63,390 nt of DNA, from IMG/VR virus record IMGVR_UViG_3300019458_000008, positions 1-63,390 of that record. The stretch is one strand, 5' to 3'. The translations under genes were made by a program, and so were the position numbers. Below are positions 1 through 63,390 of this stretch, one piece after another; position 1 is the first letter of the stretch; the number at the start of each line of letters is the position of its first letter. The stretch comes from a virus. The notes under the pieces were generated by a model that had not been told where the DNA came from, ran no database searches, and saw only the letters and a list, made by a program, of their open reading frames with translations.

Positions 1-123
1 ATGAGTGCTGGTCGATTGATAATAGGCCGCTAGCCATTGCGCGGGTACAGCCCCGGACTGCAATCGGTGATAGCAAGTTCGAGTTCGGATTTGCTGACGC
101 GGTAGCTGCCGGTCAAGTACTTG
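1..123. repeat. terminal direct repeat, copy 1 (identical to 63268-63390)
   Basis: All 123 nt at the left end recur base-for-base at the right end. This fits a circular or permuted assembly overlap, or a short DTR. Confidence 0.95.
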
Positions 124-479
124 TCAAGGATACACCTACATCAACGGGCGCTGACTATGTAGTAATTATCAGGGATACGGACGATGACACGTCCATTGAC
201 CTGGTGGCCGATGGGACAACCCCAGCTGTCGAGTTGGTCGCCGGTACCCACGGTGTCACGTGGACTCTGAATACCTGGCATACGCTGATGATTGCCCTTA
301 ACGAGCAGGATGAAGCGTATTTCTGGGTCAACCACGCGTTCGGTGGCCGCATCGACGGCAACGGTCCGGACAATGATATCACCCTTGGCCTGTGGCTATA
401 TGCCCAGAATAGGACAACCTCTAGTCACCCGCTGCGGGTTGACTACGTTCGTGCCTATGCTGAAAGGGTGGCGCTCTAA
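1..479 (+). CDS. 3' part of wrap-around ORF (starts 62964); virion protein, possible ConA/LamG-like jelly-roll
   Basis: Reading frame is preserved across the 123-nt duplication, giving 260 aa in total. The C-terminal signature ..LRVDYVRAYAERVAL resembles the end of the next ORF. Confidence 0.7.
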   Translation, partial: ECWSIDNRPLAIARVQPRTAIGDSKFEFGFADAVAAGQVLVKDTPTSTGADYVVIIRDTDDDTSIDLVADGTTPAVELVAGTHGVTWTLNTWHTLMIALNEQDEAYFWVNHAFGGRIDGNGPDNDITLGLWLYAQNRTTSSHPLRVDYVRAYAERVAL

Positions 480-1303
480 TGCCTGAGCCAGGGATTCCAC
501 AGCACCTGCATTCACAACCATTTACGCATTACCAGGTGCGTCAAGCATCGACGCCCGGTGATCCGTTGTATCTCTTGCTCGAATCCCTAGCTTTCGAATC
601 GGTCTTCAGTGTTCATGACGATTTCGACCTGGGTATCAACTCCCATCGATGGGTATCATCTGGCTTCAATTGGCAGGAAGATGACTTCTTTGGGTCGGTT
701 GCGAATATCGATGATACTGATGACCTCGAAGCCGATGCGCCCCCCCCTACTGATGCGTATCTATTCAGCCGTGTCAAGGGATGGAGGGCCGGCCGACGTG
801 CAGTCGTCATGGTTCGATTCACCCTTTCTAGCCTTACCGCTGGGAAGCTTGAGATTGGCTTTTCGGAGGACATGAGCTACACGGGCTACGGTGTTGTCGC
901 TAATGTTGATGCCCTGACCAATCACGGTATTGACAACTATGGCTTCACCGTCTGGGACCCGTCTGAGAGTTCATCGCTAGTCTATGCGGTCGCACGGGGA
1001 CATCCCGACGATGGTGAAGCTGCAAGCGGGACTCCACAGGTTCCATTCCGTATACAGGAGACGAGCCCTCGTAGCCGGTCTCATAGTTCGGAACGTACAA
1101 ATACGATCATCACGGCAACGAATGAGAACGGTGAAGTGGCTACGTATATCAATGGCCAGCGAGTCGTCCATGCCCGTGTAACCGGGCCAAACGCGACTGC
1201 TGACATGGGCATCTGGGTACACGTCGGACCGAATAGTGCAACGGGTGCCCCAGTCATGAATCTAGATTATATACACGGGTGGCAGGAGCGTAATGCCCTA
1301 TAG
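479..1303 (+). CDS. virion protein, possible ConA/LamG-like paralogue of preceding ORF
   Basis: 274-aa ORF whose ATG overlaps the upstream TAA (TAATG). Ends ..MNLDYIHGWQERNAL, like the upstream ..VDYVRAYAERVAL. Confidence 0.65.
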   Translation: MPEPGIPQHLHSQPFTHYQVRQASTPGDPLYLLLESLAFESVFSVHDDFDLGINSHRWVSSGFNWQEDDFFGSVANIDDTDDLEADAPPPTDAYLFSRVKGWRAGRRAVVMVRFTLSSLTAGKLEIGFSEDMSYTGYGVVANVDALTNHGIDNYGFTVWDPSESSSLVYAVARGHPDDGEAASGTPQVPFRIQETSPRSRSHSSERTNTIITATNENGEVATYINGQRVVHARVTGPNATADMGIWVHVGPNSATGAPVMNLDYIHGWQERNAL

Positions 1304-1380
1304 AGCGGCTGCCAACCATTAGTCTTTGCCCCTCCTTCAATGATATGTAGGTAGGGAGAATAGATGAAAGGAGAAAGACT

Positions 1381-2022
1381 ATGAGTGATCTCAGGGTTTA
1401 TACCAAGCAACAGGATCCTACTCGTGCAGGCGATGACCACTGGGTTGCGCTACGTGCAGCACGTGATGGTGCGCCAATTGTTCTGCCTTGGCAGACTGCA
1501 CTCGCAATCGAGGGCAAGGTCTACCAGGTTCGTCTCGGTACGATCACCACTCCCCTAACGGGTGATGTGCTTATTACCGATACGGCAGCTGAGTCGGCGG
1601 CTGAGGCTGCTTCGGGGCGAGTTATCGTCCCACTGGCAGTAGTTGTCGAGATCGAGGCCCTTGGTGGTACTCTGCCCCAGGCGGCGTTCAAGTCGGTCGG
1701 TGCGCTTATCACGACCCTCGGTACTGCATTCGTTCCGCTGAACCTCAAGATCGGTGGAGATGCATATAGTGGACGCGCAGCCGTTTCGGCGGCTGGTGGT
1801 GTCACCGTTGCTGCTGAGCTGAACACGACTACTCGTGTAATTGCCAGCAACACGAATGCTGTCGCTGCTGATGGTAGGGGCATCTTGAACGAGCAGTTTG
1901 ACGTTCCGCACGTTCTTGTGGGTCCTGCTTCCTGCTACTTGCAGGTCGGTTCAGTCGCCACAGGATCAACCTACTTCGGTTTCTACAACCTAGCAGAGTT
2001 TACGGAAGCCGAAATCGCGTAA
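1381..2022 (+). CDS. hypothetical virion structural protein
   Basis: 213-aa ORF with AAAGGAG 8 nt upstream of the ATG. Ala/Thr/Val-rich and located in the structural arm. Confidence 0.7.
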   Translation: MSDLRVYTKQQDPTRAGDDHWVALRAARDGAPIVLPWQTALAIEGKVYQVRLGTITTPLTGDVLITDTAAESAAEAASGRVIVPLAVVVEIEALGGTLPQAAFKSVGALITTLGTAFVPLNLKIGGDAYSGRAAVSAAGGVTVAAELNTTTRVIASNTNAVAADGRGILNEQFDVPHVLVGPASCYLQVGSVATGSTYFGFYNLAEFTEAEIA

Positions 2023-2086
2023 GCAATTGGGGGAGAACCGCTCCTCTCCCCCTGTTACAGGTGATACTAGCGAAAGGGGTCTACGC

Positions 2087-2401
2087 TTGCCTATCTATGA
2101 TTTCATCTGCCCTACCGATGGCATGTTCGAGCAACGCGCTAGCTATGATGACCATACGGTGTCCTGCCAGTGTGGTCAGGTTGCACAGCGTAGTGCTGTC
2201 TACTATACGGCTTTCAAGATCGAAGGGCAGTCTATGCCTCAACGAGATGATCATGAGTCAATTGATGCTGAGATGAAGAAGGAACTAAACAAGCGAAACT
2301 GGTCAGCCGATCGAGCGATTGATGAAATGCGAAAGGCCAAGTTCGAAGACGAGACCGGTGCACTTCGTATTGATACCCGAAAGATGTCTTCAGTTGCCTA
2401 G
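2087..2401 (+). CDS. FmdB-like zinc-ribbon protein
   Basis: ORF track gives 2027-2401. The likely start is TTG 2087, preceded by AAAGGGG. The N-terminus (L)PIYDFICPTDG..x..CQCG matches the MPIYEYxC..CxxC FmdB-type pattern. A paralogue lies at 24204-24638. Confidence 0.6.
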   Translation: MPIYDFICPTDGMFEQRASYDDHTVSCQCGQVAQRSAVYYTAFKIEGQSMPQRDDHESIDAEMKKELNKRNWSADRAIDEMRKAKFEDETGALRIDTRKMSSVA

Positions 2402-2413
2402 GATGATGATATA

Positions 2414-3736
2414 ATGGCCAGCATTACCGGTCAGGAAATTCGTGAAGAGCTGGTCAAGTACGGACTCATCCGCCGACTTGGCCAAGCAACCGCAACTGCG
2501 GGCGGAACGAACCGTCTCCGAGATGCTACCCGTCTTGACAACGCTGGGCTAGCATCTACGGCCTACGACGGCTGCTACGTCCGTGCCACCGGCGGTAACG
2601 TTGACGGCGAGCAGGTCATGGTAGATTACCTTGACCAAGATGCTGGTGATCTATATGTAGATCCGGCATGGTCAGTTGCGCCGAATAACTCAACAACCTA
2701 TGAGATTTGGCGAGCAGGCATTGATCCTGATATCGTTGACCGTCTCCGAGACGAGGCCCTCACGTCATATTGCAGTCAATGGCAACCCGTACCCCTATCG
2801 ATCGTTACAAACGCGGGATACCATGACGGTGTGACGAATTGGACAGCGGGCAATAGCGCGACCCGAGCCCAGCAGACCAGCACTTTCCCAACAGAGATCT
2901 GGCCATTCACGATGCTCGTGACCAACAACGGGGCAACCGCAAATGGGCGGATTGCCAGTGCGTCGATATACGCCCTCCGTGCCGAGACCCACTTCTACCT
3001 CTATGTACCGGTGTCTGTTAGAAGCGGCACCGCTCAGGTCATTGTCCGGGATGTAACCAATAGTGTGAACATTAGTCTCAACCAGACTGATACGGAGACT
3101 CGCCGGGGCTGGTCTGGTATCGAAGTCACTGGCCAAGTGCCGGCTACCTGTGATGAGATTCAGGTCTGGCTCGTTGGACAAGAAGCAACCGCTATCGTAG
3201 AGTGGGGGCCAGTCTTCATGCATCCCCAAGAGGCCCGGCGGATGCAGATAGACCCCCGCGTTGATACCAATGATAAGGTAGGCCCAGTCCACACCCTGTC
3301 ATGGTTTCCTACGTCATCGGGCCGGTCTGAAGCCTGGAACGAAGAGCTACCCGATGAGGTATCTGGAACACGGCCCCTCCGTGTCAACGATGCGGTATTT
3401 ATACAGTTCCGCGAGCGGCCAATGCTAGATATCCCCTACTACTATGAGGAGCGGATGTTCTATACAGCTCTCCAGACTGCCTACTTTACGACTGCGAATA
3501 GGACAACTGGTGATGCGGCGACAACACTTTGCTCGCTAGACTACGCGGCCGCTGCAACGGCCCGGGCAATCGCTCTTGAGATGATTGCCTACCATCCCCA
3601 CGAGAAGGAGTTCTATGCCGGCGTTCTGGCAATTGCTGAACAGCGGCTGGGCGTGATGGAGAAGCGTTACGGGCCGGCGCCTAAGCCATCACTTGAGCGG
3701 GCGAGGACACTATCGATCCCATACTTTGAGATTTAA
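2414..3736 (+). CDS. hypothetical virion structural protein
   Basis: 440-aa ORF, tightly packed in the structural arm. Confidence 0.7.
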   Translation: MASITGQEIREELVKYGLIRRLGQATATAGGTNRLRDATRLDNAGLASTAYDGCYVRATGGNVDGEQVMVDYLDQDAGDLYVDPAWSVAPNNSTTYEIWRAGIDPDIVDRLRDEALTSYCSQWQPVPLSIVTNAGYHDGVTNWTAGNSATRAQQTSTFPTEIWPFTMLVTNNGATANGRIASASIYALRAETHFYLYVPVSVRSGTAQVIVRDVTNSVNISLNQTDTETRRGWSGIEVTGQVPATCDEIQVWLVGQEATAIVEWGPVFMHPQEARRMQIDPRVDTNDKVGPVHTLSWFPTSSGRSEAWNEELPDEVSGTRPLRVNDAVFIQFRERPMLDIPYYYEERMFYTALQTAYFTTANRTTGDAATTLCSLDYAAAATARAIALEMIAYHPHEKEFYAGVLAIAEQRLGVMEKRYGPAPKPSLERARTLSIPYFEI

Positions 3737-3741
3737 CTACA

Positions 3742-5934
3742 ATGCCACCAGAGAACGAAGAGATCATCTCCGTCCCACTATTCGAGTCGGCACACAACGG
3801 TTACGGAGACGAGCTGGCCGTTGCGCAACCGCATACCTATAATAGGGTATTCCGAGGTTTCAATGCCCGGACACCAACACGCCTCCAGTTCGGGGACTAT
3901 ATTACCCGACTAACCCACAGCAGTTACAACGGGTTCAATCCAGTCTATGCGACCGAGTGGCTACATACCGACAACTCTACCCCATGTGTCTACTACATTG
4001 CCGGCCATAAGGTCATGCAGATTCGTAGCGGTGCGATCGCTGAGGTAGGTACGAACGCCCTGGCTCAGCTTGCTACGGGTGGTGCGATGCACGACGACGG
4101 GTCGGGTGTCCCGTACCTATATATTGCCGAAGGTTTCAACGGTAATATCCAGCGGATGGCAGTGTCACAGACCATTACAACTGCGACCGGTGACATCGAG
4201 CGAGACAAGCTGGCATCAATATCAGGATACCTATACGGATCCGTCCTTGTGGCTAGTGGTCACTGGTGTGGCATCTCATTCGTACCTCCACTCGCTGATC
4301 CGTTCACCGAGGCTAACTGGGCGCCCACTACGTTTGTTGGTGAGCCCCACTATGATATCAATAATATCGGTCAAGTTCGGGGTATCCCGGTGATCTGTAA
4401 GCCCGAAGGCATCTTCGTCTTCAATCGGTCCCGGTCAATTTGGGAGAACCGAATGCCAGCATGGGAAAAGATGCCTCACCCGGATAACGGGCGGGCTATC
4501 GCCCACCTTGGACCGGCAATCATTGTCTCCCAGGGGCGGGGCGGTGCCGTGATATTCGACGGCTATACCGTCCGGGATTTCAGCCCATACGGTGAGTCCA
4601 TGGTGCCAGGCATCGATACGACGCCACAAACGTTCTCGTGCTTCGGCATTGCCCCTGATGGCCTACTCGCCAGCACAACCGTTAATAATGCGCAGAGCAG
4701 CGGGTCCGGGTTCCAGCTGAACCACAACCGTGTGTTCGGTAATCTGATTAACTCTAAGCTGCGTAGGAGGGGCGGGTCAGATGATGACGGTGCAAGTATC
4801 CTCGGTGCTCGCTTCTTCAAAACTACCGATAATGGTGTCTCATATACTGACTATACAACCCAGGTCAACGATGGTGACTTCGCCACCGGTGCGAACCTCA
4901 ATGCATTGGATATGCAGGCCAACGGTGACTGGTTCATCATTGGCCACCCACAACCGTGGCAGGCCGTATCATTCCTGATGGCCTTCGGGTCCGCTGCCAA
5001 TACGAATGCGGCTACACTGACGGCTGAGATTTGGAATGGGTCAACATGGACATCAATCGCTATCGAAGACTTTACCAGGGTTCGAACAGGGCCCAACTTG
5101 GCCGCCGTTCAAGTACCTGGTCTAATTGCCTTTGCTGCCGATCCCATCGTAGCTGGCTGGCAGGCGGCTACGATGGCTACGATTACTAGCGGAGCTAGTG
5201 CTGATACTCAATCGTGTTATTATGCTCGCTTCTCTACCTCAGCTGCCTTCTCGGCTACTGTTACAATTGCTGAGATCTCCCTAATGCCGTGGCGCCCGGC
5301 GATTGACGTGACAAACTTCCCGGCCGATGGCATGGACAGAGCTGGCGTCTACCCACACCTACTCTTTGGTGCTCCTCGTGACGACGGTACTGGTAAGTGG
5401 CACGACCTAGGTGCAATTATGACTGCCACAGACACGGTTGATGATATCAGCTTTCTACTATACGCTAATGTCGGCGGAAGCTACGGGAATGACATCAATA
5501 AGCTGGTAGCTATCGGCCGCCGGGGAGCATATATTTACGAGATTGGTGGAAACATCTGGCCGTTCATCTCGCCGCAAGGGCTGGGAGAGCTGCCCTTTAT
5601 CCGCCCTGCTCAGGGAAAACTGGTCCGTCTACGCTCGGTCCAGGTACTAACTGAGAATGCTCATGGGGTCAGCAATATATGGTTCTACTACCGTTACAAT
5701 GCCAATGAACGATGGAGCCGTCTATCTCTCGGACAGCGGGGACATGCTACTATCGAAGACCATACGGGACACCTAGGTGGTCCCGACTTTCAGTGGGCAG
5801 TCGGCTACTCAATGACATTAGACACCACTCTCCGGCGGCCGGAGATACTGAGGGTCGAGGCCGACTTCCAGATTATCCCCGATCCCGCAGATGCTCGGCC
5901 ACGCCGGCCAATCGCTACCCCTGCCCGGGGCTAA
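3742..5934 (+). CDS. hypothetical large virion (tail/adsorption apparatus) protein
   Basis: 730-aa ORF immediately upstream of the fibre gene. Confidence 0.7.
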   Translation: MPPENEEIISVPLFESAHNGYGDELAVAQPHTYNRVFRGFNARTPTRLQFGDYITRLTHSSYNGFNPVYATEWLHTDNSTPCVYYIAGHKVMQIRSGAIAEVGTNALAQLATGGAMHDDGSGVPYLYIAEGFNGNIQRMAVSQTITTATGDIERDKLASISGYLYGSVLVASGHWCGISFVPPLADPFTEANWAPTTFVGEPHYDINNIGQVRGIPVICKPEGIFVFNRSRSIWENRMPAWEKMPHPDNGRAIAHLGPAIIVSQGRGGAVIFDGYTVRDFSPYGESMVPGIDTTPQTFSCFGIAPDGLLASTTVNNAQSSGSGFQLNHNRVFGNLINSKLRRRGGSDDDGASILGARFFKTTDNGVSYTDYTTQVNDGDFATGANLNALDMQANGDWFIIGHPQPWQAVSFLMAFGSAANTNAATLTAEIWNGSTWTSIAIEDFTRVRTGPNLAAVQVPGLIAFAADPIVAGWQAATMATITSGASADTQSCYYARFSTSAAFSATVTIAEISLMPWRPAIDVTNFPADGMDRAGVYPHLLFGAPRDDGTGKWHDLGAIMTATDTVDDISFLLYANVGGSYGNDINKLVAIGRRGAYIYEIGGNIWPFISPQGLGELPFIRPAQGKLVRLRSVQVLTENAHGVSNIWFYYRYNANERWSRLSLGQRGHATIEDHTGHLGGPDFQWAVGYSMTLDTTLRRPEILRVEADFQIIPDPADARPRRPIATPARG

Positions 5935-5953
5935 TATTATATAATATTATCGA

Positions 5954-8900
5954 ATGGTAACTGATAGGCACGGCCACACTGTATCTCCGCTATCGCAGGG
6001 GCTACCCTTCGAGCAGCGAGTTCAGCTTGCCCAGAAGATGGCCAGCGGGACCCCCTCCCTTGACTTTGATGATGTCCTCAAGCGAGTCCAGGATCTGGAA
6101 GCGCAGCATCCGCACGATGATGCTTGGGATGCTGATAGTAATCATGTCCGCGTAGATTACGTTGTAGATCCTAACGGTAGCGGAACACATCTGCGAATAC
6201 AGGATGCAATCCAGACGGCTCTAGCAGCTGGTAATCTTGGAGATCACGTTCCCGTAATCTGGCTGGCTCCGGGATCCTATTCAGAAAACCTAACTTTTAC
6301 GGATAATTTCAGGAACCAAGTTGAGATTTGGGCGGCCGGATACTGGGAGGGGTCTCCAGGTACTACCTACGGCACATCTGATCAATACATCCAAAGTGCT
6401 ACTATTAGTGGTTCGATTACCACATCTGGAAGCTGCGTCATTATATTTCGGGGGGTACGATTTAGCTTAGGAACGAGCAATATCGATCTCATTGACGGGC
6501 TAGGTAACGTCAGTCAGGTTACGTTTGTCGATTGTAGCATCGAAGGCGATGCCACAGTATTCCCATCCAATACGGCAGCCTCAACGGTTGTTCGGTTCGT
6601 TCGATCCAAGGCAGAAGCTCTAACCATATTTCATGCAAGCGCAAACCCTGAATGTTATCTGTTTGACAGTGAACTAAACAGTACCACATGCTGGAGCGGA
6701 GCCAGCGGCAGAGATGGTGCCTTCTATATATACAACTCATCAGTCATTGGCGGTATCATTGCAGCTAACAGTGCGACATCACAACTTACTCTTGCAGCGC
6801 ACGATTCTGAAATTGATATTATCCAATACGGCTTTGACCTAGGCAGTAGTTCAATACAGACATGCCGCCTTTTTGATAACTTAATTGGCAGTGCACGGGT
6901 TGCCAATGCCGATGCGATAATCATAGGTAATGATTTTACTGCTACAGCTGCACGTGGACTTTATCTGATCGGTGAGAGTGTCACGTCAACCTTCATGGTA
7001 AGCGGTAATAGGTTCCTCGGAACGAATAGTACGGCAGGCCTGGAACTTACTGGAACATTTGACAGTGACAGTGTAATCGGCCCCAATTATTATGGTCCCG
7101 GTTGCGCTATCAACTATACTGGCGTTACTGACCCGGTTAACTATGAACAGAACTTCATTGGGTTTCAGTATGGTGCTGGACCAACCAGCCTTGACCCTTC
7201 GTTAACGAATGATCGTATCCGGTTCATTGATACATCCACGGTCGTATGGACGAGCCCAGCCGCCGGCCAGATCCAGGCTGATATCGCAGGCGGGGTTGTA
7301 GTTCCAGCAGCCCATAACCTGTTGGCATCAGCAACCCATGGCGACACGGTTACCCAGACGGTCAGCCAGGGGTCGTTGATATATGGGAACAGTACACCAG
7401 CGTGGGATGAGCTTGTGGTTGGAGCAGCAGGCAGCGGATTGTGGACAGATGGAACGGATGCATCATGGACAACTAGTCCGAGGTTTGCTGGATATCTAAG
7501 GGTAGGTTCTGCGTCCGCGCCAACTAACACGACGGCGGGCGATATCACTGGCGAGCGGTTGATACTACCCGATCAGGCTGTGGCGACAAACAACCGTATC
7601 CGCACAACACGGACATTTACACCGTCAGGGGCTTCGTTTCTCGGCGGCACTCTTGTTGCTATAGAAGCCACGGCGACACTTGGGCCGGGGCCGGGGATTC
7701 CATCAGCGCTCTACGCTACTAATACGCTACAACCCACAGCCTCAGGAGCCACTGTCACGTATGCAATGGTGGGGTTCCTTATTCATAATGCTGGCGCATT
7801 TATCGTCCCTGAGATGACGGCCACGCGCTACCTAGCACAGGAGTCTGTCGCAGGTGGTACGGCTACGCTATTACGCGCAGGTTTCTATGAATATCGGGCG
7901 ACTGCTGGTACCATCACCACAGCCGTTGGTCTTGATGTAGCACGTGGAGGTAGCAGCGATATTGGCTCCATAGTCACCGGCATCGGACTTCGCATCAGTG
8001 CTAGTACTGGAGTTACCCCTACCACAGATATCGCTATCCAATCTCTCGGCGGACAACATCGCCTGGTCGGAGATGTCAAGATTGGTGCCAATTCTACCCC
8101 CGGCATTGCTCTTGACGTAACCGGTTCATCATGGATCAGTACCTATCTTCACGTAGGATCACTGGCCGCACCGACGAATACTACTGCCGGTGATATCACT
8201 GGCATACGCTTCTCACTAGACAATACAGCCTTTGCTGCAACAGGTCGCTTCGTCCGCTTGGCTGGTTCTATTACTGCAACAAGCGGTACTGAAGTTGCCT
8301 ATCTTGCTAACCCAACTCTAGAACCTGGGGCTGCTAGCTCTGCTGCCTATCGTTCACTGTACTTTGCAAATATCATTCCTGCTACCGAAGATAACAACTT
8401 TACGGGCCAGATCGCTGGTATATACACAGAGGGCGCCCGAGCGCGTGGTAGTGGCAATCTAACAAACACAACCTTCGGAGGTGTAGCGGGTATTAAGGCA
8501 TTCGGTGTTGTCTTTGATTCTAGTGCAGATGACGCCGGCACAGTAACGCTTGCTACAGGTGTTGTTGGTCTAGGCTGGGGACTGCCATCTGGCACCTTCA
8601 ATACAAAGACAATCACGACAGCTGTTGGTCTCTCAGCTCCGAACCCAGACGCATGGTCTGGCAGCGCAACCCCTGGAACGTACGTTGGCCTGGACATTGC
8701 ATCCTTGACTCGGGCGTCCGTTAATATTGGTATCCGAAATGCGAGTAACACCCTGCTTGGTACGTACCTCCGAGTCGGTGCTGTAGCCGCAGGCAACAAC
8801 GTTACGACCGGAGATATCTCGTCTATCCGCCTATACGTAGGTACAGATGCTGCAATCCTATCCGGTCTATCCGCCCAGGTTGCTGGTCACCTAGGGATCA

Positions 8901-9787
8901 GTAATGAGAATGAACTACGTCTGTACGATTCTGGCAGCTCTAACTACATTGCCCATCGGAGCAATGCTAGCCGGACGGCAAATCTTACCTACGTTTGGCC
9001 GGTCACTGATCCGACCGCAAGTCAGGTCCTATCAGCATCCGCACCAGTGGCGGGCATCGTTACCCTCTCATGGGCAACCGGAGGCGGGGGTGGAGCACCT
9101 CATGCAATCCTCGATGGCGGTACAGCGCATACGGATGCGGCTGCTGACGCTGTAACCAAGGGATCGTTGATCGTAGGTAACACTACACCAGCCTGGGATG
9201 AACTGAATGTCGGTGCCAACAGCGCTGTCCTAGAAGCAGATAGTACCCAAAGTCTGGGCGTCAAATGGACGGTTGCTGTACGCTCAATTATCCTTACAGC
9301 TGGTGGTGCAATGCGTAATACTACGAGCGGTGCAGGACGAACACAGCGTGAAGCAGCAACTAATCTACAGAACTACATAACCCTTGATTATGATGATACA
9401 ACTGCCGAGAAAGCTACATGGGTTGTTTCCCTACCCGATAATTATGATGGTGGTACTATAACAGCTATTGTCTACTGGCGTCCAGCAACACATGCGGCAG
9501 GCGGTACCACTGTTTGGGGAATTAGGGGCCGAAGTTATGGTGATAATGAGGCTATTGATCAGGCTTTTGGTACAGAAGTTACTGTGTCAGATGATTCAAT
9601 TGTTACCGGAAATGTGCATATCACGGCAGCCAGTAGTGCCATAACTTTGGGGGGAACCCCAGCTGGTGGCGAGTTAGCTATTATTGAAGTACGTCGTGCA
9701 GTTGCTGATGCAGCTGACGACCTTGTTGGAGACGCATATCTTATTGGAGTAAAGCTTGAGTACACGACAAACTCATACTCCGACTAA
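5954..9787 (+). CDS. tail fibre / tailspike-like protein with beta-helix-like N-terminal half and internal repeats
   Basis: 1277 aa. Repeated blocks ..VGS(A/L)(S/A)APTNTTAGDITG.. occur three times and GSLI(Y/V)GN(S/T)TPAWDEL.VGA twice. There is a fibre-type segment ELRLYDSGSSNYIAHRS..LTYVWP..ASQVL..TLSW. Confidence 0.75.
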   Translation: MVTDRHGHTVSPLSQGLPFEQRVQLAQKMASGTPSLDFDDVLKRVQDLEAQHPHDDAWDADSNHVRVDYVVDPNGSGTHLRIQDAIQTALAAGNLGDHVPVIWLAPGSYSENLTFTDNFRNQVEIWAAGYWEGSPGTTYGTSDQYIQSATISGSITTSGSCVIIFRGVRFSLGTSNIDLIDGLGNVSQVTFVDCSIEGDATVFPSNTAASTVVRFVRSKAEALTIFHASANPECYLFDSELNSTTCWSGASGRDGAFYIYNSSVIGGIIAANSATSQLTLAAHDSEIDIIQYGFDLGSSSIQTCRLFDNLIGSARVANADAIIIGNDFTATAARGLYLIGESVTSTFMVSGNRFLGTNSTAGLELTGTFDSDSVIGPNYYGPGCAINYTGVTDPVNYEQNFIGFQYGAGPTSLDPSLTNDRIRFIDTSTVVWTSPAAGQIQADIAGGVVVPAAHNLLASATHGDTVTQTVSQGSLIYGNSTPAWDELVVGAAGSGLWTDGTDASWTTSPRFAGYLRVGSASAPTNTTAGDITGERLILPDQAVATNNRIRTTRTFTPSGASFLGGTLVAIEATATLGPGPGIPSALYATNTLQPTASGATVTYAMVGFLIHNAGAFIVPEMTATRYLAQESVAGGTATLLRAGFYEYRATAGTITTAVGLDVARGGSSDIGSIVTGIGLRISASTGVTPTTDIAIQSLGGQHRLVGDVKIGANSTPGIALDVTGSSWISTYLHVGSLAAPTNTTAGDITGIRFSLDNTAFAATGRFVRLAGSITATSGTEVAYLANPTLEPGAASSAAYRSLYFANIIPATEDNNFTGQIAGIYTEGARARGSGNLTNTTFGGVAGIKAFGVVFDSSADDAGTVTLATGVVGLGWGLPSGTFNTKTITTAVGLSAPNPDAWSGSATPGTYVGLDIASLTRASVNIGIRNASNTLLGTYLRVGAVAAGNNVTTGDISSIRLYVGTDAAILSGLSAQVAGHLGISNENELRLYDSGSSNYIAHRSNASRTANLTYVWPVTDPTASQVLSASAPVAGIVTLSWATGGGGGAPHAILDGGTAHTDAAADAVTKGSLIVGNTTPAWDELNVGANSAVLEADSTQSLGVKWTVAVRSIILTAGGAMRNTTSGAGRTQREAATNLQNYITLDYDDTTAEKATWVVSLPDNYDGGTITAIVYWRPATHAAGGTTVWGIRGRSYGDNEAIDQAFGTEVTVSDDSIVTGNVHITAASSAITLGGTPAGGELAIIEVRRAVADAADDLVGDAYLIGVKLEYTTNSYSD

Positions 9788-9806
9788 ACGTAGGGAGCAA
9801 CGAATT

Positions 9807-10337
9807 ATGGTTAATCGATCCCGTATAGCAAAGGCTAATGATGCATCGCGGATACATACCCTACTAACTGACCCACAGCTTCCATTTCCGCCTAATATAA
9901 ATGAAGAGTACGTACGCACTCTAATAAGCAGGGAACGTGATATGTATGTGGATGAAGATCGTAACACCTTTATCCATCTTGCTGTAATGGAAGTAGCCGA
10001 AGAAGTTGCAATCCCCGAATGGCTGCCACAATCTGGAACACCGGAACGTATGTTAAATCTTCTACCCGTTTTAGTACAAGCTACTGATGCTGTTTTGGCA
10101 CGGCTGCCACGAGCCACGACATGGCCTATATATGGGGATTTTCAAATGGCGACATATGATGAATCGGCGGCACTAGCAAAAGCCTGGCGTAATTATCTAA
10201 AGCGGCGTAATGGGAGGCCTATTGTCGCTGTAATGCCCTCGCCACTTAATCCCTCCCATTACGCTCGTGCTGCCTCAACGGTTGGTCAAGTTAACATGGT
10301 AGCACGGGAACTGGCCGTAGCTGGAGGCCTTATATAG
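9807..10337 (+). CDS. hypothetical protein
   Basis: ORF track gives 9756-10337. The in-frame ATG at 9807 has GGGAG 9 nt upstream and avoids overlap with the fibre gene. Confidence 0.6.
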   Translation: MVNRSRIAKANDASRIHTLLTDPQLPFPPNINEEYVRTLISRERDMYVDEDRNTFIHLAVMEVAEEVAIPEWLPQSGTPERMLNLLPVLVQATDAVLARLPRATTWPIYGDFQMATYDESAALAKAWRNYLKRRNGRPIVAVMPSPLNPSHYARAASTVGQVNMVARELAVAGGLI

Positions 10338-10338
10338 G

Positions 10339-11553
10339 GTGGCTGCAACTTTCGGTGGCGGGCTGACGACACGCATCGGCGACATCAAGGCGTTCGAGTT
10401 CGCTGCCGGTGGTGGCATCACCAACTTTTCGCTGGTCACATCACCCGCTCCCGACCACGGCACCTACCGCATTAAGGGCGTGGGTGGCAGCGATAAGATG
10501 CTCGTCGGGAGTCACAGCGAGACCTTTACCTGGCTCATCGCCCGGCAAAGCCGACACGACGGCACCCTGAGCAGCGGTGACGCCTTCGATGTCTTCACCG
10601 GATCGAGCAATCCTGGCGGCGACGGGCTTACCACGCTCATCATCGAGCGCGTCTATGCCAGCGCTTCAACTTACAACTATCGGGTTACGACCATCGATGG
10701 CTTTGGCACACGTACAGTCCGAGCCACGGGCACGACGGCCTACTCGACGGGCACCGACTACACGCTCCGGCTGGAAACAAAGCTGACGGGTGGCAGTAAC
10801 GCGACCTTGAAGCTTTGGATCAACGGTACGCTAGAAATCACCGTTTCTGTTACAGCTTCCTTTCTCGGCCAATGGTTCTTGGCCCAGACGAACTGCACGT
10901 CCGCGAAGTTCGCACTCTGGACATTGCCGAGTGTTTGGGGCAGCAACAGCGAGAGCGACCGGCCGGGCGTCGGTGCCCTTGACTGGTGCTCGACCCCTGA
11001 CGGTAATACGTCCGAGACCGATTACGGCGACCAGACGAACTGTGCCATCGCGACGCTTGGCACCTATACCAACTGGGACGATTGGGCGACCGATACGGCC
11101 AACGCCGCCAACGACGCTACTGATTTCAACTGCGGCCCCGCTCTCAACTACCAGGAGAAGTCCACGCTCACCGCGCCAACGATCACGGTGCAGACATCTT
11201 GGGGCGCGTTGGGCCTCTATCGCCAGCGGGCCAACGTTAGCTCGAAGACTATGGACAATTGGTCGCGCTGGACGTACAGCGGGAGCACCGTCGAGGTGCA
11301 GTTGCTGAACATTGCCCTGACTGCGTGGCGCTGCTTTCGCGCCCTCCACACCAGCATCCCTGGCGGCGGCAGCAATCTCTCGCAGGCCATCGTGGATGGC
11401 TCCGAACTGGGGCATCGTGTCGTCAGCACCAACGGGGCTAACGCTGAGGTGTCAACGATAGCGATGATCTGGTTCACCATCGACTCCGATGCGCCAACGT
11501 TTGATGGGTTACCAAGTGCTATACTTGGATCAGCTAACGCGGGAGTATACTAA
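10339..11553 (+). CDS. hypothetical protein, possible LamG-like receptor-binding/accessory protein; G+C-rich relative to neighbours
   Basis: 404-aa ORF with a GTG start, containing ..ATLKLWINGTLEITVS... It has a visibly higher G+C content, and long spurious antisense ORFs (10831-11415, 10931-11308) are typical of GC-rich coding DNA. Confidence 0.7.
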   Translation: MAATFGGGLTTRIGDIKAFEFAAGGGITNFSLVTSPAPDHGTYRIKGVGGSDKMLVGSHSETFTWLIARQSRHDGTLSSGDAFDVFTGSSNPGGDGLTTLIIERVYASASTYNYRVTTIDGFGTRTVRATGTTAYSTGTDYTLRLETKLTGGSNATLKLWINGTLEITVSVTASFLGQWFLAQTNCTSAKFALWTLPSVWGSNSESDRPGVGALDWCSTPDGNTSETDYGDQTNCAIATLGTYTNWDDWATDTANAANDATDFNCGPALNYQEKSTLTAPTITVQTSWGALGLYRQRANVSSKTMDNWSRWTYSGSTVEVQLLNIALTAWRCFRALHTSIPGGGSNLSQAIVDGSELGHRVVSTNGANAEVSTIAMIWFTIDSDAPTFDGLPSAILGSANAGVY

Positions 11554-11655
11554 GATGAATGGTACACCGTTCCAAGTAGTCTGGTTTATGCTACACTTAA
11601 GTAGTGCAATAATGCACATCGGCTCTGCTGTATATCACTTCAAGAGAATCAGAAA

Positions 11656-11898
11656 TTGGTAACACATAAGAACGGTAACGGCCGAATCACATTAGCAGTC
11701 CTGGGCGAGAAGGTTGATAGCCTAGCCCGTACTGTCAATGAGATCAAGGTCGAGCACGATGCCCACGTTGAGGCGGGGCAGTCCGTCGTCACGCGGATCA
11801 CCGTGCTCGAAACAAAGGTTGCGGTACTTATCTGGGGTCTACCCCTGATCCTCTCTGCTATCGCTGTCGGCCTCGGTGTCTTGAACTTCCTTCGCTAG
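11656..11898 (+). CDS. small membrane-anchored protein (C-terminal TM helix)
   Basis: 80 aa with a non-ATG start. The C-terminus VAVLIWGLPLILSAIAVGLGVLNFLR is hydrophobic. It is the last gene of the plus arm. Confidence 0.5.
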   Translation: MVTHKNGNGRITLAVLGEKVDSLARTVNEIKVEHDAHVEAGQSVVTRITVLETKVAVLIWGLPLILSAIAVGLGVLNFLR

Positions 11899-12288
11899 CT
11901 TAGCCTTTGACTTGACGCTCTTCTTAAATGGCCGGGTTGCCCTTGCACGGTCTTGCTTGAACTCCTCAACTCGTGCGTCAATGAGCGTGATCCGTTCCAT
12001 GATATCCTCTAGCACATTGTTGAGTTGGTCCGATAGCCTCTCCTTATCACTGTCCGGGACCCGCTCGGATGCATTACTAAGGTCCAGGTCCTGCAACAGG
12101 CTCGCCGCCTGCTGGAGTAGCCGCTTCTTGGTCTCTTGCAGCTGATTGATATACGTGTCCGGATCAATCATAGCCCTCAGCTGCTCGATCGAATCTGGTG
12201 CTACCTGCCTTGTCATTAGGCGCTTACTCCTTTCCCCTGCCCTCTTCTGGGCGCGTTTACTCTGCTGTTTGGTTGCTCTGATAGACAT
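11839..12288 (-). CDS. hypothetical coiled-coil protein
   Basis: 149-aa charged, helical ORF and the last gene of the minus arm. Its 3' end overlaps 11656-11898 convergently by 60 nt. Confidence 0.55.
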   Translation of the reverse strand: MSIRATKQQSKRAQKRAGERSKRLMTRQVAPDSIEQLRAMIDPDTYINQLQETKKRLLQQAASLLQDLDLSNASERVPDSDKERLSDQLNNVLEDIMERITLIDARVEEFKQDRARATRPFKKSVKSKAKLAKEVQDTEADSDSREDQG

Positions 12289-12523
12289 CGCCGTTCTCCT
12301 CTAGTTTGATATCTTCGTAAGGGGCTGCAATGCGGCGATATAGTTCAAGCTTAGCGCATTCTAGTACCCCGATAACTCGGTTGATTTCCTCGTAGGAAAT
12401 ACCTACATATCCTAGGTAGTGATTGATAAACCGGGTGACGATATAGTTTAGATCTCCTGCGGTATGCGGCATAATAGTGCCAGAGTTAATGGCGTTCCGT
12501 CGTTCAGGCTTGATGTAAGGCAT
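12257..12523 (-). CDS. conserved-looking phage protein of unknown function
   Basis: ORF track gives 12257-12583. The in-frame ATG at 12523 (MPYIKPERRN..) has GGGAGG upstream. Confidence 0.6.
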   Translation of the reverse strand: MPYIKPERRNAINSGTIMPHTAGDLNYIVTRFINHYLGYVGISYEEINRVIGVLECAKLELYRRIAAPYEDIKLEENGDVYQSNQTAE

Positions 12524-12536
12524 TAGTCGATCCTCC

Positions 12537-13034
12537 CTAGAATATCCGAATATCCTCCAGCCTCTCCCTAGAATATCCCCCATCCTCAGGTCGGAGATTC
12601 AACAATATCCTCAGAGCGTTAAGTCCTTCATGTAGACTATCGACTACAATCCAGGCTGCCTGCCGGACAAACGGATGCTCGTGGACATCCCCCTCCTTCA
12701 TGACGATCACCACTGGAATATTGTAGGCCGTTGCCCACGCCATCTCGAAGCACGTCCCAATGCTGATCTCCTTAGCTCCGAGTAGGTAGACAAGGATTGC
12801 ATCGGCTGTTCGAACATCCCACCGGTCGCGGATATAGATTGCCTGGCTACTGGACATCTTATCCCCTACCGCACCGGGGATAACATCCAGGTCCCGTAGA
12901 TACTCCTTCCCGCGCATGGGCGAGAAGATATCACACTCAGGTAGCGCTGACTCGGCCGCTAACCGCCACTCATTTGCCTGATCGTACGTCAAGCCCCTCA
13001 TCGGGCCGGCAACGTAGATCTTAGGACGCCCCAT
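12537..13034 (-). CDS. nucleoside 2-deoxyribosyltransferase-like protein
   Basis: N-terminus KIYVAGPMRG and ..SIGTCFEMAWATAYNIPVVIV.. match the NDT/Rcl family pattern. Confidence 0.65.
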   Translation of the reverse strand: MGRPKIYVAGPMRGLTYDQANEWRLAAESALPECDIFSPMRGKEYLRDLDVIPGAVGDKMSSSQAIYIRDRWDVRTADAILVYLLGAKEISIGTCFEMAWATAYNIPVVIVMKEGDVHEHPFVRQAAWIVVDSLHEGLNALRILLNLRPEDGGYSRERLEDIRIF

Positions 13035-13398
13035 CTAGGTCCTCCTTTCGGGCCTGTAGGATCTCCCGAATCTCACCTTGGGCGAGGATCGTGTTCGGCC
13101 GGTTATCGACCCCGATCCCCCGCCGTTCGTAAACTAGTAGCGTAAAGGCACACCAGGCGACAGCCGCCAGGTGATGCTGGCCATCCTCCTTGTCAAAGCT
13201 TTCGCCCTGCCAGAAGGCCTGTAGATGACGTACCATTGCCCCATAGATGCGGTTCCAGTCCATGCCACGCAGGTAGTTGTTATCACCATACTTTGTGGCA
13301 CCAATCGTGTACACTTCCGCCAGGGCCTCCAAGGCCTCCGGCGGAAGCAGGTCGTATCGCAACTTTTCGGTGTCGTGCTTGACCCCTGCTTCCGCCAT
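13021..13398 (-). CDS. dATP/dGTP diphosphohydrolase N-terminal-domain-like protein
   Basis: KHDTEKLRYDLLPPEALEALAEVYTIGATKYGDNNY matches the K(H/Y)DxxKxxxxLLPxxAL..GAxKYxxxN(W/Y) phage family pattern. Confidence 0.55.
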   Translation of the reverse strand: MAEAGVKHDTEKLRYDLLPPEALEALAEVYTIGATKYGDNNYLRGMDWNRIYGAMVRHLQAFWQGESFDKEDGQHHLAAVAWCAFTLLVYERRGIGVDNRPNTILAQGEIREILQARKEDLDGAS

Positions 13399-13434
13399 AG
13401 GTTAGTAATACCTCCATTCCTACGATAATATCAT

Positions 13435-13617
13435 CTACGATCGTAGGTCGTTTGCACCCTCAACGAGGATGTAGATTGCTGACACGACGTAGCCTGCCAG
13501 CTCGACTTCCTGTGCTGCATCGATCACGCCAGTTGTAGAGAGGATTGCAGTGGCGAATGCCGCCGCAGCTGCAATAAACTTACGGGACGTGAACCGACGT
13601 AGGATATCCTCAGCCAT
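13435..13617 (-). CDS. putative holin-like small membrane protein
   Basis: In-frame ATG at 13617 gives a 60-aa protein, MAEDILRRFTSRKFIAAAAAFATAILSTTG..AGYVVSAIYILVEG, with two hydrophobic segments. It lies in the lysis neighbourhood. Confidence 0.5.
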   Translation of the reverse strand: MAEDILRRFTSRKFIAAAAAFATAILSTTGVIDAAQEVELAGYVVSAIYILVEGANDLRS

Positions 13618-14062
13618 GGTCTTCACCTCCTTTCTGATGATGATATTGTCGGGCTTCTTCCATAGCCGCTTCAATTGTATCATACTCCTGGATGCGGTAA
13701 CCACAGACATCATCGACACCATCTAAGTCAAGTGGGTTCTTGGGGTAGGTACTACAGAGGGTCGGTCGCGCTGGTGTACCATAGACGCCACACCGCTTAT
13801 CGTCGGTCAGCTCCGTACAAGCCAGTGGGATCTTAGCAGCCAGCCAATCGCCGCTCTCGTAGATCTCTATACCGTGCAGCTTAGCCCAGTAGATGAAGTC
13901 TGCCAACTTCTCCTGGGGTGCCCGTCGCAGGCGCGGGTCCAGGGGTAGCGTAAGGAACTCACAACAGGCCCCACAGTCAGCCAGGCAGCCGCCGGTCCGA
14001 AGATAGATGTCCTCCCCCTTCCGGAGGACTACCGGCTCCCCGTCTGTAATATGGGTATCCAT
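13610..14062 (-). CDS. YkgJ/UPF0153-like cysteine-cluster (putative Fe/Zn-binding) protein
   Basis: CLADCGACCEF cluster plus later ..DDKRCGVYGTPARPTLCSTYP.., as in CxxCxxCC-family proteins. Confidence 0.55.
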   Translation of the reverse strand: MDTHITDGEPVVLRKGEDIYLRTGGCLADCGACCEFLTLPLDPRLRRAPQEKLADFIYWAKLHGIEIYESGDWLAAKIPLACTELTDDKRCGVYGTPARPTLCSTYPKNPLDLDGVDDVCGYRIQEYDTIEAAMEEARQYHHQKGGEDHG

Positions 14063-14838
14063 TATGGGTGTGCAGCGATGAACGCTAGCTTATCAATGGC
14101 AACAGTGACTGGGTTAACGCCCCGTAGGGCACAGGCCTTTAGATACTTGAGCGTACCTAGACGTTGGGACCGGGATAGCGTATTAATGCGCCCGGGATTA
14201 CCCCGCCGTGCAGTAGCAATATATCGCAGCTCGTCTATGTTCTGTCCATCAACTAGCCGCCCGTGCTCTACTATCTGCGCCTCTGCATATTCATAGATCG
14301 ATGTAGCAAACTGTCGGTTCCGCGCTTCTGGATCCACTTCGAATTCCTCCTTGTTCCATGATACTGGCGTACTGAATAGGGTGACCTCGGCCCGCCGGCG
14401 GTTGATCAGCCCCTGCCACGGGACCCCGTTTACGTTGACGAACCTGAGCATCTCTTGGGTAGCTCGGCCAAAGTCTCCAGACTGGAGAGCGTTCTTCAAG
14501 CTGGGTGATCTGTCAAAGATTCCCGCGCCGAGATTATAGGCAAAGGATGTCAGCGCATCAAATTGGTTCTGGTTGAGCGCAATCCCGAGTCGCAGGACAG
14601 CCGCTGCATATCGCTCTACATCATAGGCCAGCATGTGGAGGCCTTGAGTAATAGAGAGCCCTGACCATTGATCGAAATCTAACGCCGTACAGGAGCCATA
14701 ATGCAACAGCCTTCCAAAGGCTACGGTACAGTGTCCATCTCCGGCGTCATACGGCCGGTCACGAAAGCCTTCAAACGAGGCAATGAAGTTCAGTCCATAT
14801 TGACTGATACGTGTTGCATTGACGGCCATGACGGCCAT
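14062..14838 (-). CDS. endolysin, GH24 lysozyme-type N-terminal domain plus about 100-aa C-terminal extension
   Basis: ..LNFIASFEGFRDRPYDAGDGHCTVAFG.. and ..ALTSFAYNLGAG.. are the T4/lambda-type lysozyme motifs. Confidence 0.85.
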   Translation of the reverse strand: MAVMAVNATRISQYGLNFIASFEGFRDRPYDAGDGHCTVAFGRLLHYGSCTALDFDQWSGLSITQGLHMLAYDVERYAAAVLRLGIALNQNQFDALTSFAYNLGAGIFDRSPSLKNALQSGDFGRATQEMLRFVNVNGVPWQGLINRRRAEVTLFSTPVSWNKEEFEVDPEARNRQFATSIYEYAEAQIVEHGRLVDGQNIDELRYIATARRGNPGRINTLSRSQRLGTLKYLKACALRGVNPVTVAIDKLAFIAAHP

Positions 14839-14839
14839 G

Positions 14840-14935
14840 TTACCCCCTAATCAGGTGATACAAGAAGATCGCAGTCGTGGCTCCGACACTACCGATGAGC
14901 CCATTGACCAGGCTTTCCTTGAGGACATCAATCAT
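14840..14935 (-). CDS. 31-aa hydrophobic peptide (lysis accessory candidate)
   Basis: Not in the ORF track because it is under 60 aa. Sequence is MIDVLKESLVNGLIGSVGATTAIFLYHLIRG. It fills exactly the gap between the exonuclease stop (14937) and the endolysin start (14838). Confidence 0.5.
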   Translation of the reverse strand: MIDVLKESLVNGLIGSVGATTAIFLYHLIRG

Positions 14936-14936
14936 A

Positions 14937-15770
14937 TTAATAGGTCGCCCCGTACCGCCGCAACCGAGTGGCGCCAATATTGATGAAACCACGTAGCTTA
15001 TCGAATGCATCTTCGAGGATCGCCACGTCCTTGATACAGTGGTCTACGATGTAGTCGAGAGCTTCCTCGTCCCCCTGAAGTGCACGACGCCAGATACCTG
15101 GAAGGATACGCGTCTTTTGTGGGCTGTTTAGAATTGCTTCCTCGACATTCTGCAACCTATTTCTGTTCAGCCGCAGCCGATGACGGACTGTATAGTACAG
15201 GTCAATGTGCCGGATTTCATCGATCGGTTTCTCATTATGAATGATCAACCGTGTATTCAGGTACGGGATATCGAACTTCGTGCCGTAGTAGGTGACCACA
15301 TAGTCTGCCTCTTCGATGGCATTCCTGATATTCAGGATACATTGTGGCTCATCAGCATCACCATGAGCTACGAACGTGTGTGTCTCGCCCCCTCGTTCCT
15401 TGATGCATCCGACCATGATAAGGCCAAAGTCAGCCGCCAAGTCGAAGGTCTCTAGGTCGAACATGACGATCTTACTGTTGTTGACCAGCCACTCATTCTT
15501 CGCCTGGGTAAGCTTTGCCTTCCCTTCCTTACGCTCTTCCTGTAGCTTCCAGACTTCCTCAGGATTAATGTCCTCGGCCGTCAGCCTCTTCCGCGCATTC
15601 TCTGCCTTTCGCTTGCATCGATGCTCTGGACAGTAGCGGGCATTGTGAGAACCCGGATCGAACTCACAGCAGAAATCATGGGCGCACCAACGCTTAGGCG
15701 TTGTTGCCATTAGTAGGCTCCTTTCCATTGTCTGGTGCGACGAAGTAGTATGGCCCTGACTCGTCTCCAT
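14937..15770 (-). CDS. RNase H-like 3'-5' exonuclease (YprB/PolB-exo-like) with N-terminal Cys/His motif
   Basis: VMFDLETFDL (DxE), ..YYGTKFDIPYL.. and ..HCIKDV... The probable real start is MATTPKRWCAHDFCCEF at about 15710. Confidence 0.7.
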   Translation of the reverse strand: METSQGHTTSSHQTMERSLLMATTPKRWCAHDFCCEFDPGSHNARYCPEHRCKRKAENARKRLTAEDINPEEVWKLQEERKEGKAKLTQAKNEWLVNNSKIVMFDLETFDLAADFGLIMVGCIKERGGETHTFVAHGDADEPQCILNIRNAIEEADYVVTYYGTKFDIPYLNTRLIIHNEKPIDEIRHIDLYYTVRHRLRLNRNRLQNVEEAILNSPQKTRILPGIWRRALQGDEEALDYIVDHCIKDVAILEDAFDKLRGFINIGATRLRRYGATY

Positions 15771-16209
15771 TGAGGTGTAGGAAGATTGATGTCAATGTGT
15801 CAACGACCGTCTCTTCTGCATTATGGATCGCGTCCTGTATCGTACCAGAATGACCTATATGGGTAATTATCACCTCGTTAATTGTTACAAAGAATGCGTG
15901 GGCCAACTCATGAACAACCAACCGCTCTAGCTCCTGACCATCTTCGTGAAGGTCAATCTGCGACCGGGCAAAGCCAATGGTAATAGTCCGATAGTAGGGG
16001 CCAGCATCCATAGATGCGGCAGTTGGCTTGTTGGAATTCGTACCCAGATTATCAACTAACGTGAATTTGATTTCCCAGTTCTGTAATTGGAGGAGCGGTA
16101 TCCACTTCTCCAGTAGGGGAGCCAGCCGTTCCCGGCGCTGCTCGTCCGTTACCTCCGTCTTCGGTGCTTCCATCCGAGGCATCCTGATCGCCAATGTGTC
16201 CTCCTTCAA
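15694..16209 (-). CDS. hypothetical protein with HExxH metallopeptidase motif
   Basis: ..LVVHELAHAFFV... A strong AAGGAGG sits at the listed start, and an alternative TTG/ATG start lies a few codons in. Confidence 0.55.
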   Translation of the reverse strand: MKEDTLAIRMPRMEAPKTEVTDEQRRERLAPLLEKWIPLLQLQNWEIKFTLVDNLGTNSNKPTAASMDAGPYYRTITIGFARSQIDLHEDGQELERLVVHELAHAFFVTINEVIITHIGHSGTIQDAIHNAEETVVDTLTSIFLHLNGDESGPYYFVAPDNGKEPTNGNNA

Positions 16210-16459
16210 GTGCTAGAAGCTGGTCCCAGATGCGACAATATCGCAGGTACCGCACAGAATCAGCAGAAATCCGCAAGCGATCAATCACATTAACAATATC
16301 ATTGATATCATCGCCCGCTACTGGCCTACCAAGGATTATATTTCGGGTTAGATAGACATCCCTATACTCTAATGATAGCACATAGGAGACGGCTAGCCAA
16401 CCCGGGTCACCCCGCTCGACAGCCCACAGTTCGCCGTACTCATCGGTCACTAATATCAT
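16052..16459 (-). CDS. hypothetical protein (3' third overlaps next gene out of frame)
   Basis: 135-aa ORF. Residues 1-83 look protein-like. The tail after ..LLALEGG is low-complexity and overlaps 15694-16209. Confidence 0.45.
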   Translation of the reverse strand: MILVTDEYGELWAVERGDPGWLAVSYVLSLEYRDVYLTRNIILGRPVAGDDINDIVNVIDRLRISADSVRYLRYCRIWDQLLALEGGHIGDQDASDGSTEDGGNGRAAPGTAGSPTGEVDTAPPITELGNQIHVS

Positions 16460-16462
16460 CGG

Positions 16463-17176
16463 TTACCAGTGGAAGCGGATCTGCTCCGCATAGGCAAGAT
16501 CATCATCGTCCTCATCGAAGCTGCACGGGCAGGCACCTCCGATATCCGCATCAAGTATATCACATACTCCCAGGTGAAGCGGGTGCGGACATCCCCGGCA
16601 CTGCTGAGCCTCATATCCCTTCCCGTAGGGATCTCCGATTGGCGCATGGGGACTAGACAGCATCGTCCATCCCTCACGTGTCCGGCCGGGATGGCTAAAC
16701 AGTTCGAGGTAAGGGCCAGGTGATAGCTGTTCGATATCCGGATATATCTCTGGTGGCTTAACGCTGTGCCCTCGATAGGGGTACTCGAAGTAGGTACTCA
16801 GGCCGCCGAGTACGCCCCGTGCTCCGGGCGACTTCGGGTTGCCCCGGACGCCTAACAAGAGGTGTTCCGTCTGGCTCCGGAGCCACCAGCCAATCCCAAT
16901 GCGTCTCTTGTTCCATGTCCGAAGGCTCTTATACTGGAAGCCCCAGGACTTCATGACCATCAATGCTTCCGGTAGATGGGGATTTGTCGTCCATAGCCAC
17001 AGGTGACACTCGTCGGCTAGCTTACCCTCAAGCTGATCACCAATCTCATATATCTCCTCGATGGTCATCGTATCATAGACCAGCTTACGCATGGCACCGC
17101 CAGTCCGCAGAGACCACGGTGGGTCGGCAACGACCGTCTCGTATTGCTGACTAGGAATTCTGAATCGTAGCCGCAC
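16463..17176 (-). CDS. MT-A70 family N6-adenine DNA methyltransferase
   Basis: ..TVVADPPWSL.. (DPPW), ..HLWLWTTN.., ..WGFQYKS..W.K...G.G.W.R...E.LL.G.RG. Confidence 0.85.
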   Translation of the reverse strand: MRLRFRIPSQQYETVVADPPWSLRTGGAMRKLVYDTMTIEEIYEIGDQLEGKLADECHLWLWTTNPHLPEALMVMKSWGFQYKSLRTWNKRRIGIGWWLRSQTEHLLLGVRGNPKSPGARGVLGGLSTYFEYPYRGHSVKPPEIYPDIEQLSPGPYLELFSHPGRTREGWTMLSSPHAPIGDPYGKGYEAQQCRGCPHPLHLGVCDILDADIGGACPCSFDEDDDDLAYAEQIRFHW

Positions 17177-17888
17177 CGTAGTCCGCCTTCATCTGTTCGC
17201 TGATATCATAGGCCCGCTTACCAAACCGGCGCTTGCCATCCAGCTTCAGTTCGGCAATCATATCTGGATGCTTAGTAAACATGGCAACTACATCTTCAAA
17301 TGATCCGTAATTCGATAGCAGGGTTTCCGCCGACTGAGCGCTCAGGCCCTTGAACGCACACAGGCTCCACACAGTATCCTTGTACGCTGGGTCAATGGCA
17401 ATGACGTTCGGCCGCTCTCTCGATTGAATCCACTTATGCTCGTCCTTTGATAGGCTGCCGACTAGGCGGGCAATCTCTCGGGCTGCATCACCGCTAATGC
17501 ATTCGTGGAATATCAGTCCCATCCATTTCAAGTCGAGGAGCATCCCAGTAAACGAGTCCCATGACCAACCCGACTCATGCCAGCCGCCGTTAGCCTCGTA
17601 GGTCACGACCCCTGATGTTGAGTAATCATACCGGCCTTCGATTAGTATCATAGCCACATCGTATTCGTCAATCAGTTTGTGGGCCTGGGCAATCATCCGC
17701 CCATCTCGCAGGCTGTTGAGCAGGTCATCGATACGCTTACGTTCGATGCCCACCTTCAGACCATGAGGCAAGAACAGATAGTCGCCAGCCGTCAGGGCAG
17801 CCGTCATGACTGTTAGACGATACGATGCCAACTGGTCGATGATATACTTTGGTTCCCGGGTATCGACTACGATAACCTGTTCGCCCAT
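17151..17888 (-). CDS. ERCC4/XPF-Mus81-type structure-specific nuclease
   Basis: ..VVDTREP.., ..AGDYLF.., ..VGIERKRIDDLLNSL.. form the ERCC4 signature (GDx..ERK). Confidence 0.75.
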   Translation of the reverse strand: MGEQVIVVDTREPKYIIDQLASYRLTVMTAALTAGDYLFLPHGLKVGIERKRIDDLLNSLRDGRMIAQAHKLIDEYDVAMILIEGRYDYSTSGVVTYEANGGWHESGWSWDSFTGMLLDLKWMGLIFHECISGDAAREIARLVGSLSKDEHKWIQSRERPNVIAIDPAYKDTVWSLCAFKGLSAQSAETLLSNYGSFEDVVAMFTKHPDMIAELKLDGKRRFGKRAYDISEQMKADYGAATIQNS

Positions 17889-17894
17889 TATCCC

Positions 17895-18731
17895 CTACCA
17901 GTACGCCCCCTTCCCAGTATACAAGCTATACACGGTATTGAAGTTCGGGTTCTCCATGACGAACCCTTCGAGGCCAGTATTCGCACTGAACTTGATGAAC
18001 CTGCCCATGTGCTTCCGGCCCTGATGGCCCGGCTGCTTGGACATGCATTCCTCGGACCCGCAGGCCACGCAGACCTTGAACAGGTCAAGCCGGACCTCAA
18101 CTAGATACGGAACCTTCCGGTTTATCTGCGCCGAGAATGATCCGGTGATGGGGCCACTGGCACCCCAGTCCTGGCGCTTGCGGTGGGTAATCGCAAAGAA
18201 CACGTTCTGGTTCTTGATCCAGTTGATGACCCCATTGACAATCAGGTTACCCTGCATGTATTCCAGACCTCCGGTCTTCTTACCACCCGAGGACTCGCGC
18301 TTCTCCTGCTCGGGAGCAACGTAGCACTCTTGGATTACTTCCCACCATGAGGACCCGCTGTCGAGGATGAACGTGCCACCTTCCATAGCATTATCGGCTA
18401 GGTGGGCCTTGGCAATTGCGGACAGGGCCTTCAATGATTCGTAGCCCTCTGCCCGTGTCCAGCCCTCGCTCGTCTTCGCATGGAAGTCGTACAAGTGAAC
18501 CTGCTTCCGGCGCTCTTCGTCCATATTATACAAAAACCATTGAGCATCTCGGTCTCCGAAGTTGACGTGGACTATAGGCGTCGGCATCGTCGTCAGTGTA
18601 AACTGTGTCTTGCCGGTTGCCTCTAGCCCCTCGACGGAGATCGAGAAGGGCTTCGGTCGCGCCGCTGACGGGTCGAAGTCCGCACCGCTGATGCCGCCGT
18701 ACTGACTCCGAACGTCTTCAATAGTTGTCAT
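17895..18731 (-). CDS. RecA-like/AAA P-loop ATPase (Sak4-like candidate) with C-terminal Cys motif
   Basis: Walker A GLEATGKT, Walker B-like TFILDSGS, and ..CVACGSEEC.. Confidence 0.6.
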   Translation of the reverse strand: MTTIEDVRSQYGGISGADFDPSAARPKPFSISVEGLEATGKTQFTLTTMPTPIVHVNFGDRDAQWFLYNMDEERRKQVHLYDFHAKTSEGWTRAEGYESLKALSAIAKAHLADNAMEGGTFILDSGSSWWEVIQECYVAPEQEKRESSGGKKTGGLEYMQGNLIVNGVINWIKNQNVFFAITHRKRQDWGASGPITGSFSAQINRKVPYLVEVRLDLFKVCVACGSEECMSKQPGHQGRKHMGRFIKFSANTGLEGFVMENPNFNTVYSLYTGKGAYW

Positions 18732-19627
18732 GGTATATCACTGTCCTCCTTATCCTCGACTGTCCTGTCATGGTCATCCCAAATCCACATTTCGCAGCCT
18801 ATAATCTTTCCTACCGGGCAACTCGAACACTCAAAATCATATCGTGGGCTATCGATATGCCCATTCATACCATTGAGCGGCGGCATCTCGTCAGCTAGCA
18901 CTACCGATCGCCGGCGCCCTAGCTCCTGGTGCCAGTGCTCCCAGGTATCATCGCCCGCTGGCTCGCCCGTTTCATCGTCCACCGCCATCGCTCGGAATGC
19001 TTCTAGTGCCGCTGTCGGTGGTCGTGGCCGGAGGCCCTTCCGTCGAGACCCATAATCCCCCATTAGCCAATTTACGACCGCCCGTCCCCAGTTCGGATTA
19101 TCCCTGTTCCTGACCTTATCAAAGAACAGATATGTTAATATCTGCTCTCCCCACCACGGGGCACCCTCTGGCCCTTGGCGGCTGGACTTCCGCGTCTGCT
19201 TGCTCTCGTGGACCACACCGTCTACCCGATAGTCGGGTGTACCGACGATCCACTCCCAGCCACAGACCGAGCACGTCTCAACTTCCCGCTGCTGGCCGTC
19301 GGTCCCCATAACTGGGGGCGGCAGGGACGATACAGTTCGACAATTTATGCAGTACGCCTGCGGACGTTGACGATCCGACTCGCTTACGATGTCTTCGAAC
19401 TGTAGCCCCTGCGCCCACTGGAGCATAGGATCACGTTCTGGGTCGGGGAGGAGCCATTGATCTTCTGCAATGCGGCGCTTCCCCCATGCTTTCCGTAGAC
19501 AGCCTAGCAGGTCGCTGGCATGCAGCGCCGTGCGTAGGACATCTGTCTTACCGTACCGCTGGAAGATGCGGTCTAGCAGAAGCTTGGTATACTCCTGATC
19601 GAACTCGTACTGGATCCTAATACCCAT
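18728..19627 (-). CDS. PD-(D/E)XK (Cas4/RecB-like) nuclease with Cys clusters
   Basis: ..LHASDLLGCLRKAW.. N-terminal pattern, CINC..CSVC and a C-terminal CSSCPVGKIIGC cluster. Confidence 0.55.
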   Translation of the reverse strand: MGIRIQYEFDQEYTKLLLDRIFQRYGKTDVLRTALHASDLLGCLRKAWGKRRIAEDQWLLPDPERDPMLQWAQGLQFEDIVSESDRQRPQAYCINCRTVSSLPPPVMGTDGQQREVETCSVCGWEWIVGTPDYRVDGVVHESKQTRKSSRQGPEGAPWWGEQILTYLFFDKVRNRDNPNWGRAVVNWLMGDYGSRRKGLRPRPPTAALEAFRAMAVDDETGEPAGDDTWEHWHQELGRRRSVVLADEMPPLNGMNGHIDSPRYDFECSSCPVGKIIGCEMWIWDDHDRTVEDKEDSDIP

Positions 19628-19641
19628 GATATTATCGACCC

Positions 19642-20127
19642 CTATCCTAGGTTGATTAGCGCCTCGGGCTTAGCAATGATTGCATCCTGATCGGCTGGTT
19701 GCCCACTCGATGATTGGCCGGCCGTCGCATCCTTGTATTGTATACCCCGTAGGAAGCCTAGCTCATAGGTAGCTGAAGCAATCAGAGTAATCAGATTCAT
19801 AAGGGGCGGAAAGTCCCCGATGCCCGACAGGCTTGCCTTGTCGATAGCAATAGATGCAATTGCTGTCATCGAAACCGAATCAGCTGTACGCTGATTAGCA
19901 ATTGCATAGGTAGCCGCAGGGTCAGCCTGTAGTACTTCTACCATCTCCTTCTGGAGCCCGGTTAGGATACGGTCCAGTTGATCCCTGACAACCCTTGTCG
20001 TAGCATCAACCTCAGACGGGACCTCGATACTAAGCTGTGTTCCTAGAGCCTGGGCCAGCTGCTCATCTGTTAAATCCCCTGCTGCAATTGGTTGTAGTTG
20101 TTGTTGGCTTGTTACGTCGTCGCTCAC
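19642..20127 (-). CDS. hypothetical protein
   Basis: 161-aa ORF with a GTG start and GGGGG 6 nt upstream. Confidence 0.6.
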   Translation of the reverse strand: MSDDVTSQQQLQPIAAGDLTDEQLAQALGTQLSIEVPSEVDATTRVVRDQLDRILTGLQKEMVEVLQADPAATYAIANQRTADSVSMTAIASIAIDKASLSGIGDFPPLMNLITLIASATYELGFLRGIQYKDATAGQSSSGQPADQDAIIAKPEALINLG

Positions 20128-20167
20128 GTAAACCCCCGTTCGTTCATATCATCTATCGTCTACCCTT

Positions 20168-20194
20168 AAAGGGGGGCCATCCCTGCACCCCCTT
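20168..20194 (-). terminator. GC-rich stem-loop (weak terminator or regulatory hairpin) carrying a near-copy of the GCAGGGATGC motif
   Basis: 7-bp stem AAGGGGG/CCCCCTT with a 12-nt loop. It lies in the 20128-20222 intergenic gap. On the minus sense it is followed by TTTAAGG. Confidence 0.4.
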
Positions 20195-20222
20195 AAGCCT
20201 ACCATATATTATATATCACCTA

Positions 20223-21086
20223 TTACGCAGTAATTGCTCCATCAGCTGCGATGTTGATTCGGCCAGAAGCCGCTAGGTTCTTCACCAGCTCGCCAGTGGC
20301 TACGCCATTGATGATCGACTGGTGGCTACGAACCTCGGGCGGCAGGAGGGCAACTACAGCGCCCATATTATTGATGTTCTGGCCCGGCAGAATCTCCATG
20401 ACTAGGCGCTCGATTGCATCAGCCTCAGAGATACCTTCCTGGGCAGTCGGAGCGGTTGCCGTTGCAGCCTCGTTAGTATTACTGTCCTCCCGGTCCGGAA
20501 CCTGTGTGATCTGGACCTCGCCTGTGTACTGGTAGTCGGGAGCCAGTAGACGCAGCGGTACGAGGACGCGCTTGGCTGGCATTGCACCACCAAAGCGCTT
20601 AGTTGGGAAGAACTCGAAGTCGAAGAGCTTACCGACCAGAACTTCCGGCGGTTGCACCGTGCCTGCAATCCTCTTCCAGGCGCTGGAGATGAAGGTCTCC
20701 TTCTGGTAGTTCGGATTGATGGCTACGAACGTGTTCTCCGTTCGGTTCCACTTTACTAGGTCGAACCCGCCATAGCGTACGGCATCAACCTGGCTGCCAT
20801 CGGGCAGCTGGAGGATTACATCCAGACGCTTGACACGTAGGTCCCACTGGGGGATTCGTGCTTCCTTGGACGGGTTCGAGTCGGCAAGTCGCTGAAGGAC
20901 GGCCTCTCGGGTTAGGCCCAGCTTAGGGTCGGCCTGAGCGACGATGCGATCGACTACCCCATCAAGGTACTTGTCCGAGCACCAGCGGTACTCACTGACT
21001 AGTACCTGACCCGGAAAGAGCTGCGATGGCTCTGTCCAGCTATCAGGGTCAATTGAGAACCCCTGTACGTTACCTACTTCGGTCAT
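20223..21086 (-). CDS. hypothetical protein (replication-module, function unknown)
   Basis: 287-aa ORF between the helicase gene and the recombination genes. Confidence 0.65.
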   Translation of the reverse strand: MTEVGNVQGFSIDPDSWTEPSQLFPGQVLVSEYRWCSDKYLDGVVDRIVAQADPKLGLTREAVLQRLADSNPSKEARIPQWDLRVKRLDVILQLPDGSQVDAVRYGGFDLVKWNRTENTFVAINPNYQKETFISSAWKRIAGTVQPPEVLVGKLFDFEFFPTKRFGGAMPAKRVLVPLRLLAPDYQYTGEVQITQVPDREDSNTNEAATATAPTAQEGISEADAIERLVMEILPGQNINNMGAVVALLPPEVRSHQSIINGVATGELVKNLAASGRINIAADGAITA

Positions 21087-21123
21087 TGTATTCCTATTCC
21101 CTCCTCGTAATATGGTATCCCCG

Positions 21124-22779
21124 TTATCTCAGCCATTTTACTGCTTCCTTGAACCACTCAGCATGATACGTTCGTTTATAGAGCGGCCACCAATTCTGAT
21201 CAAGGATATAGGTCACACCTACATCTGTTGGTGAGCGTACAGCCCGTCCACAAGCTTGTACGACCGTATTAGCGGCTTCCACGTCATAGTTCCTTCGGCC
21301 GAAGTATGGGTCATCCGCTCGCTTGTATTCCCTCCGCATCCGTGTGATCGGGTCGCCAAGGTTACCGAACGGAACCTTCACGATAATCTGGAATCCAATC
21401 TCCTTGATATCAACGCCGGTCGTCATCGAGGGCGACAGACATATGATTGGATTGGATTCATTTCTCAACGCATAGATCATATCCTCCTTCTGGTTGGGCT
21501 TACTGTGGAATACATACCGTGGATTACCTTGTAATAGAGGCCGTAGGTTCTCCACAATATTATAGCTCGCCGTGTGGATGAGGCCCTTCTTCTCTTTCAG
21601 TACACCTGTGTTAGCTATATGCTCTATTGCTGACGCTAAGGTCTTCCAGTCATCCTGATCACTGTTCCGTGATATCGCCGCCACGGGCCAGTAGAAGATC
21701 GGACGGTTCTGTACTGGAAAGGTGCTCGGAACATCTAGATAGACCGCATCCTTGGGGTCAATGGCCAGCTTGGCCATTAGATTCTCGGGGTCCCCAAGGG
21801 TCGCAGACATCACTAATACTGACTCGCTATACTGCCACAGTCGATTATCGATAATAGACCAGGCCCACAAGGGGCGAAGCTTTGTCTCCGCTGACCCGGG
21901 GGATACGGCCCATTCGTCGGGCTTCAGTGTCCGGATCCTCCCAATCGTATCATATAATGCCCGTGCCCGTTTATTCCATTGGGCTGCGCTCCGTAACGCC
22001 TCACCACTGCCACCATCAACCGCAGTCCTATAGGCTGTCCGCGATTCTTCTAGCCACTCTCGGGCCTTGTTCCTGTTATCACTAGCCCATGCGATCCATT
22101 GCCAGATATCACTGCTCTCAGGCCATTCCCGTAGGCCGGCTTCGTCACATGGCCGGCGCCAGAGTGACAGGCTGACCGCCTCGACTACCGCATCCTCGAC
22201 TAGGTGGCCTTCGTCACAGATGAGGAACGGCCGGCGGAACGGGTTGTAGCCCAGCTTCTTGAGACTGTTAGCCGATAGTATCCGAATCGCGTAGGCATAG
22301 TTAGCGATAACCTCCTGGGCACCCGCAACCCCCTCGATCATATTCTGATACCCACAGGTCAGCTCAATATCACCTAAGCAGCCCCCGCCGTACTCTTCGC
22401 AGTCGTCTGCATTCATATACCCGAACAGTTTGACGAGCGGATCATCGGCTGACCGTCCGCATTGATGGTTTCGCTTGCCAGTTGCCAGCTTAGCCCACGG
22501 CATGGTCTCCTGGTACTGTTCCTGCAATTGTATCGTGGCCGTCAAGGCCAATGCATCCAGCCCGAGTAACCGCTGGACCGCCGTGGATACGATAGTCTTC
22601 CCACCGCCTGTCGGGATGTTCGCCAAGACGAACTTGTGTTCCCATAGCCCTTCGACAATATTATCTACCGTCTCCTGTTGTCCCGGCCACCATGTATCGT
22701 TTCCATCTACGGTAACGATACCTAGTTCGGATGGCCGGTTAGGGCATCTATTCACCGGTAGGAGGCCGTGCTGCCCCAT
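21124..22779 (-). CDS. DinG/XPD (Rad3)-like superfamily 2 DNA helicase
   Basis: Walker A ..IPTGGGKT.., DEAH-type ..ICDEGHLVED.., motif VI-like ..VVQACGRAVRSPTD.. Confidence 0.8.
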   Translation of the reverse strand: MGQHGLLPVNRCPNRPSELGIVTVDGNDTWWPGQQETVDNIVEGLWEHKFVLANIPTGGGKTIVSTAVQRLLGLDALALTATIQLQEQYQETMPWAKLATGKRNHQCGRSADDPLVKLFGYMNADDCEEYGGGCLGDIELTCGYQNMIEGVAGAQEVIANYAYAIRILSANSLKKLGYNPFRRPFLICDEGHLVEDAVVEAVSLSLWRRPCDEAGLREWPESSDIWQWIAWASDNRNKAREWLEESRTAYRTAVDGGSGEALRSAAQWNKRARALYDTIGRIRTLKPDEWAVSPGSAETKLRPLWAWSIIDNRLWQYSESVLVMSATLGDPENLMAKLAIDPKDAVYLDVPSTFPVQNRPIFYWPVAAISRNSDQDDWKTLASAIEHIANTGVLKEKKGLIHTASYNIVENLRPLLQGNPRYVFHSKPNQKEDMIYALRNESNPIICLSPSMTTGVDIKEIGFQIIVKVPFGNLGDPITRMRREYKRADDPYFGRRNYDVEAANTVVQACGRAVRSPTDVGVTYILDQNWWPLYKRTYHAEWFKEAVKWLR

Positions 22780-23032
22780 CTAGGAGAATGCGGGGAGCAA
22801 TGCCAAGCAGGCCCAAAGCGGTTATGACATCCGGCGTCCGGTGGACGGCGAACACCTGCCCGTTGCTGCCGATGCCGATCATGACAACTGCCTGGGCATC
22901 CAATTGTAGGCACAGTTCCCTGAACTTCCCGACCGTCTGCTGGGTTGGACTGTTAAGGTCCACCACCCCACGCAAGTTAGGCGGTACGCTAGGATTAACG
23001 TCCTTAAGATTCAGGTCCTGATGTGTAGCCAT
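22748..23032 (-). CDS. hypothetical protein
   Basis: 94-aa ORF with AGGAGG upstream and a promoter-like motif 26 nt upstream of the ATG. Confidence 0.6.
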   Translation of the reverse strand: MATHQDLNLKDVNPSVPPNLRGVVDLNSPTQQTVGKFRELCLQLDAQAVVMIGIGSNGQVFAVHRTPDVITALGLLGIAPRILLDGAARPPTGE

Positions 23033-23057
23033 TGGGATTATTGTCCTCCTGTCTTTG

Positions 23058-23077
23058 ATTATATCACCACTGTCAAG
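23058..23077 (-). promoter_or_regulatory. promoter-like motif CTTGACAGTGGTGATATAAT
   Basis: Intergenic position. TGnTATAAT extended -10 with TTGACA only 7 nt upstream, followed by AGGAGG and an ATG. One of 3 near-identical copies. Confidence 0.6.
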
Positions 23078-23079
23078 GG

Positions 23080-23289
23080 TCAGAGAACCTCCACTTCCTG
23101 GGGCCTGAAAAGATGACTGATGCCCTTGTCCAAGACAATGCGCCAGACCTCCGGATGGTATCCGCGACAGGGCTGGTCATAGGGCTGACAGTCGCAGTAG
23201 TGCTTGATCTCTATCAGTCTCCCGCGCATGTTTCTCCTAACATCACTATACGGTGATTGTAGGATCCTAACTGACTGGCCCGATAGCAT
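23080..23289 (-). CDS. hypothetical protein
   Basis: 69-aa ORF. Confidence 0.5.
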   Translation of the reverse strand: MLSGQSVRILQSPYSDVRRNMRGRLIEIKHYCDCQPYDQPCRGYHPEVWRIVLDKGISHLFRPQEVEVL

Positions 23290-23992
23290 CTATCTGTCCC
23301 TTCGTCAGCATATGCCAATCATCGAAGAACTGTGCCCACCACTCAACCAGAGCATGTTCGTCCACACTCAACTCAGCTGGTGGGGAAACGATTAATTGTG
23401 TAACCGCATTACGCAATAGCCGGCGTGACGCCATCTGCTGCTCCATCAGTCGCCGCATGGATTCATGGACACAATTGTAGAAAATCTCCTTCAGGGTCTT
23501 CAGTTGATCAATGACCGCTGGCCAATCATTGACCTTCAATGCCGTATCAATAACAAAGTCCAGTCCCTCGGTATCATTGGCAATCCTCTTCATAGCCAAT
23601 GCATCCTCCGCTGCCTGGGACAGCTGGTCAAGGTCCATTAGAGGTGTTGGCAGTGCCCGGTTCTCGGGGACTCCACCCCCTTCTAGCGTACGTAGGACTA
23701 GGACAGCACAGTAGTAGATGAAGTGATCGATCTGGCCCTCAAAGTCAGCAGAGTTTCGGTTCAGTACCCGTTCGATCAGATTGAGTATTCCAACATCGAA
23801 GGGCACCCGGACAGAGCGCATCCGCTTACCCTTCTGGTCAAGGGGAAGTCCGGCTCTCGCGTACTCAGCAGCCTCCTCGAAGTCAACCTTAGTCAACTGC
23901 CCCCAGCCGGCTGTCGGCGGGACTGCGTAGGCATCAGTCATCTGCGGTCTCCTTCTCCCGAACACATTGCCCACACTGGCAGTCCTGTCCAT
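23267..23992 (-). CDS. hypothetical protein
   Basis: 241-aa ORF with no motif recognised. Confidence 0.65.
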   Translation of the reverse strand: MDRTASVGNVFGRRRPQMTDAYAVPPTAGWGQLTKVDFEEAAEYARAGLPLDQKGKRMRSVRVPFDVGILNLIERVLNRNSADFEGQIDHFIYYCAVLVLRTLEGGGVPENRALPTPLMDLDQLSQAAEDALAMKRIANDTEGLDFVIDTALKVNDWPAVIDQLKTLKEIFYNCVHESMRRLMEQQMASRRLLRNAVTQLIVSPPAELSVDEHALVEWWAQFFDDWHMLTKGQIDAIGPVS

Positions 23993-24125
23993 GCAGCGGT
24001 TTCAATGACCTCCAGAAGGCCAATGCCTTCACGCACTTCGTACACTTACACTTCTCATCGTGGCTCGGACCAAGCGGTGGAGAGATTATCTCATCCGGCC
24101 GGAGTTCTTTGTTAGTCATTGTCAC
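23934..24125 (-). CDS. small Cys-rich (CxCxxC .. CxCxxC) protein
   Basis: 63-aa ORF with CKCTKC and CQCGQC. Confidence 0.5.
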   Translation of the reverse strand: MTMTNKELRPDEIISPPLGPSHDEKCKCTKCVKALAFWRSLKPLHGQDCQCGQCVREKETADD

Positions 24126-24203
24126 TACGAAATAGAGCTAGCAACAGGCAGTAGATAGCCACAGGAGGCATGACTACCATTAGCATTAGGATTACATCAT
24201 GTA

Positions 24204-24638
24204 TCACGGAAGGGCTCCTCTCTTAAGCTGTTTAACCATATCTCCAGCCTGCTCCTTCCGATACGGCCTGATGTTCTCGTCATCATTGTAGTTCTTCTCA
24301 GCGAACTCGTCAAGTTTCTCGAACCAATTTTCAGTCGATTCCCCAGGTATCGTAGTCGGTTTCGGGGGCGCCGGCGGTATCGATGTCCGAGTGAAGCCAA
24401 CACCAGGGAACTGTACGGCAGTGTCCTCATAGAAAGGCCGCCGTACGGCAGGAAAATGGAGATGACAAATATCACACTTCTGATAACCGCTAGGGATTTC
24501 ATCATCGGTTAGTTCACATTTCTCACATGTTGCCGCAATATCACAGGTCGGACAGTTAATTGTATCTTCATCGATTCCCGTCCGCTTCTGGGTTAGGTGC
24601 TCCGGGTTGGTGATACAGACGAATTCGTAGATTGGCAT
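24204..24638 (-). CDS. FmdB-like zinc-ribbon protein
   Basis: MPIYEFVC..x..NCPTC N-terminus. Paralogue of 2087-2401. Confidence 0.6.
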   Translation of the reverse strand: MPIYEFVCITNPEHLTQKRTGIDEDTINCPTCDIAATCEKCELTDDEIPSGYQKCDICHLHFPAVRRPFYEDTAVQFPGVGFTRTSIPPAPPKPTTIPGESTENWFEKLDEFAEKNYNDDENIRPYRKEQAGDMVKQLKRGALP

Positions 24639-24895
24639 TATTTACCTCGTCTCCTATCTAGCTGCCGTAGCAGCAGGCCAGGAGCTGTAAATGCAGCAAA
24701 GAGTACTCCTATGCCAACCAATCCTGGCCATAAGAATCCCAGTGGACAGGCTACCGAGTAGGTAAAGAGATCCTCTTCCCTACCTGACAGCTGGGCGGTG
24801 GGTAACATCCGCACTAGGACCAATCCCGCCCAGAGAGCTATGATTGAATACCCAATTGGCCCGATGATACATGCAAGAATCTGCCACAATTCCAT
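24638..24895 (-). CDS. small integral membrane protein
   Basis: 85 aa with three hydrophobic segments. Start and stop overlap the neighbouring genes. Confidence 0.6.
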   Translation of the reverse strand: MELWQILACIIGPIGYSIIALWAGLVLVRMLPTAQLSGREEDLFTYSVACPLGFLWPGLVGIGVLFAAFTAPGLLLRQLDRRRGK

Positions 24896-25104
24896 TAGTT
24901 CTCATTCCTCCTATTCAGTATATCCATTACCGCCCCCGCATGCCCATATTGACTGTACCGTGGGTTGATCTTAACCACCAGTTTATCTTGCCAGGTCTCA
25001 ATCAGGACAGTGTTGCCTTCGCCCCGATGTTTATTGAGGAAGCGCGTAATCTCATGAACCGCCGAGTTCACCTGACCCGGCGATTCTAGGCCACTCTGGA
25101 ACAT
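24895..25104 (-). CDS. hypothetical protein
   Basis: 69-aa ORF with GGAGG upstream. Confidence 0.55.
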   Translation of the reverse strand: MFQSGLESPGQVNSAVHEITRFLNKHRGEGNTVLIETWQDKLVVKINPRYSQYGHAGAVMDILNRRNEN

Positions 25105-25128
25105 TGTTGAACCTCCTGCCTCATATCA

Positions 25129-25203
25129 TGGATCGAAGGGCTGGACTCGAACCAACACCACCAGATTCAGAGTCTGGCATACTACCCATTATACTACCCT
25201 CGA
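25129..25203 (-). tRNA. tRNA-Gln (anticodon CUG), CCA encoded
   Basis: Hand-folded cloverleaf. Acceptor TCGAGGG/CCTTCGA (U1-A72), anticodon arm CCAGA-CTCTGAA-TCTGG, T arm GTTGG-TTCGAGT-CCAGC. Confidence 0.8.
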
Positions 25204-25206
25204 ATA

Positions 25207-25278
25207 TGGTACCGCCTGTAGGAATCGAACCTTCTGTGCTGCGTTACGACGGCAGTTCCCGACCATCGGGTCGCCAGC
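25207..25278 (-). tRNA. tRNA-like, possibly Thr (CGU); imperfect stems
   Basis: T loop TTCGATT, D arm CCCG-ATGGT-CGGG, loop GTCGTAA and encoded CCA. The acceptor, T and anticodon stems each carry mismatches. Confidence 0.4.
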
Positions 25279-25279
25279 A

Positions 25280-25349
25280 TGGAGCTTCCGGTCGGAGTCG
25301 AACCGACGTTTCCTGCCTACCGAGCAGGTCGCTAACCTCTAGCGGAAGC
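25280..25349 (-). tRNA. tRNA-Thr (GGU) with C33, CCA encoded
   Basis: Perfect acceptor GCTTCCG/CGGAAGC, anticodon arm CCTGC-TCGGTAG-GCAGG, T arm GTCGG-TTCGACT-CCGAC, short D region. Confidence 0.6.
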
Positions 25350-25418
25350 TGGAGCCAGTGCTGGGACTTGCACCCAGGAGACTAGGCTTACAAGGCTTGT
25401 CTCGTCTATACCTCTGGC
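25350..25418 (-). tRNA. aberrant tRNA-like gene (loop CTTGTAA, Thr UGU-like); no normal D arm
   Basis: Acceptor GCCAGAG/CACTGGC (A6-A67 mismatch), T arm CTGGG-TGCAAGT-CCCAG and CCA. The central 26 nt form one long bulged stem. Confidence 0.35.
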
Positions 25419-25419
25419 A

Positions 25420-25494
25420 TGGTCAGCGGGTGCGGATTCGAACCGCAACTAGCAGGGCCACAACCTACCGTGCTGCCGTTACACTACCGCGCTG
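25420..25494 (-). tRNA. tRNA-His (GUG), CCA encoded
   Basis: Anticodon arm GTAGG-TTGTGGC-CCTGC, D arm GTGT-AACGGCA-GCAC, T arm TGCGG-TTCGAAT-CCGCA, acceptor with one C-C mismatch. Confidence 0.7.
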
Positions 25495-25495
25495 A

Positions 25496-25570
25496 TGGAA
25501 CCTCCGGTGGGACTACGAACCCACATCCGACTGTTTCGAAGACAGCTGTTGGCTGCTTGCCTTCGGGGGC
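25496..25570 (-). tRNA. tRNA-Arg (UCG), CCA encoded
   Basis: Anticodon arm GCTGT-CTTCGAA-ACAGT, acceptor GCCCCCG/CGGAGGT (one mismatch), T loop 8 nt (TTCGTAGT). Confidence 0.65.
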
Positions 25571-25584
25571 TAGCGGCGGCTCGA

Positions 25585-26028
25585 TCATGCCATCACCGCC
25601 TCTCCGGTGGCCTGGGCGATGGCGGCGCGAGCCTTGGCGAGAGCCGCAGTACGGCTCTCTAGATAGTCGCCAGGCTCCCACGATTCCGGGAGGAGTGCCT
25701 GTAGCGCTTCGAGCAGCGCCGGGGCGGCGGCGATCAGCCGGGCGTTGGCGTCCGTCGTCTTCTGATTGCCCGTATCAATTACCCGGGCAACGGCCTCGTC
25801 TGGAACTCCACGGCCTAGAGGGCGGAGGATCAGGGGCTCGTCAAGGAATTGGTCATCGTGGCCCGCATAGGCCTGCCATGGCCCCGGTGTGTGCATAGTG
25901 GTCACGTTGCTACACATAAAGCAGGAGCAATCATCACCATGTAGGATAGCCAATGCGATCTGCGGAGTTAGCTTATTGGTAATGATAAGCCCGTAGATTA
26001 CATCAAGCCAGTCAATATCATACACCAT
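25585..26028 (-). CDS. hypothetical phage protein (C-terminal ..NARLIAAAPALLEAL.. type domain)
   Basis: 147-aa ORF with GGAGGAG upstream. G+C-rich insert inside the tRNA island. Confidence 0.65.
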   Translation of the reverse strand: MVYDIDWLDVIYGLIITNKLTPQIALAILHGDDCSCFMCSNVTTMHTPGPWQAYAGHDDQFLDEPLILRPLGRGVPDEAVARVIDTGNQKTTDANARLIAAAPALLEALQALLPESWEPGDYLESRTAALAKARAAIAQATGEAVMA

Positions 26029-26110
26029 AGTCTTCTCCTCCCAGTTTTATAGACACCGGGTTTGAACCGGCCGCATATGCCGTTCTGCTACAGTCCTACG
26101 TATCATATAC

Positions 26111-26195
26111 CGGTCTGCCCCTCACGCGGGGGCACGGGCGCACAGGCGCTGGCCTTGTAGCCTCCCGTGTGATCCCCCGAGCGAGAGGCAGACCG
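26111..26195. ncRNA. 85-nt GC-rich imperfect hairpin (structured RNA candidate)
   Basis: Outer 9-bp stem CGGTCTGCC/GGCAGACCG, inner GGGGG/CCCCC and CACGGG/CCCGTG helices. No ORF. Flanked by tRNA-Val and a tRNA fragment. Confidence 0.45.
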
Positions 26196-26205
26196 ATGAT
26201 ATCAC

Positions 26206-26280
26206 TGGTAGTCCCTGGAGGATTCGAACCCCCGACGCCTTGGGTGTAGACCAAGCGCTCTTCCGCTGAGCTAAGGGACT
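26206..26280 (-). tRNA. tRNA-Val (UAC) with C33, CCA encoded
   Basis: Canonical cloverleaf. Acceptor AGTCCCT/AGGGACT, D arm GCTC-AGCGGAA-GAGC, anticodon arm CTTGG-TCTACAC-CCAAG, T arm GGGGG-TTCGAAT-CCTCC. Confidence 0.75.
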
Positions 26281-26281
26281 A

Positions 26282-26346
26282 TGGGGGCCATGGCGAGAGT
26301 CGAACTCGCTAGCAACCTGAGGGGGGCCTCTCAGCTTATCTTCTAT
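26282..26346 (-). pseudogene. tRNA-like fragment (T arm + 3' end, no matching 5' acceptor strand)
   Basis: GCGAG-TTCGACT-CTCGC followed by CATGGCC-C-CCA. The upstream part forms only a CTGAG/CTCAG hairpin with an 8-nt loop. Confidence 0.35.
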
Positions 26347-26393
26347 TGGAGCACCCGAAGGGACTCGAACCCCCACGCCTACACTATGGGGGC
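26347..26393 (-). pseudogene. truncated tRNA (acceptor/D 5' part joined directly to T arm; anticodon arm missing)
   Basis: The 47-nt sequence is GCCCCCA-TA-GTGTAGGCG-TGGGGG-TTCGAGT-CCCTT-CGGGTGC-T-CCA. Its 5' 15 nt are also the last codons of the HNH ORF. Confidence 0.4.
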
Positions 26394-26702
26394 ATGTAAC
26401 TTTCGATGGCAGTTGGAACAGAGCACAATGCATTTTGCAATTTCATTCAAGATACGCTCTCTGCTCCACCCTCTCTCTACTGCCTTCGATATAGTGATAT
26501 CTTTAGCTCCAGGATGGTGGAAGTCCAGCGCACGTGAGTCATCTTCAAGACACGAGTCACATGAGAGGGATTCTTTGTACTCTCGAAGCCAAGTTCTAAG
26601 CGCTGCTCGGCGTGCTCTTACTTCCCGTTTCCGCTGCTCCGTATGCTTCTCGTACCAGCGGCGTCGGTATATCTTAGCCTTTGCTTTATCTTTAGTGGGC
26701 AT
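26379..26702 (-). CDS. HNH homing-type endonuclease
   Basis: ..CDSC..LDFHH..K..ISK...G.S...IL.EIAKCIVLCSNCHRKLH.. Confidence 0.85.
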   Translation of the reverse strand: MPTKDKAKAKIYRRRWYEKHTEQRKREVRARRAALRTWLREYKESLSCDSCLEDDSRALDFHHPGAKDITISKAVERGWSRERILNEIAKCIVLCSNCHRKLHAPIV

Positions 26703-26744
26703 CCAAACATCCTCTATGTTTAGTATACCACACGTATTGTTGGA

Positions 26745-26818
26745 TGGCGACCGCGACGGGAATCGAACCCGCCCTAGCAGCGTGACAGGCTACCGTGCTC
26801 CCAGCACACCCCGCAGTC
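26745..26818 (-). tRNA. tRNA-Asp (GUC), CCA encoded
   Basis: Acceptor GACTGCG/CGCGGTC, anticodon arm GTAGC-CTGTCAC-GCTGC, T arm GCGGG-TTCGATT-CCCGT. Confidence 0.8.
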
Positions 26819-26860
26819 ACATAACATGGCATCCTTGCCAGGCATTACCTATCTGCTATA

Positions 26861-27142
26861 TTATCCTCGACGGCGCTGTTGCTGCCGGCGCTTGTTTTTC
26901 CGCTCGTCCAGCGCCTTCTGGTAGGCATCCGTCCCACCAATCTCAGTCCGAATCTTCCGTAGCCCGGCCTTGACCTGGCTACCTGCCTTACGTAGATCCC
27001 CTGGCGCCTTCTTGGCACCCTGTACAGTTCGCTTTACACCCGGGGCCTTTGATGCAGCCTTACCAACTGCCATTCCAACTCCTCGGGCTGAGCTGCCCTT
27101 GACGGCCTTGACGCCCCTCTTTACAAGTTTCCTGATTGGCAT
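26861..27142 (-). CDS. highly basic small protein
   Basis: 93 aa, Lys/Arg/Gly/Ala-rich, ending KNKRRQQQRRRG. Confidence 0.55.
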   Translation of the reverse strand: MPIRKLVKRGVKAVKGSSARGVGMAVGKAASKAPGVKRTVQGAKKAPGDLRKAGSQVKAGLRKIRTEIGGTDAYQKALDERKNKRRQQQRRRG

Positions 27143-27187
27143 CTAATTGTCTCCTATCTCGACAGGGTTAGTACCCTATTGCTACTA

Positions 27188-27265
27188 TGGTGGCGGGAGG
27201 GGGAATCGAACCCACCCCTTGTCTTGCTTATGAGGCAAGTGAGTACACCAGTTCTCTATCCCGCT
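27188..27265 (-). tRNA. tRNA with CAU anticodon (elongator Met or Ile2), CCA encoded
   Basis: Anticodon arm CTTGC-CTCATAA-GCAAG, T loop TTCGATT, A1-C72 mismatch. Confidence 0.7.
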
Positions 27266-27282
27266 TCACTATATTATTGATC

Positions 27283-27353
27283 TGGTCGGGCAGGGCTTTC
27301 ACCTGCACATTGCGTCCCTTGTCGGGCCGTCTCAGATATTGGACTACCGACCA
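27283..27353 (-). ncRNA. tRNA-sized non-canonical element (perfect 7-bp terminal helix, no assignable anticodon, no CCA)
   Basis: TGGTCGG...CCGACCA ends pair. Internal arm GCAGG-TGAAAGC-CCTGC. The central loop CGACAAG lacks U33. Confidence 0.3.
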
Positions 27354-27364
27354 GATGGTCTGGA

Positions 27365-27438
27365 TGGTCGGGGAGCTAGGAATTGAACCCAGTCCACGTG
27401 CTCCCAGGGCACGTGTGCAACCGTCACACCCCACCCCG
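27365..27438 (-). tRNA. tRNA-Pro (UGG) with C33, CCA encoded
   Basis: Anticodon arm CGTGC-CCTGGGA-GCACG, D arm GTGT-GACGGTT-GCAC, T arm CTGGG-TTCAATT-CCTAG. Confidence 0.7.
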
Positions 27439-27440
27439 AC

Positions 27441-27512
27441 TGGCACACCGTCAAGGAATCGGACCCTGCAAGGCCGAGTTTTGGAGACCCGCCTGTGCCC
27501 AGCACCCGGTGC
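27441..27512 (-). tRNA. tRNA-Trp (CCA anticodon), CCA end encoded
   Basis: Anticodon arm CGGGT-CTCCAAA-ACTCG, T arm CAGGG-TCCGATT-CCTTG. Confidence 0.7.
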
Positions 27513-27523
27513 GAATACACTTA

Positions 27524-27543
27524 ATTATACCACCTCTGTCAAG
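27524..27543 (-). promoter_or_regulatory. promoter-like motif CTTGACAGAGGTGGTATAAT driving the tRNA island
   Basis: The -10 hexamer ends 11 nt upstream of the tRNA-Trp 5' end. Same 20-nt architecture as 23058-23077 and 42811-42830. Confidence 0.65.
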
Positions 27544-27560
27544 GATGACTAGAGGTTAAT

Positions 27561-27803
27561 TCAAGCCCTCATTGATGGCTGTTGCTTCGCCATCTCGGTA
27601 CAGATGGGACAGGGATCACCGTCGCTATTCGGCCCCTCACAAACCAACCGCCCTTGTTGCCGATACCATGCAGCCGTCGCTCCGTCCGGGCCATGTCCTG
27701 CATTCAGGCAGGCGTCCCAGAGCCGGTCACGTTCGACTTCGATTGCATCACGCGTCTCTTTAAGCTGTGCTAGTGCTTCCATGTTCCGGCGATGATTGAT
27801 CAT
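27561..27803 (-). CDS. hypothetical protein
   Basis: ORF track gives 27561-27869. The in-frame ATG at 27803 (MINHRRNMEAL..) has AGGAGAG upstream. Confidence 0.55.
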   Translation of the reverse strand: MINHRRNMEALAQLKETRDAIEVERDRLWDACLNAGHGPDGATAAWYRQQGRLVCEGPNSDGDPCPICTEMAKQQPSMRA

Positions 27804-27847
27804 TGCAGCGCTCTCCTGCTGAGCTTCTATGCCGGTTGCCGGCACAG

Positions 27848-30800
27848 TTAGCCATGCGTGGCATACCAATTATATCCCCTCCCCATGGTCACTACAATAG
27901 GTACGCTATGTGGGTCCTCCATATCCCCTCCTCCGAATGGCTGGCCGAGTTCCATTGCTGCCGCCATAGATTCAGCATACCTCAAAACTTCGGGGTTGTC
28001 AAGGCCCCCCTCTCCGCCCTGCACGGACGTAAGTATTTCATCGTGGACTGTCAACAGTATCGTACCGCCCAGGATATCCTTGACCTTCAGTAGGGCGAAC
28101 CGCATCAGATCAGCCGTGGCCGTGCCCTGGACAATGTGACTGATGGTCTCGCGCTCAGCTGCCTCACGCTCCTGCTTATCACTGCTCATCAGGTTCGGTA
28201 TCCGTCTCGGGCGATGGAACAGGGTGTATGCGATATTACCGTTCTCTCTTGCCATGTGTACCGCATACGGTACCCACTCTTTGAAATATCTACCATAGAT
28301 ATCATGGATATTACCGATACCATGCCTGATCTCATTGAGGGTGGGAATCCCCAGGACTGCAAGGGCCGGATCCTCCAGCATTTGTTTCTCAATTACTGCA
28401 TGGATCTCGTCACCCTTACTACCGTACATAGCGCCAAAGAAAAAATTTTTCGCCCGTGTCTTATACGCATTGTATCTCACGGGGTCGTCATGCTTCTGGT
28501 CAGGCGTAACTTTGAACAGTCGTTCGACATTCAGTTCGTGAATATTAACCTTCGGGTCTCTGACCACTTGTAGCATAACCGGGTCCTGTGATACATAGGC
28601 GCCGACACGGACTTCGATCTGTCCATAGTCACCAGCGACTAGCACCTGTCCAGATTCTGCGATGAATACATTTCTCCATGGGACACGTACTTGTTGTAGG
28701 TTCGGGTCTTCCATAGAAAACCGATGACTCCGCACCCTCGTATTAGTAATCGTCGGATGAATCCGTCCGTCCTCCTCGGACTTGGCCAGCCACTCACGTA
28801 GGAACTGCGAGTGCTTCTCCAGCCGCTTCCATTCCAATACCAATGGTATCGCTGAATGCATCTCTCGCATCCTCAAGAGAGCCAATGCATCCACGGACGG
28901 CTGGTTAGTCTGCTGTGACAATCGCTGGACGGGGAATTGTAGATGTTCGTGTAACCACTCGACTAGCTGCTTCGGACTGTTCAACGATATCATCGTCCGC
29001 TCTGAAAACTTACCCTGCCCCCCACAGTCGGTACATCCTTCGCGTTTCCGCTTCCCATTCCTGCAAGTCTTGCACACCCAAACTCTGTCCGGCCTGTTGT
29101 ATCCACTCTCTCGCGCTAGGAAGTCCACGACTGATGCGAGATTGTTCTGCTTCTCTGTAACCTCTGCGAGCAGATCGACGGCCGTTTCGCGGTCGAAAAA
29201 AACTCCCGCCTCCTGCATATCAAGGAGAATAGTGACCATCGGAATATCCACGTTTGTATACAAGTCTGCCATCCGCTGATCAAACTTGGCTGTCAGTAGT
29301 TTCTCTAGTTCAACTGCCCAGTATGCATCTCCGCAATTATGTACTCCATAGCCTTCAACAATATATGTGCCACAGGACGTTTCGATTGAAACTACCCGGC
29401 GGCGACCGATGACGCGTAGTGACACAATTTCTACAGCCGCACTTCCCATGCGTTTGGCTGATGGAGACCAATTAGCTAGAAGACGAGTTGGACGGACTGA
29501 GCCAAGAAGACGCACAGTCTCCCGCCATCCGCCCCTAAGCTGCCATTTTACTAAGCCTTCTTGATTCCATATACTAGCATCGTATCCAGCACTCTCTGAA
29601 TAGGCTATAGCCCGTTCAGCTACCGCTCCAGGCTTCTGGCCCCATCCGATGCCGTTGTGTTGGTCACCCGCCTTTCTTAGGTAACCTTCTCCGTCGAGGT
29701 AGCCCGCAAACCAGCCCGCCTCACGACCATCGTCGAAGTCCCACGGATCAACAAACTTAGATAACCAGCGAGCACCCTGCCGCAGGGAACGCCAGGCATA
29801 TGGCTGGTTCCTTCCTGCCCCCGTTTTAGTAAGAAATGGATGATCTGAAGTTACGGTAAGACAGGTTCCGTCTGCAAGTTCGATACGAACGACTGGTCGT
29901 ATCTCATCATGTCGTGCGGTAACCACTGCATCGCACATCTTCTTTTGGGAATCCGTGAAACCAATCAGTATATCACCAATTTGAATATCGTCAAGCGGCG
30001 TCCAGCGTAGGTCACGGGTAAGAACCCTCATGTCTGGTGTAAAGCAACAATACTCGGCAACTAGCTCTGGGTCAATCGTAGATATCAACCTCCGATCACG
30101 GCCGCTACCAACGACCTCTTCGTAGGTAATATGTCGGTGTTCGAAATATTCTAATACTAACGGCTTGAGTCCCCTAACAGGGAGTCCCAGAAGATAGGCA
30201 GCCACGAGGCTATCTCCTGCCAGAGGGCCGACAGCGATCTTATGGCTTCGAAGTATAGCATAGTCGAACTTTGCAGAATGGCCAATCCAGGACAGTGCAG
30301 GAAGGCAGCGGTTGAGCGCAGCAACCCATTCTGCATCTCGATAATGGCCATAGAAACATCGGCGTCCGATGGCCACACCGATGCCGACGAGGCGATCTCG
30401 TTTTTCGTTTGCATCATCTCCAACGGGGTCAGTCTCCACATCGATTCCTGCGGGGCTTCCATCATGTTCACGGATTGCACGTTCGAACGCATCAATATCC
30501 TCCTTCGATTGTATCAATCTCCATTCGTATGGCTGTTCCCGCACACCATCCACTCTGGCCTCGGGTCGGCCAACGGGTAGGAGCGGCGCGACGAATTCGG
30601 AAACATCATAGTTGATAATCTCGTCGGCCTTATAGGCCGCATGTTGATAGGCGTTCCAGTATCGATGGCGATCAGTCTTAGGCGGAGTCTTAACTAGGTT
30701 ACGGGCCGTCGCTCGGTCAAGCCCATATTGTACTAACGCCCATTCAAGCCGGCTATCGAAGCGGCGAGGCAGAGGATCGTTAGCACCCGTTGCCTCGATA

Positions 30801-31009
30801 GTTACAAGTGCTACCGTTGGAGGCAGCAGTCGCCAGTAGTCTAGTGCTCGCTGACCACAGACTACCGTATCACCGGCCTGTGCGGCCTTCAATAGGGTAT
30901 AGCGGTCAGCGGGCTGGACTCCCTGACCCTGTAGACCAAGCATCTGTGCCCGTAGTACGGCCGCGTCTATTGTCGGCCCGATTGATTCGAGGTCAATATA
31001 GGCAGTCAA
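27848..31009 (-). CDS. polA: family A DNA polymerase with 3'-5' exonuclease domain, interrupted by an intein
   Basis: Exo I ..GIDVETD... Motif A ..VAGDYGQIEVRV... Motif B ..RAKNFFFGAMYG... Motif C ..LTVHDEIL.. Confidence 0.9.
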   Translation of the reverse strand: MTAYIDLESIGPTIDAAVLRAQMLGLQGQGVQPADRYTLLKAAQAGDTVVCGQRALDYWRLLPPTVALVTIEATGANDPLPRRFDSRLEWALVQYGLDRATARNLVKTPPKTDRHRYWNAYQHAAYKADEIINYDVSEFVAPLLPVGRPEARVDGVREQPYEWRLIQSKEDIDAFERAIREHDGSPAGIDVETDPVGDDANEKRDRLVGIGVAIGRRCFYGHYRDAEWVAALNRCLPALSWIGHSAKFDYAILRSHKIAVGPLAGDSLVAAYLLGLPVRGLKPLVLEYFEHRHITYEEVVGSGRDRRLISTIDPELVAEYCCFTPDMRVLTRDLRWTPLDDIQIGDILIGFTDSQKKMCDAVVTARHDEIRPVVRIELADGTCLTVTSDHPFLTKTGAGRNQPYAWRSLRQGARWLSKFVDPWDFDDGREAGWFAGYLDGEGYLRKAGDQHNGIGWGQKPGAVAERAIAYSESAGYDASIWNQEGLVKWQLRGGWRETVRLLGSVRPTRLLANWSPSAKRMGSAAVEIVSLRVIGRRRVVSIETSCGTYIVEGYGVHNCGDAYWAVELEKLLTAKFDQRMADLYTNVDIPMVTILLDMQEAGVFFDRETAVDLLAEVTEKQNNLASVVDFLARESGYNRPDRVWVCKTCRNGKRKREGCTDCGGQGKFSERTMISLNSPKQLVEWLHEHLQFPVQRLSQQTNQPSVDALALLRMREMHSAIPLVLEWKRLEKHSQFLREWLAKSEEDGRIHPTITNTRVRSHRFSMEDPNLQQVRVPWRNVFIAESGQVLVAGDYGQIEVRVGAYVSQDPVMLQVVRDPKVNIHELNVERLFKVTPDQKHDDPVRYNAYKTRAKNFFFGAMYGSKGDEIHAVIEKQMLEDPALAVLGIPTLNEIRHGIGNIHDIYGRYFKEWVPYAVHMARENGNIAYTLFHRPRRIPNLMSSDKQEREAAERETISHIVQGTATADLMRFALLKVKDILGGTILLTVHDEILTSVQGGEGGLDNPEVLRYAESMAAAMELGQPFGGGDMEDPHSVPIVVTMGRGYNWYATHG
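29336..30046 (-). mobile_element. class 1 intein (237 aa) in the polymerase exonuclease domain
   Basis: Begins CFTPDMRVLT (TGC at 30044-30046). Has block B ..LTVTSDHPFLT.., a single LAGLIDADG-like ..FAGYLDGEGY.., and ends ..YIVEGYGVHN, followed by a +1 Cys (29333-29335). Confidence 0.8.
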
Positions 31010-31362
31010 AGCAGCCCTCCCCGTTCCTCGCGGCGCATGTCGGCCTTAGACTCGGCCATGTAGTCGCGCTGGCCCTCATCGCGGTAGTCGGCGCACTGTC
31101 CGCAGTCGGGGTCGCAGCCGGCAATCTCGGCCTCGGCGCGGCCTTCCTGGCGCAGCTCTTCCGCTGTCTGCGTGTACTCGGCGAGGGCGCGCCGGGCAGT
31201 GGTGATGGCAGTGGTGATACGGTTTAGCTGCTCGATATCCATAACGTCATATACGTCAACGATTCTCGCAATCGCCGCTATCGCCGCGTCCACCTCCGCG
31301 ATGGTGCGAGTCGGCGCCCAGTCTTCGCGCTCCTCAGCACTCACCCACTGGTCACTCATCAC
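31006..31362 (-). CDS. hypothetical protein, MSDQ-cassette member 4
   Basis: 118 aa starting MMSDQWVSAE. The start lies inside the 77-bp repeat. Confidence 0.6.
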   Translation of the reverse strand: MMSDQWVSAEEREDWAPTRTIAEVDAAIAAIARIVDVYDVMDIEQLNRITTAITTARRALAEYTQTAEELRQEGRAEAEIAGCDPDCGQCADYRDEGQRDYMAESKADMRREERGGLL

Positions 31363-31410
31363 TCGGCCTCCCTTGGGAGCGGGCGTCGGCCTCAGCAGCA
31401 GCGAGGGCCT
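31334..31410. repeat. 77-bp perfect direct repeat, copy 1 (gene-junction cassette)
   Basis: Identical to 31674-31750. It spans the stop of one gene, the SD sequence and the start of the next. Confidence 0.95.
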
Positions 31411-31702
31411 CCTGGACGGTTTTGTCGAGCCGAGCTATCCAACCCACATGAGGATCATCGCCAAGGAACTGCGTCCGCATTTCTAAGAGCACCTCAGCCA
31501 GAAATTTGATGGTGCTTTCGGCCTCGGCGCACCGCTGCTCGGCGGCAGCCACATAATCGCTTATCAGCTTCATACTGCGGATCTCGTCAATCGCTCCGTT
31601 CACATAGCCGTCCCAGTCCTTGCGGGCGGTTTCACGAATTGCCCGTACTAGACGGTAAAGAGGTGTGTCGTGTTCAGCACTCACCCACTGGTCACTCATC
31701 AC
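31352..31702 (-). CDS. hypothetical protein, MSDQ-cassette member 3
   Basis: 116 aa, starts MMSDQWVSAE and ends ..AAAEADARSQGRPSDE. Confidence 0.6.
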   Translation of the reverse strand: MMSDQWVSAEHDTPLYRLVRAIRETARKDWDGYVNGAIDEIRSMKLISDYVAAAEQRCAEAESTIKFLAEVLLEMRTQFLGDDPHVGWIARLDKTVQEALAAAEADARSQGRPSDE

Positions 31703-31750
31703 TCGGCCTCCCTTGGGAGCGGGCGTCGGCCTCAGCAGCAGCGAGGGCCT
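31674..31750. repeat. 77-bp perfect direct repeat, copy 2
   Basis: Identical to 31334-31410. Confidence 0.95.
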
Positions 31751-31991
31751 GGCGCAGTCTGTTCCAACGCGCTAGTACCGACCGAGCAGCCTTTTTCCCG
31801 ATCAGGTTGTACAGATACGCCTCGGTGAAGAATGGCGCATGTTCGTCACCTGGCTCATAGTGGCCTGATTCACAGAACGGTACAGCTATTTCAGCGTCAT
31901 CTCCCAGTACGAGAGTATCTAAGGACACAACCAGCTCCCATACTATCCCCACCCGCTGCTCAGCCTCGGCGTTCACCTGCTGGTCACTCAT
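31692..31991 (-). CDS. hypothetical protein, MSDQ-cassette member 2
   Basis: 99 aa, starts MSDQQVNAE, with the same C-terminal 16 aa as member 3. Confidence 0.6.
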   Translation of the reverse strand: MSDQQVNAEAEQRVGIVWELVVSLDTLVLGDDAEIAVPFCESGHYEPGDEHAPFFTEAYLYNLIGKKAARSVLARWNRLRQALAAAEADARSQGRPSDE

Positions 31992-32016
31992 GCCCGGCCT
32001 CCTCCTTACTTCGTTC

Positions 32017-32334
32017 TTAACAGCTCGCCGCCCCTTCTAGTGTCGCATCCCAATATGTCGGATCGTCAATACGATCATCAAGCATTACCGTTGTTTGACT
32101 CCGCCGTCCTGGAAAGTATACAAGTTCCAAGATCGGGAATATTATCTTATCTCCCGGCTTCGGGCGGCCTAGATTGATATGGACAGCCCGGTTAGTTAGC
32201 CAACGTCGTAACTCAGCATTCGAAGGGCGGCCTACACGCGCTCCCTCTTGTGTGTGTGGAGTCATACTCCACTTAGCCCAATACTTTAGCAAGTCAATCG
32301 CATTCATAAGCTTAGTTGGCTGATGGTCACTCAT
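32017..32334 (-). CDS. hypothetical protein, MSDQ-cassette member 1
   Basis: 105 aa, starts MSDHQPTK. A 25-bp junction repeat (32324-32348) is shared with 31981-32005. Confidence 0.6.
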   Translation of the reverse strand: MSDHQPTKLMNAIDLLKYWAKWSMTPHTQEGARVGRPSNAELRRWLTNRAVHINLGRPKPGDKIIFPILELVYFPGRRSQTTVMLDDRIDDPTYWDATLEGAASC

Positions 32335-32701
32335 GCCCGGCCTCCTCCCAGCGCTCTACAGCGGACTCTCCCAACGCCGCAACTAAGAGTTCACGATCAA
32401 CATCAAGCATGTTAATACCTCCAGGCCAACTACCATCTTTGGCAACGTAAGATTCGTAGTAGATTGCTGGCATCATGCCTCGCCAGGCTTTGGCACATCG
32501 TAACAACCAGTAACGTCTAATAGGAGGAGGAGCACGATTCGTGACTGTAAGGGCGTATGCCTCATCATCATGAATGACACTAATACCCCTTGAATCAAAA
32601 TCAGTAAACCATTCATCTCCCTCCCCTTGTTCATCTAATCCTATGAATCGAGCAAGAACCGTTATTTGTCTGCGTTCTTTCCGGGTAATTTTTTGGCTCA
32701 T
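32327..32701 (-). CDS. hypothetical protein
   Basis: 124-aa ORF. Confidence 0.6.
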   Translation of the reverse strand: MSQKITRKERRQITVLARFIGLDEQGEGDEWFTDFDSRGISVIHDDEAYALTVTNRAPPPIRRYWLLRCAKAWRGMMPAIYYESYVAKDGSWPGGINMLDVDRELLVAALGESAVERWEEAGHE

Positions 32702-33258
32702 CGGGCTCTTCCTACATATCGATAAACGATAGCTCGTACCAAACTATCCCTAATACTTGCTGTTATCGCTGGCCCTGTCCTCAAAGCGTATGAAGGATGG
32801 GGTGCCCCTATTACTATTATTCCAGAGGGTAAGACGCGGGCCAAATCAGCTTGTTCCATAGCCCGTTTTCCAGGAAAGTATAGAGCCCCCGCTGTCGCTC
32901 CTAGCGTAACAATGCATCGCAGATTCTGCAAGCTATCCAGGTTCCGTTGCAAGTATAACGTAGGACACAGACTTGTCGCATCGGGGTAGGGCCAAAGGTC
33001 GTTGTTCGGAGGCCTACAGTGTACTACATTATCAAGAAAAAGCTCCTCCCTGATTAAGCCTACAGATTGCAGGATATTATTCAGATGCTGACCGGCTCGC
33101 CCTACGAACGGGTGGCCGTCAATATCCTCGTCCTTACCTGGGGCTTCACCGATCAGAGCTAGCCACGTATCACTGTCCCCCGTCCCAGGGACTACCCGAG
33201 TCCGGTGTTTGGCCAATCGGCAGCGTGTACAGGATAGCTCCTCAGCCGTCGATACCAT
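32698..33258 (-). CDS. udg: family 4 uracil-DNA glycosylase
   Basis: ..CTRCRL.., ..LIGEAPGKDED..G.PFVGRAG..L.. and ..GAPHPSYALR.. Confidence 0.85.
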   Translation of the reverse strand: MVSTAEELSCTRCRLAKHRTRVVPGTGDSDTWLALIGEAPGKDEDIDGHPFVGRAGQHLNNILQSVGLIREELFLDNVVHCRPPNNDLWPYPDATSLCPTLYLQRNLDSLQNLRCIVTLGATAGALYFPGKRAMEQADLARVLPSGIIVIGAPHPSYALRTGPAITASIRDSLVRAIVYRYVGRAR

Positions 33259-33430
33259 CGTTGTCCTCTTCGCTGATAGGCCGTATCACCAAGTCAACGT
33301 CCGCCCTGTATTGCTTGATCGGCTCAGCCCCCGCTCGCATGTCGCACCTATACGACGCACAGTATTTCATGATACCGTACTCCTTAGTGTACAAGCAGCC
33401 GCAAGAGTACTTGACTACTACAGTGATCAT
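33242..33430 (-). CDS. hypothetical small protein
   Basis: 62-aa ORF. Confidence 0.45.
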   Translation of the reverse strand: MITVVVKYSCGCLYTKEYGIMKYCASYRCDMRAGAEPIKQYRADVDLVIRPISEEDNDGIDG

Positions 33431-33445
33431 CTTTATATCACCATT

Positions 33446-33667
33446 TTATTGACAGGATTCCGACGATGATAATGATATAGCAGATCCAGAGTCCAACCCA
33501 ATGCCATGTTCCCCAGTTTCTACGATTCCACCTTCCCACGCAGCGCCTCCTACTCGGCCATCTACACCAGAACACTCTCTACAACCGATGGCAATCTCAC
33601 TTAGTAACAAGGGTGGATTGTCTGGCCCAGCTTCACGGCCGCAAGCATGGCATCGTATATCAGTCAT
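33446..33667 (-). CDS. small zinc-ribbon-like protein
   Basis: 73 aa with CHAC .. CREC. Confidence 0.5.
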   Translation of the reverse strand: MTDIRCHACGREAGPDNPPLLLSEIAIGCRECSGVDGRVGGAAWEGGIVETGEHGIGLDSGSAISLSSSESCQ

Positions 33668-33672
33668 TTGTA

Positions 33673-34101
33673 TCAGGGTTGCTGTTCGTACTTATCCCTG
33701 TCCAACGTATCATGGTGCCAGTCTTTGGGATTCTGCCAGTATCCAGTAACAACTTCCCAATCGCCTTCTAGTACCATCACGAAGTCTGACTTCCGGGTCA
33801 TCCGGAACCGGATAGCAACCCTGTATACTACTTCGCTATCCCTGGTCACGGTAACATCGATGACCGTATACTCCTTCGGCATATACAAGGTCTCTGGTAG
33901 CTTGCGCTCGTCTCTTGATTCCCGGTAGTGCCGACTAACCGTCAGGGGTTGGCCTGCCGGCGGAAGGAACTCGACAGCAGCTTCCAGTATCTCCGCCGGC
34001 ATCCATACTAGATGGTGATACAGTCGAAACCTACCACTGTCCTCGTGAAATTGTTTGGGTCTACTATCCACGATACTTCCCTCGCAGTTTAGGCCTAGCA
34101 C
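33673..34101 (-). CDS. hypothetical protein
   Basis: 142-aa ORF. Confidence 0.6.
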   Translation of the reverse strand: MLGLNCEGSIVDSRPKQFHEDSGRFRLYHHLVWMPAEILEAAVEFLPPAGQPLTVSRHYRESRDERKLPETLYMPKEYTVIDVTVTRDSEVVYRVAIRFRMTRKSDFVMVLEGDWEVVTGYWQNPKDWHHDTLDRDKYEQQP

Positions 34102-34270
34102 CGGCTCGAACGAGTTGCTGGTAGGCTTGCGCGTAACGTGCCTCTCGGTGCCGCCTTTGACTCAGTGAATGTGCAGAGCCGAAGCCTGATAGCATCTTAG
34201 ATTCGGCCGCCAGAAGGGCTTCGAGACGTGCAATCACCCCTGCATTCGTATCATCCTTCTCCGCAGACAT
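34064..34270 (-). CDS. hypothetical small protein
   Basis: 68-aa ORF. Confidence 0.45.
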   Translation of the reverse strand: MSAEKDDTNAGVIARLEALLAAESKMLSGFGSAHSLSQRRHREARYAQAYQQLVRAGARPKLRGKYRG

Positions 34271-34490
34271 TGCATTCCTCTCCGTAACAACGGGCTATCT
34301 TTGTTATGACACAGCCCTTCCGACCACACCGCCAATAATGATACTGTGGTACTGTGGTCGAGAAGCCGGCATACTGCCAGATCGGCGGGCTGTCATGCGT
34401 ATGCCGCTCTGACACCGGAGTTGTATATACTTCCGGTAAGTCCGCCCTACTCGACCCATCGTCTATGATATGGAAGCCTTGGATTTCCAT
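34251..34490 (-). CDS. hypothetical small Cys-containing protein
   Basis: 79-aa ORF. Confidence 0.5.
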   Translation of the reverse strand: MEIQGFHIIDDGSSRADLPEVYTTPVSERHTHDSPPIWQYAGFSTTVPQYHYWRCGRKGCVITKIARCYGEECNVCGEG

Positions 34491-34606
34491 ATTATCGACT
34501 ACCCTTCTGGTCCAGGATTATCATCGACGTATATCATCGACGGGGCATCCCTGCCCCCCGACTTACCTCCCTGCATATCGCCAACCGGAGGACCGGACCG
34601 GGTTAT

Positions 34607-34843
34607 CTAGTTGGCGCCCTTCAGACCACCACTGGCCGTTGCTCGGGAGACGATCAGGATCGTGTCGCCGTCGCGCAGCTCGGCGTTGTCACCGACCTTG
34701 CGGCCGTTGACCGTCACGTCGTATGAGGAACCGTGCGGCGCGAACTTCTCGATGGCATCGCCGACCGAACTAATACCGTCATCGAGCGAGAACTGCTCGA
34801 AGCGCTCTCCCTGGACTACGGAAATCTGTCCATTACTTGCCAT
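34607..34843 (-). CDS. ThiS/MoaD-type ubiquitin-like beta-grasp protein with C-terminal ..SGG-LKGAN
   Basis: 78 aa. ..YDVTVNGRKVGDNAELRDGDTILIVSRATASGG is followed by a 5-residue tail. AAGGAGG lies upstream. Confidence 0.75.
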   Translation of the reverse strand: MASNGQISVVQGERFEQFSLDDGISSVGDAIEKFAPHGSSYDVTVNGRKVGDNAELRDGDTILIVSRATASGGLKGAN

Positions 34844-34956
34844 TTCCTTGTGCCTCCTTGTGAATGTACACGTGTAGATTCAACTATATCTGTTATCTAT
34901 GCATCCCTGCGCCACTCTCGATCCCTCATCAATATCCCATATAATCACCCTCTCTC

Positions 34957-35157
34957 CTAATTCAGGCTGATAAACCGCCCACCGATGGTAGACGTAAGTT
35001 GATCGTGTAACGCGACTTCGATCTTCTCGGACTCCTCGATCTCTCGCCTGATACTGTCCATCCGGCTGACTAAGTGTTCATACTCACTCCGTAGCCAGTG
35101 GGTGTAGCCGCGTTGCTTGGCCAACAGGTCTTCGAGTACGGTGTCAGGTAATGTCAT
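34957..35157 (-). CDS. 66-aa coiled-coil protein of the Ubl operon
   Basis: ORF track gives 34957-35214. The in-frame ATG at 35157 (MTLPDTVLEDLL..) overlaps the E1 stop by 14 nt. Confidence 0.5.
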   Translation of the reverse strand: MTLPDTVLEDLLAKQRGYTHWLRSEYEHLVSRMDSIRREIEESEKIEVALHDQLTSTIGGRFISLN

Positions 35158-35833
35158 GATCGCTGTCCTCCTCCCCATATTGCAGCCTATTGATTTCCAT
35201 ATTCGTTCCGACATGCCAGACCAGCATCTTCGGTAGCTTCATGCCCCGGCACCAGTTGTTAATCCAGCATGTAACCTGAGATGCAACCCACATTCCCATG
35301 AACGCTGTCCCCTCCGTACCACATGGGACATCGGGAACGTCCTCTTCACGAGGCAGTGCACCGAGATACTCAGGGATTTGTTCTGGCGTTGCTGAACAAA
35401 GCACGGCGTTCTCCCCCTGTGCTCGGGTATCAATGAACAGTGGAATATTATGTTTCATACTCCACTTAGCAATTGCAGCCCTTCCATCCAGTGTATCAAC
35501 ACATGAGATCACAGCTCCCACGTTCGTAGGAGCCGACTGGTGGGGGAATAGCTCCGCGTAACTCTTGAGAGATAGGCCAAACAGTGACTGTTCCAGACAC
35601 TGGCCTTTGCGGAGGCCGATGTTCTCCTCTATGTATGCCTGGACTCCGACGTTCACATCCTCGACCATATCATCTCCATCGAAGATATGGACTTGCCTGA
35701 CAGCCCGTGATAGCGCATGGGCTGACCACGATCCAAGCATACCCGCACCCGCGATAATGACCTCCATTGCTGCCATGCGTGGGTGGACAATCTGGTGCTG
35801 CCGCTCATGTAGAATCCCTTGTAGCAATGGCAT
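35144..35833 (-). CDS. minimal E1-like ThiF/MoeB-family adenylyltransferase
   Basis: ..VIIAGAGMLGS.. Rossmann loop, ..IFDGDDMVEDVNVGVQ.., ..VISCVDTLDGRAAIA.., ..PCGTEGTAFMGMWVAS.. Confidence 0.75.
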   Translation of the reverse strand: MPLLQGILHERQHQIVHPRMAAMEVIIAGAGMLGSWSAHALSRAVRQVHIFDGDDMVEDVNVGVQAYIEENIGLRKGQCLEQSLFGLSLKSYAELFPHQSAPTNVGAVISCVDTLDGRAAIAKWSMKHNIPLFIDTRAQGENAVLCSATPEQIPEYLGALPREEDVPDVPCGTEGTAFMGMWVASQVTCWINNWCRGMKLPKMLVWHVGTNMEINRLQYGEEDSDHDIT

Positions 35834-35835
35834 CT

Positions 35836-36990
35836 TTACTTCCCCTTCCGTGCTGCCCGCTGCTTACGCCGACCGCCGGCATTCTGCATGTTATCATTAT
35901 CCTTCCACCGGATAACCTTCTCGTCCTTGTTCAAGTACGCATGCGAGGGATCCTTATGGCTCCCGCTCAGTACGCACTGGTTCCCCTTAAATGAGGCTTT
36001 GCAACGCCCGGCCTGCATCGTATCCTGTTGGTATTGCTGCTGCCCTTTACCCGGCTCGAACGTTTCGTACTCATCCTTGTCCTGCGAGGACCACCATAGA
36101 TGCTGTGGGCTACTGTGTCCCTGTGGTAACATACAGCCTCGAAATCCTCCTGTACTGTTGACCCACCCGACCTGACATAACGACTTCCGATCACGGGCTG
36201 TGATCCGGCCGTTGCCCCGCTTGAACATCTGGATCAAGTCATCCATATCCTCATCCGTAAGGACAACTCCAGCCATGTCAGCATATGCAGCAGCCGCAGC
36301 TTTCGCATCCTCGTCATCCATATCATCGATAGTCTCGTCATCCAGTGACGTATCGTTGATATTATCCACCTGTCGTTTGATACATTGCTGACAGCAGCAA
36401 GCGTCAGCGTGTTTCGAGAACTGTAATGGATAGGTCTTCCGCCGCACATCTTTCAGTTGTTCATCAATCTCCCTATCCAAGTAGGCGAGGTCTGGTGGCT
36501 CAACTGACGGTATGACAGTAGCCCTTAAGTGCAGTGGCTCACGGACAATGAGCCAGCTAGTCATTTCCATCTTCGTATTGACAACCAGCCCAATCATCCA
36601 TGACAACTGCTCCTCACGGAGCAAGTCCCACAACTGTTCCGTATCAGTATTCGATGGTGATGTGCCCATTGAGGCATGGGAGTGCCAGATCCCCCGCCAG
36701 ATACTCCACAATGAGGTCTGCTCCTGCTGTGCAGTCTCGTTTGCTAGCTCGACAAGGTACTTGTGGAAGTCCTTAGCCCCCACATCGAAGTGGGCGCTTT
36801 GTACTTCTTGTGGTGGAATCCGAATATCCGTTGCACGGAAGTACGTATCTGTATTGTCAGCATTATCGGCCGGCTGAACTCGCTCGATGCGGAGTAGGCC
36901 GCCGACCTCTAGTGTTTTATCATGTAGAACTGCCCGCCGGATTTTATATGCCGTCTCTTGCGTAATGTGTAGTTCGATATCCGATCCCAT
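35836..36990 (-). CDS. JAB/MPN (JAMM) metalloprotease with about 230-aa C-terminal extension
   Basis: E28 (..LEVGG..) and H103-S-H105-x7-S113-x2-D116 (WHSHASMGTSPSNTD). Confidence 0.8.
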   Translation of the reverse strand: MGSDIELHITQETAYKIRRAVLHDKTLEVGGLLRIERVQPADNADNTDTYFRATDIRIPPQEVQSAHFDVGAKDFHKYLVELANETAQQEQTSLWSIWRGIWHSHASMGTSPSNTDTEQLWDLLREEQLSWMIGLVVNTKMEMTSWLIVREPLHLRATVIPSVEPPDLAYLDREIDEQLKDVRRKTYPLQFSKHADACCCQQCIKRQVDNINDTSLDDETIDDMDDEDAKAAAAAYADMAGVVLTDEDMDDLIQMFKRGNGRITARDRKSLCQVGWVNSTGGFRGCMLPQGHSSPQHLWWSSQDKDEYETFEPGKGQQQYQQDTMQAGRCKASFKGNQCVLSGSHKDPSHAYLNKDEKVIRWKDNDNMQNAGGRRKQRAARKGK

Positions 36991-36996
36991 GATATT

Positions 36997-38877
36997 TTAC
37001 TCCTCCACGTCCTGGTCCTCGTAGTTGTAGTCATCATCGTCCGCTAGAACTTGTGATACTTCGGCCGCCGGTGTCGAATCCGGTATACGCCGATAGTCAA
37101 TATCCGGATGTTCATCCAGCCACGTATGTAAACGTTCAGTTGACTCCGTATCCGGCGGTAACTCTAGGTCGTATTCCCTACTAGGAAAGCATAAGGTTAA
37201 TAAGCACGACCGGCATATGGCCGCACTCTGCCAAGGGGTACTTCTATCTATGTAAATATTAGGAATAAAGCGGTACAGAATATTAAACTGTCTGTTACAC
37301 TCGTTGCATCCTATATCGTATAAATTAGGGACAACGAAGATACTAAAGGTCTCGTGGGGGGGCGATAGGGAAGTTGCCTGTAGTAGCAGTTCAGTCGGGT
37401 AGCTCTCAATACTATATGGCACACACCGACATCTTTTAGAGGCTAAGTTACAACCAGCACATGTAGGCGTATGAGTTTCACTGATACAGAATGTGCATCT
37501 ATGCCTCACCTCCGATAGCGACTGCCGTGCTTGGTATACCGAATTCTGGCCAAAGCAGCCAACACAAGGGCCATTTGCCGGAACGGGTGCTTCGGGAAGC
37601 CCTTCTTCTAGAAATATCCTATCCCACCAAGCGGGAGTTGGTGGATAAGGGATTTGATAGCGGTGCTGAGATCTTAGATGCGTAGAGGGGCTGCTGTTAG
37701 TTGATTGTGCGTCTTGTTCCATAGTAATTACACGTTCAGATACAAGGGCAGTGACTGGGACATGCCGGACACGTCGAGTTCGGTTTGATGTGACTACGGT
37801 TACACGCTGGTCTGCTATCCAACGTTCCCACGTAGGTGTCATATACCGTGGTGTCTTGAATAGTGATGCCCAACCTGTGGTCTGGAACTGACCACTTAGC
37901 TGACTGTTCCGATCCCAGCCGTACCGCCAACGTTCCATTATACTGACAACACCGCGTAGATCACCTGCTTGGAACAGATTGTCTATAAGCCGTTCAACTG
38001 ATTCGCCGCTAATGCTTCGTCCGAAGCAAATAGTATCCGAAGCATGTGGATGAAGTAGGCTCCCATCATCGTTGGTTGGATAGGGAGTGACTGTCGCGTC
38101 GTGTGGCTGAAACAGAAACTCTGTAATCGAGGTCATGTACGCACCACGCTCATAAACCAGCAATACTGGACGGAAGGCTACGTATAGAGAATTGGGTGGA
38201 ATATGCAGCTGGAACCTACCGTTGTTCGCGTGATTGTATTCACCAAGGGACGGGGGACAGTTACTTACTTCACCTTCATCATGTCCCCGCGTAGCCCAAT
38301 GGAGCACTTCTTCATTGTCAGCGAAGAACTCGGTTAATGCAGCCCGATCAAGATAGCGTTCAGTATTACCTAATGCGGACATTTGATTAATATTATGCAA
38401 AAGCAAATCCCGTTCCCGCTGACACTGCTCTTGATTTGCATCTCTCTGGGCTATGTATGCTCGATAGGTGTCCACTCGGTCTGCCAGCCTGCCTTGGGCA
38501 GATTGGGGCAGTATACTTAAAACTAATGCGGTGTGCTCGGGCGGCCCACTGCCATCACTATCATATACAGGAGCCTCCTCGCCTCGGTGTACGACAAAAG
38601 TTGTCGGGCTTAGCATGCTTACAACTAGGCTAGTGTCAGCATCAAGGATTGGTCGAAGAGTGCGAGTGATTCGCCGTGCAATTGCCCGCGCTGTCCGCAA
38701 ACGTCCAGTATTTGTGCGTATAGCCTCCTTAATGTCGATGATCTCATTTGTTTCGAGATTTACTATGTTTATGTAGGGCCCCATGAACCCGGGCGCAATC
38801 CTGTCGCTAACTGCGCGCAAATCCCGAGTCGCACGCATGGGGGTAAATCGTTGAGTTTCCGATTGAACTCTTGGCAT
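36997..38877 (-). CDS. large E2 (UBC)-like protein with Cys-rich zinc-finger-like C-terminal region
   Basis: ..TPYPTNDDGSLLHPHASDTICFG.. (HPH 276-278, Cys284 codon at 38026-38028). Residues about 455-560 carry CxxC/CxC pairs (CVGC, CTFC, CAGC, CRC, CNEC, CRSC). Confidence 0.6.
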   Translation of the reverse strand: MPRVQSETQRFTPMRATRDLRAVSDRIAPGFMGPYINIVNLETNEIIDIKEAIRTNTGRLRTARAIARRITRTLRPILDADTSLVVSMLSPTTFVVHRGEEAPVYDSDGSGPPEHTALVLSILPQSAQGRLADRVDTYRAYIAQRDANQEQCQRERDLLLHNINQMSALGNTERYLDRAALTEFFADNEEVLHWATRGHDEGEVSNCPPSLGEYNHANNGRFQLHIPPNSLYVAFRPVLLVYERGAYMTSITEFLFQPHDATVTPYPTNDDGSLLHPHASDTICFGRSISGESVERLIDNLFQAGDLRGVVSIMERWRYGWDRNSQLSGQFQTTGWASLFKTPRYMTPTWERWIADQRVTVVTSNRTRRVRHVPVTALVSERVITMEQDAQSTNSSPSTHLRSQHRYQIPYPPTPAWWDRIFLEEGLPEAPVPANGPCVGCFGQNSVYQARQSLSEVRHRCTFCISETHTPTCAGCNLASKRCRCVPYSIESYPTELLLQATSLSPPHETFSIFVVPNLYDIGCNECNRQFNILYRFIPNIYIDRSTPWQSAAICRSCLLTLCFPSREYDLELPPDTESTERLHTWLDEHPDIDYRRIPDSTPAAEVSQVLADDDDYNYEDQDVEE

Positions 38878-38909
38878 AACTTTGTACCCCCTCTATCCCC
38901 TTCTATCCC

Positions 38910-39209
38910 CTACAGTCCGTCCTCAATTTGCTGCCAGATTGCCGTAACATCCGGCGGCTCCTCGTGTCGTATGGCCAATGGCTCCTTGCCAATAAGCCGT
39001 ACTACCTTGCCCTTATGCAACAAGTTGAGCAGCAGAATCCGCTCGGCCCCAGGGATCAGTGACCTTTGGACTTGCGTAACAGTACGGTGAATGTGGTTGC
39101 CCCACATATCATCGTCAACGCGGATAACTCCGAATCGGGGATCGAGTGCCTGTATCACGTCAACCATTTTTCCTGTACCTCCTACTAGGATATTAGTTAC
39201 TTCCACCAC
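38910..39209 (-). CDS. hypothetical protein
   Basis: 99-aa ORF with a GTG start. Confidence 0.55.
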   Translation of the reverse strand: MVEVTNILVGGTGKMVDVIQALDPRFGVIRVDDDMWGNHIHRTVTQVQRSLIPGAERILLLNLLHKGKVVRLIGKEPLAIRHEEPPDVTAIWQQIEDGL

Positions 39210-39319
39210 GTTCGGATCATGTACCAGAGGCCGACTAACCAGCCGCTAATACTTGTACTGAACATAATCAGTCCGTCAATGTCAATCGGATGCGTACTGC
39301 CGTGAAACCACTCGATCAT
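39197..39319 (-). CDS. 40-aa hydrophobic peptide
   Basis: Not in the ORF track. Sequence is MIEWFHGSTHPIDIDGLIMFSTSISGWLVGLWYMIRTWWK. Its start forms an ATGA overlap with the upstream stop. Confidence 0.45.
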   Translation of the reverse strand: MIEWFHGSTHPIDIDGLIMFSTSISGWLVGLWYMIRTWWK

Positions 39320-39711
39320 ACTGAGCAATTCTCCGTACGCCACAATCCATACTCATCTCCATTGCGAACCTTATGTGCTATCTCGGTAAAGGATAGCCGG
39401 TAGACATCGTTATCACGGTCTAAGCTAGCCTCCTCTTTGTAGAAGGTATATTCCCCTCTTACACCTACTAATCCCAACCAATCTTTAACGATTATCGGCA
39501 GTTGATATTGCGATTCTAGTACAATACCAGTCAGTAACTCCTCTCCTTCCTCTCTTCGAAAGACCTCACAAGCTACCCCCAAACAGCAGTGTTCATTACC
39601 CCTCCGAAGCCTCCCGTATCCTTGCGTATACTCCCCGCTTTCCAAGGCTTCCGCCCAGGCCATTCGTGCTTGCTCAGGAGTCAGCTTAAACTTCATCATA
39701 GCGATTTCCAC
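39316..39711 (-). CDS. hypothetical protein
   Basis: 131-aa ORF with ..WAEALESGEYTQGYGRLRRGNEHCCLGVACEV.. Confidence 0.6.
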   Translation of the reverse strand: MEIAMMKFKLTPEQARMAWAEALESGEYTQGYGRLRRGNEHCCLGVACEVFRREEGEELLTGIVLESQYQLPIIVKDWLGLVGVRGEYTFYKEEASLDRDNDVYRLSFTEIAHKVRNGDEYGLWRTENCSV

Positions 39712-40007
39712 CCCCGTCCAGAATATGACCTGAAGGCTCGTTTACCCCTCCTTAGTTCCTCAATGCAAGCATCACATAGATCGCTGGTCACTTCGCGCCG
39801 CGCCCATATTTCCTCGCCATCGCTGTCCATATCCCGTGTGATCTCTCCCTCTGGCGTTCGTATGAGCTTCGACACCTTCGTCCGTATCGCAGGCCGAAGC
39901 TCGCCCTTGGTTGCGAGCGTACCGCAGCCTTTGCATTTCGCCATATTATCCGTCCGTCCTTCTGGCCGCTGCTCTGAGGCCAGGGTTAGCTTACCCCGAA
40001 TCGGCAC
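39696..40007 (-). CDS. small zinc-ribbon-like protein
   Basis: CKGC .. CDAC. The likely start is MAKCKGC, about 21 codons in. Confidence 0.5.
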   Translation of the reverse strand: MPIRGKLTLASEQRPEGRTDNMAKCKGCGTLATKGELRPAIRTKVSKLIRTPEGEITRDMDSDGEEIWARREVTSDLCDACIEELRRGKRAFRSYSGRGWKSL

Positions 40008-40070
40008 GGCTTGTCAACCCCCAATTTTCGAGCTTCGCATGATCACATATCAGCTCCGCTGACACGTCTG

Positions 40071-40337
40071 CTATCCAGATAGCAGCCCCTTTTCACGGGC
40101 AAGTGCCATGCCCTTGTCAAAGTTACGTGGTCCGACTCCGCTCTTGTGTACTCGTATAATGCCGAGCCCCTTCTGTACGACGTATCCAACACCATCGCAG
40201 CCCCACGTAGAGCCGGGTGATGACTGCCGGAAGCATTGTAGGATATCGTGCGCCCGCTGTACGCGACTGTCGAAGGCAGACTCCGGCACAGTACGTTCCG
40301 TGTATACGACTATTCCAGCTCCATACGTAACATCCAT
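40071..40337 (-). CDS. hypothetical protein (first gene of the leftward arm)
   Basis: ORF track gives 40071-40349. The ATG at 40337 (MDVTYGAG..) follows GAGGAGG. Confidence 0.55.
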   Translation of the reverse strand: MDVTYGAGIVVYTERTVPESAFDSRVQRAHDILQCFRQSSPGSTWGCDGVGYVVQKGLGIIRVHKSGVGPRNFDKGMALAREKGLLSG

Positions 40338-40458
40338 ATTGCAGACCAACCTCCTCGCGTCTGTATCCCATATCCCATACTAAGGGAGAATGGCCTCCCG
40401 TAGTCACGGGTCGTGGCGCCGCTACCTTACATACAATATTAAGGGACGTAGACTCCAT

Positions 40459-40477
40459 ATCATACCGATATAGTCAA
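40459..40477 (-). promoter_or_regulatory. weaker promoter-like motif TTGACTATATCGGTATGAT (same N7 spacing)
   Basis: Lies at the head of the leftward arm and shares the TTGAC(A/T)-N7-TAT(A/G)AT architecture. Confidence 0.4.
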
Positions 40478-41028
40478 CTCTAGGGCACTCGCCGTGTCTA
40501 TGGGAAGGCCGTTCCTCCCGTAGGCCATATGCGCTAAGAGCCGATGCCGACTCCTGGTCGCTCTGGCCCGAAAACAAAAACGCTGACCCCTTTTGGATTC
40601 GTTACAGCGGCCTCATATGAGCGAGGCTCGTAGTTGCCCAATGTCCCCTACCTCCTATCTCGCCTGTATGTCTGTTCGTATCCTAGTCACGTGCCAATGT
40701 ATCGTCTATATCATACTACCGATCGTCCAGTACGCGCCCTCGCGCATAGTGTCGCGCTACATTGACATCTCATATGCGCGAACGGTATCGCCGTTCTGTA
40801 ACGTTCGAAAGTATCCCCCGTTCAGGGGTTCAGGGTATCGCCATCCGGTCGATAATGCTGGTGAGAGTGACAGCCATAGTGAACGGCTCTCAGATTCCGG
40901 CAAGGGCCGGAAGCGAACCTGAATAACCGAATATTGCAGATTCGATGATTGCGAGGTTATCGCCATATCGTAGGCATGGCAAGCCAACCTATCGGTAGGT
41001 TTACGATTCATGCATAGGAGTATCTACA

Positions 41029-41511
41029 ATGGCATCCGAAGGTAAGCCTCAAACGCTCGAATCACTGCTAGCTGACTTTGTAGTCGCCAGTAACGAGCGT
41101 ATGGGCAAGATCGAATCGACGCTGGAAAGGCTCGCCACTCGCAAGACTGCGAAGCGTTCCGGCAAGGCAGCGCCGAAGGTCAAGTATGACCTTGGCCTAG
41201 GGCCGTTCATGCCCTCCAAGGGCATACCGTCCGCCAAGGGCATGGCCAAGGTCAAGGCGTGGGCCACAAATGGCGACGTTGCCCGCCTCCGCGAATATGC
41301 GGGTATCGGCCCATCTGTCAAAGGCAAGGACGAACCCGCCCGCGTTGCCGTGTTCGAACCTAACCGCCTGTTGGCCCAGCGTATCGTGGAAAAGGCGTTT
41401 GACGAAGAGGGTAAGCCCCTCTCCAAGTACATGACGCCGATCACGACACGCGACGCAACGCCAGAGGCGAAGGCCAGCCGGAAGCGAGGCGGGAAGGCCG
41501 CTAGCAAGTAA
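41029..41511 (+). CDS. basic hypothetical protein
   Basis: 160-aa Lys/Ala-rich ORF with GGAG upstream. Confidence 0.6.
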   Translation: MASEGKPQTLESLLADFVVASNERMGKIESTLERLATRKTAKRSGKAAPKVKYDLGLGPFMPSKGIPSAKGMAKVKAWATNGDVARLREYAGIGPSVKGKDEPARVAVFEPNRLLAQRIVEKAFDEEGKPLSKYMTPITTRDATPEAKASRKRGGKAASK

Positions 41512-41582
41512 GTAGGGACACGCGACCAGGGGCAGGGAAGCCCCATCACACCACCACGACATGAATAGGAGATTATCGAATC

Positions 41583-41774
41583 ATGGACTCACGCATAGGT
41601 AATCAATGCCTTGATTGCGGTCACAAAGGCTTCACAATCAACCAAGGCTGGGCATCATGTCCGAAGTGTCACGGCCATGATATCCACTACTGGAAGGATG
41701 GGGAGCTTCAGGGCGTAGCGCCCATTCAGCGAGCGTACACTACCGGCGACGCTCGCGGCACGACCACGAAATAG
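41583..41774 (+). CDS. small zinc-ribbon protein
   Basis: 63 aa with CLDC .. CPKC. Confidence 0.55.
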   Translation: MDSRIGNQCLDCGHKGFTINQGWASCPKCHGHDIHYWKDGELQGVAPIQRAYTTGDARGTTTK

Positions 41775-41790
41775 GCAACGTTCCCCGCCA

Positions 41791-41832
41791 AGAGAGGCCG
41801 TCCATAATCATACGTGGATGGCCTCTCTCTTT
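41791..41832 (+). terminator. strong stem-loop terminator candidate
   Basis: 14-bp stem AGAGAGGCCGTCCA / TGGATGGCCTCTCT (one G-U pair) with a 10-nt loop, followed by CTTT. It starts 17 nt after the stop codon. Confidence 0.65.
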
Positions 41833-42237
41833 ACCCTGCCTACCTTAACCCTCTCGTAAAGGTTAAACTCCGCTCATAACGTCTCGCTACGGCCCTAATC
41901 TGCCCTACCCCTGTGTCCTTGACTGGCCCATAGGCCGAACGCCCGTCTACGGCTCGCCAGCGGCCAGCGGCAACCCTTCAGTATCGCTACCGTCCTGCTA
42001 CCTGGCCGCATTCTCTCGCGCTGCCAGCTTCGAGCTAGGGAATTGCCAGGGCATCGAGCTAGACTGCCGCTCCGATGGCATGTGAGGCCATGGTATCGCC
42101 TGCCTATTGCGTCTGTTATCGTGCATATCGTAGGTGTCCTGTATCTATGATATTGTAGAACGCCTAGTATATATGGTATTACCTGCTGCCCTCTACTATA
42201 TATGGTAGACCAGCACACCGACCGATACCCCGACGAA

Positions 42238-42256
42238 CGATGATATCATCTATTCG
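42238..42256. repeat. 19-nt direct repeat CGATGATATCATCTATTCG, copy 1
   Basis: Identical copy at 42311-42329. Lies in non-coding DNA. Confidence 0.9.
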
Positions 42257-42310
42257 CTACCAGGACGCACATTTAGAGCCCCCCGAAGCCCTCCCCCTCC
42301 ACTGTATCAT

Positions 42311-42329
42311 CGATGATATCATCTATTCG
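42311..42329. repeat. 19-nt direct repeat, copy 2
   Basis: Identical to 42238-42256. Confidence 0.9.
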
Positions 42330-42701
42330 GTAGACCGCCAGCCTATATCATATATAATATCATCGGCCCCCTCCCCCCTCCCCAGCTGGCCGCCCATATC
42401 ATATATCATCGATAAGGGGGCCGGGTTGGGTCGCGGCTGATGGAGAGGGTTGCTAATAACAGCACAGATGTTTTTAGGATTTTGAAATCGATGATATTAC
42501 TGCTAATCTGTGTAGACGATATGACAGATAATATCGGCAGATAACATCACCAGTCAGCGGCCGGGCAGACAGGCGGGTAGATACCGGAATCGTTGTTCGT
42601 CTATATCTCTGACCTGCGATATCTCCGTTCCGGCATCCGAGATGGCGGCCGCTCTGCATTCCCACTGCATTCCGATAATTATATATAGGCCGACGGAGAA
42701 T

Positions 42702-42803
42702 GGATAGGATGACGATCATTTTCTACTATACGTAGAAACACAGAACAATCGTTCTATAATAAGTACTATTATCGTATAATGGAAAATGATCGTCATCCTA
42801 TCC
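42702..42803. repeat. 22-bp perfect inverted repeat (arms 42702-42723 and 42782-42803) around a 58-nt AT-rich spacer
   Basis: GGATAGGATGACGATCATTTTC pairs with GAAAATGATCGTCATCCTATCC. Confidence 0.9.
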
Positions 42804-42810
42804 AATGTCC

Positions 42811-42830
42811 CTTGACAAGGGTGTTATAAT
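42811..42830 (+). promoter_or_regulatory. promoter-like motif CTTGACAAGGGTGTTATAAT for the rightward arm
   Basis: Lies 50 nt upstream of the ATG at 42881 and is flanked by GGAAAATGATCG boxes at 42781-42792 and 42842-42853. Confidence 0.65.
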
Positions 42831-42880
42831 GATCGTGTAGTGGAAAATGATCGCAATGCGATCTCATGTAGGAGGTAAGT

Positions 42881-43594
42881 ATGGGGTACAACGAAAAGCT
42901 GGCTGTTGGCAAGCCAGGAGAGATCTTTGAGCTAAACGGTACGTGGTATAAGATCGTTGAGGAGAAAGGGAACAAGCTACTCGGTAAGCGGCAGGAGAGG
43001 TTCCACCCACAGCCCGTTGATCTAGGTGAAGAATGGTACCATCCGGATGGGAAACTGCGGATCTGTAAGAATCCTAAGTGCCCGAATCTAGTACCGCGTA
43101 GCAAGAACCCCGGCCGAGAACGGATCTATTGTAATAGGAGGTGCCTCCAACAGCATGTTCAACGGCGCTACAATAGCGCACAGGGGTGTGTTGGTATTGA
43201 AGGACAGCGTGATGTATTCGGGCGACTCTATGCAATTCGTAACTTTCGCACCGTTCGTGTTTTACCTCTGACGGCGAAGCACCACGTCATGGATCATCTC
43301 GATGATCGGTATGGCCGCTGTCCCGAAGCGGCCGAAGCCTCTAGCTTCCGATGCCCCGCCGTCTGGAACCCGAACTGCATTGATGAATACCAATGGTCTA
43401 GGTGGCACCAGACCGGTCCATGGCCGGGCGCCTGCCTAATTGCAGCTGCGCTTAAGGACAACTACTGGGAGGCTATCCACCACGATGCTGGCCAGCCGGT
43501 CGAGAGGCGATATACGATCGGCCGAGGGGCAACCTGGCGATGGCGCGATGAGGATACTATGCTCCCAATGCCAGAAGGCATTGTTCGTCCGTAG
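42881..43594 (+). CDS. hypothetical Cys-motif protein (possible DNA-binding/regulatory)
   Basis: 237 aa with GGAGG upstream and ..CKNPKCPNLVPRS..RIYCNRRCLQQH.. Confidence 0.65.
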   Translation: MGYNEKLAVGKPGEIFELNGTWYKIVEEKGNKLLGKRQERFHPQPVDLGEEWYHPDGKLRICKNPKCPNLVPRSKNPGRERIYCNRRCLQQHVQRRYNSAQGCVGIEGQRDVFGRLYAIRNFRTVRVLPLTAKHHVMDHLDDRYGRCPEAAEASSFRCPAVWNPNCIDEYQWSRWHQTGPWPGACLIAAALKDNYWEAIHHDAGQPVERRYTIGRGATWRWRDEDTMLPMPEGIVRP

Positions 43595-43634
43595 CTACAG
43601 TCGCTATACTGAAAGTAGAAAGGATTGATGAATA

Positions 43635-43796
43635 ATGGGCGCACCATCTGCTCCAGCGACTACACCTGTTGAAACACCGGTCCGGGCACCGACTCAGGTA
43701 CCAGATGATATGCCGGGTCCCGAGAAGTTCTATAATCCCGAGCGGCTGTGTCCAGATCAAAAACGTGACGGCGGCTGGCGCACCAGGCCGAGCTAA
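43635..43796 (+). CDS. 53-aa Pro-rich hypothetical protein
   Basis: Not in the ORF track. Its stop overlaps the next start (TAATG). It is preceded by the TATACTGAAAGTAGA leader motif. Confidence 0.4.
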   Translation: MGAPSAPATTPVETPVRAPTQVPDDMPGPEKFYNPERLCPDQKRDGGWRTRPS

Positions 43797-44131
43797 TGTG
43801 CCGGCAGTGTCGTGGGCATGGGCAGAACCTGGTAGCAGGACCAGAGGCACCCGCCTTTACGCACGGGTGGTATACAATGCCAAATTGGGTACGCCGTTGT
43901 GAGGTAATCGAATTGCTGGGCGGAAAATGTGTAGATTGTGGCTATCGGGATAATCTTGCTGCCCTAGAATTTGATCATGTGCTACCGCGAACTAGAAAAG
44001 GTTATACGCTCTCCTCAATGTTAGGGCAGAGCCGAAAATGGGTCATGGAAGAAATGAAGCGGGTTGAATTAGTATGCTCGATCTGCCACTCCATACGAAC
44101 CGATCAGCGGCGGAGGGCCCGCCCCGAGTAG
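43796..44131 (+). CDS. HNH endonuclease
   Basis: ..CVDCGYRDNLAALEFDHVLPR.. and ..LVCSICHSIRT.. Confidence 0.8.
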   Translation: MCRQCRGHGQNLVAGPEAPAFTHGWYTMPNWVRRCEVIELLGGKCVDCGYRDNLAALEFDHVLPRTRKGYTLSSMLGQSRKWVMEEMKRVELVCSICHSIRTDQRRRARPE

Positions 44132-44140
44132 GAGGCATAC

Positions 44141-44629
44141 ATGTGCTTTATAAATCCAGCAGCCTACCAGCAATGGGCTGCTGCCTGGGAACAGCATCAG
44201 TCAAAGGTACCCTATTCAAAGATGCCCCAAGAGTTGGCGGATGCGCTAGCACACGAAGCACAGCTCGCGGTAGCATGGTTCCATAATAGCGAGACTATGC
44301 TTCCGGCAGTCATGACAAAGGGTGAAATTACTGATGACCAGGTTCGAGACCGCATCCAAGGCTTCCAGTACGCAATGGACCGGGAGTTGGCACGTATCCA
44401 CCGCATCCAATACGATGATGGGTGGGCGTGGCGCTTCGATGACGATTGGCGAACAAAGCACCGCAAGTGGGTTGAAGCATACGTAGCATGGGAGAAGGAA
44501 GCAAACCCTGAGACTTCCCGGCGATACGACCTGTCGGCACTGCCGTGGACGATGCAACGGGCTCTCTGCACACGATGGCAGCGTATCTGGGAAGAGTGGG
44601 AGGAAAAGGGCTATTCTCCAGGACGCTAA
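44141..44629 (+). CDS. hypothetical protein
   Basis: 162-aa Trp-rich ORF. Confidence 0.6.
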   Translation: MCFINPAAYQQWAAAWEQHQSKVPYSKMPQELADALAHEAQLAVAWFHNSETMLPAVMTKGEITDDQVRDRIQGFQYAMDRELARIHRIQYDDGWAWRFDDDWRTKHRKWVEAYVAWEKEANPETSRRYDLSALPWTMQRALCTRWQRIWEEWEEKGYSPGR

Positions 44630-45014
44630 AGACACGTTTACTATTACGCTGACACGTGATACTGTATGGGCGCTCCAGCAAGCCGTTCGGCCTGGGCCGC
44701 CGATTAGTGATGCAGTAAACCCGGGGGCAGCGGAATACCAACGCTGGGCCTTCAAACTGCGGAACAAGGTCAACCATGCGATCCTCCGGTTTGAGGATGA
44801 GCCCGAGACGGCAAGTGTAGACGTTGATCTCTGTGAAGAAGAAGGCTGGCTAGTGGACCAGACCATTCCCTTCGGTGGAAAGGGAGATGCCGGTACAAAC
44901 CTCCTTTTGCAAATCTTCCGTGGACTTTGGGGGGTTGAGTACCAGCTACCTACATTACTAGGGCCAGATAGAGATCCACCAGCTCTTCTGCTTAATCCAG
45001 ATACGAACGTCTGA
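44613..45014 (+). CDS. hypothetical protein lacking an ATG/GTG/TTG start (candidate ATT start)
   Basis: The frame is open from 44487 to 45014 with no canonical start before 44853. The sequence is protein-like from about 44613. GGGAGG at 44598-44603 lies 9 nt before ATT 44613. Confidence 0.4.
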   Translation: MLQDAKDTFTITLTRDTVWALQQAVRPGPPISDAVNPGAAEYQRWAFKLRNKVNHAILRFEDEPETASVDVDLCEEEGWLVDQTIPFGGKGDAGTNLLLQIFRGLWGVEYQLPTLLGPDRDPPALLLNPDTNV

Positions 45015-45256
45015 TATACTTAGGGTAGTGAAGTGGAAGCAGTGCGATGCTGTCTTCTCCGGGGGGCCAGCTGCCGCCTCCTCACTGTCCCCCCGGCACT
45101 ACTTAGGAGATTGCAATATGACTGAGGATCGAACCAGTGAACTTGGCACCGCTGATTTGCCGAATAGTTGGGCATACGCAGCCAAAGGCAGTTATCATAC
45201 ATGGCCAACTATATCGCTGGCGGTGGTGTAAAAGGTGTCACGTCCGATTATACTAG

Positions 45257-45637
45257 ATGTCTAGAGAAGTAATTATAGCTGATGGTAGGCCTGTAGTCGC
45301 AACCCGCGTGAGCCGTAAAGAGGCCATGGAGCGGGCCGAGCTGTTTGTTGCCAAGAACCTGCCGAAGTACCTCAAGAAGCTACATGAGCTGGCAATGGGC
45401 ATCACGGCGGTCAAGGACACGAAGGCTGGGCCGAAGATATACATGGAGCCACCCGATCGGCAGGCTCTGCAATACCTAATTGACCGAGGCCTTGGTAAGA
45501 TTCCCGACCGCGTGGAGCTGACCGGTGAAGATGGCGGTCCAATGGCTATAATCCCTTGGATGCCGAAGAGGTTGCTGGATGAGCAGGTCATTGACGGCGA
45601 GGCTAGGGACGTAACCGACGAAAGTCCAGATGGCTAA
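45257..45637 (+). CDS. terS: small terminase subunit candidate
   Basis: 126 aa directly upstream of, and overlapping, terL. ..PPDRQALQYLIDRGLGKIP.. is a pattern common in TerS proteins. Confidence 0.55.
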   Translation: MSREVIIADGRPVVATRVSRKEAMERAELFVAKNLPKYLKKLHELAMGITAVKDTKAGPKIYMEPPDRQALQYLIDRGLGKIPDRVELTGEDGGPMAIIPWMPKRLLDEQVIDGEARDVTDESPDG

Positions 45638-48293
45638 GACTAGACTCTCGGAGAAGCAAAAGGCCATCCGTCGTGGGGGCGCTGACAGCAATCGGAAGGT
45701 CTTGTATCCGATCCACGACGGCCCGCAAGAACTTCTAATGACTTCGGACGCTGAGGAGATTTTGTACGGAGGTTCATTAGGAGGTGGTAAGGACTTGAGT
45801 GTAGGGACTAAAATTCCAACTCCTATGGGTTGGAAGTTAAATGGTGACCTCGTAGCAGGTGATTACGTCCTCGACGAACAAGGGCGACCTAACAAAGTTC
45901 TTGTTGCCTACCCGTCACACATGCCAGAACGAGCATACCGCCTTGTTTTTGATGATGGCTCCACAATTGAGGCTAGCAATACTCATCTGTGGCTCACGTA
46001 CAGTGCCGCTGAATTAGCCGCACTGACGCGCCGTGATCCAGCCTGGCGAGCACGTCGCCGAGCAAAGCGACCATCACGGGCAAGAGGGAACAAGTCCGCT
46101 ATATTCACGGCTGCAATCGCAGAGCGCAATAGACGGCATGCAGCTTTGCAAACATTAGAAGCACCCACTGGGAGCGTGAGGACTACTGACGAGGTCGTTC
46201 GTACGCTTCGCCTTCCGTCCGGTCAGACAAACCATGCAATCCCAGTAGCCAAAGCTCTTGAGCTGCCTGAGAAGGACTTTCTTCTCGATCCTTATCTCCT
46301 TGGCGTCTGGCTTGGCGATGGTACTGCTGTGAATGGGCAGATATGCACAATGGATGTTGAAATTGATGCAGCATTCATTGCCGCAGGGTTCTCCTTCGGT
46401 AAGGCATCTTCACAAGGTAAGGCGTGGGCACACAAAGTTCTAGGGCTTCAGCCGCTACTCCAGCAACTCGACGTTCTCGGTAATAAACACATTCCACCAC
46501 AATACCTTCGTGCATCTAAAGCCCAACGCCTTGCCCTTCTACAAGGGCTCATGGATACGGACGGTACCGTATGCTCAGCAGGCCTCAGTCGTGAGAACCG
46601 TTCTAATGGCGTCGAGTTTACCAATACTAATAAGAATCTTATCGATGGGGTCTACGAGCTTATCGTTTCATTAGGCTGGAAGGCACGTATAATCGAAGGT
46701 CGCGCGAGGCTGAATGGTAAGGATTGTGGCCCCAAGTGGGATATCAAATGGACGCCAGATGAATATGTCTTTCGATTGACTCGCAAGCGTAAAAAGCAGC
46801 GGCTTGCAACCCGGCGAGTAACTAAGTTCCGGTATATCGTAGATGCAATTCCTATTGAGCCTATACCAATGCGTTGCATTTCTGTCGAGTCCCCTTCTTC
46901 TCTTTACCTTGCCGGAGACTCGATGATTCCTACACACAATTCATATGGACTCCGGGCCTGGGGGGTTAGCTACTGCCTAGTATACCCGGGTGCCAAGGTA
47001 GCCCTGTTCCGCCAGACGTTCCCCCAGCTTGAGCAGTCCCACCTGATTGCTATCCAGCAGGAAGTGCCAGAGTCGGTAGCTCATTACTCTCCAAAAGACC
47101 ATACGTTGATATTTCCGAACGGTTCGATTCTCTTCTTCTGTGTCTGTGAGAAGGACGAAGACGCTCGGAAGTTTGACACAACTGAGTTCGATGCACTGCT
47201 CTTCGATGAGCTGACCCACTTTACCAAGTTCCAATATGAATATCTGATCAGCCGAATGCGATCAACCAAGGATTGGTGGCCGGGACCGAGGATACGTGCA
47301 GCTGCAACCCCGCTTGGTCGTGGGCATGATTGGGTAAAAGAACGCTGGGTATCTGTTCCCACGGAAGATGGCGGACCGATTCTGCCATTTAAGGTATGGA
47401 CCGCCCCACGAAACCAGGGAGGCATGAAACGCCTGTTTATCCCTGCGCGTGTTACTGATAACCCCGCGCTTATGAACAGTGACCCCGACTATATCCGACG
47501 ACTGGAAACACTGCCATATGAAGAGCGGATTGCAAAGATCGAGGGGAACTGGGATACCTTCACGGGCCAGTTCTTCCAGCGATGGCGGCCGTCCGTCCAT
47601 ATCATCGCCCAGATGGACATCCCTCCAGACTGGGACCGGTTCATGTGCGTAGATTATGGGTTCTTCAAGCCCTACGCTGTCCTGTGGTTTGCCCGGCCCC
47701 CTGGTAGCGATACGGCAATATTTTATAGGGAACAGTACGGGACGGGTGTTAAGCTTGATGAACAGGTCCGCCTAGCACGTGAAGCGGTCAAGGCAACCGA
47801 AGAAAAGATTAAGGCCGTGGTTCTCGACCCAGCCATGTTTGGTAAGGTCAACCACAAGGGCGAGCAGTTCGAGCCTATGGCTTCCGATTGGAAGGCGGTA
47901 TTTAATAACGTGGTACCCGGTAACAATGAACGAATCGTCGGCTGGCGGCTCATGCGCGAGATGCTTGACTGGCAGGAGCGACCGGATGGGGGCGTACTGG
48001 TTCCCCCACGATTATTCTTTATCCAGGGTACCTGCCCAAATGCGATTCGAACACTGCCCAATCTAATCTGTAATGAACATAACCTGGAGGATGTTGATAC
48101 GGACAAGGAGGACCACGCCGCTGACGCAATTCGCTATGGCTTGCGCCATGCCTTTGAGGGACGTGGGCGGACTGGACGGGGAAAACGGTACTATCTAACA
48201 TCGGATGGCATCAGGACTAGTCCAGTTGCACGGCCAGCCCGAGCCCTTGACCCAGATATGCGCCTACGAGAGATGGGCGTACTCGACTGGTAA
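45630..48293 (+). CDS. terL: large terminase subunit, interrupted by an intein in the Walker A loop
   Basis: GSLGGGK|intein|S reconstitutes GxxxxGKS. Walker B ..ALLFDELTHF... C-terminal nuclease ..DKEDHAADAIRYG.. Confidence 0.9.
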   Translation: MAKTRLSEKQKAIRRGGADSNRKVLYPIHDGPQELLMTSDAEEILYGGSLGGGKDLSVGTKIPTPMGWKLNGDLVAGDYVLDEQGRPNKVLVAYPSHMPERAYRLVFDDGSTIEASNTHLWLTYSAAELAALTRRDPAWRARRRAKRPSRARGNKSAIFTAAIAERNRRHAALQTLEAPTGSVRTTDEVVRTLRLPSGQTNHAIPVAKALELPEKDFLLDPYLLGVWLGDGTAVNGQICTMDVEIDAAFIAAGFSFGKASSQGKAWAHKVLGLQPLLQQLDVLGNKHIPPQYLRASKAQRLALLQGLMDTDGTVCSAGLSRENRSNGVEFTNTNKNLIDGVYELIVSLGWKARIIEGRARLNGKDCGPKWDIKWTPDEYVFRLTRKRKKQRLATRRVTKFRYIVDAIPIEPIPMRCISVESPSSLYLAGDSMIPTHNSYGLRAWGVSYCLVYPGAKVALFRQTFPQLEQSHLIAIQQEVPESVAHYSPKDHTLIFPNGSILFFCVCEKDEDARKFDTTEFDALLFDELTHFTKFQYEYLISRMRSTKDWWPGPRIRAAATPLGRGHDWVKERWVSVPTEDGGPILPFKVWTAPRNQGGMKRLFIPARVTDNPALMNSDPDYIRRLETLPYEERIAKIEGNWDTFTGQFFQRWRPSVHIIAQMDIPPDWDRFMCVDYGFFKPYAVLWFARPPGSDTAIFYREQYGTGVKLDEQVRLAREAVKATEEKIKAVVLDPAMFGKVNHKGEQFEPMASDWKAVFNNVVPGNNERIVGWRLMREMLDWQERPDGGVLVPPRLFFIQGTCPNAIRTLPNLICNEHNLEDVDTDKEDHAADAIRYGLRHAFEGRGRTGRGKRYYLTSDGIRTSPVARPARALDPDMRLREMGVLDW
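45792..46940 (+). mobile_element. class 3-type intein (383 aa) with LAGLIDADG homing endonuclease
   Basis: Starts with Asp (no N-terminal nucleophile). Block B ..SNTHLW.. (Trp), block F ..MRCISVE.. (Cys), block G ..IPTHN|S (Thr). Two dodecapeptide motifs, LLGVWLGDGT and LLQGLMDTDGT. Confidence 0.75.
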
Positions 48294-48312
48294 ACTTAAC
48301 TAGGAGATTATT

Positions 48313-50361
48313 ATGCCCTTGACATTTGGATCGGACAGTGACGTATGGGCTCTAGTTGAGTCTCTCAAGCGGTCCTTCGGTAAGCGGGACCGTATGTGGG
48401 CGCAGCGTCGGCGGATTCGATATCGGCAGATGGGGCGGGAGCTAGAGTCGCTACCACTTAACCCACGTATCAAGGACACGGCGTTGATGACCTACCAGTC
48501 AGATGTGCCGAACCAAGAAACGCACAAGCGCGTCAAGCGCCTGGTCGCAAACCCCCCTCGGCTCGAAGTAGTTATCTATGACGATGCCCCTGCAACCCAA
48601 CGACTTGGGCAGGACCTCGAAGATGGCCTGAAGGCCCTCCTGGGGTGGATGGAGCAGCACAGTCCATTCCACCGTCGAGCGGCCCAGCACCAGATGGGCG
48701 ATGGCCTAGGGATCCTGAAGATCGACTTCATCCCGGGGCACGGCAGTGTCCTTGCGGATTATGATCTGGACGTGGTTACCAGCGAAGAGGAAGACGAGAC
48801 TGACGATGAGGGTGCGGCCACCCGGAACCGTATTCGGACTGACTTCCGCGACCGGCTGCTCCGGGGCGAGAGCCCACCCGAGGCCTACGATAAGATGACT
48901 GACGGTGCCCTCCGAACCGAGCTACCACCGTACAGGATGGTAGCCGTTGACCCACTCGCCTGCTACTGGTGGGAGGATGATGATGGAATCGAGGTTATTG
49001 CTGAAGTCGGTAAGAAGTCACTTAACCCACTGCTAGATGCGCTCCGAGGCTATGGCCTTAGCCTAGAGAACAACCGGTTAATCGTCCGTGGTGATGGTAG
49101 CGAGGCCATTGGCGGGCCAACGATGCCCGACTCACGAACTCATAGCGACCTTGGCTCTCAGGTTACCTTTGTTGAGATTCGAACTCGGACTCAGGTTATC
49201 TTGCTGATCGAGCATCCAAAGATTAAGGGAATGAAGCGCGACCTAAATGATAAGGGAGTTATCCTTCGGTTCGATAACCCATTTGGTCCATATACGACAG
49301 GGTATGCACTGATAGCCGGTGACGAGACTACAGAAGTCGAGCCGGCTCTGCGCTACCAGCCACCAATCCTGGCAGCCCTTAACGCAGCCCAAGCGCAGAA
49401 CGTGTTGATGACGGCGCGACTATCGGCATCACTTGAGGATGCTCTATCTCCGGAGTACATCAAGGTATCTCCGGAAGTGGCGGATGCGCCAACGGACGAG
49501 GATAAGACACCGACTGTCAACGAAAGTCGTGAGATTCCAGTAATCCCTGGTGAGATCAAGCGGATCGAGTCACTGAAGACGGACCTTGCACAAATCGACC
49601 AGCGGATTATGCTCGACGCGTCGGTGGGAGCATTCCAGGATGTCTTGCAAGGTGATGCAAAGTCGGAAGCTACTGGTCACCGGCTTGCTATTCAGGTATC
49701 GCAGGCCGATATCCAGATGGTGCCTTACCAGAACTCCCGGGCGCTTGCCCTCAAGGAACTGTTGAAGGGCATTATCTATTCAATTCGAAAGCACAGCCTA
49801 CCGATTTACATTCCAACCGTACCGGGTGGCCGGCGATCTGCTAACCGTGTTCAGGTTGCCCAGCATGCAGTCATTACTCCCGAGATGGCGGATATGGACT
49901 TTGAGCTAATCGTCACGCTCGGCGCCGAGACCCCAATGACAAAGTACGCGCGTGAGCAGCACCTGCGTGATCAGGAAGAGGCGGGTACTGTCGGTTATCA
50001 GACCGTTGTCGAGGCAAGCGCAGAGAATCCAGAGGATGAGATCAAGCGCGTGTTTGAGGGCAAGATGCTCAAGGCTGTGATGGATCGGTCAATCCCACTG
50101 CTCGCAGATGCACTGCTACAATACATTGAGCAGAAGCTTGCGGCTGCGCAGGGCCAGGGCGGAGGCGGGGAAGCGGGACAGCTTCCATTCCAGGCTACTC
50201 CTGAGACGGGCCTAGCTGGTGGTGGTGGTGCTGGCCCGATTGGTAATCCAGCGGATGTCGTTCGTCTGCCAGGCGTGAATATGCCAGTAACACAGACAGT
50301 TCAGAGTGGACCCGGTGCTGGTACGCCTGAATCACCAGGGACGGGTTCCGTTGGCTACTAA
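48313..50361 (+). CDS. portal protein (by position and size)
   Basis: 682 aa immediately after terL, with a Gly-rich C-terminal tail. Confidence 0.7.
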   Translation: MPLTFGSDSDVWALVESLKRSFGKRDRMWAQRRRIRYRQMGRELESLPLNPRIKDTALMTYQSDVPNQETHKRVKRLVANPPRLEVVIYDDAPATQRLGQDLEDGLKALLGWMEQHSPFHRRAAQHQMGDGLGILKIDFIPGHGSVLADYDLDVVTSEEEDETDDEGAATRNRIRTDFRDRLLRGESPPEAYDKMTDGALRTELPPYRMVAVDPLACYWWEDDDGIEVIAEVGKKSLNPLLDALRGYGLSLENNRLIVRGDGSEAIGGPTMPDSRTHSDLGSQVTFVEIRTRTQVILLIEHPKIKGMKRDLNDKGVILRFDNPFGPYTTGYALIAGDETTEVEPALRYQPPILAALNAAQAQNVLMTARLSASLEDALSPEYIKVSPEVADAPTDEDKTPTVNESREIPVIPGEIKRIESLKTDLAQIDQRIMLDASVGAFQDVLQGDAKSEATGHRLAIQVSQADIQMVPYQNSRALALKELLKGIIYSIRKHSLPIYIPTVPGGRRSANRVQVAQHAVITPEMADMDFELIVTLGAETPMTKYAREQHLRDQEEAGTVGYQTVVEASAENPEDEIKRVFEGKMLKAVMDRSIPLLADALLQYIEQKLAAAQGQGGGGEAGQLPFQATPETGLAGGGGAGPIGNPADVVRLPGVNMPVTQTVQSGPGAGTPESPGTGSVGY

Positions 50362-50647
50362 GCAACCAAGTAATAATCCGATCCTCGGACCGGCGTGGAT
50401 TAACGACCGCGCTAATAATGTCCTCGACCGCCTAGAGGAAATCGTCGACTATCTGCTCGATGATGGGCTGTTGTCGCAAGGCTATCTACCATTTGAGACA
50501 GAACTAACCCCGGGATTGCTTCGGCGGATGCAGGGGGATGATATTAAGAAACTACTTGGGAGTAGCGGATCGGTTGAGGAGCAGTCTGCAATACTTGATA
50601 TGTTGCAGGACCTCCAGGCAACGGTCGTACCTGAGCCGCCTGTATAG
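50306..50647 (+). CDS. hypothetical protein
   Basis: 113-aa ORF. The listed start overlaps the portal gene by 56 nt, and no canonical start lies downstream of the portal stop. Confidence 0.45.
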   Translation: MDPVLVRLNHQGRVPLATKQPSNNPILGPAWINDRANNVLDRLEEIVDYLLDDGLLSQGYLPFETELTPGLLRRMQGDDIKKLLGSSGSVEEQSAILDMLQDLQATVVPEPPV

Positions 50648-50676
50648 AGACATGATATACTGAAATGAGGTGATCT

Positions 50677-51468
50677 ATGCCTGACGGAAATAAGCGAAGC
50701 GGCGGTCGTGGCCTACTTGATATTGCTCTCGGCGTTGCCGGTATTGGGCTTGGGGAAGCTTTGGGCGGTGGCCGACAAGGCCAGGGGCGAGGTACACGCC
50801 GGACTGGACCAACAGGTGAGACCGTCTATGGAGATGTTACCTATGTCAGCGATCCAGCAACGGGCCGGAGGTCGCAGTGGCTCTGGTCCGAGCCTGCCTA
50901 TGATATTCTAGGAAATGTTACCGATCCTGGCGGTTGGAAGCAGGCTGATTCATACTTCCCGCAAGATGCAGGAGATGGATCATCGGCTTATAATTCCCAG
51001 CTCGACTATCAGCTAGGACTCAAGGGTCTTGAAGTTGACTGGGCGCGGGTGGCCAACGATCGTGAGCGGGTTGCAATCGAACGTCAGGTCGCAGCCGAAG
51101 GTCGCCGGGCCAATATGGCCCAAGAGGCTGAGGCTCGAAAGCAGCGGGCGCTGTCTGCGAATGCGACAGCTATCGATGCCTATTTGACTGGGACGCAGCT
51201 GGCGGATGCACGGAGGCTCAGCGCTCTGCAAGAAGCACGAGCGCTTTTGCCCTCCCTAGTCTCACCAGACCAGCAGTATTTCGCAGGCCAAGAACCCGGC
51301 GGTGCACTTTCGGTAGCCTCTGCACGGTTCGGCCTCCCGTTCAGTCCTGCTGAGATTCAACATACCCGTCTGTCTCCTGGAGCACTGGCCCAGACGCCAA
51401 CTCGGGGAGACGTAGGCAGTGATATCATCAACTACATTGGACAGGTCCAACAGGCAGGTAGGGCATAA
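50677..51468 (+). CDS. Gly/Gln/Ala-rich virion-associated protein
   Basis: 263 aa with GAGG upstream. Confidence 0.6.
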   Translation: MPDGNKRSGGRGLLDIALGVAGIGLGEALGGGRQGQGRGTRRTGPTGETVYGDVTYVSDPATGRRSQWLWSEPAYDILGNVTDPGGWKQADSYFPQDAGDGSSAYNSQLDYQLGLKGLEVDWARVANDRERVAIERQVAAEGRRANMAQEAEARKQRALSANATAIDAYLTGTQLADARRLSALQEARALLPSLVSPDQQYFAGQEPGGALSVASARFGLPFSPAEIQHTRLSPGALAQTPTRGDVGSDIINYIGQVQQAGRA

Positions 51469-52142
51469 TGCCATCCATCTTTACTGATCCACAGACACTC
51501 GGCCAACTATCCCCATATGGCGGTACAATGAATGTTGCTGGCGGGGGGCAGCAGGCGGAGTTCAATCTGGCTGCCTTGGACCTTGCACAGCAGATGGAGA
51601 CGACCCGCCAGACAACCGGTTTTCAGCTGCTCGACTATCTAACGCAGCTTCAGAAGGACCCATTCAGCATCGTTCCGGCCCTCCAGGCGTATACAGCTGC
51701 GGGCGGTGGGAGCCTTGCGCCGGCAGTTGCATTCCAGGGATCGGGGGGTGCGGGAGCATCTGGTGGAGCTGGTATGCCATCTCCCTATGGTGAGATTGCC
51801 GACCGTCTTATCGCGGGCCTTGCAGAGTTCTCCGGGGCAGCGCCCGTAAACCCGTACACAGGCCTACCATATACGCCGGCTGAATCCCAGCAGGTTCGGC
51901 AGACCGAGTTCCGTCTATCGCAGATGGCACCCGAACAGCGGGCGCAGGCGGAGGCGGATATTAGGCGACTACACAGTGCGTATGTGGGTGGTCAGGCTAC
52001 TCCTGGCTACCTTGCCGCACTGGCACCGGGTGGACCCTTCTCAGCAGGTGTGTCAAATCCTACACTTGCGCGGGCACAGACTCAGATGAATAGGGCTGCT
52101 GGCCGAAGGACACAGAAGAGTGGCACGACGAACTCTCGGTAA
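51468..52142 (+). CDS. Gly/Gln/Ala-rich virion-associated protein
   Basis: 224 aa with an ATG overlapping the upstream stop. Confidence 0.6.
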   Translation: MPSIFTDPQTLGQLSPYGGTMNVAGGGQQAEFNLAALDLAQQMETTRQTTGFQLLDYLTQLQKDPFSIVPALQAYTAAGGGSLAPAVAFQGSGGAGASGGAGMPSPYGEIADRLIAGLAEFSGAAPVNPYTGLPYTPAESQQVRQTEFRLSQMAPEQRAQAEADIRRLHSAYVGGQATPGYLAALAPGGPFSAGVSNPTLARAQTQMNRAAGRRTQKSGTTNSR

Positions 52143-52794
52143 CGCCAACCTACGTAAGGCAGGTCCGTTCATGTTCCCCCGAACGAACACGAACTTTACA
52201 TCTGGCCGATATCTACCGCCGGCTAAGAACACGGCGCAGCAGCCATCGCTATTTCAGCGGAACAATCCATACGCAACGCAAGTCCCTGGACTGCAACCGG
52301 TGCTTAATCAATTCGGACGGGGAACCTCAATTGGCGATATTAGTTCGATTCTCGCTGGGGTCCGACAACAGGCACAAGGTGCTCAATCTGGTGTTACGTC
52401 TGGCGTCAGTGCACCACCGGTTAATCTCCAGGGTCTACAATCCTTTGCAGGCGCAACGCCAGCCCAACTCGAAGCGCTAAATCAGATTGCATTCGGGACG
52501 CCGATGGAGAGGCTTGCCGGGACTCCGGTACAGATGAACACGAATCCATACATCACGGGTGCGGCTCGTCAGTTGGTCGGTGCCCTTGGTACAAACCCCG
52601 GCATTACACCCGAGGCGAAGTTACAGATGGCACGGGGCTATGCCCCTGCCTTGAACCAGATCAATCCGATGTTCTGGCAATATACATCACCGGTAATCCA
52701 GCAAGCCCTTCAAGGGCTGTATCAGTCCACGGGCGTCCGGCCCGAAGAGCAGTCGTTCTTCCGGGAGATATGGACACCCATGGGACTATCGTAG
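52120..52794 (+). CDS. Gln/Gly/Pro-rich virion-associated protein
   Basis: 224 aa. Confidence 0.55.
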   Translation: MARRTLGNANLRKAGPFMFPRTNTNFTSGRYLPPAKNTAQQPSLFQRNNPYATQVPGLQPVLNQFGRGTSIGDISSILAGVRQQAQGAQSGVTSGVSAPPVNLQGLQSFAGATPAQLEALNQIAFGTPMERLAGTPVQMNTNPYITGAARQLVGALGTNPGITPEAKLQMARGYAPALNQINPMFWQYTSPVIQQALQGLYQSTGVRPEEQSFFREIWTPMGLS

Positions 52795-52817
52795 ATATTA
52801 TCGAAGAGGTTATCGAA

Positions 52818-53078
52818 ATGCCAACGAAGAGACCGATGAAGAGCAATAAGTCAACGAGGGTACCACCGCGAACGGCAGGCTACCAGCGAAAGGCAGTTGT
52901 AGAGGCTGCTAAGAAGGAAGCGAAGACCCGCCTGCGGGAGAATGAGCGTATGATGGCTAAGTACCATGTCTCACCGGAAGTCCGATCGCAGATGGAGCAG
53001 CTAAGCAAGGAACCGCCGAAGTACCTACGACATCTTGGCCCAGGGGAGATCCCTAGCCACAGGAAGGAGAATGACTAA
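52818..53078 (+). CDS. basic hypothetical protein
   Basis: ORF track gives 52770-53078. The ATG at 52818 (MPTKRPMK..) follows GAAGAGG and clears the upstream stop. Confidence 0.55.
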   Translation: MPTKRPMKSNKSTRVPPRTAGYQRKAVVEAAKKEAKTRLRENERMMAKYHVSPEVRSQMEQLSKEPPKYLRHLGPGEIPSHRKEND

Positions 53079-53290
53079 TGTCTGACCAGCGACATAGCCC
53101 CAGCGACGGCCACTCTGGCCACCCAACAGATGGTCCAGGAGGCGCTAAGGCAGCCGGTCCTGGCGGCCAACGAACCAGCGGCTCTAAGCTACAGCCTACG
53201 CCTAATGCGGGTGCACGAGGTCCACGAGGCTCGCAAGGTGCCCGAAAGGTATCGCCACAGTCCAAGGGTCCAAAAGGCAGCGGTAGGTAA
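53078..53290 (+). CDS. Gly/Pro/Ser-rich low-complexity protein
   Basis: 70 aa with an ATG overlapping the upstream stop. Confidence 0.45.
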   Translation: MSDQRHSPSDGHSGHPTDGPGGAKAAGPGGQRTSGSKLQPTPNAGARGPRGSQGARKVSPQSKGPKGSGR

Positions 53291-53337
53291 TACCGTGCCT
53301 CTAACCGTACGAAGCTAGTCCAAGGAACAAGAGATAT

Positions 53338-56300
53338 ATGGCTATACGATCCGGACCGGGACGGCCGGTTCGGCCAACCATCTCCATCCTCCAGCGAAGA
53401 GTAATTGAGCGTACTCCTCAGCCGCGTGTCGTACACCCGCCGGATGAGGAGATAATTACGCGTAGCCAACAGCAGCGCAAGGAAAACGCGCTGCGGATAA
53501 TGACCACGACCGCAACCCAGTTTGCTCAAGAATCTGCAAGGGCATTACAGGCAAAGCGCGAGGAACTGCTGGCCCAGCAGGAGGCTAACGCAGCAAAGCA
53601 GCAGCAGTATGAAATACAGAACCAGAAGGAGGAACACCAGCTAGCGCTGTCATTTGCGCCCCAGCGGGCAGACATTAGTACCGTTCAAGCTCTCGGATTC
53701 AACCCTCAATATCAAGGATTGCGGCCGGCAGAGCTGTGGGAGCATGCCCGGCTTGAGGAAGGCCGGCGGAATGCTATGGAGTTTGCCCGGTCTGTTGATC
53801 GGATTCCTCCTGAAGAACGGCCGATGCTTGCCCCCCTGGCGGCTGGTCTACAGAAGGAGGGGCTGGACGCTGATCGATTCGAGGGTATTATTAAAGCCTC
53901 TCAGCTAGACGATAATAGTATCTATGACTATGATATTAACGAAAGGCGTAAGGCCAATCGGGTTATCGGTGCGACGACCAGGGAAACGGACGTGCAGGAC
54001 TTGCAGCAAATGGCATCTCAGGGTGCGACCCGAGGTCAGGTACGTGCTGCGGCGGGCGCCCGGACGGTCCCAACCGTACCAACCTGGACACGTGACGAAG
54101 GACATCTTCTACAGTGGGGTGCTGAAGAGGAACAGTCTCTTCTACAACACGCCCGGAACCTAATGACTGTTGAACCTGAACTTGATATGTACACGGCCCT
54201 GGAATTAGCGAATGAGGACGTGTCCAATCTAGGCGGCGAGGCTGCCGGTAAATGGGCGGACTACCAGAAGATTATCGGATACAACCCGGCACAGGCAATG
54301 GGTGAGGCCATTGCCCTCGATAAGGCGAGGAAGCTAGCCGACCAGGGGGTCTTGACCCAGGATGAACTAGCGAAGATCCAGCTGGGACAGTTTCCAGTTA
54401 AGACATCGGCAGGTCTATGGCTGAAACTTGACCAGCTAGTAGCGGAGAATCCGACAGATACAGAACTCGGTGCCCTAGCCCGATTTGTTCGCGTAGGCCG
54501 TCCAAAGCGAACTAGCTTGACCGATGCAGCAGCGGCGTTCGGGTCAAGCCTTGTTACCCCCCTACCCGGAACTGAGCGCGTGGCCGAAGAACTCGGCCGG
54601 GTCCCATTTGCAGGTGAAGAACTTGAGCGGCAAGCCCTTGGTCTAGGAACCCCCCTCGGTCTCGGCATGCTGGCCGGTGCAGGTGTTGCCGCTCCTGGGC
54701 TAACGGCTACTGGAGTTGCCGGCTCGGTAGCTGGTGGCCTCATCGGTGGTGCAGCCGAAGAACTTGGTGCACCGGTGCACACACGATTGGCTGGTGAGCT
54801 GATCGGCGGTCTTGCAACACCAGCATCTGTTAAGGCTCCAGTTACAGCAGCTGCAAACCAACTACTTCGTCGGGCTGGCCAGGCGCGGTTGAGTCCAGGG
54901 ATTCAATCGGCAATCCAGCGGTTTGCTACTGCCGGCGAGCGGGGTGCTATGACCCTACCAAAGGGTAACCTCGCACACTTCATCACTCCCGAGGGTGAAG
55001 TTCATACGGCCGCGTCACATGCCGATCTCTTCGAGACCGTAGGGCTACCGTCTGCCAAGACCAAGACTGGTGCTATTAAGCCCGGCCTGTACAAATCGGG
55101 TCTACAGGCTGCACAGGAGCGTGGATATACCCGCATTGCAGTACTTGAAAGCAAGACAACGCCCGGTCGTGTTGAGGTAAATATCGAAGCGCCTACGATA
55201 TCATCGGCCGGTCAGGCCGTTGAGCTTGCACAACAGACATATCCCAATGCAGAATTTGTTATCGAGGTCGGCCGGATCGGCGAACAGGTATCCGAGGTTG
55301 CACCTGACGCTGCACTAGCCGCCTGGAAAGATGCACCATTCCAGTCGGGGGTCGTTGATGAAACGCGAACCGCACTCGAACAGCTTGAGGCCAACAATCA
55401 GCTGAACGACGCTGGCCAGCGGGCGTTGGATCAGATCCGTGGACAGCCGGCAGAGGCACCAACAACGGTACAGCCGGAACCGGCAGTAGCACCACCGAAG
55501 CCCAAGAAGCCGGGTCCTGCTGCACGGGAACGGGCTGCACTGGCCGAGCTAGCTGGTGAACGGCCGCCGGAGTATGGCATTACACCAACGGGTGAGCGGG
55601 TTGAGTTTGGCACGACATCGGAGAAGATAAAGGCTCGGGCAGCTACTACGAAACAGGTAAAGACCAAGCGGGGCGCTGGAGCACGTGTAGTCGAGACGGG
55701 CGATGATGCAGCTATCGAAGCACAGGCATTGTCCGATCCACCGAGCAAGATGGCACCGACCGCAGATATTGATCCCATAGACCAGCCACCACCTAAGAAG
55801 CCTCCAGTCAAGGGTATGGACGGCGGAGAACCGCCGACGCCAAAGGAACCCACGACCACGAAAGAGATCAAGAATGTAGTTCATCAGGCCGGTTTACGAT
55901 CTCGGACAATTACATCCGTAACTGATAGTATAGCTGCAGCGTATGCAACGGCTGTAGATGACCTATTTCAGGAAGCGGTCGGGGGTAGTAAGGCAATCCA
56001 AGATGCTGGTGGAGACCTTGCCCAGTTCGGTGTTAAGCCGAAGACTGAAGGGCTGAGTACGTTCTTCGATGATGTAGCCCCAAACCTCGATGCATACGAA
56101 ATGCCAGATTCGCTACGGTCTGCGATTCGGGAATATTTGACTACAACAAAGGAAGCGTTCCAGCCGTTAGCCGAACGGGGTCTTGTACCACAGAAGTGGC
56201 TAACGGAGGACTGGTCTCGACGTATCGTTGTCAAGGTTGGTGATACAGATATCCGATTTGGCCCTCGATCAGGAATTGGGACAAAGCCAGGCTTTAGTTT

Positions 56301-59109
56301 TGGCCGGAGCCATGCGCTAACTGATGAAGCCCGGCGAGCTGGCGTTGAATATCTCAACAATCCAGCGGGGACAATCGAGATTCTCTACCGAGAGGTTGGT
56401 CGTCAGCTTGCAGGATATGAGTTCGCCCGTGCAATGGGCCTTGAGCCAAAGAACTTCCTCCGTGCCCTATCACAGGCCAAGGGGGAGGAGGCTGGTGATA
56501 TCCAGGCCGCCTTCCACCAGGTTATGTCCGAGGCAACGGAGCGGCGACAGGCCCTTGGCTTTCGAACGCTAAAGGCTCCTGAGGCAGAGACCAAAGCTGT
56601 TCAGCGTTTACGAGGTCAGCTAAAGCGTGCCCAGGATGCAGAGCTAAAGGCCAAGGAACGGATCTCGGCACTAAAGAAAGTTAAGGCCGGGAGCCGAGGG
56701 GCAAACTGGCGTAAGAGCATAGAAGCTGCCGAACGACGATTGACGCAAGCACGGGACCGAGTGACCGCTGCTGAAGGCGAGCTGCCTGGGGCATTGGAAG
56801 CCCGAAAGGCCGGCCGTCAACGAACCGCACGTGCGACCGCTCAAGAATCAGCAATAATGGAGCCATTTGCTGGTGGTTGGGTTACAAGCAAAGAAACGGC
56901 TAATGCAATTGCTAATGAATTTGGGGCGCCAACTGGACCGATTGCGGCTATATTAAACGGTATGGGTGCCGTAAATGATTTCTTCACGCCCTTGTGGGCT
57001 GGCGCCGACCTATCATCAATTGCCCTACAGAATGCCGCTGCCTTCGGCGTAAATCCGGTAGGAACCACTTCCATGATGGCTCGTGCAATCGGATCTGTGG
57101 TTACTGATGAGCGGTTGTACAGTCAGTTGGTGCGCTCTAAGAAGGATATTATTACCGACTTTGCTGCCCATGGGGGTTCATGGTATTCGGACGCTATGCT
57201 CGGTATCGAAGAACGCATAACTTCTGGGCAGCTAGTTATCAAGAAGATTCCTATCGCTAATATGGTCTATGGTAAGACGAATTCCTTCTGGAATCGGAGT
57301 ATCAACCTATCGTCTTTGAACCAGTATGAAATGGCCCTTAATACAATCGATGATGTTGGTGAAGATGTCTTTATGGATTCCCTTGCAAAGGCATTTCCCA
57401 ATGTTATTGCTAAAAGCGGTGCTCGAACTGCGAAGGAAGAGATAGTTGCTGTTATCTCGCACTTCAGTGGCCGGATGGCAATTCCTGAGTCAGCTGCGCT
57501 TCGGCCAATGAGCCGCCTCGCCCTCCGTGCACTCCCCTTTGCTGGACGGTATTGGGCTGGTTGGGCAAAGGCAATCGGTGATATGGCTGTAGGCGGACAA
57601 GTTGGGCAGAAGGCTGCCCTTCGTCTGTTTGCGGGATGGATAGTTGCTGGGGCGGGTTTTTATGCAACGGCAGCACTCCTAACAGGTCAGGAGCCGGAGC
57701 TGAATCCGATCAAAGATGGTAAATTCAATCCAAAGTTCTTGACTTTGAAGATCGGAGATTCGCGTGTAGGTATCGGTGGGCCATTACAACAGACAATGAC
57801 CCTACTAGCCAGACTTGCTAGCGATCCAAAGAATTCCCACGAGATTCTGACCAAGTTTGCCCGAGGTAAGGCATCGCCGGCAATGGCAATGCTCGCCGAT
57901 CTATTTACAGGTGAGCAATTCACTGGCGAGCGAGTTGGTAACTTAACAAAGCCCGAGAATCTCATCCCTTATATGACCAGCCACCTAGCCCCGTTCTTTG
58001 CACAGGATCCTATACGTGCAGCAACTATCGCGATCATGAATGGCGAGGATCCAGGTGAAATATGGCGCGAAACCAAGCGGGCCTTGTGGTCATCCCCCGG
58101 CACATTTCTCGGTTTCCGTGCCTTCCCCGTCTCACCATACGAAAAGCTAGATGATGCAGTTGACCAACTCGTGGACGAAGGTAAGCTACCCGAGGAGGTC
58201 CGGGGGCGGCAGTATAAGGACTTGCTTTCATCCCAGAAAGCGATCGTCCGAAACGCGACCAAGGATGTCCAGCAGCAGCTAAAAGCCGAGAGGGAACGGG
58301 AAATAAATAAAGAAGACATAACTGCTACTGCATTTGCACAGGCCGAAGAGGCTGCCGAGCTAACCAAAACGCAGCTGGTCAAGGCAGGTACTCAATTGAC
58401 TACTGGCCGGATTACACATACAGAATACCGTGAGATCGTTAATAGCATTGAGGAACAGGCCCGAGGGCGACGGGATATTGTCGATAGTCTATTCGAGCAG
58501 GCTGGTAAGGCCCTAGATACCAATGATGTTCCCTATGATAATCCGAAGCCGGGCCTAGAACAGACGTTCAACGACCTATGGACGTACTATAATATTTTCG
58601 ATAGGTATCCGGATGCCGTGGTTGATCCCGATATCAAGGAACAAATGTTCGAAGAGATCGAGCAGTTCCGAACGGGGATCGGGCCTGACCGCGAGGCAGC
58701 TATGGATGCGAACCTGGGTGTCAAGAAGGCCGAGTCGAAGGCATGGGCACAGCTTCGAGACGACCGCCGGGTAATTCGTGAATCGGGCTACTGGGACATC
58801 CCCGATTCAGCCTGGCAGTTCCTGCAAGACCGCGCTCAGATAGACCTGCCGCCAACCTACGATGAATATGTTGAAGGGGTCAGGGAGGCAATTGCTGCCA
58901 AACTATCGGATAAGTTTAGGGACCTCCCTCCGGAAGCCTTCGATATGTTCCTATCCCAGGATCCGGTAATTGCGGCCTATAATAGCTTGCTGCCTGCGCT
59001 CCGGCAGAAGTGGTCACATGAGAATCCGGATACATCAAATCTGGTGCTGAAGTGGGGCTATAGCCAGGCGAAGTACATGCTGGCTACACAGCGGACCGGA
59101 ATACGATAA
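53338..59109 (+). CDS. giant (1923 aa) virion-associated protein, function unknown (internal/ejection or polyvalent protein candidate)
   Basis: Single uninterrupted ORF between the portal region and the scaffold gene. It has Gly/Ala-rich hydrophobic clusters (about nt 54660-54780 and 56990-57700) and long coiled-coil-like stretches. Confidence 0.75.
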   Translation: MAIRSGPGRPVRPTISILQRRVIERTPQPRVVHPPDEEIITRSQQQRKENALRIMTTTATQFAQESARALQAKREELLAQQEANAAKQQQYEIQNQKEEHQLALSFAPQRADISTVQALGFNPQYQGLRPAELWEHARLEEGRRNAMEFARSVDRIPPEERPMLAPLAAGLQKEGLDADRFEGIIKASQLDDNSIYDYDINERRKANRVIGATTRETDVQDLQQMASQGATRGQVRAAAGARTVPTVPTWTRDEGHLLQWGAEEEQSLLQHARNLMTVEPELDMYTALELANEDVSNLGGEAAGKWADYQKIIGYNPAQAMGEAIALDKARKLADQGVLTQDELAKIQLGQFPVKTSAGLWLKLDQLVAENPTDTELGALARFVRVGRPKRTSLTDAAAAFGSSLVTPLPGTERVAEELGRVPFAGEELERQALGLGTPLGLGMLAGAGVAAPGLTATGVAGSVAGGLIGGAAEELGAPVHTRLAGELIGGLATPASVKAPVTAAANQLLRRAGQARLSPGIQSAIQRFATAGERGAMTLPKGNLAHFITPEGEVHTAASHADLFETVGLPSAKTKTGAIKPGLYKSGLQAAQERGYTRIAVLESKTTPGRVEVNIEAPTISSAGQAVELAQQTYPNAEFVIEVGRIGEQVSEVAPDAALAAWKDAPFQSGVVDETRTALEQLEANNQLNDAGQRALDQIRGQPAEAPTTVQPEPAVAPPKPKKPGPAARERAALAELAGERPPEYGITPTGERVEFGTTSEKIKARAATTKQVKTKRGAGARVVETGDDAAIEAQALSDPPSKMAPTADIDPIDQPPPKKPPVKGMDGGEPPTPKEPTTTKEIKNVVHQAGLRSRTITSVTDSIAAAYATAVDDLFQEAVGGSKAIQDAGGDLAQFGVKPKTEGLSTFFDDVAPNLDAYEMPDSLRSAIREYLTTTKEAFQPLAERGLVPQKWLTEDWSRRIVVKVGDTDIRFGPRSGIGTKPGFSFGRSHALTDEARRAGVEYLNNPAGTIEILYREVGRQLAGYEFARAMGLEPKNFLRALSQAKGEEAGDIQAAFHQVMSEATERRQALGFRTLKAPEAETKAVQRLRGQLKRAQDAELKAKERISALKKVKAGSRGANWRKSIEAAERRLTQARDRVTAAEGELPGALEARKAGRQRTARATAQESAIMEPFAGGWVTSKETANAIANEFGAPTGPIAAILNGMGAVNDFFTPLWAGADLSSIALQNAAAFGVNPVGTTSMMARAIGSVVTDERLYSQLVRSKKDIITDFAAHGGSWYSDAMLGIEERITSGQLVIKKIPIANMVYGKTNSFWNRSINLSSLNQYEMALNTIDDVGEDVFMDSLAKAFPNVIAKSGARTAKEEIVAVISHFSGRMAIPESAALRPMSRLALRALPFAGRYWAGWAKAIGDMAVGGQVGQKAALRLFAGWIVAGAGFYATAALLTGQEPELNPIKDGKFNPKFLTLKIGDSRVGIGGPLQQTMTLLARLASDPKNSHEILTKFARGKASPAMAMLADLFTGEQFTGERVGNLTKPENLIPYMTSHLAPFFAQDPIRAATIAIMNGEDPGEIWRETKRALWSSPGTFLGFRAFPVSPYEKLDDAVDQLVDEGKLPEEVRGRQYKDLLSSQKAIVRNATKDVQQQLKAEREREINKEDITATAFAQAEEAAELTKTQLVKAGTQLTTGRITHTEYREIVNSIEEQARGRRDIVDSLFEQAGKALDTNDVPYDNPKPGLEQTFNDLWTYYNIFDRYPDAVVDPDIKEQMFEEIEQFRTGIGPDREAAMDANLGVKKAESKAWAQLRDDRRVIRESGYWDIPDSAWQFLQDRAQIDLPPTYDEYVEGVREAIAAKLSDKFRDLPPEAFDMFLSQDPVIAAYNSLLPALRQKWSHENPDTSNLVLKWGYSQAKYMLATQRTGIR

Positions 59110-59160
59110 TGGGCTATAGTGTATACTTAGTATAGAGGACAGGAGGGATGAGGTAATATT

Positions 59161-60267
59161 ATGGGTGGACCATCAACGCCTGTAGGGTTTGAGAAAGGTC
59201 TTAAGGCCTACAAGGAACGAACACAGGAATCTGCTCCAGCAGACAAACCAGACGCGAAGACTGATACCCAAGCGCAGGTTGCGCCAGACACCTCAACTGA
59301 ATCGGCTGATTTGACGAAGGACCAGGACACGGAGTCGCCGCCTGAGAACGATGATGCGGACGAGGGCGACGATGCAGAGTCCGCTCCTGGTGAAGGTGAT
59401 GATGCCGATGATGGTGAGGACAACGTTGAGCTGTCCGAAGAGGAACTCGCTTCTCTAGCCGAAGGCTACCAGGATAAACTTCTTTCCCAGAAGCCAATCC
59501 AGGAAAAGGTAGCTGAGCTAGTTCGGGAACAGCTGGCGCAAGAGCAGCGAGCACAGCAGCAGGCCCAGGAAGGGCAGCAGGCTGTCAGCGCTGCTATCGA
59601 GCGCAGTAAGCAGGCGGTCACGGACCTACTTGGTCTGGCTAATCAAGCCTCGACTGAGCTGGCCCGGGTTGCCAAGGCGGCGAAGGCCGATGAAGATGGC
59701 GTAGTTGAACCATTCGATGTCAACTCAGACATCTTCAAGCCAGACCAGATGGCCCAGCACCTACAAACGTATGGTGAGGGCATCGTTGCCGAGGTCTCAA
59801 CTCGGTACGATACTGCATTTCTGGCCGGCGCCGACCGTGCCCTTACTGATGTTCTCCCTGAGCTAACTGAGAAGCAGGAACAGGATTACCTGCAAATCGT
59901 CTCAAATGCAGGCCGGATTGCCTCTGACCCAAACCAGGGTGTTGCGGCATCGAAGGCTTACTTCATGGGTGAGACGATTAAGTTCTTGGTCGAGCGGGCA
60001 AAGGAAGCCGGTGCAATCGAGGAGCGAGAGCGGGTGTCGAAGCGGACAACAGCGACGAAGAAGATTGCTGACAAGGCCGCAACGAAGGCAGCCGCTGCAA
60101 AGCTGGCCAAGGATCGGGGCAAGGTTAGCCCACCCACTGGAAAGGCAACACCGGAAGCTACTGGCGAACCAGAGACCTACGATAGCGATTACTTCATGAA
60201 TCTGATGCGTGAAGGTAAGAAGGACGAGGCTCGGGCCTACGCCAAGCGGGTGTTGGCAAAGCGATAA
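59161..60267 (+). CDS. scaffolding protein candidate
   Basis: 368 aa with an acidic Asp/Glu tract, Ala/Lys/Glu/Gln-rich helical remainder, directly upstream of the capsid gene. Confidence 0.6.
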   Translation: MGGPSTPVGFEKGLKAYKERTQESAPADKPDAKTDTQAQVAPDTSTESADLTKDQDTESPPENDDADEGDDAESAPGEGDDADDGEDNVELSEEELASLAEGYQDKLLSQKPIQEKVAELVREQLAQEQRAQQQAQEGQQAVSAAIERSKQAVTDLLGLANQASTELARVAKAAKADEDGVVEPFDVNSDIFKPDQMAQHLQTYGEGIVAEVSTRYDTAFLAGADRALTDVLPELTEKQEQDYLQIVSNAGRIASDPNQGVAASKAYFMGETIKFLVERAKEAGAIEERERVSKRTTATKKIADKAATKAAAAKLAKDRGKVSPPTGKATPEATGEPETYDSDYFMNLMREGKKDEARAYAKRVLAKR

Positions 60268-60289
60268 TATCAACGAATAGGATACGATA

Positions 60290-61216
60290 ATGGGAGTCTC
60301 AGACAGAGAAATGACCTCTGATACCCATACGGAAATGCTTCCGACGATCTGGGCTGATGAAGCCCGGGTTGCCATTGAGTTCGCAGAGGTCCTCTCAAAG
60401 CTTGTAGACACACACTACGAGTCCCAGATGGCTATTGGTCGCGTCCTGGAGATCCCACTACGGGCCAACTTCAATACGCAGGCCAAGACTGAGGGTGTAA
60501 GCTCAACGATTAACTTCCAGAGCCAGGCTGGTACCGCCGGTACTGGTACAGCTGGTACGTCTCCGTTGAACGCGCAGCTGGTGACGATTGACACGTACCA
60601 GTACGCAGCCGCGCTGCTGAACGCCGTTGTGGACGCACAGTCCAAGTACGACGAGATGGAGCGAATCAGCCATGGCATCGGCTATGCACTGATGCGCGGA
60701 ATCGAAGTCAGCATCGCGGGGCTATTCGCCAGCTTCTCACAGATCGTTGGTACGCTAGGCGCCGACCTGGATGACGCCATCCTACGTCGAGCGTGGCAGT
60801 ACCTGCGAGATGCGGGAGTCACGGAGGGTGCAAGCTGGGTGTTTGGTCCGGCGGCCGTGGCGTCCTTGATCGGTAACAACAAGTTCACCAGCAAGGACTT
60901 CATGAGCGGCCGATCAGCGATTGAAACCGCTGAGCTACCGGGTATTTTGAACTACCCAGTGTACACAAGTAATCTGCTCAATGCTCCGGCAGCGGGACAG
61001 ACCGAGTGTGCGCTGCTTCATAAGGAAGCAATCATTCTAGTTCGGCAGATCAAGCCTACCTTTAAGGAAGACTATCTGATCCGGAACAATGCATGGGGCG
61101 TTCTTGGATACGACCTGTACGAAGCGTCAGAGGCTGTCTGGGTGGCAGAAACGCCTGCGGGCGACAGCGACCCAACGACCGTTGACAGCGGTGCAGTTTT
61201 GATCCGCAGTGCCTGA
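60290..61216 (+). CDS. major capsid protein candidate
   Basis: 308 aa following the scaffold. The N-terminal ..MLPTIWADEARVAIEFAEVLSKLV.. pattern is typical of phage capsid proteins. Confidence 0.65.
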   Translation: MGVSDREMTSDTHTEMLPTIWADEARVAIEFAEVLSKLVDTHYESQMAIGRVLEIPLRANFNTQAKTEGVSSTINFQSQAGTAGTGTAGTSPLNAQLVTIDTYQYAAALLNAVVDAQSKYDEMERISHGIGYALMRGIEVSIAGLFASFSQIVGTLGADLDDAILRRAWQYLRDAGVTEGASWVFGPAAVASLIGNNKFTSKDFMSGRSAIETAELPGILNYPVYTSNLLNAPAAGQTECALLHKEAIILVRQIKPTFKEDYLIRNNAWGVLGYDLYEASEAVWVAETPAGDSDPTTVDSGAVLIRSA

Positions 61217-61283
61217 TGATGATAACGAGGGCAGGGTCGTCTGCAATTATGATGGCCCTGCTCTTTGGAGGATATTATCGATA

Positions 61284-61796
61284 ATGCAAGTAAAGATACA
61301 GGATGACCCACAATACGGTCTTGTACACAAGACGGGCTCCATTCAGCTGGAACATGACCTTCAAGAGCTACATCTAGAGAAGGTCCTACTAGAGGCAACC
61401 TACAAGTTCGTCAGGGATATGGAGCTACAGGGATTTCACCTGTATCAGGCACCCGGCCTTACCAATCCACGATGGGTTCGGAATCCCGATGGGCAGTTTG
61501 CTGCCTGGTATGCCATCGATTGGGTTGGTGAACGCCGGCAGTCGATCAAGGATGCGGAGGGGAATATTGTAGAAATGCCAACGAACAGGGAGCGTTCGTT
61601 GGAAGATTCCGAGGGCATGGTCGAGTATCGTATCGTAGGCGTCTTTTGGGCGCCCGAACACAAGGTCATGCGCTGGCAGAGTATTGCAGAACGCAAGGAA
61701 CGTGAGAAGATGGACCGTAATCCCCGGTCGGTGAACATCGAAGTACCGTTTCACCAGCCGGTGGACCAACCACTAATACTACCAGTAAAGGAGTAA
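61284..61796 (+). CDS. hypothetical head-associated protein
   Basis: ORF track gives 61209-61796. The ATG at 61284 (MQVKIQDD..) follows GGAGG. Confidence 0.55.
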   Translation: MQVKIQDDPQYGLVHKTGSIQLEHDLQELHLEKVLLEATYKFVRDMELQGFHLYQAPGLTNPRWVRNPDGQFAAWYAIDWVGERRQSIKDAEGNIVEMPTNRERSLEDSEGMVEYRIVGVFWAPEHKVMRWQSIAERKEREKMDRNPRSVNIEVPFHQPVDQPLILPVKE

Positions 61797-61802
61797 ATAC
61801 TA

Positions 61803-62729
61803 ATGGCATCGTCAAAGAAGCCAGAACAGGAAACTAGGGAACCAACAAGCGAAGAGATCGCGGCACAGTTCGATATCAAGAACATCGTACCGGTCTCACG
61901 CGAAGAGCTGCCAGTAATCGAGGAAGGCAAGTTGGCGCTTGTTCACTCGAAGGCGGTCGAAGAAGCTAACCAGATGGCAGGCAAGGATATTGTCGAAGAG
62001 CCATTTCGAGCCATTTCAGTGGATGAACCGGTAGTAGTTCGGCCGGCTGCCCCTGTTGATGTATCCCCAGAGGGTGTCAACGCACAGCTGCTAGAGGTCA
62101 TCGAGTCCCTCCGGGGACAGGTTGATTCCCTGAACCGCCGGGTCCAGCAACAGCAGGGCCGAGTGGACCGGGTTGAACAAGCTGCCGACGATGGTGGCGA
62201 GACTGGCTTCCCCTGGATGTACTACAAACGGCCTAACATGGGGCCGGCAGCTGGCTGGATTGTAACTGGTCCAGGTGGTTCAGCTACCCCGGGAGGGAAC
62301 CGCCGAAACATTGGAGCCTATGCCCTATACACTCACAAGGGCTTCAAGCCCTTACCTGAGTATGGGGTCCTTGACCCTCCGGGTACGGATACTCGCGTGG
62401 GCGCCCAATTCCGACTCATCTTGGCGAATGGGGGAGCGAAGGAGTTCCCTGTGGCACAGGTCTTGGCCTATCGTTGGCATGTAGATCCGCCTATCGCTGG
62501 CCTTAGGTTCCCACAGATTGAAGCAGTGAGGGACCAGATTCGGCAGTTTGCTTGCGATGAGTGCGACTTCGAGTGCTGGTTCATCGACGGCGATCGAGAT
62601 ACTGCCCGAGCGTGTTTCCAGCACCTAACCAAAACGCATGACTACACACGTAGGGAAGCATCTCTAACCCTGGAATCGCAGAGCATCACAACCGTGGCGC
62701 CTTTCGCGGTCCAGGCAGACAAAGCATAA
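61803..62729 (+). CDS. hypothetical virion protein
   Basis: 308 aa with AAGGAG upstream. Confidence 0.65.
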   Translation: MASSKKPEQETREPTSEEIAAQFDIKNIVPVSREELPVIEEGKLALVHSKAVEEANQMAGKDIVEEPFRAISVDEPVVVRPAAPVDVSPEGVNAQLLEVIESLRGQVDSLNRRVQQQQGRVDRVEQAADDGGETGFPWMYYKRPNMGPAAGWIVTGPGGSATPGGNRRNIGAYALYTHKGFKPLPEYGVLDPPGTDTRVGAQFRLILANGGAKEFPVAQVLAYRWHVDPPIAGLRFPQIEAVRDQIRQFACDECDFECWFIDGDRDTARACFQHLTKTHDYTRREASLTLESQSITTVAPFAVQADKA

Positions 62730-62763
62730 CCTATAATATATACTGAAAGTAGAGGACAATGAT

Positions 62764-62883
62764 ATGCCAATGGTAGGCGGAAAGCACTACCCGTATACGG
62801 CAGCTGGTAAGAAGGCTGCCTCTGCGGCCCGCAAGAAGGATAAGGCCAACAAGCTGAAGAAGGGCGGACGGAAGAACCGCTAA
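62764..62883 (+). CDS. 39-aa highly basic peptide
   Basis: Not in the ORF track. Sequence is MPMVGGKHYPYTAAGKKAASAARKKDKANKLKKGGRKNR. It is preceded by the TATACTGAAAGTAGAGGA leader motif. Confidence 0.45.
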   Translation: MPMVGGKHYPYTAAGKKAASAARKKDKANKLKKGGRKNR

Positions 62884-62963
62884 GCAGCGATACGTCCGAT
62901 AGTGGCAGCCGGCGGCCTACGGCCGGAGTTCCTACGATCATCCAGAGAAAGGGATCATAGACA

Positions 62964-63390
62964 ATGGCAAACGAGTTCACCCCGTTCAGTAATCAGTTTT
63001 ACGGACGGGCCTTTGCACGGAGCCGGCTACGCGATGTGCTGGCTCCCGACGAGCCGGTCTTCCGGCTTCTAGAGACGCTGACTGAGGACGTATACATCTT
63101 CGATGATGAGTTTATCAGTGCGCTCAATACGAATGTCTGGACCGCCTCAAACAGTGGTGGCGCCGGCGTTAGCAACTTCGCCCGGCTGGCCAACCAGACC
63201 GGCGGAGTAATCGAGGGGAACCCTGGCACGGACAACGCTGGGGATGTACGCCTATTCACGACCAACAATGAGTGCTGGTCGATTGATAATAGGCCGCTAG
63301 CCATTGCGCGGGTACAGCCCCGGACTGCAATCGGTGATAGCAAGTTCGAGTTCGGATTTGCTGACGCGGTAGCTGCCGGTCAAGTACTTG
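62964..63390 (+). CDS. 5' part of wrap-around ORF (continues at nt 124 to 479)
   Basis: ATG at 62964 (MANEFTPFSNQF..). The frame runs off the window end and re-enters through the terminal duplication. Confidence 0.7.
   Translation, partial: MANEFTPFSNQFYGRAFARSRLRDVLAPDEPVFRLLETLTEDVYIFDDEFISALNTNVWTASNSGGAGVSNFARLANQTGGVIEGNPGTDNAGDVRLFTTNNECWSIDNRPLAIARVQPRTAIGDSKFEFGFADAVAAGQVL
63268..63390. repeat. terminal direct repeat, copy 2
   Basis: Identical to nt 1-123. Confidence 0.95.

Follow-up and report, generated by a model that had tools for sequence, protein, structure and literature searches.

In the CysO/Mec+/MoeZ, QbsE/QbsD/QbsC and SAMP/UbaA/HvJAMM1 sets, a ubiquitin-like protein (Ubl) of the beta-grasp type with a GG end and extra residues occurs with a JAMM protease and a ThiF-type E1, and a canonical E2 is not required. 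The Bil systems (BilABCD, types I/II) consist of four separate genes in the order Ubl-E2-DUB-E1, have no E3 gene and reside in bacterial defence islands; their E1 is an IAD-AAD-CYS enzyme. In type II CBASS, the E2 and E1 are fused (Cap2), Cap3 is a JAB protease, and the C-terminus of the CD-NTase is conjugated. BilC is known to cut the residues past the conserved Gly of its Ubl (PMC10557695). In phages, the only previously noted pairing of a Ubl with a C-terminal Gly and a JAB protease is that of the Lambda/T1 tail-assembly proteins I (Ubl) and K (JAB plus NlpC/P60; PMC1779556). Both are encoded in the tail module, where there is no E1 or E2, and their Ubl is fused to another domain, whereas the genes described here lie in the replication arm together with an E1 and an E2-like protein.

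The window, i.e., the whole 63,390-nt stretch that was analysed, is a 63-kb phage genome, and a 123-nt terminal direct repeat shows that it is complete. An earlier note had read five minus-strand ORFs as a Ubl conjugation operon. ORFs of 626, 384, 229, 85 and 78 aa were confirmed (Table 1), with gaps of 6 nt between the first two and 2 nt between the 384- and 229-aa ORFs, and every motif quoted in that note was present. Its placement of the cassette in the early/replication arm was also upheld, as the genes adjoin the DNA-replication genes of the phage, with DNA polymerase, helicase and UDG identified in the genome. Since many independent contigs carry homologues of four of the five ORFs in unchanged order, with invariant catalytic residues, we conclude that these four are real genes. 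The 85-aa ORF, previously considered a coiled-coil member of the operon, was rejected as such: it has no homologue in any related locus and no family match (Pfam and PADLOC among the libraries), and it shares 71 nt with the 3' end of the E1 gene. Its internal ATG at 35157 is preceded by a GGAGGAGG ribosome-binding site, and at best a shorter, 66-aa version starting there might be real.

Table 1. Features of the module and its phage context.
Feature	Position	Strand	Basis
Ubiquitin-like (beta-grasp) precursor, 78 aa	34607..34843	-	Sub-threshold beta-grasp matches, invariant GG
Mature end Gly72-Gly73	34625-34630	-	Invariant GG
LKGAN tail, predicted removed	34610-34624	-	Variable tail after GG
85-aa ORF, earlier "coiled-coil protein"	34957..35214	-	ORF only
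Minimal E1-like adenylating enzyme, 229 aa	35144..35833	-	Pfam ThiF, hhalign
JAMM/MPN+ metalloprotease, 384 aa	35836..36990	-	Pfam Prok-JAB, PADLOC JAB
JAMM catalytic domain, aa 1-160	36511-36990	-	Part of 384-aa protein
Large conserved protein, candidate E2-like conjugating enzyme, 626 aa	36997..38877	-	ORF; conserved homologues
Conserved core, aa 215-360	37798..38235	-	Beta-rich segment, HPH, Cys284, then helices
HPH276-278	38044-38052	-	Inside conserved core
Cys284	38026-38028	-	Inside conserved core
Cys cluster C438, C441, C473, C476, C483	37429..37566	-	Putative zinc-ribbon region
Large terminase	45630-48293		Phage context
Family A DNA polymerase	27848-31009		Phage context
Helicase	21124-22779		Phage context
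UDG	32698-33258		Phage context

Pfam ThiF matched the 229-aa protein above the gathering score (1.3e-10; 41.3 bits vs. a cut-off of 28.1), and hhalign aligned it to E. coli ThiF at 97.2% probability, with C171 opposite Cys184 of ThiF. The protein carries AGAGMLGS, FDGDDMVEDVNVGVQ and PCGTEGTAFMG; G29xGMxG34, D52, K76, D113, R118, R137 and C171, which include all nucleotide-binding residues, are invariant, and R11-Q12 nearly so. Thirteen "E1-E2" models of PADLOC were matched (best 7.6e-6), the best NCBIfam and PDB matches include ThiF, TcdA, Uba4 and MoeB, and Cap2 structures are among the PDB matches. These results support a ThiF/MoeB/UBA5/Cap2-like enzyme of the single-domain, homodimer type. 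The 384-aa protein is likewise supported as a complete JAMM protease: Prok-JAB of Pfam scored 7e-07 (29.6 bits vs. a cut-off of 25), 13 "JAB" models of PADLOC were matched (best 1.3e-10), and H103, S104, H105, S113 and D116 are invariant in 20/20 relatives, with E28 retained in 19. Its C-terminal extension is variable and contains, at aa 330-350, a C-x8-C-x5-H-x5-H knuckle found in 5/20 family members. Of the four assignments in the earlier note, those of E1, JAMM protease and Ubl stand; E1 and JAMM protease passed their Pfam thresholds, the matches of the Ubl did not reach them, and the 626-aa protein had none.

Pfam ThiS matched the 78-aa protein at 5.6e-4 (20.8 bits vs. a cut-off of 22.5). 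All matches to this protein fell below curated thresholds, yet every one was to a beta-grasp family; ThiS, TGS and SAMP2 matched 6, 4 and 2 of the 16 Ubl family members, respectively, and the best PDB profile match was MoaD (1vjk, E 0.0064). The gene has an AAGGAGG ribosome-binding site 9 nt 5' of its ATG. The protein ends ...DGDTILIVSRATASGGLKGAN, and the GG is present in every family member, ahead of a variable tail of 3-8 aa. A Ubl with a processed Gly-Gly end, as first suggested in the earlier note, is thus supported by the pattern of the family.

In the 626-aa protein, an N-terminal region specific to the lineage precedes the conserved core, and the C-terminal region is Cys-rich; homologues of the protein (246-766 aa) are encoded directly upstream of the JAB gene in every complete related locus. 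F235, P237, H276, P277, H278, C284 and G286 are invariant, and the family motif HPH-x5-13-C-x-G, here LLHPHASDTIC284FG, did not occur once in 683,364 residues of unrelated phage ORFs. When the core was compared by hhalign with 11 UBC E2s, HPH fell on HPN and C284 on the catalytic Cys, with a score of 24.2 (P 0.0033, probability about 10%) for a local match over HPH...C; 30 column shuffles scored 8-17 and three unrelated families 10-12. The global alignment of core and UBC was not significant. An AF2 model of the core (pLDDT 49.8) showed a five-strand meander, the HPH/Cys loop and four helices, a UBC-like order in a model of low confidence. Foldseek with this model returned no E2 and nothing significant, a negative that is uninformative at this pLDDT. 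Searches of Pfam, NCBIfam, PADLOC, PHROGs and PDB sequences gave no match, and phmmer against 1.84 billion proteins gave no E2/UBC match. At ordinary significance, then, the UBC assignment of the earlier note did not hold, the local hhalign match being what remains, and the E2 identity of the protein is unproven. Cysteines C438, C441, C473, C476 and C483 are invariant in a six-sequence alignment, at least two CxxC motifs occur in 15/17 family members, and the region weakly matches the double zinc-ribbon protein 6ydh (E 0.026); the cluster possibly serves target or partner binding.

The order E2-like, JAB, E1, Ubl recurred in every related contig long enough (about 15 phage contigs), with module proteins 23-55% identical. 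Across the lineage, the four genes keep a fixed place inside the replication module and have diverged along with it. Judged from these contigs, the cassette is the mark of a phage lineage rather than a unique find. Analogous unannotated modules, detected in GenBank through their ThiF-type E1 (tblastn, 5e-8 to 6e-4), are also present in cultured phages: Flavobacterium phage FpV4 (gp53-gp50), Dulem virus 41, and Xanthomonas phage PhiXhv-15/Erwinia phage Ep032. In all of these, the E1 adjoins a large protein with an HxH...C.G site and the genes lie among replication genes, as here, and the core of the 626-aa protein has a homologue in the 892-aa protein of PhiXhv-15 (hhalign 62%, P 7e-5). A JAMM protease is encoded in FpV4 and Dulem virus 41 as well, and so is an upstream protein whose Ubl-like N-terminus ends in KSGG or SSG; in PhiXhv-15, a search out to 5 kb revealed no JAB. 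However, E1 identity to the module studied here is only 25-28%, the FpV4/Dulem order is Ubl-E2-like-JAB-E1, and their Ubl carries a long fused tail at its C-terminus rather than being free-standing; the large proteins and Ubl candidates of these two phages are tied to the present families by motif and position only. The novelty claimed in the earlier note holds insofar as we found no published description of this phage module, but not as uniqueness.

Like Bil, the module has four separate genes for Ubl, E2-like protein, JAB/JAMM protease and E1, no E3 gene, a Ubl with a conserved C-terminal Gly and a short tail predicted to be removable, and a Cys-containing E2-like protein. Unlike Bil, its E1 is a single 229-aa adenylation domain, its gene order differs, its E2-like protein has the HPH motif and usually a Cys-rich tail, and it resides in a phage; PADLOC and NCBIfam gave no Bil-type match for the module proteins. 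The Ser/Tyr chemistry, fusions and DUF6527 protease of Bub are absent. The nearest defence-system profiles for E1 and JAB are those of CBASS Cap2 and Cap3, and the E1 resembles Cap2 in being a single-domain, homodimer-type enzyme with a Cys near the crossover loop, but the E2-like protein and E1 are separate and a free-standing Ubl replaces the CD-NTase C-terminus; those window proteins that were scanned showed neither a CD-NTase nor an effector. Because of the minimal E1, the different gene order and the lack of fusions, membership of Bil, Bub or CBASS was rejected, and with it the "Bil/Bub-type" label of the earlier note. Compared with the sulfur-carrier and SAMP sets, the module has an extra, strictly co-conserved, Cys-bearing protein.

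We propose, as somewhat better than an even chance, that the module is a phage-encoded Ubl conjugation cascade, expressed with the early/replication genes and vertically inherited as a fixed four-gene block in one lineage. The JAMM protease would cleave the 78-aa precursor past Gly73, between ATASGG and LKGAN, to expose the Gly-Gly carboxylate, and the homodimeric minimal E1 would adenylate Gly73 with ATP. The Ubl would probably then pass onto the crossover-loop Cys171 as a thioester and be handed to Cys284 of the 626-aa protein, in which HPH-x5-C-x-G would act as the HPN...Cys site of UBC enzymes. With its zinc-ribbon-like C-terminal region and no separate E3, this protein would place the Ubl on lysines of a host or phage protein early in infection, and the JAMM protease could also reverse the mark. 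The gene set with its conservation and order, the intact catalytic residues of E1 and JAMM protease and the invariant GG with its variable tail are observed, whereas we infer each chemical step, the E2 role and the target.

Sets of E1, Ubl and JAMM protease also exist that need no E2 or act as sulfur carriers, which counts against a cascade. In the manner of SAMP/UbaA/HvJAMM1 or Thermus TtuB/TtuC, the E1 alone might pass the Ubl to targets while the JAMM protease matures or removes it, and the 626-aa protein would be a target, an adaptor or a zinc/metal-binding protein whose HPH...C binds metal. Only E1, JAMM and Ubl are securely identified, the 626-aa protein matches no family or fold significantly, and its His-x-His, Cys and many CxxC could be metal ligands. 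However, the gene of the large protein invariably opens the block and its HPH...C.G does not vary, hhalign favours UBC over the unrelated families and shuffles in the correct register, and the one lineage with a member that lacks the entire Cys-rich tail retains the HPH...C core; we regard conjugation without an E2 as unlikely.

Somewhat less likely again, the same chemistry may serve defence or counter-defence carried by the phage instead of regulating its own infection cycle, through Bil-like tagging of the virion proteins of competing phages, or as a decoy or deconjugase against host Bil or CBASS Cap2. The characterised bacterial relatives are all phage-defence systems (PMC10557695, PMC11601596, 10.1101/2023.09.04.556158), and the JAB and E1 match Cap3-type and Cap2 models of PADLOC, respectively. 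Yet the block is fixed inside the replication module, not in a variable accessory island, the cultured-phage modules are placed likewise, and scans against Pfam or PHROGs, which covered part of the window ORFs, showed no integrase. No relative was found in 185,579 representative genomes, so nothing points to a recent acquisition from a host's defence island.

In sulfur-carrier pathways, a Ubl with post-GG residues works with a JAMM enzyme that trims it and a minimal E1 of the ThiF type, a parts list that the module fits. By analogy with CysO/Mec+/MoeZ, QbsE/QbsD/QbsC or ThiS/ThiF, the JAMM protease might trim the Ubl, the E1 adenylate its GG, a host sulfurtransferase form the thiocarboxylate, and the large Cys/Zn protein insert sulfur into a phage-specific nucleotide, tRNA or small molecule. 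We consider this the least likely reading: the ThiF, TcdA, Uba4 and MoeB matches, the position of C171 opposite the sulfur-handling Cys184 of ThiF and the six tRNA genes of the phage speak for it, but the E1 lacks a rhodanese domain and lies far under every NCBIfam equivalog cut-off (ThiF, MoeB, TcdA; e.g., 43.9 vs. 159 bits), no desulfurase, rhodanese, PP-loop or ThiG/MoaE-type partner was found in the 25 window proteins scanned (Pfam), the large protein matches no sulfur-insertion family, and E1 and JAB match conjugation-system models (CBASS Cap2/Cap3) as well.

If the proposed conjugation cascade is correct, the phage would own a protein-tagging system whose like has until now been described only in bacteria, as anti-phage defence, and the cultured phages with analogous modules make it testable.

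The earlier note placed five minus-strand ORFs in a single cassette, and ORF calling returned all five at exactly the coordinates assigned to them, with the 6-nt and 2-nt gaps separating the first three and with every quoted peptide motif present in the translations. An exact direct repeat of 123 nt at both ends marks the window as a complete phage genome (~63.27 kb) that is either terminally redundant or the product of a circular assembly. As GC skew and the orientation of ORFs showed, a minus-strand block (~12-40 kb) diverges from a plus-strand structural block near 41 kb; within the replication arm, the cassette takes up the promoter-proximal end, as had been stated. Further genes encode a lysozyme, an MT-A70 methylase, an ERCC4 nuclease and an RNase H-like exonuclease. 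No nucleotide-level relative of the module region was found in INPHARED by blastn. Coordinates are collected in the table below.

Coordinates of features in the window, in related loci and in cultured phages with analogous modules
Feature	Record	Position	Strand	Length
Terminal direct repeat (exact)	window	1-123 = 63268-63390		123 nt
Nucleoside 2-deoxyribosyltransferase-like protein	window	12537-13034	minus	
MT-A70 methyltransferase	window	16463-17176	minus	
Helicase	window	21124-22779		
Six tRNA genes	window	25129-27438	minus	
Family A DNA polymerase	window	27848-31009		
Three tandem ORFs	window	31006-31991		~100-118 aa
Direct repeat (exact)	window	31334-31410 and 31674-31750		77 nt
UDG	window	32698-33258		
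Ubl	window	34607-34843	minus	78 aa
'Coiled-coil' ORF	window	34957-35214	minus	85 aa
E1	window	35144-35833	minus	229 aa
JAB	window	35836-36990	minus	384 aa
Zinc-knuckle-like motif of JAB (aa 330-350)	window	35941-36003		
Large protein (E2-like)	window	36997-38877	minus	626 aa
Large terminase	window	45630-48293		
Membrane-like ORF between JAB and E1 genes	L002 (related locus)	4742-4942		66 aa
UDG family	L002 (related locus)	7936-8577		
UDG family	L006 (related locus)	13663-14226		
UDG family	L007 (related locus)	13307-13822		
UDG family	L009 (FpV4)	839-1588		
UDG family	L038 (Dulem virus 41)	6183-6896		
Analogous module	FpV4, NC_041872 (L009)	gp53-gp50		
Analogous module	Dulem virus 41, PP511520 (L038)			
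Analogous module	PhiXhv-15, PV764602 (L010)			

Several other features of this genome were recorded. The interval separating the helicase region from the polymerase region holds six tRNA genes (Gln-CTG, His-GTG, Val-TAC, Asp-GTC, Met-CAT and Pro-TGG). Two copies of a 77-nt direct repeat, spaced 340 nt apart, fall within three tandem ORFs immediately upstream of the DNA polymerase gene; two of these ORFs had no Pfam match, and the three resemble tandem paralogues or the outcome of a recent duplication. The same arm as the module encodes a nucleoside 2-deoxyribosyltransferase-like protein and the MT-A70 methyltransferase (Pfam E-values of 4.3e-10 and 1e-17, respectively), which hint at nucleotide or DNA modification functions.

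The 229-aa protein matched Pfam ThiF (PF00899) at 1.3e-10 and 41.3 bits, above the gathering cut-off of 28.1, and a profile built from 19 family sequences matched TcdA, UBA5, ThiF, Uba4, MoeB, MccB and Cap2 in the PDB (3e-12 to 1e-7), none of these structures standing out from the rest. Comparison with E. coli ThiF by hhalign (97.2% probability) paired Cys171, which is invariant, with the cysteine in the crossover loop of ThiF, Cys184. Also invariant among the 19 sequences are G29xGMxG34, D52, N61, Q65, K76, D113, R118, D135, R137 and G172, which adjoins the cysteine, while R11-Q12, at the Arg-finger position of homodimeric ThiF/MoeB enzymes, is nearly so. All of the features by which we defined the E1/ThiF/MoeB superfamily, i.e., the GxGxxG loop, the Mg/ATP-binding Asp and Lys, the N-terminal Arg finger and a PF00899 score above gathering, are therefore present, bearing out the proposed adenylation domain with its nucleotide-binding residues invariant. 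From these residues, the protein appears to be an active-looking, single-domain, homodimer-type E1. Each of the NCBIfam equivalog cut-offs lies far above its score (ThiF, 43.9 bits against 159; TcdA, 25.6 against 304; MoeB, 19 against 266; PRTRC ThiF, 29 against 145), and it is the orthologue of no named enzyme.

The first 150-160 residues of the 384-aa protein scored 29.6 bits against Pfam Prok-JAB (gathering cut-off 25), and the protein matched 13 PADLOC JAB models of the Cap3 type (best 1.3e-10). Taking the E...HxH-x7-S-xx-D zinc site and a Prok-JAB score above gathering as the marks of a JAMM/MPN+ enzyme, we found the site intact: H103-S104-H105, S113 and D116 are invariant in 20 of 20 family members, and E28 is kept in all except one, which is N-terminally truncated. 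Its description as a complete JAMM protease was thus correct. The C-terminal half of the protein is variable, and a zinc-knuckle-like C-x8-C-x5-H-x5-H motif within it is common to five of the 20 members.

The 78-aa Ubl, whose gene has a good ribosome-binding site, had been described as a beta-grasp protein. Its match to Pfam ThiS (5.6e-4, 20.8 bits) lies below the cut-off of 22.5, and TGS and Ub-Mut7C were also weak matches. Across 16 family members, weak Pfam matches were to ThiS (six), TGS (four) and SAMP2 (two), with Ub-Mut7C also recurrent; the best PDB match of the family profile was MoaD (1vjk; E = 0.0064), and hhalign against E. coli ThiS (P = 0.01) aligned the last strand, GDxIL. These matches, all sub-threshold, point to a beta-grasp fold, a putative assignment accompanied by an invariant C-terminal Gly-Gly. 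Gly72-Gly73 is invariant both in a set of 16 sequences and among 19 non-redundant ones, and is followed by a variable tail of 3-8 residues that loosely follows x-[KAS]-[GQS]-A with 0-4 more after it, as would be expected of a conserved activation site with a tail of the removable type. Some family members have Ser or Gln in place of the second Gly in the LKGAN tail of the window, while GG does not vary, and GG is therefore the predicted activation site; cleavage between GGLKG and AN was rejected, and the cut first proposed, between ASGG and LKGAN, is the best-supported prediction from the invariant GG and variable tail. In MccB/PaaA-type systems, the E1 adenylates the conserved C-terminal Asn of its substrate, and the ...GAN end of the window Ubl prompted us to consider such chemistry. 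It was ruled out because the terminal residue varies: other family members end in A, AA, AAH, ATL, ATR, AR, ACS, ASA or ALALR.

The fifth ORF, proposed as a coiled-coil operon component, has a 71-nt overlap with the 3' end of the E1 gene. None of the related loci has a homologue of it, no family was matched, and the E1-Ubl spacer of relatives holds differing small ORFs or none; because the ORF lacks a homologue, we excluded it from the module. A 66-aa form starting at ATG 35157, after GGAGGAGG and overlapping the E1 stop codon, may nevertheless be translated. Small ORFs inside the module differ from lineage to lineage; one sub-lineage, represented by the related locus L002, has a hydrophobic, membrane-like ORF between its JAB and E1 genes.

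The large protein belongs to a family of 17 members (246-766 aa, ~23% identity) that is real and strongly constrained. In every alignment, F235, P237, H276-P277-H278, C284 and G286 (numbered as in the window protein) are invariant; G320 is invariant in two of the three and nearly so in the 13-sequence core alignment. Searched against 1.84 billion representatives by indexed search and phmmer, the protein matched only itself, and a six-sequence profile recovered two further family members and no others. Neither an E2 nor any other family was matched in Pfam (six members, Prok-E2 families included), NCBIfam (eight proteins), PADLOC or PHROGs, and PDB searches with a single sequence and two family profiles found no E2. 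However, hhalign of the core (aa 215-360) against 11 UBC E2 sequences placed HPH on HPN and C284 on the catalytic Cys with a score of 24.2 (P = 0.0033), compared with 8-17 for 30 column shuffles, 13 for a reversed control and 10-12 for the E1, JAB and Ubl families; the probability was ~10% and the signal local, the global alignment giving P = 0.74. The core motif HPH-x5-13-C-x-G is invariant, with His as third residue versus Asn in the HPN of UBC proteins, and in unrelated phage ORFs totalling 683,364 residues HP[HN]-x5-13-C-x-G did not occur once. An AlphaFold model of aa 140-500 from a three-sequence alignment was unusable (pLDDT 31.8). One of aa 150-420 from 11 sequences (pLDDT 49.8, pTM 0.49) comprised N-terminal helices, a five-strand meander, the HPH and Cys loop, and four helices, which with low confidence would be the UBC order. 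Foldseek of the latter model against the PDB and BFVD returned nothing significant and no E2, a result that is uninformative because model quality is low. In 15 of the 17 members the core is followed by a Cys-rich region that has two or more CxxC motifs and resembles, weakly, the double zinc-ribbon of 6ydh (E = 0.026); one 246-aa lineage keeps the core and is without this region.

The earlier assignment of a UBC-like E2 can draw on the register of HPH...C and the hhalign P of 0.003, but no significant profile or fold match was found for it. We consider it reasonably probable that the core is a UBC-fold E2, and the E2 nature of this Cys-bearing partner is plausible but unproven. An E2-less system of the SAMP/TtuB type, in which the large protein is something else, would suit the missing profile and fold matches and leave its UBC-register motif unexplained; we regard such a system as unlikely.

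E1 homologues with 35-55% identity were found in Hainich groundwater, the SDBT01 metagenome assembly, marine sediment metagenome LAZR01, soil and IMG/VR viral contigs. Iterative HMM analysis of the fetched loci showed co-oriented E2-like, JAB, E1 and Ubl genes in every locus long enough, a count covering about 15 distinct contigs (40-62 kb where complete), and the module always lies a few kb from PolA and a helicase, usually with UDG too. Given this constant order and fixed place, the block has diverged together with the replication module within a single phage lineage. The block was absent from 80 IMG/VR contigs with a distant PolA, and we therefore rejected the module as a general trait of family A polymerase phages. 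There was no tblastn match in 72,556 plasmids, and a scan of 185,579 representative genomes, with narrow patterns only, found no relatives. The window, several relatives and the FpV4/Dulem-type phages have a UDG-family gene no more than a few kb from the Ubl module, and in the related locus L004 a UDG domain is fused to the polymerase; this proximity may simply reflect membership of the replication module. Conjugation chemistry could conceivably serve inter-phage defence, or counter-defence against Bil or CBASS, rather than take-over, but both the fixed position of the module within the replication module and its co-divergence with it argue against such a role, which we consider distinctly unlikely.

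Type II CBASS consists of a Cap2 E2-E1 fusion acting on a CD-NTase, plus an effector gene. Cap2 and Cap3 are the nearest defence-system profiles in PADLOC to the window E1 and JAB; however, the window E1 and E2-like proteins are unfused, and no CD-NTase or CBASS effector was found in the subset of window ORFs scanned, so membership was rejected. The module resembles Bil in its four separate proteins, a Ubl tail with a JAB enzyme predicted to remove it, and the lack of an E3 (PMC10557695). Unlike the Bil E1 (PMC10557695, PMC11601596), that of the window is 229 aa with one adenylation domain, and whereas the Bil order is Ubl-E2-DUB-E1, the window and all related loci have E2-like, JAB, E1, Ubl. 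Bub (6E/DUF6527) operons have Ubl-E2 or E2-E1 fusions, Ser/Tyr oxyester catalysis and a DUF6527 serine protease (PMC11601596), while the genes here are separate, the E1 (C171) and the large protein (C284) each have an invariant Cys, and no module protein matched DUF6527 in Pfam. We therefore abandoned the label 'Bil/Bub-type' given to the module at first: Bil fails on E1 architecture and gene order, and Bub on fusions, catalytic residues and protease. Among phages, the catalogue of bacterial E1/E2/JAB/Ubl operons by Iyer et al. (2006; PMC1779556) has only the lambda/T1 tail-assembly Ubl-JAB pair, and the Asgard virus Nidhogg is reported to have E1-like genes only (10.1101/2021.07.29.454249). 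In the literature searched, which included the Bil, Bub and Asgard-virus work and was incomplete in coverage, no bacteriophage E1 + JAB + Ubl (+E2) module was described, in agreement with the earlier remark that no phage operon of this content and order was known to have been characterised.

From the gene set, its conservation and its catalytic residues, all directly observed, we infer the chemistry and the target. The JAMM enzyme would trim the Ubl precursor after G73, and the E1 dimer would adenylate the Ubl, probably with a thioester on C171 next. The Ubl would then be handed to C284 of the large protein and transferred, independently of an E3, to target lysines, the zinc-ribbon region being the likely specificity element; the JAMM enzyme would reverse the mark. 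Such a Ubl conjugation cascade is the best-supported reading of the module, and we lean slightly towards it. A sulfur-carrier pathway of the CysO/Mec+ or QbsCDE type is improbable, since the E1 lies below every sulfur-enzyme equivalog threshold and lacks a rhodanese domain, and no ThiS/ThiG, MoaD/MoaE, rhodanese or desulfurase partner was found among 25 window proteins searched against Pfam; the sub-cut-off scores and missing partner genes also led us to reject the E1 as a ThiF, MoeB or TcdA orthologue.

A tblastn search of INPHARED with the E1 revealed distantly related ThiF genes, 25-28% identical, in 29 phages of Flavobacterium (the FpV4 group), in Dulem virus 41 and in Xanthomonas/Erwinia jumbo phages including PhiXhv-15 and Ep032. 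Where labelled in GenBank, these are a 'thiamine biosynthesis protein' or a 'ThiF family protein', the former being probably misleading. In FpV4 and Dulem virus 41, ThiF is preceded by a JAMM protein (HIHSH-x7-SGTD and HSHH-x7-SGED, respectively), before which lies a 373-420-aa protein with an HxH...C.G site; the first gene has a Ubl-like N-terminus ending ...KSGG or ...SSG and then a long tail. Their gene order is that of Bil, and the neighbours are primase, UDG and exonuclease genes. PhiXhv-15 encodes a 141-aa protein ending ...AIAKASGG-stop, a ThiF adjoining topoisomerase genes, and a protein of 892 aa that carries RIHPH...HGSLCLG, has a Cys-rich C-terminus and is homologous to the window core (hhalign 62%, P = 7e-5); a JAB was not detected within 5 kb. 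The large proteins of FpV4 and Dulem virus 41, like all three Ubl candidates, had no statistical link to the window families and correspond by motif and position only. Several unrelated tailed-phage lineages, namely the ~60-kb groundwater/soil/sediment lineage of the window, FpV4-like Bacteroidota phages and Xanthomonas/Erwinia jumbo phages, may own a complete Ubl cascade, fixed in the early/replication set and built on a new E2 family (an HPH...Cys core, usually zinc-ribbon-fused, with E3-free target choice), that tags host or phage proteins at take-over; we offer this reading tentatively, as somewhat doubtful.

The module is a phage-owned, lineage-conserved Ubl/E1/JAMM set with a novel Cys-bearing partner. 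Prokaryotic Ubl conjugation (CBASS Cap2/Cap3, Bil, Bub) is at present regarded as anti-phage host immunity, and a phage-owned module reverses the expected ownership of Ubl tagging in phage-host conflict, in parallel with eukaryotic viruses, which bring their own ubiquitin-system enzymes. Since analogous modules occur in phages already in culture, whose hosts (Flavobacterium psychrophilum, Xanthomonas hortorum and Erwinia) are known, the question of tagging is directly testable by genetics and mass spectrometry. If the proposed cascade is correct, the HPH...Cys protein would represent a new catalytic family unrecognised by any profile library, and the 'thiamine biosynthesis protein' annotation of FpV4-type and PhiXhv-type ThiF genes would need correcting. 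Phages too would then write and erase Ubl marks, and ubiquitin-like tagging would be a viral weapon as well as a bacterial one.

Follow-up and report, generated by a model that had tools for sequence, protein, structure and literature searches.

The 78-residue ubiquitin-like protein (Ubl) encoded by a groundwater phage carries a conserved dual-glycine tail, in which Gly73 is followed by four conserved positions that include a second glycine, Gly76. Judged from its sequence and those of its relatives, the protein is probably a precursor that requires C-terminal trimming before activation by an E1 enzyme. A cut after Gly73 is tentatively preferred and slightly favoured over one after Gly76. The unmasking of a Ubl glycine by a JAB enzyme is already known from the Bil, Bub and Caldiarchaeum systems and was predicted by Iyer et al. 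(2006, PMC1779556). JAB trimming of capped Ubls is an established principle, and the novelty lies in the conserved dual-glycine tail.

The Ubl module of the phage genome

The window, which is the whole stretch of 63,390 bp analyzed here, is a complete groundwater phage genome with direct terminal repeats. Five co-oriented ORFs encode a 626-aa protein, a JAB peptidase, an E1 enzyme, a small ORF product and the Ubl, and the first three of these genes are only 6 and 2 nt apart. The minus-strand arm also carries genes for a family-A DNA polymerase, a helicase, an exonuclease and a uracil-DNA glycosylase. The genes of the module are as follows.

36997..38877, minus strand: 626-aa candidate E2-like protein, with a conserved core at about residues 224-340 and a multi-CxxC C-terminal part
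35836..36990, minus strand: JAB/JAMM metallopeptidase, 384 aa, with the catalytic domain at about residues 1-155 and a Cys/His-rich C-terminal extension
35144..35833, minus strand: minimal ThiF-type E1 adenylation enzyme, 229 aa (Pfam ThiF, 1.3e-10)
34957..35214, minus strand: small helix-rich ORF in the slot between E1 and Ubl, 85 aa in the ORF call
34607..34843, minus strand: Ubl precursor gene, 78 aa, beta-grasp, ThiS/MoaD-like (ORF call, Pfam ThiS, AF2, Foldseek and VIA)

The Pfam ThiS profile (PF02597) scores 20.8 bits on the Ubl of the window, below the 22.5 cut-off, and 24.6 bits on the relative in contig L005, above it; precomputed PF02597 matches are also present on the relatives P0005 and P0032. 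The AF2 model of the Ubl, built from a six-sequence alignment with a pLDDT of 76.7, adopts a beta-beta-alpha-beta-beta topology (E-E-H-E-E), in which residues 61-66 form the last strand and the tail is disordered, with pLDDT values below 50 from residue 72. Foldseek pairs this model with Mth1743, MoaD and SAMP1 at a probability of 1.00, with E-values of only 4e-3 to 1e-2, and VIA gives middling Z scores of 7.8-7.0 to Mth1743, MoaD and TtuB. The leading matches of Foldseek and VIA-align are all beta-grasp modifiers or carriers, among them Mth1743, MoaD, ThiS, TtuB, SAMP1/2, SUMO and ubiquitin, including that of Caldiarchaeum; the Caldiarchaeum subterraneum entries 6FNO, 6FNN and 6FJ7 of the PDB are among the fold matches. 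Because this list is uniform, although the scores are middling, the window protein is accepted as a predicted beta-grasp Ubl.

The catalytic motifs of the two partner enzymes are intact. The JAB protein is matched by Pfam Prok-JAB (7e-7, 29.6 bits, above the cut-off) and by PADLOC JAB models (down to 1.3e-10), and its active-site residues E28, H103-x-H105, S113 and D116 (E..HxH..S..D) are invariant in five phages. In the E1, the GxGxxG loop (G29/G31/G34), D52, K76 and the Mg-binding D113 are invariant in the five phages, as is a single cysteine, Cys171, which lies about 58 residues past the Mg-binding Asp, in the region of the corresponding cysteine in ThiF and MoeB. The nearest solved relatives of the E1 are TcdA, ThiF, UBA5 and Uba4, and not BilD. 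PADLOC run on the module returns weak matches only, to generic E1-E2 and JAB models.

The 626-aa protein is encoded by the first gene of the module, and its core (F.PV .. HPH-x4/5-IC.G .. RWR.G) is invariant in the five phages; the protein shows about 26% identity to the product of the first module gene in L005 and L002 (E about 1e-11). The HPH..IC.G core resembles the HPN..Cys signature of E2 enzymes, which makes the protein an E2-like candidate at the motif level. No Pfam hit is obtained for it at E up to 10, PF14460 finds nothing when run against the genome, and a PDB profile search yields a chance hit only. No fold is assignable to the protein because its AF2 model, from a five-sequence alignment, reaches a pLDDT of 46. 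A lead from the ESM Atlas consists of viral clusters that carry Prok-E2_D on 11% of their members.

For the small ORF between E1 and Ubl, Met20 (position 35157) is the most likely start and would give a product of 66 aa; this start is preceded by GGAGGAGG, and it overlaps the E1 stop. No Pfam, PHROG or PADLOC match is found for the product, and the corresponding slot in relatives holds unrelated small ORFs or none.

The gene order was compared across the Hainich groundwater contigs L002-L009 and three IMG/VR viral contigs, L010-L012. Synteny of the module extends to four further phage or viral contigs, and the order HPH..Cys protein, JAB, E1, gap and Ubl is present in every locus long enough to judge; the JAB gene is located beside the ThiF-type E1 gene in all five phage loci with readable context. 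The sequence-only reading had placed the JAMM gene two genes upstream of the Ubl gene, which is correct for the relatives, whereas in this phage it is three ORFs upstream because the E1 gene and the small ORF lie in between. On the other side of the Ubl gene, a uracil-DNA glycosylase gene follows directly in L005, and a uracil-DNA glycosylase-like ORF is located about 1.3 kb downstream in the window.

Conservation and probable processing of the C-terminal tail

The ORF at 34607-34843 on the minus strand ends in ..RATASGG-LKGAN, that is, ..RATASGGLKGAN, which reproduces the earlier reading that Gly72-Gly73 is followed by exactly five residues. The features of the tail are listed below.

34610..34636, minus strand: C-terminal tail codons A70-N78 (ASGG-LKGA-N), from the 51-sequence tail table, the codon comparison and AF2
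34628-34630, minus strand: Gly72 codon
34625-34627, minus strand: Gly73 codon, invariant
34610-34624, minus strand: L74, K75, G76, A77 and N78, the five residues past Gly73
34616-34618, minus strand: Gly76 codon, the second conserved glycine
34613-34615, minus strand: Ala77 codon
34610-34612, minus strand: Asn78 codon, variable
34607-34609, minus strand: Ubl stop codon, TAG

The family set comprises 51 distinct single-domain relatives, all of which are metagenomic or viral. A word-indexed search retrieved five Ubl homologues with 57-63% identity, an exhaustive profile search gave 49 representatives, and a second profile search added further ones; several homologues are located on contigs of 46-61 kb, about the size of this phage. 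Among cultured phages, no match is found by megablast with the module or by tblastn with the Ubl. The viral contig collection likewise gives no match with the E1, the Ubl alignment, the E1 alignment, P0020, P0015 or P0009 as the query, nor does the genome contig collection when scanned with the E1 alignment. The relative P0032, which ends AKGGFE with no later glycine, was considered as an anchor for a cut after Gly73 and was given little weight, as a singleton on a 1-kb contig.

Comparison of the homologue C-termini reveals that the glycine pair is conserved, with Gly73 in 51 of 51 sequences and Gly72 in 44 (Ala in 4 and Glu in 3); Gly73 is the only invariant glycine of the tail. The refuting condition named in the earlier reading, homologues with varying ends and no conserved GG, is not what the family shows. 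Ahead of the pair, position 70 is Ala in 46 of the 51, and position 71 is mostly Ser (29) or Arg (11). Behind it, position 74 is hydrophobic in all 51, position 75 is Lys in 46, position 76 is Gly in 44 (Gln in 5, Met in 1 and Ala in 1), and position 77 is Ala in 42 and Gly in 5. The C-terminus falls exactly at position 77 in 23 proteins, and the remainder carry 1-20 more, unrelated residues. The GG is thus followed by 4-24 residues in all 51 relatives; a free C-terminal Gly-Gly is present in none, and none ends at Gly73 or at Gly76, beyond which each extends by at least one residue.

At the nucleotide level, synonymous changes between the phages are observed at each of codons 70-77, and Ser71 even switches between AGY and TCN. 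Together with the residue counts, these changes indicate that the octapeptide ASGGLKGA is held by selection on the protein and that Asn78 is free. Positions 74-77 (hydrophobic-Lys-Gly-Ala) are therefore conserved and under purifying selection, and variation starts past Ala77. A GG followed by five residues would be uninformative in one sequence; its conservation across 51 homologues makes the motif real. The nearest outgroups are head-to-tail poly-Ubl repeats, the units of which end in hydrophobic-K-G-N or hydrophobic-K-G-G.

Some C-terminal trimming looks obligatory because no relative ends at a glycine: an uncut precursor would not be adenylatable, since its reactive glycine is not C-terminal. 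The notion of a masked di-glycine that needs trimming thus holds in that all 51 relatives are capped and Gly73 is invariant, but the mask is no five-residue disposable extension, as positions 74-77 are conserved. The least likely reading of all is that the tail is never cut and that the Ubl, with ASGGLKGA as a binding peptide, acts through non-covalent contacts, either in an adaptor role or by regulating the E1 or JAB. Purifying selection on the entire octapeptide would fit such a role, and many beta-grasp proteins are not conjugated (Iyer et al. 2006, PMC1779556); however, the Ubl gene is in every case accompanied by genes for an E1 that retains its adenylation residues and a JAB that retains its active site, and activated Ubls are typified by an invariant glycine within a disordered C-terminal tail.

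For the cut itself, several observations argue for Gly73, the tentatively preferred site. Besides its invariance, the capping of every relative, the syntenic JAB with its intact site in five phages and the E1 with its adenylation residues and one invariant Cys are consistent with it. Structural alignments pair model residue 72 with the last residue of the mature forms of MoaD (81), SUMO1 (97), SUMO2 (93) and Smt3 (98), which places Gly72/Gly73 at the canonical tail length. Counted from the GD turn, Gly73 lies at +13 and Gly76 at +16, compared with +11 for the end of P. furiosus MoaD and about +14 for BilA if its Asn is the turn residue; as a tie-breaker between the two glycines, tail length leans to Gly73 and is not decisive. 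Additionally, A70-[S/K]-G-G is similar to the ..KGG ends found on units in the nearest outgroups.

Other features of the tail point away from Gly73. Conservation and selection at positions 74-77 are unusual for a discarded propeptide, and given this conservation the cut could equally fall after Gly76. Cleavage there (..GGLKG/AN) would leave Leu-Lys-Gly as the mature end, Ala-Asn as the cap and ASGG as a flexible linker in a longer tail, and this is a serious but less probable candidate. Conservation reaches Ala77, where 23 of the 51 proteins end, and the non-conserved part of variable length begins directly after it. Gly76 followed by exactly one residue is also the commonest tail architecture (22 of the 44 sequences with Gly76), as in the Ensifer aridi protein BilA, and three of the seven sequences that lack Gly76 have a glycine one position on (KQG, KMG and KAG). 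The hydrophobic-K-G-N ends of the poly-Ubl units in the closest outgroups look like L-K-G-A/N, which suggests that a Lys before the reactive glycine is tolerated in this lineage.

Against Gly76, this residue is present in only 44 of the 51 relatives and is replaced by Gln in four divergent clusters (50% identity); P0009, P0014 and P0015 share GGYKQA, and P0009 and P0015 have no glycine at all past Gly73. Gly76 is also three to five residues past the canonical tail length, and a cut there would leave the invariant Gly73 and the near-invariant Ala70 without an obvious role.

The end of conservation at Ala77 could alternatively mark the mature terminus, with Gly-Ala in place of Gly-Gly. About half of the family would then be untrimmed, and in this phage the JAB would remove Asn78 only and have deconjugation as its main job. 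Position 77 is Ala or Gly in 47 of the 51, each exception at position 76 (Q, M or A) is followed by Ala or Gly, and the outgroup poly-Ubl units and last copies end in KGG or KGN. This reading is nevertheless very unlikely: in the one Gly-Ala end that has been tested biochemically, that of BilA, the Ala is removed and sterically blocks ATP binding, and we found in the literature no report of an E1 for which a C-terminal Ala is the activated residue in conjugation. A limited look at the CBASS literature likewise found no documented case of a C-terminal Ala in CBASS substrates.

Returning to Gly73 as the preferred site, the hydrophobic-Lys-Gly-Ala element past it may serve the peptidase or the E1 for prime-side recognition or as a plug, rather than being a random cap. 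It is an unlikely proposal that this element is a working part of the system instead of a cap. Gly73 and Gly76 could be two alternative or sequential maturation sites that give two differently reactive Ubl forms, or the element could be a pseudo-substrate plug, with an acceptor-mimicking Lys, that prevents the Ubl from reacting on the E1 or JAB before cleavage. Either case would be without described precedent as a conserved pro-peptide or dual-glycine switch among prokaryotic and viral Ubls, and would belong to a phage-owned conjugation system.

The true mature end is the first requirement for biochemistry, including conjugation assays, probes and the identification of targets by their remnant mass, and it would also show whether conserved residues past a reactive glycine can have a function. 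The calculated average masses are 8084.7 Da for the full-length protein (7953.5 Da without Met1), about 7970.7 Da for residues 1-77, 7899.6 Da for residues 1-76 and 7601.2 Da for residues 1-73; loss of Met1 lowers every one of these values by 131.2 Da.

Proposed pathway and related systems

In the proposed pathway, the JAB/JAMM peptidase of the module would remove the C-terminal residues, with Gly73 as the first choice and LKGAN as the released peptide. The homodimer-type ThiF E1 would adenylate the exposed glycine, and a thioester would probably form on Cys171, its only invariant cysteine. The Ubl may then be passed to the conserved cysteine of the E2-like HPH..IC.G protein and from there to a target.

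Protein conjugation is favoured over sulfur transfer, with the E2 assignment of the 626-aa protein as a candidate one, because the phage genome lacks sulfur-transfer enzymes and an invariant HPH..Cys protein always heads the module. The complete phage genome contains no gene for a rhodanese, PP-loop ATPase, cysteine desulfurase or PALP/PLP-dependent sulfhydrylase, and a self-contained sulfur pathway was rejected because these enzyme genes were not found. A role as a sulfur carrier of the ThiS, MoaD, CysO or QbsE type would instead require that host enzymes load the trimmed and E1-adenylated Ubl as a thiocarboxylate; sulfur transfer would then involve the conserved Cys of the 626-aa protein, and the product could be a thiolated tRNA or nucleotide. 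We consider this improbable, and the question of the cut site is independent of it. The best sequence and fold matches of the Ubl are indeed carriers of the MoaD, ThiS, TtuB and SAMP type, the E1 is closest to TcdA and ThiF among solved structures, the partner protein is E2-like at the motif level only, and sulfur operons are among the places where a JAB accompanies ThiS and an E1 (Iyer et al. 2006, PMC1779556). The absence of the sulfur-transfer genes from the complete genome stands against it, however, as do the lack of a rhodanese domain in the E1, the constant position of the HPH-x5-Cys protein as the first gene and the location of the module among replication genes.

Sulfur-carrier Ubls with JAMM partners include QbsE (..GG-CF), which is paired with QbsD, and CysO, which is paired with Mec+. 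The phage Ubl shares with them a ThiS/MoaD-like fold, and in those systems the JAMM enzyme removes the mask from the GG before ThiF-type adenylation. Their operons, however, carry sulfur-transfer and biosynthetic genes that are absent here and are not known to include an HPH..Cys protein. The class was described by Iyer et al. (2006, PMC1779556).

In Type II Bil, up to nine non-conserved residues come after a glycine that is universally conserved. The tail of E. aridi BilA reads ..KAG-VAG-A; BilC, a JAB enzyme, cleaves it between Gly97 and Ala98, and in uncut BilA the Ala blocks ATP binding in the E1 (bioRxiv 10.1101/2023.09.26.559546). Type I BilA mostly ends at glycine, with 12 homologues that carry overhangs of 2-9 residues. 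As in the Type II Bil system of E. aridi, where a JAB from the same operon exposes the glycine, the phage module has a single beta-grasp Ubl whose glycine is capped and whose tail follows the pattern G-hydrophobic-x-G-A (..AG-VAG-A in BilA and ..GG-LKG-A here), and an E1 together with a Cys-bearing E2-type partner, here a candidate. In contrast to Bil, the four post-glycine residues are conserved here, the E1 is a single adenylation domain of 229 aa, a PDB search detects no sequence similarity to BilA or BilC, and the gene order is E2-like-JAB-E1-Ubl rather than Ubl-E2-DUB-E1. Bil is also a bacterial anti-phage system, whereas the genes described here form a syntenic block of a phage group. 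The single-domain E1, the lack of similarity to the solved Bil proteins and the phage location indicate that the module is not a member of Bil.

As a separate observation on the glycine pattern, the criterion of a "universally conserved glycine" predicted the BilA site, which was then confirmed (Chambers et al., bioRxiv 10.1101/2023.09.26.559546), and the same criterion points to Gly73 here. Taken over to the present family, the published rule and its precedents lead to both Gly73 and Gly76.

In Type I Bub, the BubAB pre-protein is cut by the BubCD JAB domain after Gly229 (PMC11601596). JAB cleavage directly after a conserved glycine yields the active Ubl in Bub and is predicted here, and both systems have a minimal, homodimeric-type E1 that resembles UBA5. 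Bub differs in its Ubl-E2 and JAB-E1 fusions, in an E1 that has no catalytic Cys, in the use of Ser by the E2 and in the presence of a DUF6527 serine protease, and the phage module shows none of these features.

The Caldiarchaeum operon, with its E1, E2 and JAMM, also includes a Ubl precursor with a C-terminal extension. The pro-ubiquitin of Caldiarchaeum subterraneum is reportedly processed by an Rpn11-type JAMM that exposes the di-glycine, as Hennell James et al. are said to have described in 2017. Unlike the phage module, that system is archaeal and cellular, with an LRGG tail of the true ubiquitin type, a RING E3 and a non-conserved extension.

Among phages, the lambda/T1 tail-assembly pair consists of TAPI, with a Ubl domain, and TAPK, with JAB and NlpC/P60 domains (Iyer et al. 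2006, PMC1779556). This pair likewise combines a phage beta-grasp domain and its conserved C-terminal glycine with an adjoining JAB that is predicted to cut after the glycine, whereas it has no E1, is located in the tail module and carries the Ubl fused to another domain; the module described here has an E1 and lies among replication genes. In the literature searched, E1-like genes are described for Asgard viruses and the TAPI/TAPK pair for lambda (Iyer et al. 2006, PMC1779556, for TAPI/TAPK), but we did not come across a phage that encodes Ubl, E1, JAB and E2-like protein together; this negative is weak evidence.

Bacterial Ubl conjugation has been studied as anti-phage defence (Bil, Bub and type II CBASS); in these systems, activation through the trimming of a capped glycine by a JAB is established. 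The same logic appears here with a much smaller E1, in a gene block next to the replication genes of environmental phages of roughly 60 kb. If phages run tagging systems of their own, the question arises whether the targets are host defences or their own replication and assembly proteins.

The spacer upstream of the Ubl gene

The Ubl gene had been described as set apart by a 113-nt spacer with a strong Shine-Dalgarno sequence of its own, and as possibly expressed at a different level or time from the enzymes. The relevant features are the following.

34844..34956, minus strand: spacer before the Ubl gene, 113 nt
34853..34859, minus strand: Shine-Dalgarno sequence AAGGAGG, 9 nt before the Ubl ATG
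34901..34910, minus strand: 10-nt element GCAGGGATGC, copy upstream of the Ubl gene
34545..34554, minus strand: 10-nt element GCAGGGATGC, downstream copy, within a GGGGCA-GGGA-TGCCCC hairpin

The spacer and its Shine-Dalgarno sequence are present here and recur in the relatives: the gap between E1 and Ubl is 78-264 nt, and an AGGAGG-type box is found upstream of the Ubl start in 7 of the 7 related loci aligned. This conservation suggests high translation of the Ubl, which as a stoichiometric substrate may be made in excess over the enzymes. Separate timing is unsupported. The spacer (34844-34956) contains no sigma-70-like promoter on the gene strand, no terminator and no copy of the phage's own promoter-like element TTGACA-N7-TATAAT, and its RNA folds no better than shuffled sequences (z = +1.37). 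An independent promoter or terminator for the Ubl gene was rejected because none of these signals is present in the spacer. A partial look-alike, AGGGTGATTATAT, that emerged in the search for the promoter-like element is at chance level.

The 10-nt element GCAGGGATGC flanks the Ubl gene; its only two exact copies in the genome are those listed above, both on the gene strand. The chance expectation is 0.21 copies, and two copies are reached in 1 of 100 shuffles.

Module relatives in other phages

The 626-aa protein, the E2-like candidate encoded by the first gene of the module (window 36997-38877), has relatives of 246-346 aa at the same module position in four other phage contigs, and the core F.PV..HPH-x4/5-IC.G..RWR.G is invariant across it and these four relatives, three of which also share its CxxC-rich C-terminal region.

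Relatives of the 626-aa protein
L005:5540-6466, Hainich groundwater contig
L002:4214-5107, Hainich groundwater contig
L010:4781-5521, IMG/VR viral contig
L012:4511-5551, IMG/VR viral contig

A similar arrangement is present in cultured phages of Flavobacterium psychrophilum, the FpV4 group, where the genes lie in the same order near a uracil-DNA glycosylase gene.

NC_041872.1 59974-68495, locus of Flavobacterium phage FpV4

In this group, the first of the three proteins is large and contains HSH..FCIG; it is followed by a JAB protein with HxH-x7-S-xx-D and then by a 228-aa ThiF protein, the E1, which is annotated as a "thiamine biosynthesis protein"; the small Ubl gene is not recognisable in the FpV4-group phages. 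The E1 is also matched by jumbo phages of Xanthomonas and Erwinia.

The JAB protein of the window carries a long C-terminal extension containing an acidic stretch and Cys/His-rich segments, and a related Cys/His-rich segment lies C-terminal to the JAB domain in both L005 and L002. This segment of the JAB proteins may bind metal or a target.

35836-36429, C-terminal extension of JAB (residues about 190-384)

Ubl outgroups and surroundings of the Ubl gene

The closest outgroups of the Ubl family are polyubiquitin-like proteins (P0011, P0013, P0018, P0024, and P0037), built as head-to-tail arrays of two or three near-identical beta-grasp units. Hydrophobic-K-G-N or hydrophobic-K-G-G forms the C-terminus of every unit; the final unit either stops exactly at this end or continues for 2-4 residues.

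The content of the E1-Ubl interval varies, with an unrelated 57-aa ORF in L002 and a 29-aa hydrophobic ORF in L010. For the small ORF at this position in the window, the probable start is 35157, preceded by GGAGGAGG, which gives a 14-nt overlap with the E1 stop.

34957-35214, minus strand, small ORF

The 16-nt perfect palindrome GGTCGTGATCACGACC is common to the distant relatives L010 (6924-7003) and L012 (6915-6994), about 35-40 nt 5' of the Ubl start, and is not present in the window.

The genome contains exactly two copies of the 10-mer GCAGGGATGC, one on each side of the Ubl gene (0.21 copies expected by chance; two copies reached in one of 100 shuffles).

34901-34910, minus strand, upstream copy, 58 nt 5' of the Ubl ATG
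34545-34554, minus strand, downstream copy, 53 nt 3' of the Ubl stop

Both copies can fold into a mini-hairpin, GCA-GGGA-TGC, whose loop is of the GNRA type, and that of the downstream copy is longer (GGGGCA-GGGA-TGCCCC). The pair could mark a boundary of the cassette, or act as a site of processing or of binding.

Probable insert in the DNA polymerase ORF

An intein-like insert, running from ..CFTPDMRVL.. to ..VHNC, seems to split the ORF of the family-A DNA polymerase.

27848-31009, minus strand, family-A DNA polymerase ORF, 1053 aa

Follow-up and report, generated by a model that had tools for sequence, protein, structure and literature searches.

Descriptions of the conjugation of ubiquitin-like proteins (Ubls) in bacteria, as found in the CBASS Cap2/Cap3, Bil and Bub systems, have until now presented it as a weapon of the host against phages; on the phage side, only a Ubl/JAB pair of tail assembly has been described (Iyer et al. 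2006). In the Bil operon, which resides in bacterial defence islands, the genes run in the order Ubl-E2-JAB-E1 (BilA Ubl, BilB E2, BilC JAB, BilD E1), and the system works with no separate E3, its E2 being thought to choose targets unaided. Type II CBASS combines an E2-E1 fusion (Cap2) with a JAB peptidase (Cap3), and the E2 of Cap2 is itself non-canonical. Bub systems (6E/DUF6527) possess E2s so strongly diverged that they escape sequence detection, alongside a JAB that cuts the Ubl precursor after a conserved Gly, and their enzymes use Ser/Tyr oxyesters with no catalytic cysteines. Finally, eukaryotic and archaeal cascades, such as the E1/E2/RING cascade of Caldiarchaeum, divide the labour between a cysteine carrier of the UBC fold and a zinc-finger specificity element.

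The window analysed here, a stretch of 63,390 nucleotides from IMG/VR virus record IMGVR_UViG_3300019458_000008, encodes its own E1, JAB and Ubl candidate together with a large Cys-motif protein, a 626-residue orphan referred to below as X. Phages of the crAss-like, FpV4-like and jumbo groups carry the same block, unannotated, within their replication modules, and no published interpretation of the [X]-[JAB]-[ThiF] phage block was found in the literature searched. The original prediction had cast X as an E2-like protein carrying an E3-like zinc finger. We favour, at a probability of roughly 40%, a related reading in which X is a fast-evolving, phage-specific third enzyme of a phage Ubl cassette, functionally a combined 'E2 plus specificity factor'.

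The cassette and the described systems

The predicted 626-residue reading frame at 36997-38877 is real and is read from the minus strand (38877→36997), the plus-strand translation being full of stops. The cassette begins with this gene, and an intein or fusion artefact was ruled out, with no Hint or LAGLIDADG signal found within it by Pfam. Six nucleotides past its stop codon begins a 384-residue JAB/JAMM metallopeptidase (35836-36990, minus strand; Pfam Prok-JAB 7e-7, above cut-off), which retains its catalytic residues intact (E28, H103-S-H105-x7-S113-x2-D116), bears a C-terminal extension of ~230 residues and is matched by PADLOC JAB models down to 1.3e-10. A further 2 nt separate the JAB stop from a minimal ThiF/E1-like adenylating enzyme of 229 residues (35144-35833, minus strand; Pfam ThiF 1.3e-10, passing cut-off), with a G29-x-G-x-x-G34 motif and a crossover-loop Cys171 in 'PCGTEG'. 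GxGxxG, the Asp/Arg/Lys adenylation residues and Cys171 are invariant across six phage E1s, and in PADLOC the enzyme is matched by the E1 portion of E1-E2 models of the Cap2 type (7.6e-6), its best match in the PDB being TcdA (2.4e-5). An E2-recruiting domain is not obvious in so bare an E1, and the alignment of phage E1s proved too divergent to serve as a query for pattern scans.

Downstream of the E1, a small ORF of 85 residues (34957-35214, minus strand; 66 residues as called in the source assembly) has no family match and precedes the Ubl candidate, a ThiS/MoaD-like beta-grasp protein of 78 residues (34607-34843, minus strand). Its Pfam ThiS match (5.6e-4) scores 20.8 bits, below the Pfam cut-off of 22.5, but every family that it matches, including TGS and Ub-Mut7C, is beta-grasp, as are all of its weak PDB matches (doublecortin, MoaD 1vjk and PF1061 1rws, E 0.2-0.5). 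The protein ends in ATAS-G72-G73-LKGAN, with the GG codons at 34625-34630. All five genes from X to the Ubl candidate share one strand and are tightly packed, and a search of this strand for internal terminator-like sites came back empty. A gene of the uracil-DNA-glycosylase (UDG) superfamily (32698-33258, minus strand; Pfam UDG 7e-24) serves as a landmark, since crAss-like and FpV4-like phages keep such a gene close to their own copy of the block, and the surroundings also include other genes of nucleotide and DNA metabolism, namely PolA, nucleoside 2-deoxyribosyltransferase and MT-A70. Because JAB, ThiF/E1 and GG-bearing ThiS-like genes lie directly downstream of X on the same strand, X is placed within a phage Ubl-activation cassette, whose E1 and JAB have the features of a Bil-like conjugation cassette (Iyer 6d-type), and that part of the E2-like reading which calls for ubiquitin-type chemistry is strongly backed by these neighbours.

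Set beside Bil, the cassette follows the same four-component logic, with a JAB, an E1, a Ubl (here a candidate) that has a C-terminal Gly, and, where the E2 would be, a protein that bears a Cys, and it likewise has no separate E3; the place of X in X-JAB-E1 is that of the Bil E2, and the crAss001 order gp79(Ubl?)-gp78-gp77-gp76 fits as well. It differs in being phage-encoded within a replication module rather than in a bacterial defence island, in having a bare 229-residue adenylation domain where the Bil E1 is IAD-AAD-CYS, in a candidate Ubl gene downstream of the E1 rather than upstream of the slot protein, and in that slot protein itself, an orphan of 626 residues in which no UBC fold could be detected and to which a candidate zinc module is added. 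The likeness to type II CBASS lies in the enzymes: among PADLOC models, those of Cap2 and Cap3 give the present E1 and JAB their highest scores, the candidate catalytic Cys of the E1 sits on a crossover loop without helical insertion, and the E2 of Cap2 likewise lacks HPN. However, the cassette has neither CD-NTase nor effector, its E1 carries no fused E2, it has a separate beta-grasp Ubl candidate, and X matches no Cap2 or E2 model. The notion that the HPH of X is a bacterial form of HPN as found in Cap2 was rejected, as the Cap2 E2 is without the motif altogether. From Bub, with its undetectably diverged E2s and its JAB-trimmed Ubl, the cassette is distinguished by the candidate cysteines of its E1 (C171) and X (C284) and by the absence of a DUF6527 protease.

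The neighbours also admit a different chemistry, in which the cassette would be a sulfur-carrier or small-molecule pathway: the ThiS-like protein, adenylated by the E1, would become a thiocarboxylate after JAB trimming, and X would be a metal- or Fe-S-dependent enzyme that inserts sulfur or modifies nucleotides, with DNA precursors or tRNA as its substrates. JAB-trimmed ThiS-like thiocarboxylates have precedents in the CysO/Mec+ and QbsE/QbsD systems, ThiS is the best family of the Ubl candidate, the closest solved relative of the E1 is a ThiF-like enzyme acting on a nucleoside, and the cassette is set among UDG, PolA, nucleoside 2-deoxyribosyltransferase and MT-A70. We nonetheless consider this quite unlikely, given that the ORFs scanned near the cassette include no rhodanese, cysteine desulfurase, PP-loop, radical-SAM or ThiG/MoaE/CysM/TtuA-like genes, and that conjugation-type models are the top-scoring ones for both the E1 and the JAB. 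The clustered cysteines of X, thirteen in number, would suit such an enzyme, but the corresponding module is wholly absent from the X family of crAss-like and FpV4-like phages.

Motif, cysteine clusters and fold of the 626-residue protein

The HPH-x5-Cys core on which the E2-like reading was founded is present as H276-P277-H278-x5-C284-F-G286 (38020-38052, minus strand), a candidate active-site motif. It falls in a segment, residues 218-290 (38008-38226, minus strand), that had been read as a beta-meander and YP element following the logic of a UBC domain, with RFQLHIPPNSLYVAF at residues 221-235 and TPYPTN at residues 264-269. The proposed UBC logic found no support in comparisons with Pfam, PADLOC, PDB sequences or UBE2D2. 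Alignment to prokaryotic E2 families gave no Pfam match at E<=1 (UQ_con, Prok-E2_A-E) and no match to the CBASS E2 or E1-E2 models of PADLOC, and neither the whole of X nor residues 188-330 found a PDB sequence at E<=10. Comparison with UBE2D2 by BLAST paired the motif at no better than E=1.3, and hhalign returned nothing. The HP[N/H] upstream of a Cys is shared with UBC enzymes, but its spacing in X (HPH-x5-C) differs from HPN-x7/8-C, and no conserved Trp/Pro follows the Cys.

Structure prediction adds little, since the single-sequence AlphaFold model of X was unusable (pLDDT 37, falling to 27-31 over residues 218-290) and was discarded; its top-scoring part is a long helix at residues 125-169 (38371-38505, minus strand; DSSP helix, block pLDDT 50-55). 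The N-terminal 200 or so residues were said to lack any recognisable motif, and this holds, with Pfam, PHROG and PADLOC matches absent across the whole protein and no match in the PDB. Word-indexed and exhaustive searches, which covered 5.8 billion clusters and 1.84 billion representatives, recovered X itself and no homologue; tblastn against GenBank phages returned nothing, and viral, metagenome and genome contigs scanned with X, E1, JAB and PolA yielded no match.

The C-terminal cysteines stand on firmer ground. All six predicted pairs are present (CVGC 438, CTFC 461, CAGC 473, CRC 483, CNEC 524, CRSC 555), with a further C563, although they span residues 438-563 rather than 455-560. Within this span fall 13 of the 16 cysteines of X, and as none of 5000 composition-preserving shuffles of the protein reached six CxxC/CxC pairs (mean 0.76), the pairing is far beyond chance and the module is taken as real. 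Cluster 1, CxxC-x19-CxxC-x8-CxxC-x6-CxC (C438-C485; 37423-37566, minus strand), offers eight ligands in four pairs and probably forms two zinc sites; cluster 2, CNEC-x27-CRSC-x4-C (C524-C563; 37189-37308, minus strand), probably forms a third. The acidic C-terminal tail is likewise present, with 21 D/E (12 D, 9 E) and no K among the 61 residues of 566-626 (37000-37182, minus strand).

As an idea, a Cys carrier joined to a zinc-finger specificity element recalls the pairing of UBC E2 with RING E3, and the four Cys pairs of cluster 1 could form a binuclear site. The RING-like finger proposed for them is at odds with the cross-brace consensus used here, C-x2-C-x(9-39)-C-x(1-3)-H-x(2-3)-C-x2-C-x(4-48)-C-x2-C: the pairs are spaced 2-19-2-8-2-6-1, placing 8 residues between pairs 2 and 3 where RING needs 2-3, and neither RING nor any other Pfam zinc-finger family matches at E<=1. 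Paired cysteines were the whole basis of the RING/E3 reading. A role for X as an E2-like component is plausible from position and motif, and 'E2-like by position and motif' is the description that we adopt; X is not to be counted among the UBC-fold E2s or the RING E3s, assignments that are unproven and that failed where tested.

Taken alone, the HPH-Cys motif is not significant when a whole window of 63 kb is being read, as HP[NH]-x(4-9)-C arises in 1.3% of shuffles of X. The form H[SP]H-x(4-20)-C-x-G is rarer, with a chance probability of 0.13% in X, and occurs in X only among all ORFs of the window.

The same slot in other phages

The order [X]-[JAB]-[ThiF] recurs near UDG, within the replication module, in crAss001, cr85_1, Dulem virus 41 and FpV4; in crAss001 it comprises gp78 (X), gp77 (JAB) and gp76 (ThiF), followed by UDG as gp74. 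In Xanthomonas phage PhiXhv-15, X adjoins ThiF, and no JAB was detected near the X-ThiF pair of the Xanthomonas jumbo phages. Throughout, the block sits beside primase, UDG or polymerase. The source phage of the present window has many orphan genes, and its identification as a crAss-like phage was rejected: its TerL matches mainly an intein common with mycobacteriophages, its major capsid protein is of the ordinary HK97 type, and it has no close relative.

Among the slot proteins of the other phages there is no variation in H-[SP]-H, the Cys or the Gly. In the uncharacterised X family of crAss-like and FpV4-like phages (crAss001 gp78, FpV4 gp52), Y-x-H-S-H, C-x-G and E-S are invariant in 46 homologues, and H-[SP]-H is followed by C-x-G and then a helix. 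The present X has the identical slot upstream of JAB-ThiF, with Pro replacing Ser and a shorter spacer (5 residues from HxH to Cys, against 12-19 in the family), and has Cys clusters in place of the alpha/beta C-terminal half seen in the family. The uncharacterised 892-residue orphan of Xanthomonas/Erwinia jumbo phages (PhiXhv-15 XYR93121.1) lies directly upstream of a short ThiF and carries IHPH-x12-CLG (the H[SP]H form having a chance probability of 0.13% here too), a Cys-rich C-terminus, an acidic end and, before the motif, a coiled-coil-like stretch that may be analogous to the helix at residues 125-169 of X; it differs in having a further Cys-rich N-terminus. Conservation of the motif residues in this slot thus favours the E2-like reading, but a spacing that ranges from 5 to 19 is unlike the constrained active-site loop of E2 enzymes.

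Between the present X and its syntenic counterparts, BLAST, hhalign, the full family HMM (~0 bits) and shuffled Smith-Waterman alignment revealed no significant similarity. The sole local alignment of the crAss/FpV4 family HMM on X falls on the H-P-H...C-x-G motif; residues 218-290 score z = -0.5 against the Xanthomonas-phage core by Smith-Waterman, and the Cys region gives a best BLAST HSP of E=0.022 and a Smith-Waterman z=3.2 (p=0.006) against the Cys-rich tail of the same phage. Because the homology tests all failed, X is tied to these proteins by synteny, short motif and architecture. Nor could the 78-residue Ubl candidate be linked to proteins at the crAss gp79 position or to the C-terminal domain of the X family.

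The E2-like motif might instead be a chance occurrence, with X unrelated in function to its neighbours and simply another rapidly evolving early or middle gene, for example a zinc-finger anti-defence or host-takeover protein. The 1.3% frequency of the E2-type motif in shuffles, the lack of a statistically significant tie to any syntenic X protein and the numerous orphan genes of this phage are all in keeping with such a gene, yet we regard it as very unlikely: X is tightly packed with JAB and E1, four unrelated phage groups have a large variable gene bearing H[SP]H...CxG at precisely this position, and the probability of the motif is ~1e-3 in each of two independent orphans.

The crAss/FpV4 family, for which a confident AlphaFold model was obtained (pLDDT 84), allows the question of fold to be asked more directly. 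The model shows helices, three long strands, an HSH loop, the Cys at the start of a helix and then two helices. Foldseek against the PDB gave no fold match at E<=1e-3, the UBC domain of Ubc6 (9eyh_A) ranking fourth (E=1.1, probability 0.10, TM 0.31), and matches in BFVD were to uncharacterised family members only. The E2 families of Pfam and PADLOC matched 0/46 members. A UBC fold is therefore unsupported by sequence, profile and structure tests. It is conceivable, if doubtful, that the 626-residue orphan, the Xanthomonas jumbo-phage protein and the crAss001 gp78/FpV4 gp52 family together constitute an unrecognised, hyper-divergent, non-UBC class of Cys-dependent Ubl-transfer enzymes that merge the E2 and E3 roles. 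Were this so, tailed phages, including the abundant crAss-like phages of the gut, would run their own Ubl conjugation from their replication modules and modify host or phage proteins.

Transfer enzyme or binding partner

Given that its gene heads an operon shared with genes for a candidate Ubl, an activating enzyme and a trimming peptidase, X is probably a cysteine-using transfer or targeting component. In the sequence of events that we envisage, JAB would trim LKGAN from the 78-residue beta-grasp protein and expose its Gly-Gly, and the minimal ThiF/E1 would adenylate the exposed C-terminus and probably load it onto its Cys171. X would then accept the Ubl on Cys284, within H-P-H-x5-C-x-G, and hand it to a putative phage or host target, chosen by its candidate three-site zinc module, by the acidic tail and/or by the N-terminal 200 residues. 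A conjugation system of this kind would give viruses an equivalent of the bacterial systems, with possible uses in counter-defence, host takeover or the control of replication proteins, and its transfer enzyme might represent a new fold. As crAss001 is culturable, the question is directly testable in that phage.

The same operon and synteny also fit a protein that belongs to the cassette but carries no thioester, serving instead as a Ubl substrate, scaffold or adaptor (e.g. a zinc-dependent DNA- or protein-binding replication factor) under the control of E1, JAB and Ubl, with the minimal E1 conjugating directly, as E1-only systems of the archaeal SAMP/UbaA type do. The size of X, its long helix, candidate zinc module and acidic tail befit a binding protein, the syntenic family has no detected UBC fold, and the block is always found in replication modules, beside primase, UDG or polymerase. 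We consider such a role unlikely for two reasons. Firstly, the syntenic family has invariant His, His, Cys, Glu and Ser residues that look more like parts of a catalytic site than structural ones. Secondly, X contains lysine at only 3/626 residues, compared with 3.3% phage-wide, which speaks against a lysine-modified substrate and is compatible with the avoidance of self-modification; this depletion is given less weight as evidence because two other large proteins of the window are nearly as poor in lysine.

Genomic context of the 626-aa protein

The chief new fact about the 626-aa protein, which the original prediction had read from sequence as a combined E2 and E3-like protein, is its context. 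The predicted ORF at 36997-38877 is real, although many stops interrupt the plus-strand frame and the gene is read from the minus strand; there it heads a closely spaced gene set. A 384-aa JAB/JAMM peptidase (35836-36990, minus strand) starts 6 nt past its stop, followed on the same strand by a 229-aa ThiF/E1 protein starting 2 nt past the JAB stop, a small ORF of no assigned function and a 78-aa ubiquitin-like (Ubl) candidate ending in ...ILIVSRATAS-GG-LKGAN. The peptidase scores 7e-7 with Pfam Prok-JAB and as low as 1.3e-10 with JAB models of PADLOC, with E28 and H103-S-H105-x7-S-x2-D116 intact; the E1 matches Pfam (1.3e-10) and the E1 half of Cap2-type models (7.6e-6), and its Cys171, at the crossover-loop position, is invariant across six phage E1s. 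The families matched by the 78-aa protein are exclusively beta-grasp: ThiS, TGS, Ub-Mut7C, MoaD, PF1061 and doublecortin. No terminator-like site was found inside the cassette on the minus strand, and promoter- and terminator-like sites showed no enrichment. The 626-aa protein, hereafter X of this phage, thus shares its cassette with a candidate Ubl precursor, the enzyme that would activate it and a trimming or deconjugating peptidase. The JAB protein is extended C-terminally by ~230 aa (residues ~160-384), a region that includes an acidic stretch, Cys/His segments such as CCCQQC and a terminus rich in Lys, and it gives a weak DUF4186 match (E=0.0014).

In the mechanism that we propose, JAB would trim LKGAN off the Ubl, whose Gly73 would be adenylated by E1; the Ubl, possibly loaded onto E1 Cys171, would be received by Cys284 of X and delivered to a target bound via the putative zinc module of X, its acidic tail or its N-terminal part, in a modification that JAB might also reverse. 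Alternatively, X could be a metal-dependent modifying enzyme and the cassette a sulfur-carrier pathway of the ThiS type: ThiS is the top match of the Ubl (5.6e-4, slightly below cut-off), TcdA is the closest PDB relative of the E1 (2.4e-5), and the cassette is sited among DNA-metabolism genes. However, the window ORFs scanned yielded no sulfur-transfer enzyme and the X family of crAss-like phages carries no Cys cluster, and we regard a sulfur-carrier role as rather improbable. Iyer et al. 2006 reported the phage Ubl+JAB pair in tail-assembly clusters only, and E1/E2/JAB/Ubl operons in bacteria only; no published interpretation of the X-JAB-ThiF block was found in the literature searched, an absence of evidence only, as coverage was incomplete. 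On our reading the locus is a Ubl-E1-JAB cassette carried by a phage, whose candidate transfer or targeting protein is unrecognisable and perhaps of non-UBC type.

An orphan protein in a recurring slot

X of this phage is a strict orphan: neither a word-indexed search across 5.8 billion clusters nor exhaustive phmmer against 1.84 billion representatives returned anything but itself, Pfam, PHROGs, PADLOC and PDB sequences gave no match even at E<=1-10, and its single-sequence AlphaFold model (mean pLDDT 37) is unusable. Every sequence element originally listed was found in its translation, namely RFQLHIPPNSLYVAF (residues 221-235), TPYPTN (264-269), the candidate active-site motif H276-P-H278-x5-C284-F-G, the Cys pairs CVGC 438, CTFC 461, CAGC 473, CRC 483, CNEC 524 and CRSC 555 with C563, and an acidic tail (566-626) containing 21 acidic residues and no Lys. 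Cysteines are concentrated within residues 438-563 (13 of 16), and chance does not account for the Cys module, since none of 5000 shuffles (mean 0.76) attained six CxxC/CxC pairs. HP[NH]-x(4-9)-C alone turns up in 1.3% of the shuffled versions of this single protein and would not survive multiple testing across the whole window. Lys accounts for just 3 of 626 residues (57 are Arg) against 3.3% phage-wide (binomial P ~1e-6), a scarcity that would limit self-modification of X; it is given little weight because two other large window proteins are almost equally Lys-poor (the 1277-aa ORF at 5954-9787, 0.78%, and the ORF at 479-1303, 0.73%, both plus strand). Upstream of the ATG (38878-38912, minus strand), a short tandem GGGGATAGA(A/G) repeat is followed by GGGGGTACAAAGTT-ATG, and this purine-rich run is probably a ribosome-binding site.

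Searching by tblastn with the E1 of this phage recovered distant short ThiF genes in FpV4-group Flavobacterium phages, Dulem virus 41 and Xanthomonas/Erwinia jumbo phages. FpV4 and Dulem virus 41 carry a JAB-like gene (HSH-x7-S-x2-D) upstream of ThiF, a 'hypothetical' X upstream of JAB and a UDG nearby, and this X belongs to the same family as crAss001 gp78 and many Crassvirales proteins. The order in crAss001 is gp78 (X), gp77 (the JAB, labelled 'metalloprotease domain' in GenBank), gp76 (labelled 'thiamine biosynthesis protein ThiF'), gp75 and gp74 (UDG), and replication modules of Crassvirales and FpV4-like phages retain the gp79-to-gp74 block (crAss001, MH675552, L005 3893-9770; cr85_1; Dulem virus 41; FpV4), which appears to be a Ubl-type system of phages not described before. 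Invariant across 46 X-family members are Y-x-H-S-H, C-x-G and E-S-x2-(G)-x-P. The gene before X encodes homologous proteins in four phages (locus-relative positions L005:3893-4567, crAss001 gp79; L006:4204-4857, cr85_1; L003:3194-3874, Dulem virus 41; L002:2607-3473, FpV4), each with a conserved N-terminal domain of ~90 residues ending in an invariant K-x3-S-G and then a long tail. From these sequence features they may be Ubl precursors; a beta-grasp was not confirmed, comparison with the Ubl candidate and PDB being not significant. In Xanthomonas phage PhiXhv-15, an 892-aa orphan (XYR93121.1, L004:3241-5919) lies directly upstream of ThiF, with no JAB detected among neighbouring ORFs, and shares with X of our phage its motif (here RIHPH-x12-CLG), a very Cys-rich C-terminus and an acidic end. 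Extreme Cys richness is seen at both its termini, in runs such as CSCCSDCESSPCKCCNRCLC.

Sequence statistics link X of this phage to the other slot proteins weakly. BLAST, hhalign and a full-length family HMM made no connection, and shuffled Smith-Waterman comparison of its core with that of the Xanthomonas-phage protein gave z = -0.5. The pattern H[SP]H-x(4-20)-C-x-G, derived from the X-family invariants, has a chance probability of 0.13% in each of these two proteins and is absent from all other six-frame ORFs of the window. A core-only family HMM gave a single local alignment at residues 280-294 of X of this phage (SDTICFGRSISGESV against fktvClGsgplsevi; E=0.11 for one sequence) and matched the Xanthomonas protein at E=0.0037 (IHPH...CLGS against iHSH...ClGs), in agreement with the top hhalign alignment, and the two Cys-rich tails resemble one another above chance (BLAST E=0.022, z=3.2). 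That the motif is accidental and X unrelated to its neighbours is unlikely, given the tight packing of X with those genes and the recurrence of slot and motif in four phage groups. We conclude that a slot and a His-x-His...Cys-x-Gly site are common to these proteins, their homology being unproven.

A possible E2-like function and the Cys-rich module

The AlphaFold model built from the X-family alignment is confident (pLDDT 84). N-terminal helices are followed by long strands (75-87, 93-105, 111-122), a short helix, a loop bearing Y131/H133/S134/H135, a short strand, Cys150 starting helix 155-163, helix 170-183 and an alpha/beta C-terminal half, a predicted order loosely reminiscent of a UBC domain. 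Foldseek found no PDB match at E<=1e-3 (the Ubc6 UBC domain ranked fourth: E=1.1, probability 0.10, TM 0.31), BFVD matches were uncharacterised family members only, none of the 46 members matched UQ_con, Prok-E2 or PADLOC E2 models, and hhalign against UBE2D2 was empty. The HxH-to-Cys spacing is 5 residues in X of this phage versus 12-19 in the family, more variation than the active-site loop of a canonical E2 permits. Because bacterial E2s can diverge strongly, as Cap2 and BubB have in dispensing with HPN and helices 3-4, a remote UBC relationship is possible. What speaks most for an E2-like role is gene position, by analogy with Bil operons (Ubl-E2-JAB-E1), in which the E2 has exactly the place that X has here. 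Context and motif lend the predicted E2-plus-E3 function partial support, whilst family membership finds none. A role for X as substrate or scaffold of an E1-only system is less probable than a transfer role. As a side observation, the sole PDB sequence match of the family profile was ubiquitin (7m3q_B, E=0.48; profile positions 314-344), and residues 240-286 of the family model (m47e18a5782e1, P0003) form a beta-beta-alpha-beta-beta unit; crAss-type X may accordingly have beta-grasp-like domains in its C-terminal half (~240-350).

The Cys module comprises eight Cys in four pairs (438-485) and CNEC...CRSC...C (524-563), which suggest three zinc sites. It had been likened to a RING finger; its spacing, 2-19-2-8-2-6-1, departs from the RING cross-brace, no zinc-finger family matches, and the pattern is presumably nearer to ZZ-like ones. 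Since it is absent from the crAss/FpV4 family and present in the Xanthomonas protein, the module appears to be an accessory that varies between phages and plausibly serves to bind a partner or target.

The wider phage genome

The window covers nearly all of a 63,408-nt metagenomic contig from a tailed phage; neither GenBank phages nor IMG/VR yielded a close relative. Its genes include a family-A DNA polymerase with a Hint module (27848-31009, minus strand; residues ~319-395), UDG, helicase, a large terminase with a LAGLIDADG intein (45630-48293, plus strand; residues ~299-360), an HK97-type major capsid protein, lysozyme and an MT-A70 methylase; polymerase and terminase both appear intein-bearing. 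Terminase region 53-488 is 34.5% identical to that of Cjw1-like mycobacteriophages. The structural module is largely unrecognisable, and the plus-strand ORFs at 53338-59109 (1923 aa), 5954-9787 (1277 aa), 3742-5934 (730 aa) and 48313-50361 (682 aa) have no Pfam/PHROG match. Small ORFs with paired, zinc-ribbon-like CxxC and no family match lie near the cassette (33446-33667, 34251-34490 and 39696-40007, minus strand; 41583-41774, plus strand). A minus-strand array (12537-17888) encodes a nucleoside 2-deoxyribosyltransferase-like protein, a CxxCxxCC zinc/iron-chelating-domain protein and an ERCC4 nuclease, alongside the lysozyme and MT-A70 genes. The minimum of cumulative GC skew falls at ~39000-43000, where minus-strand replication genes give way to packaging and structural genes on the plus strand, marking a divergent-transcription or possible origin region.
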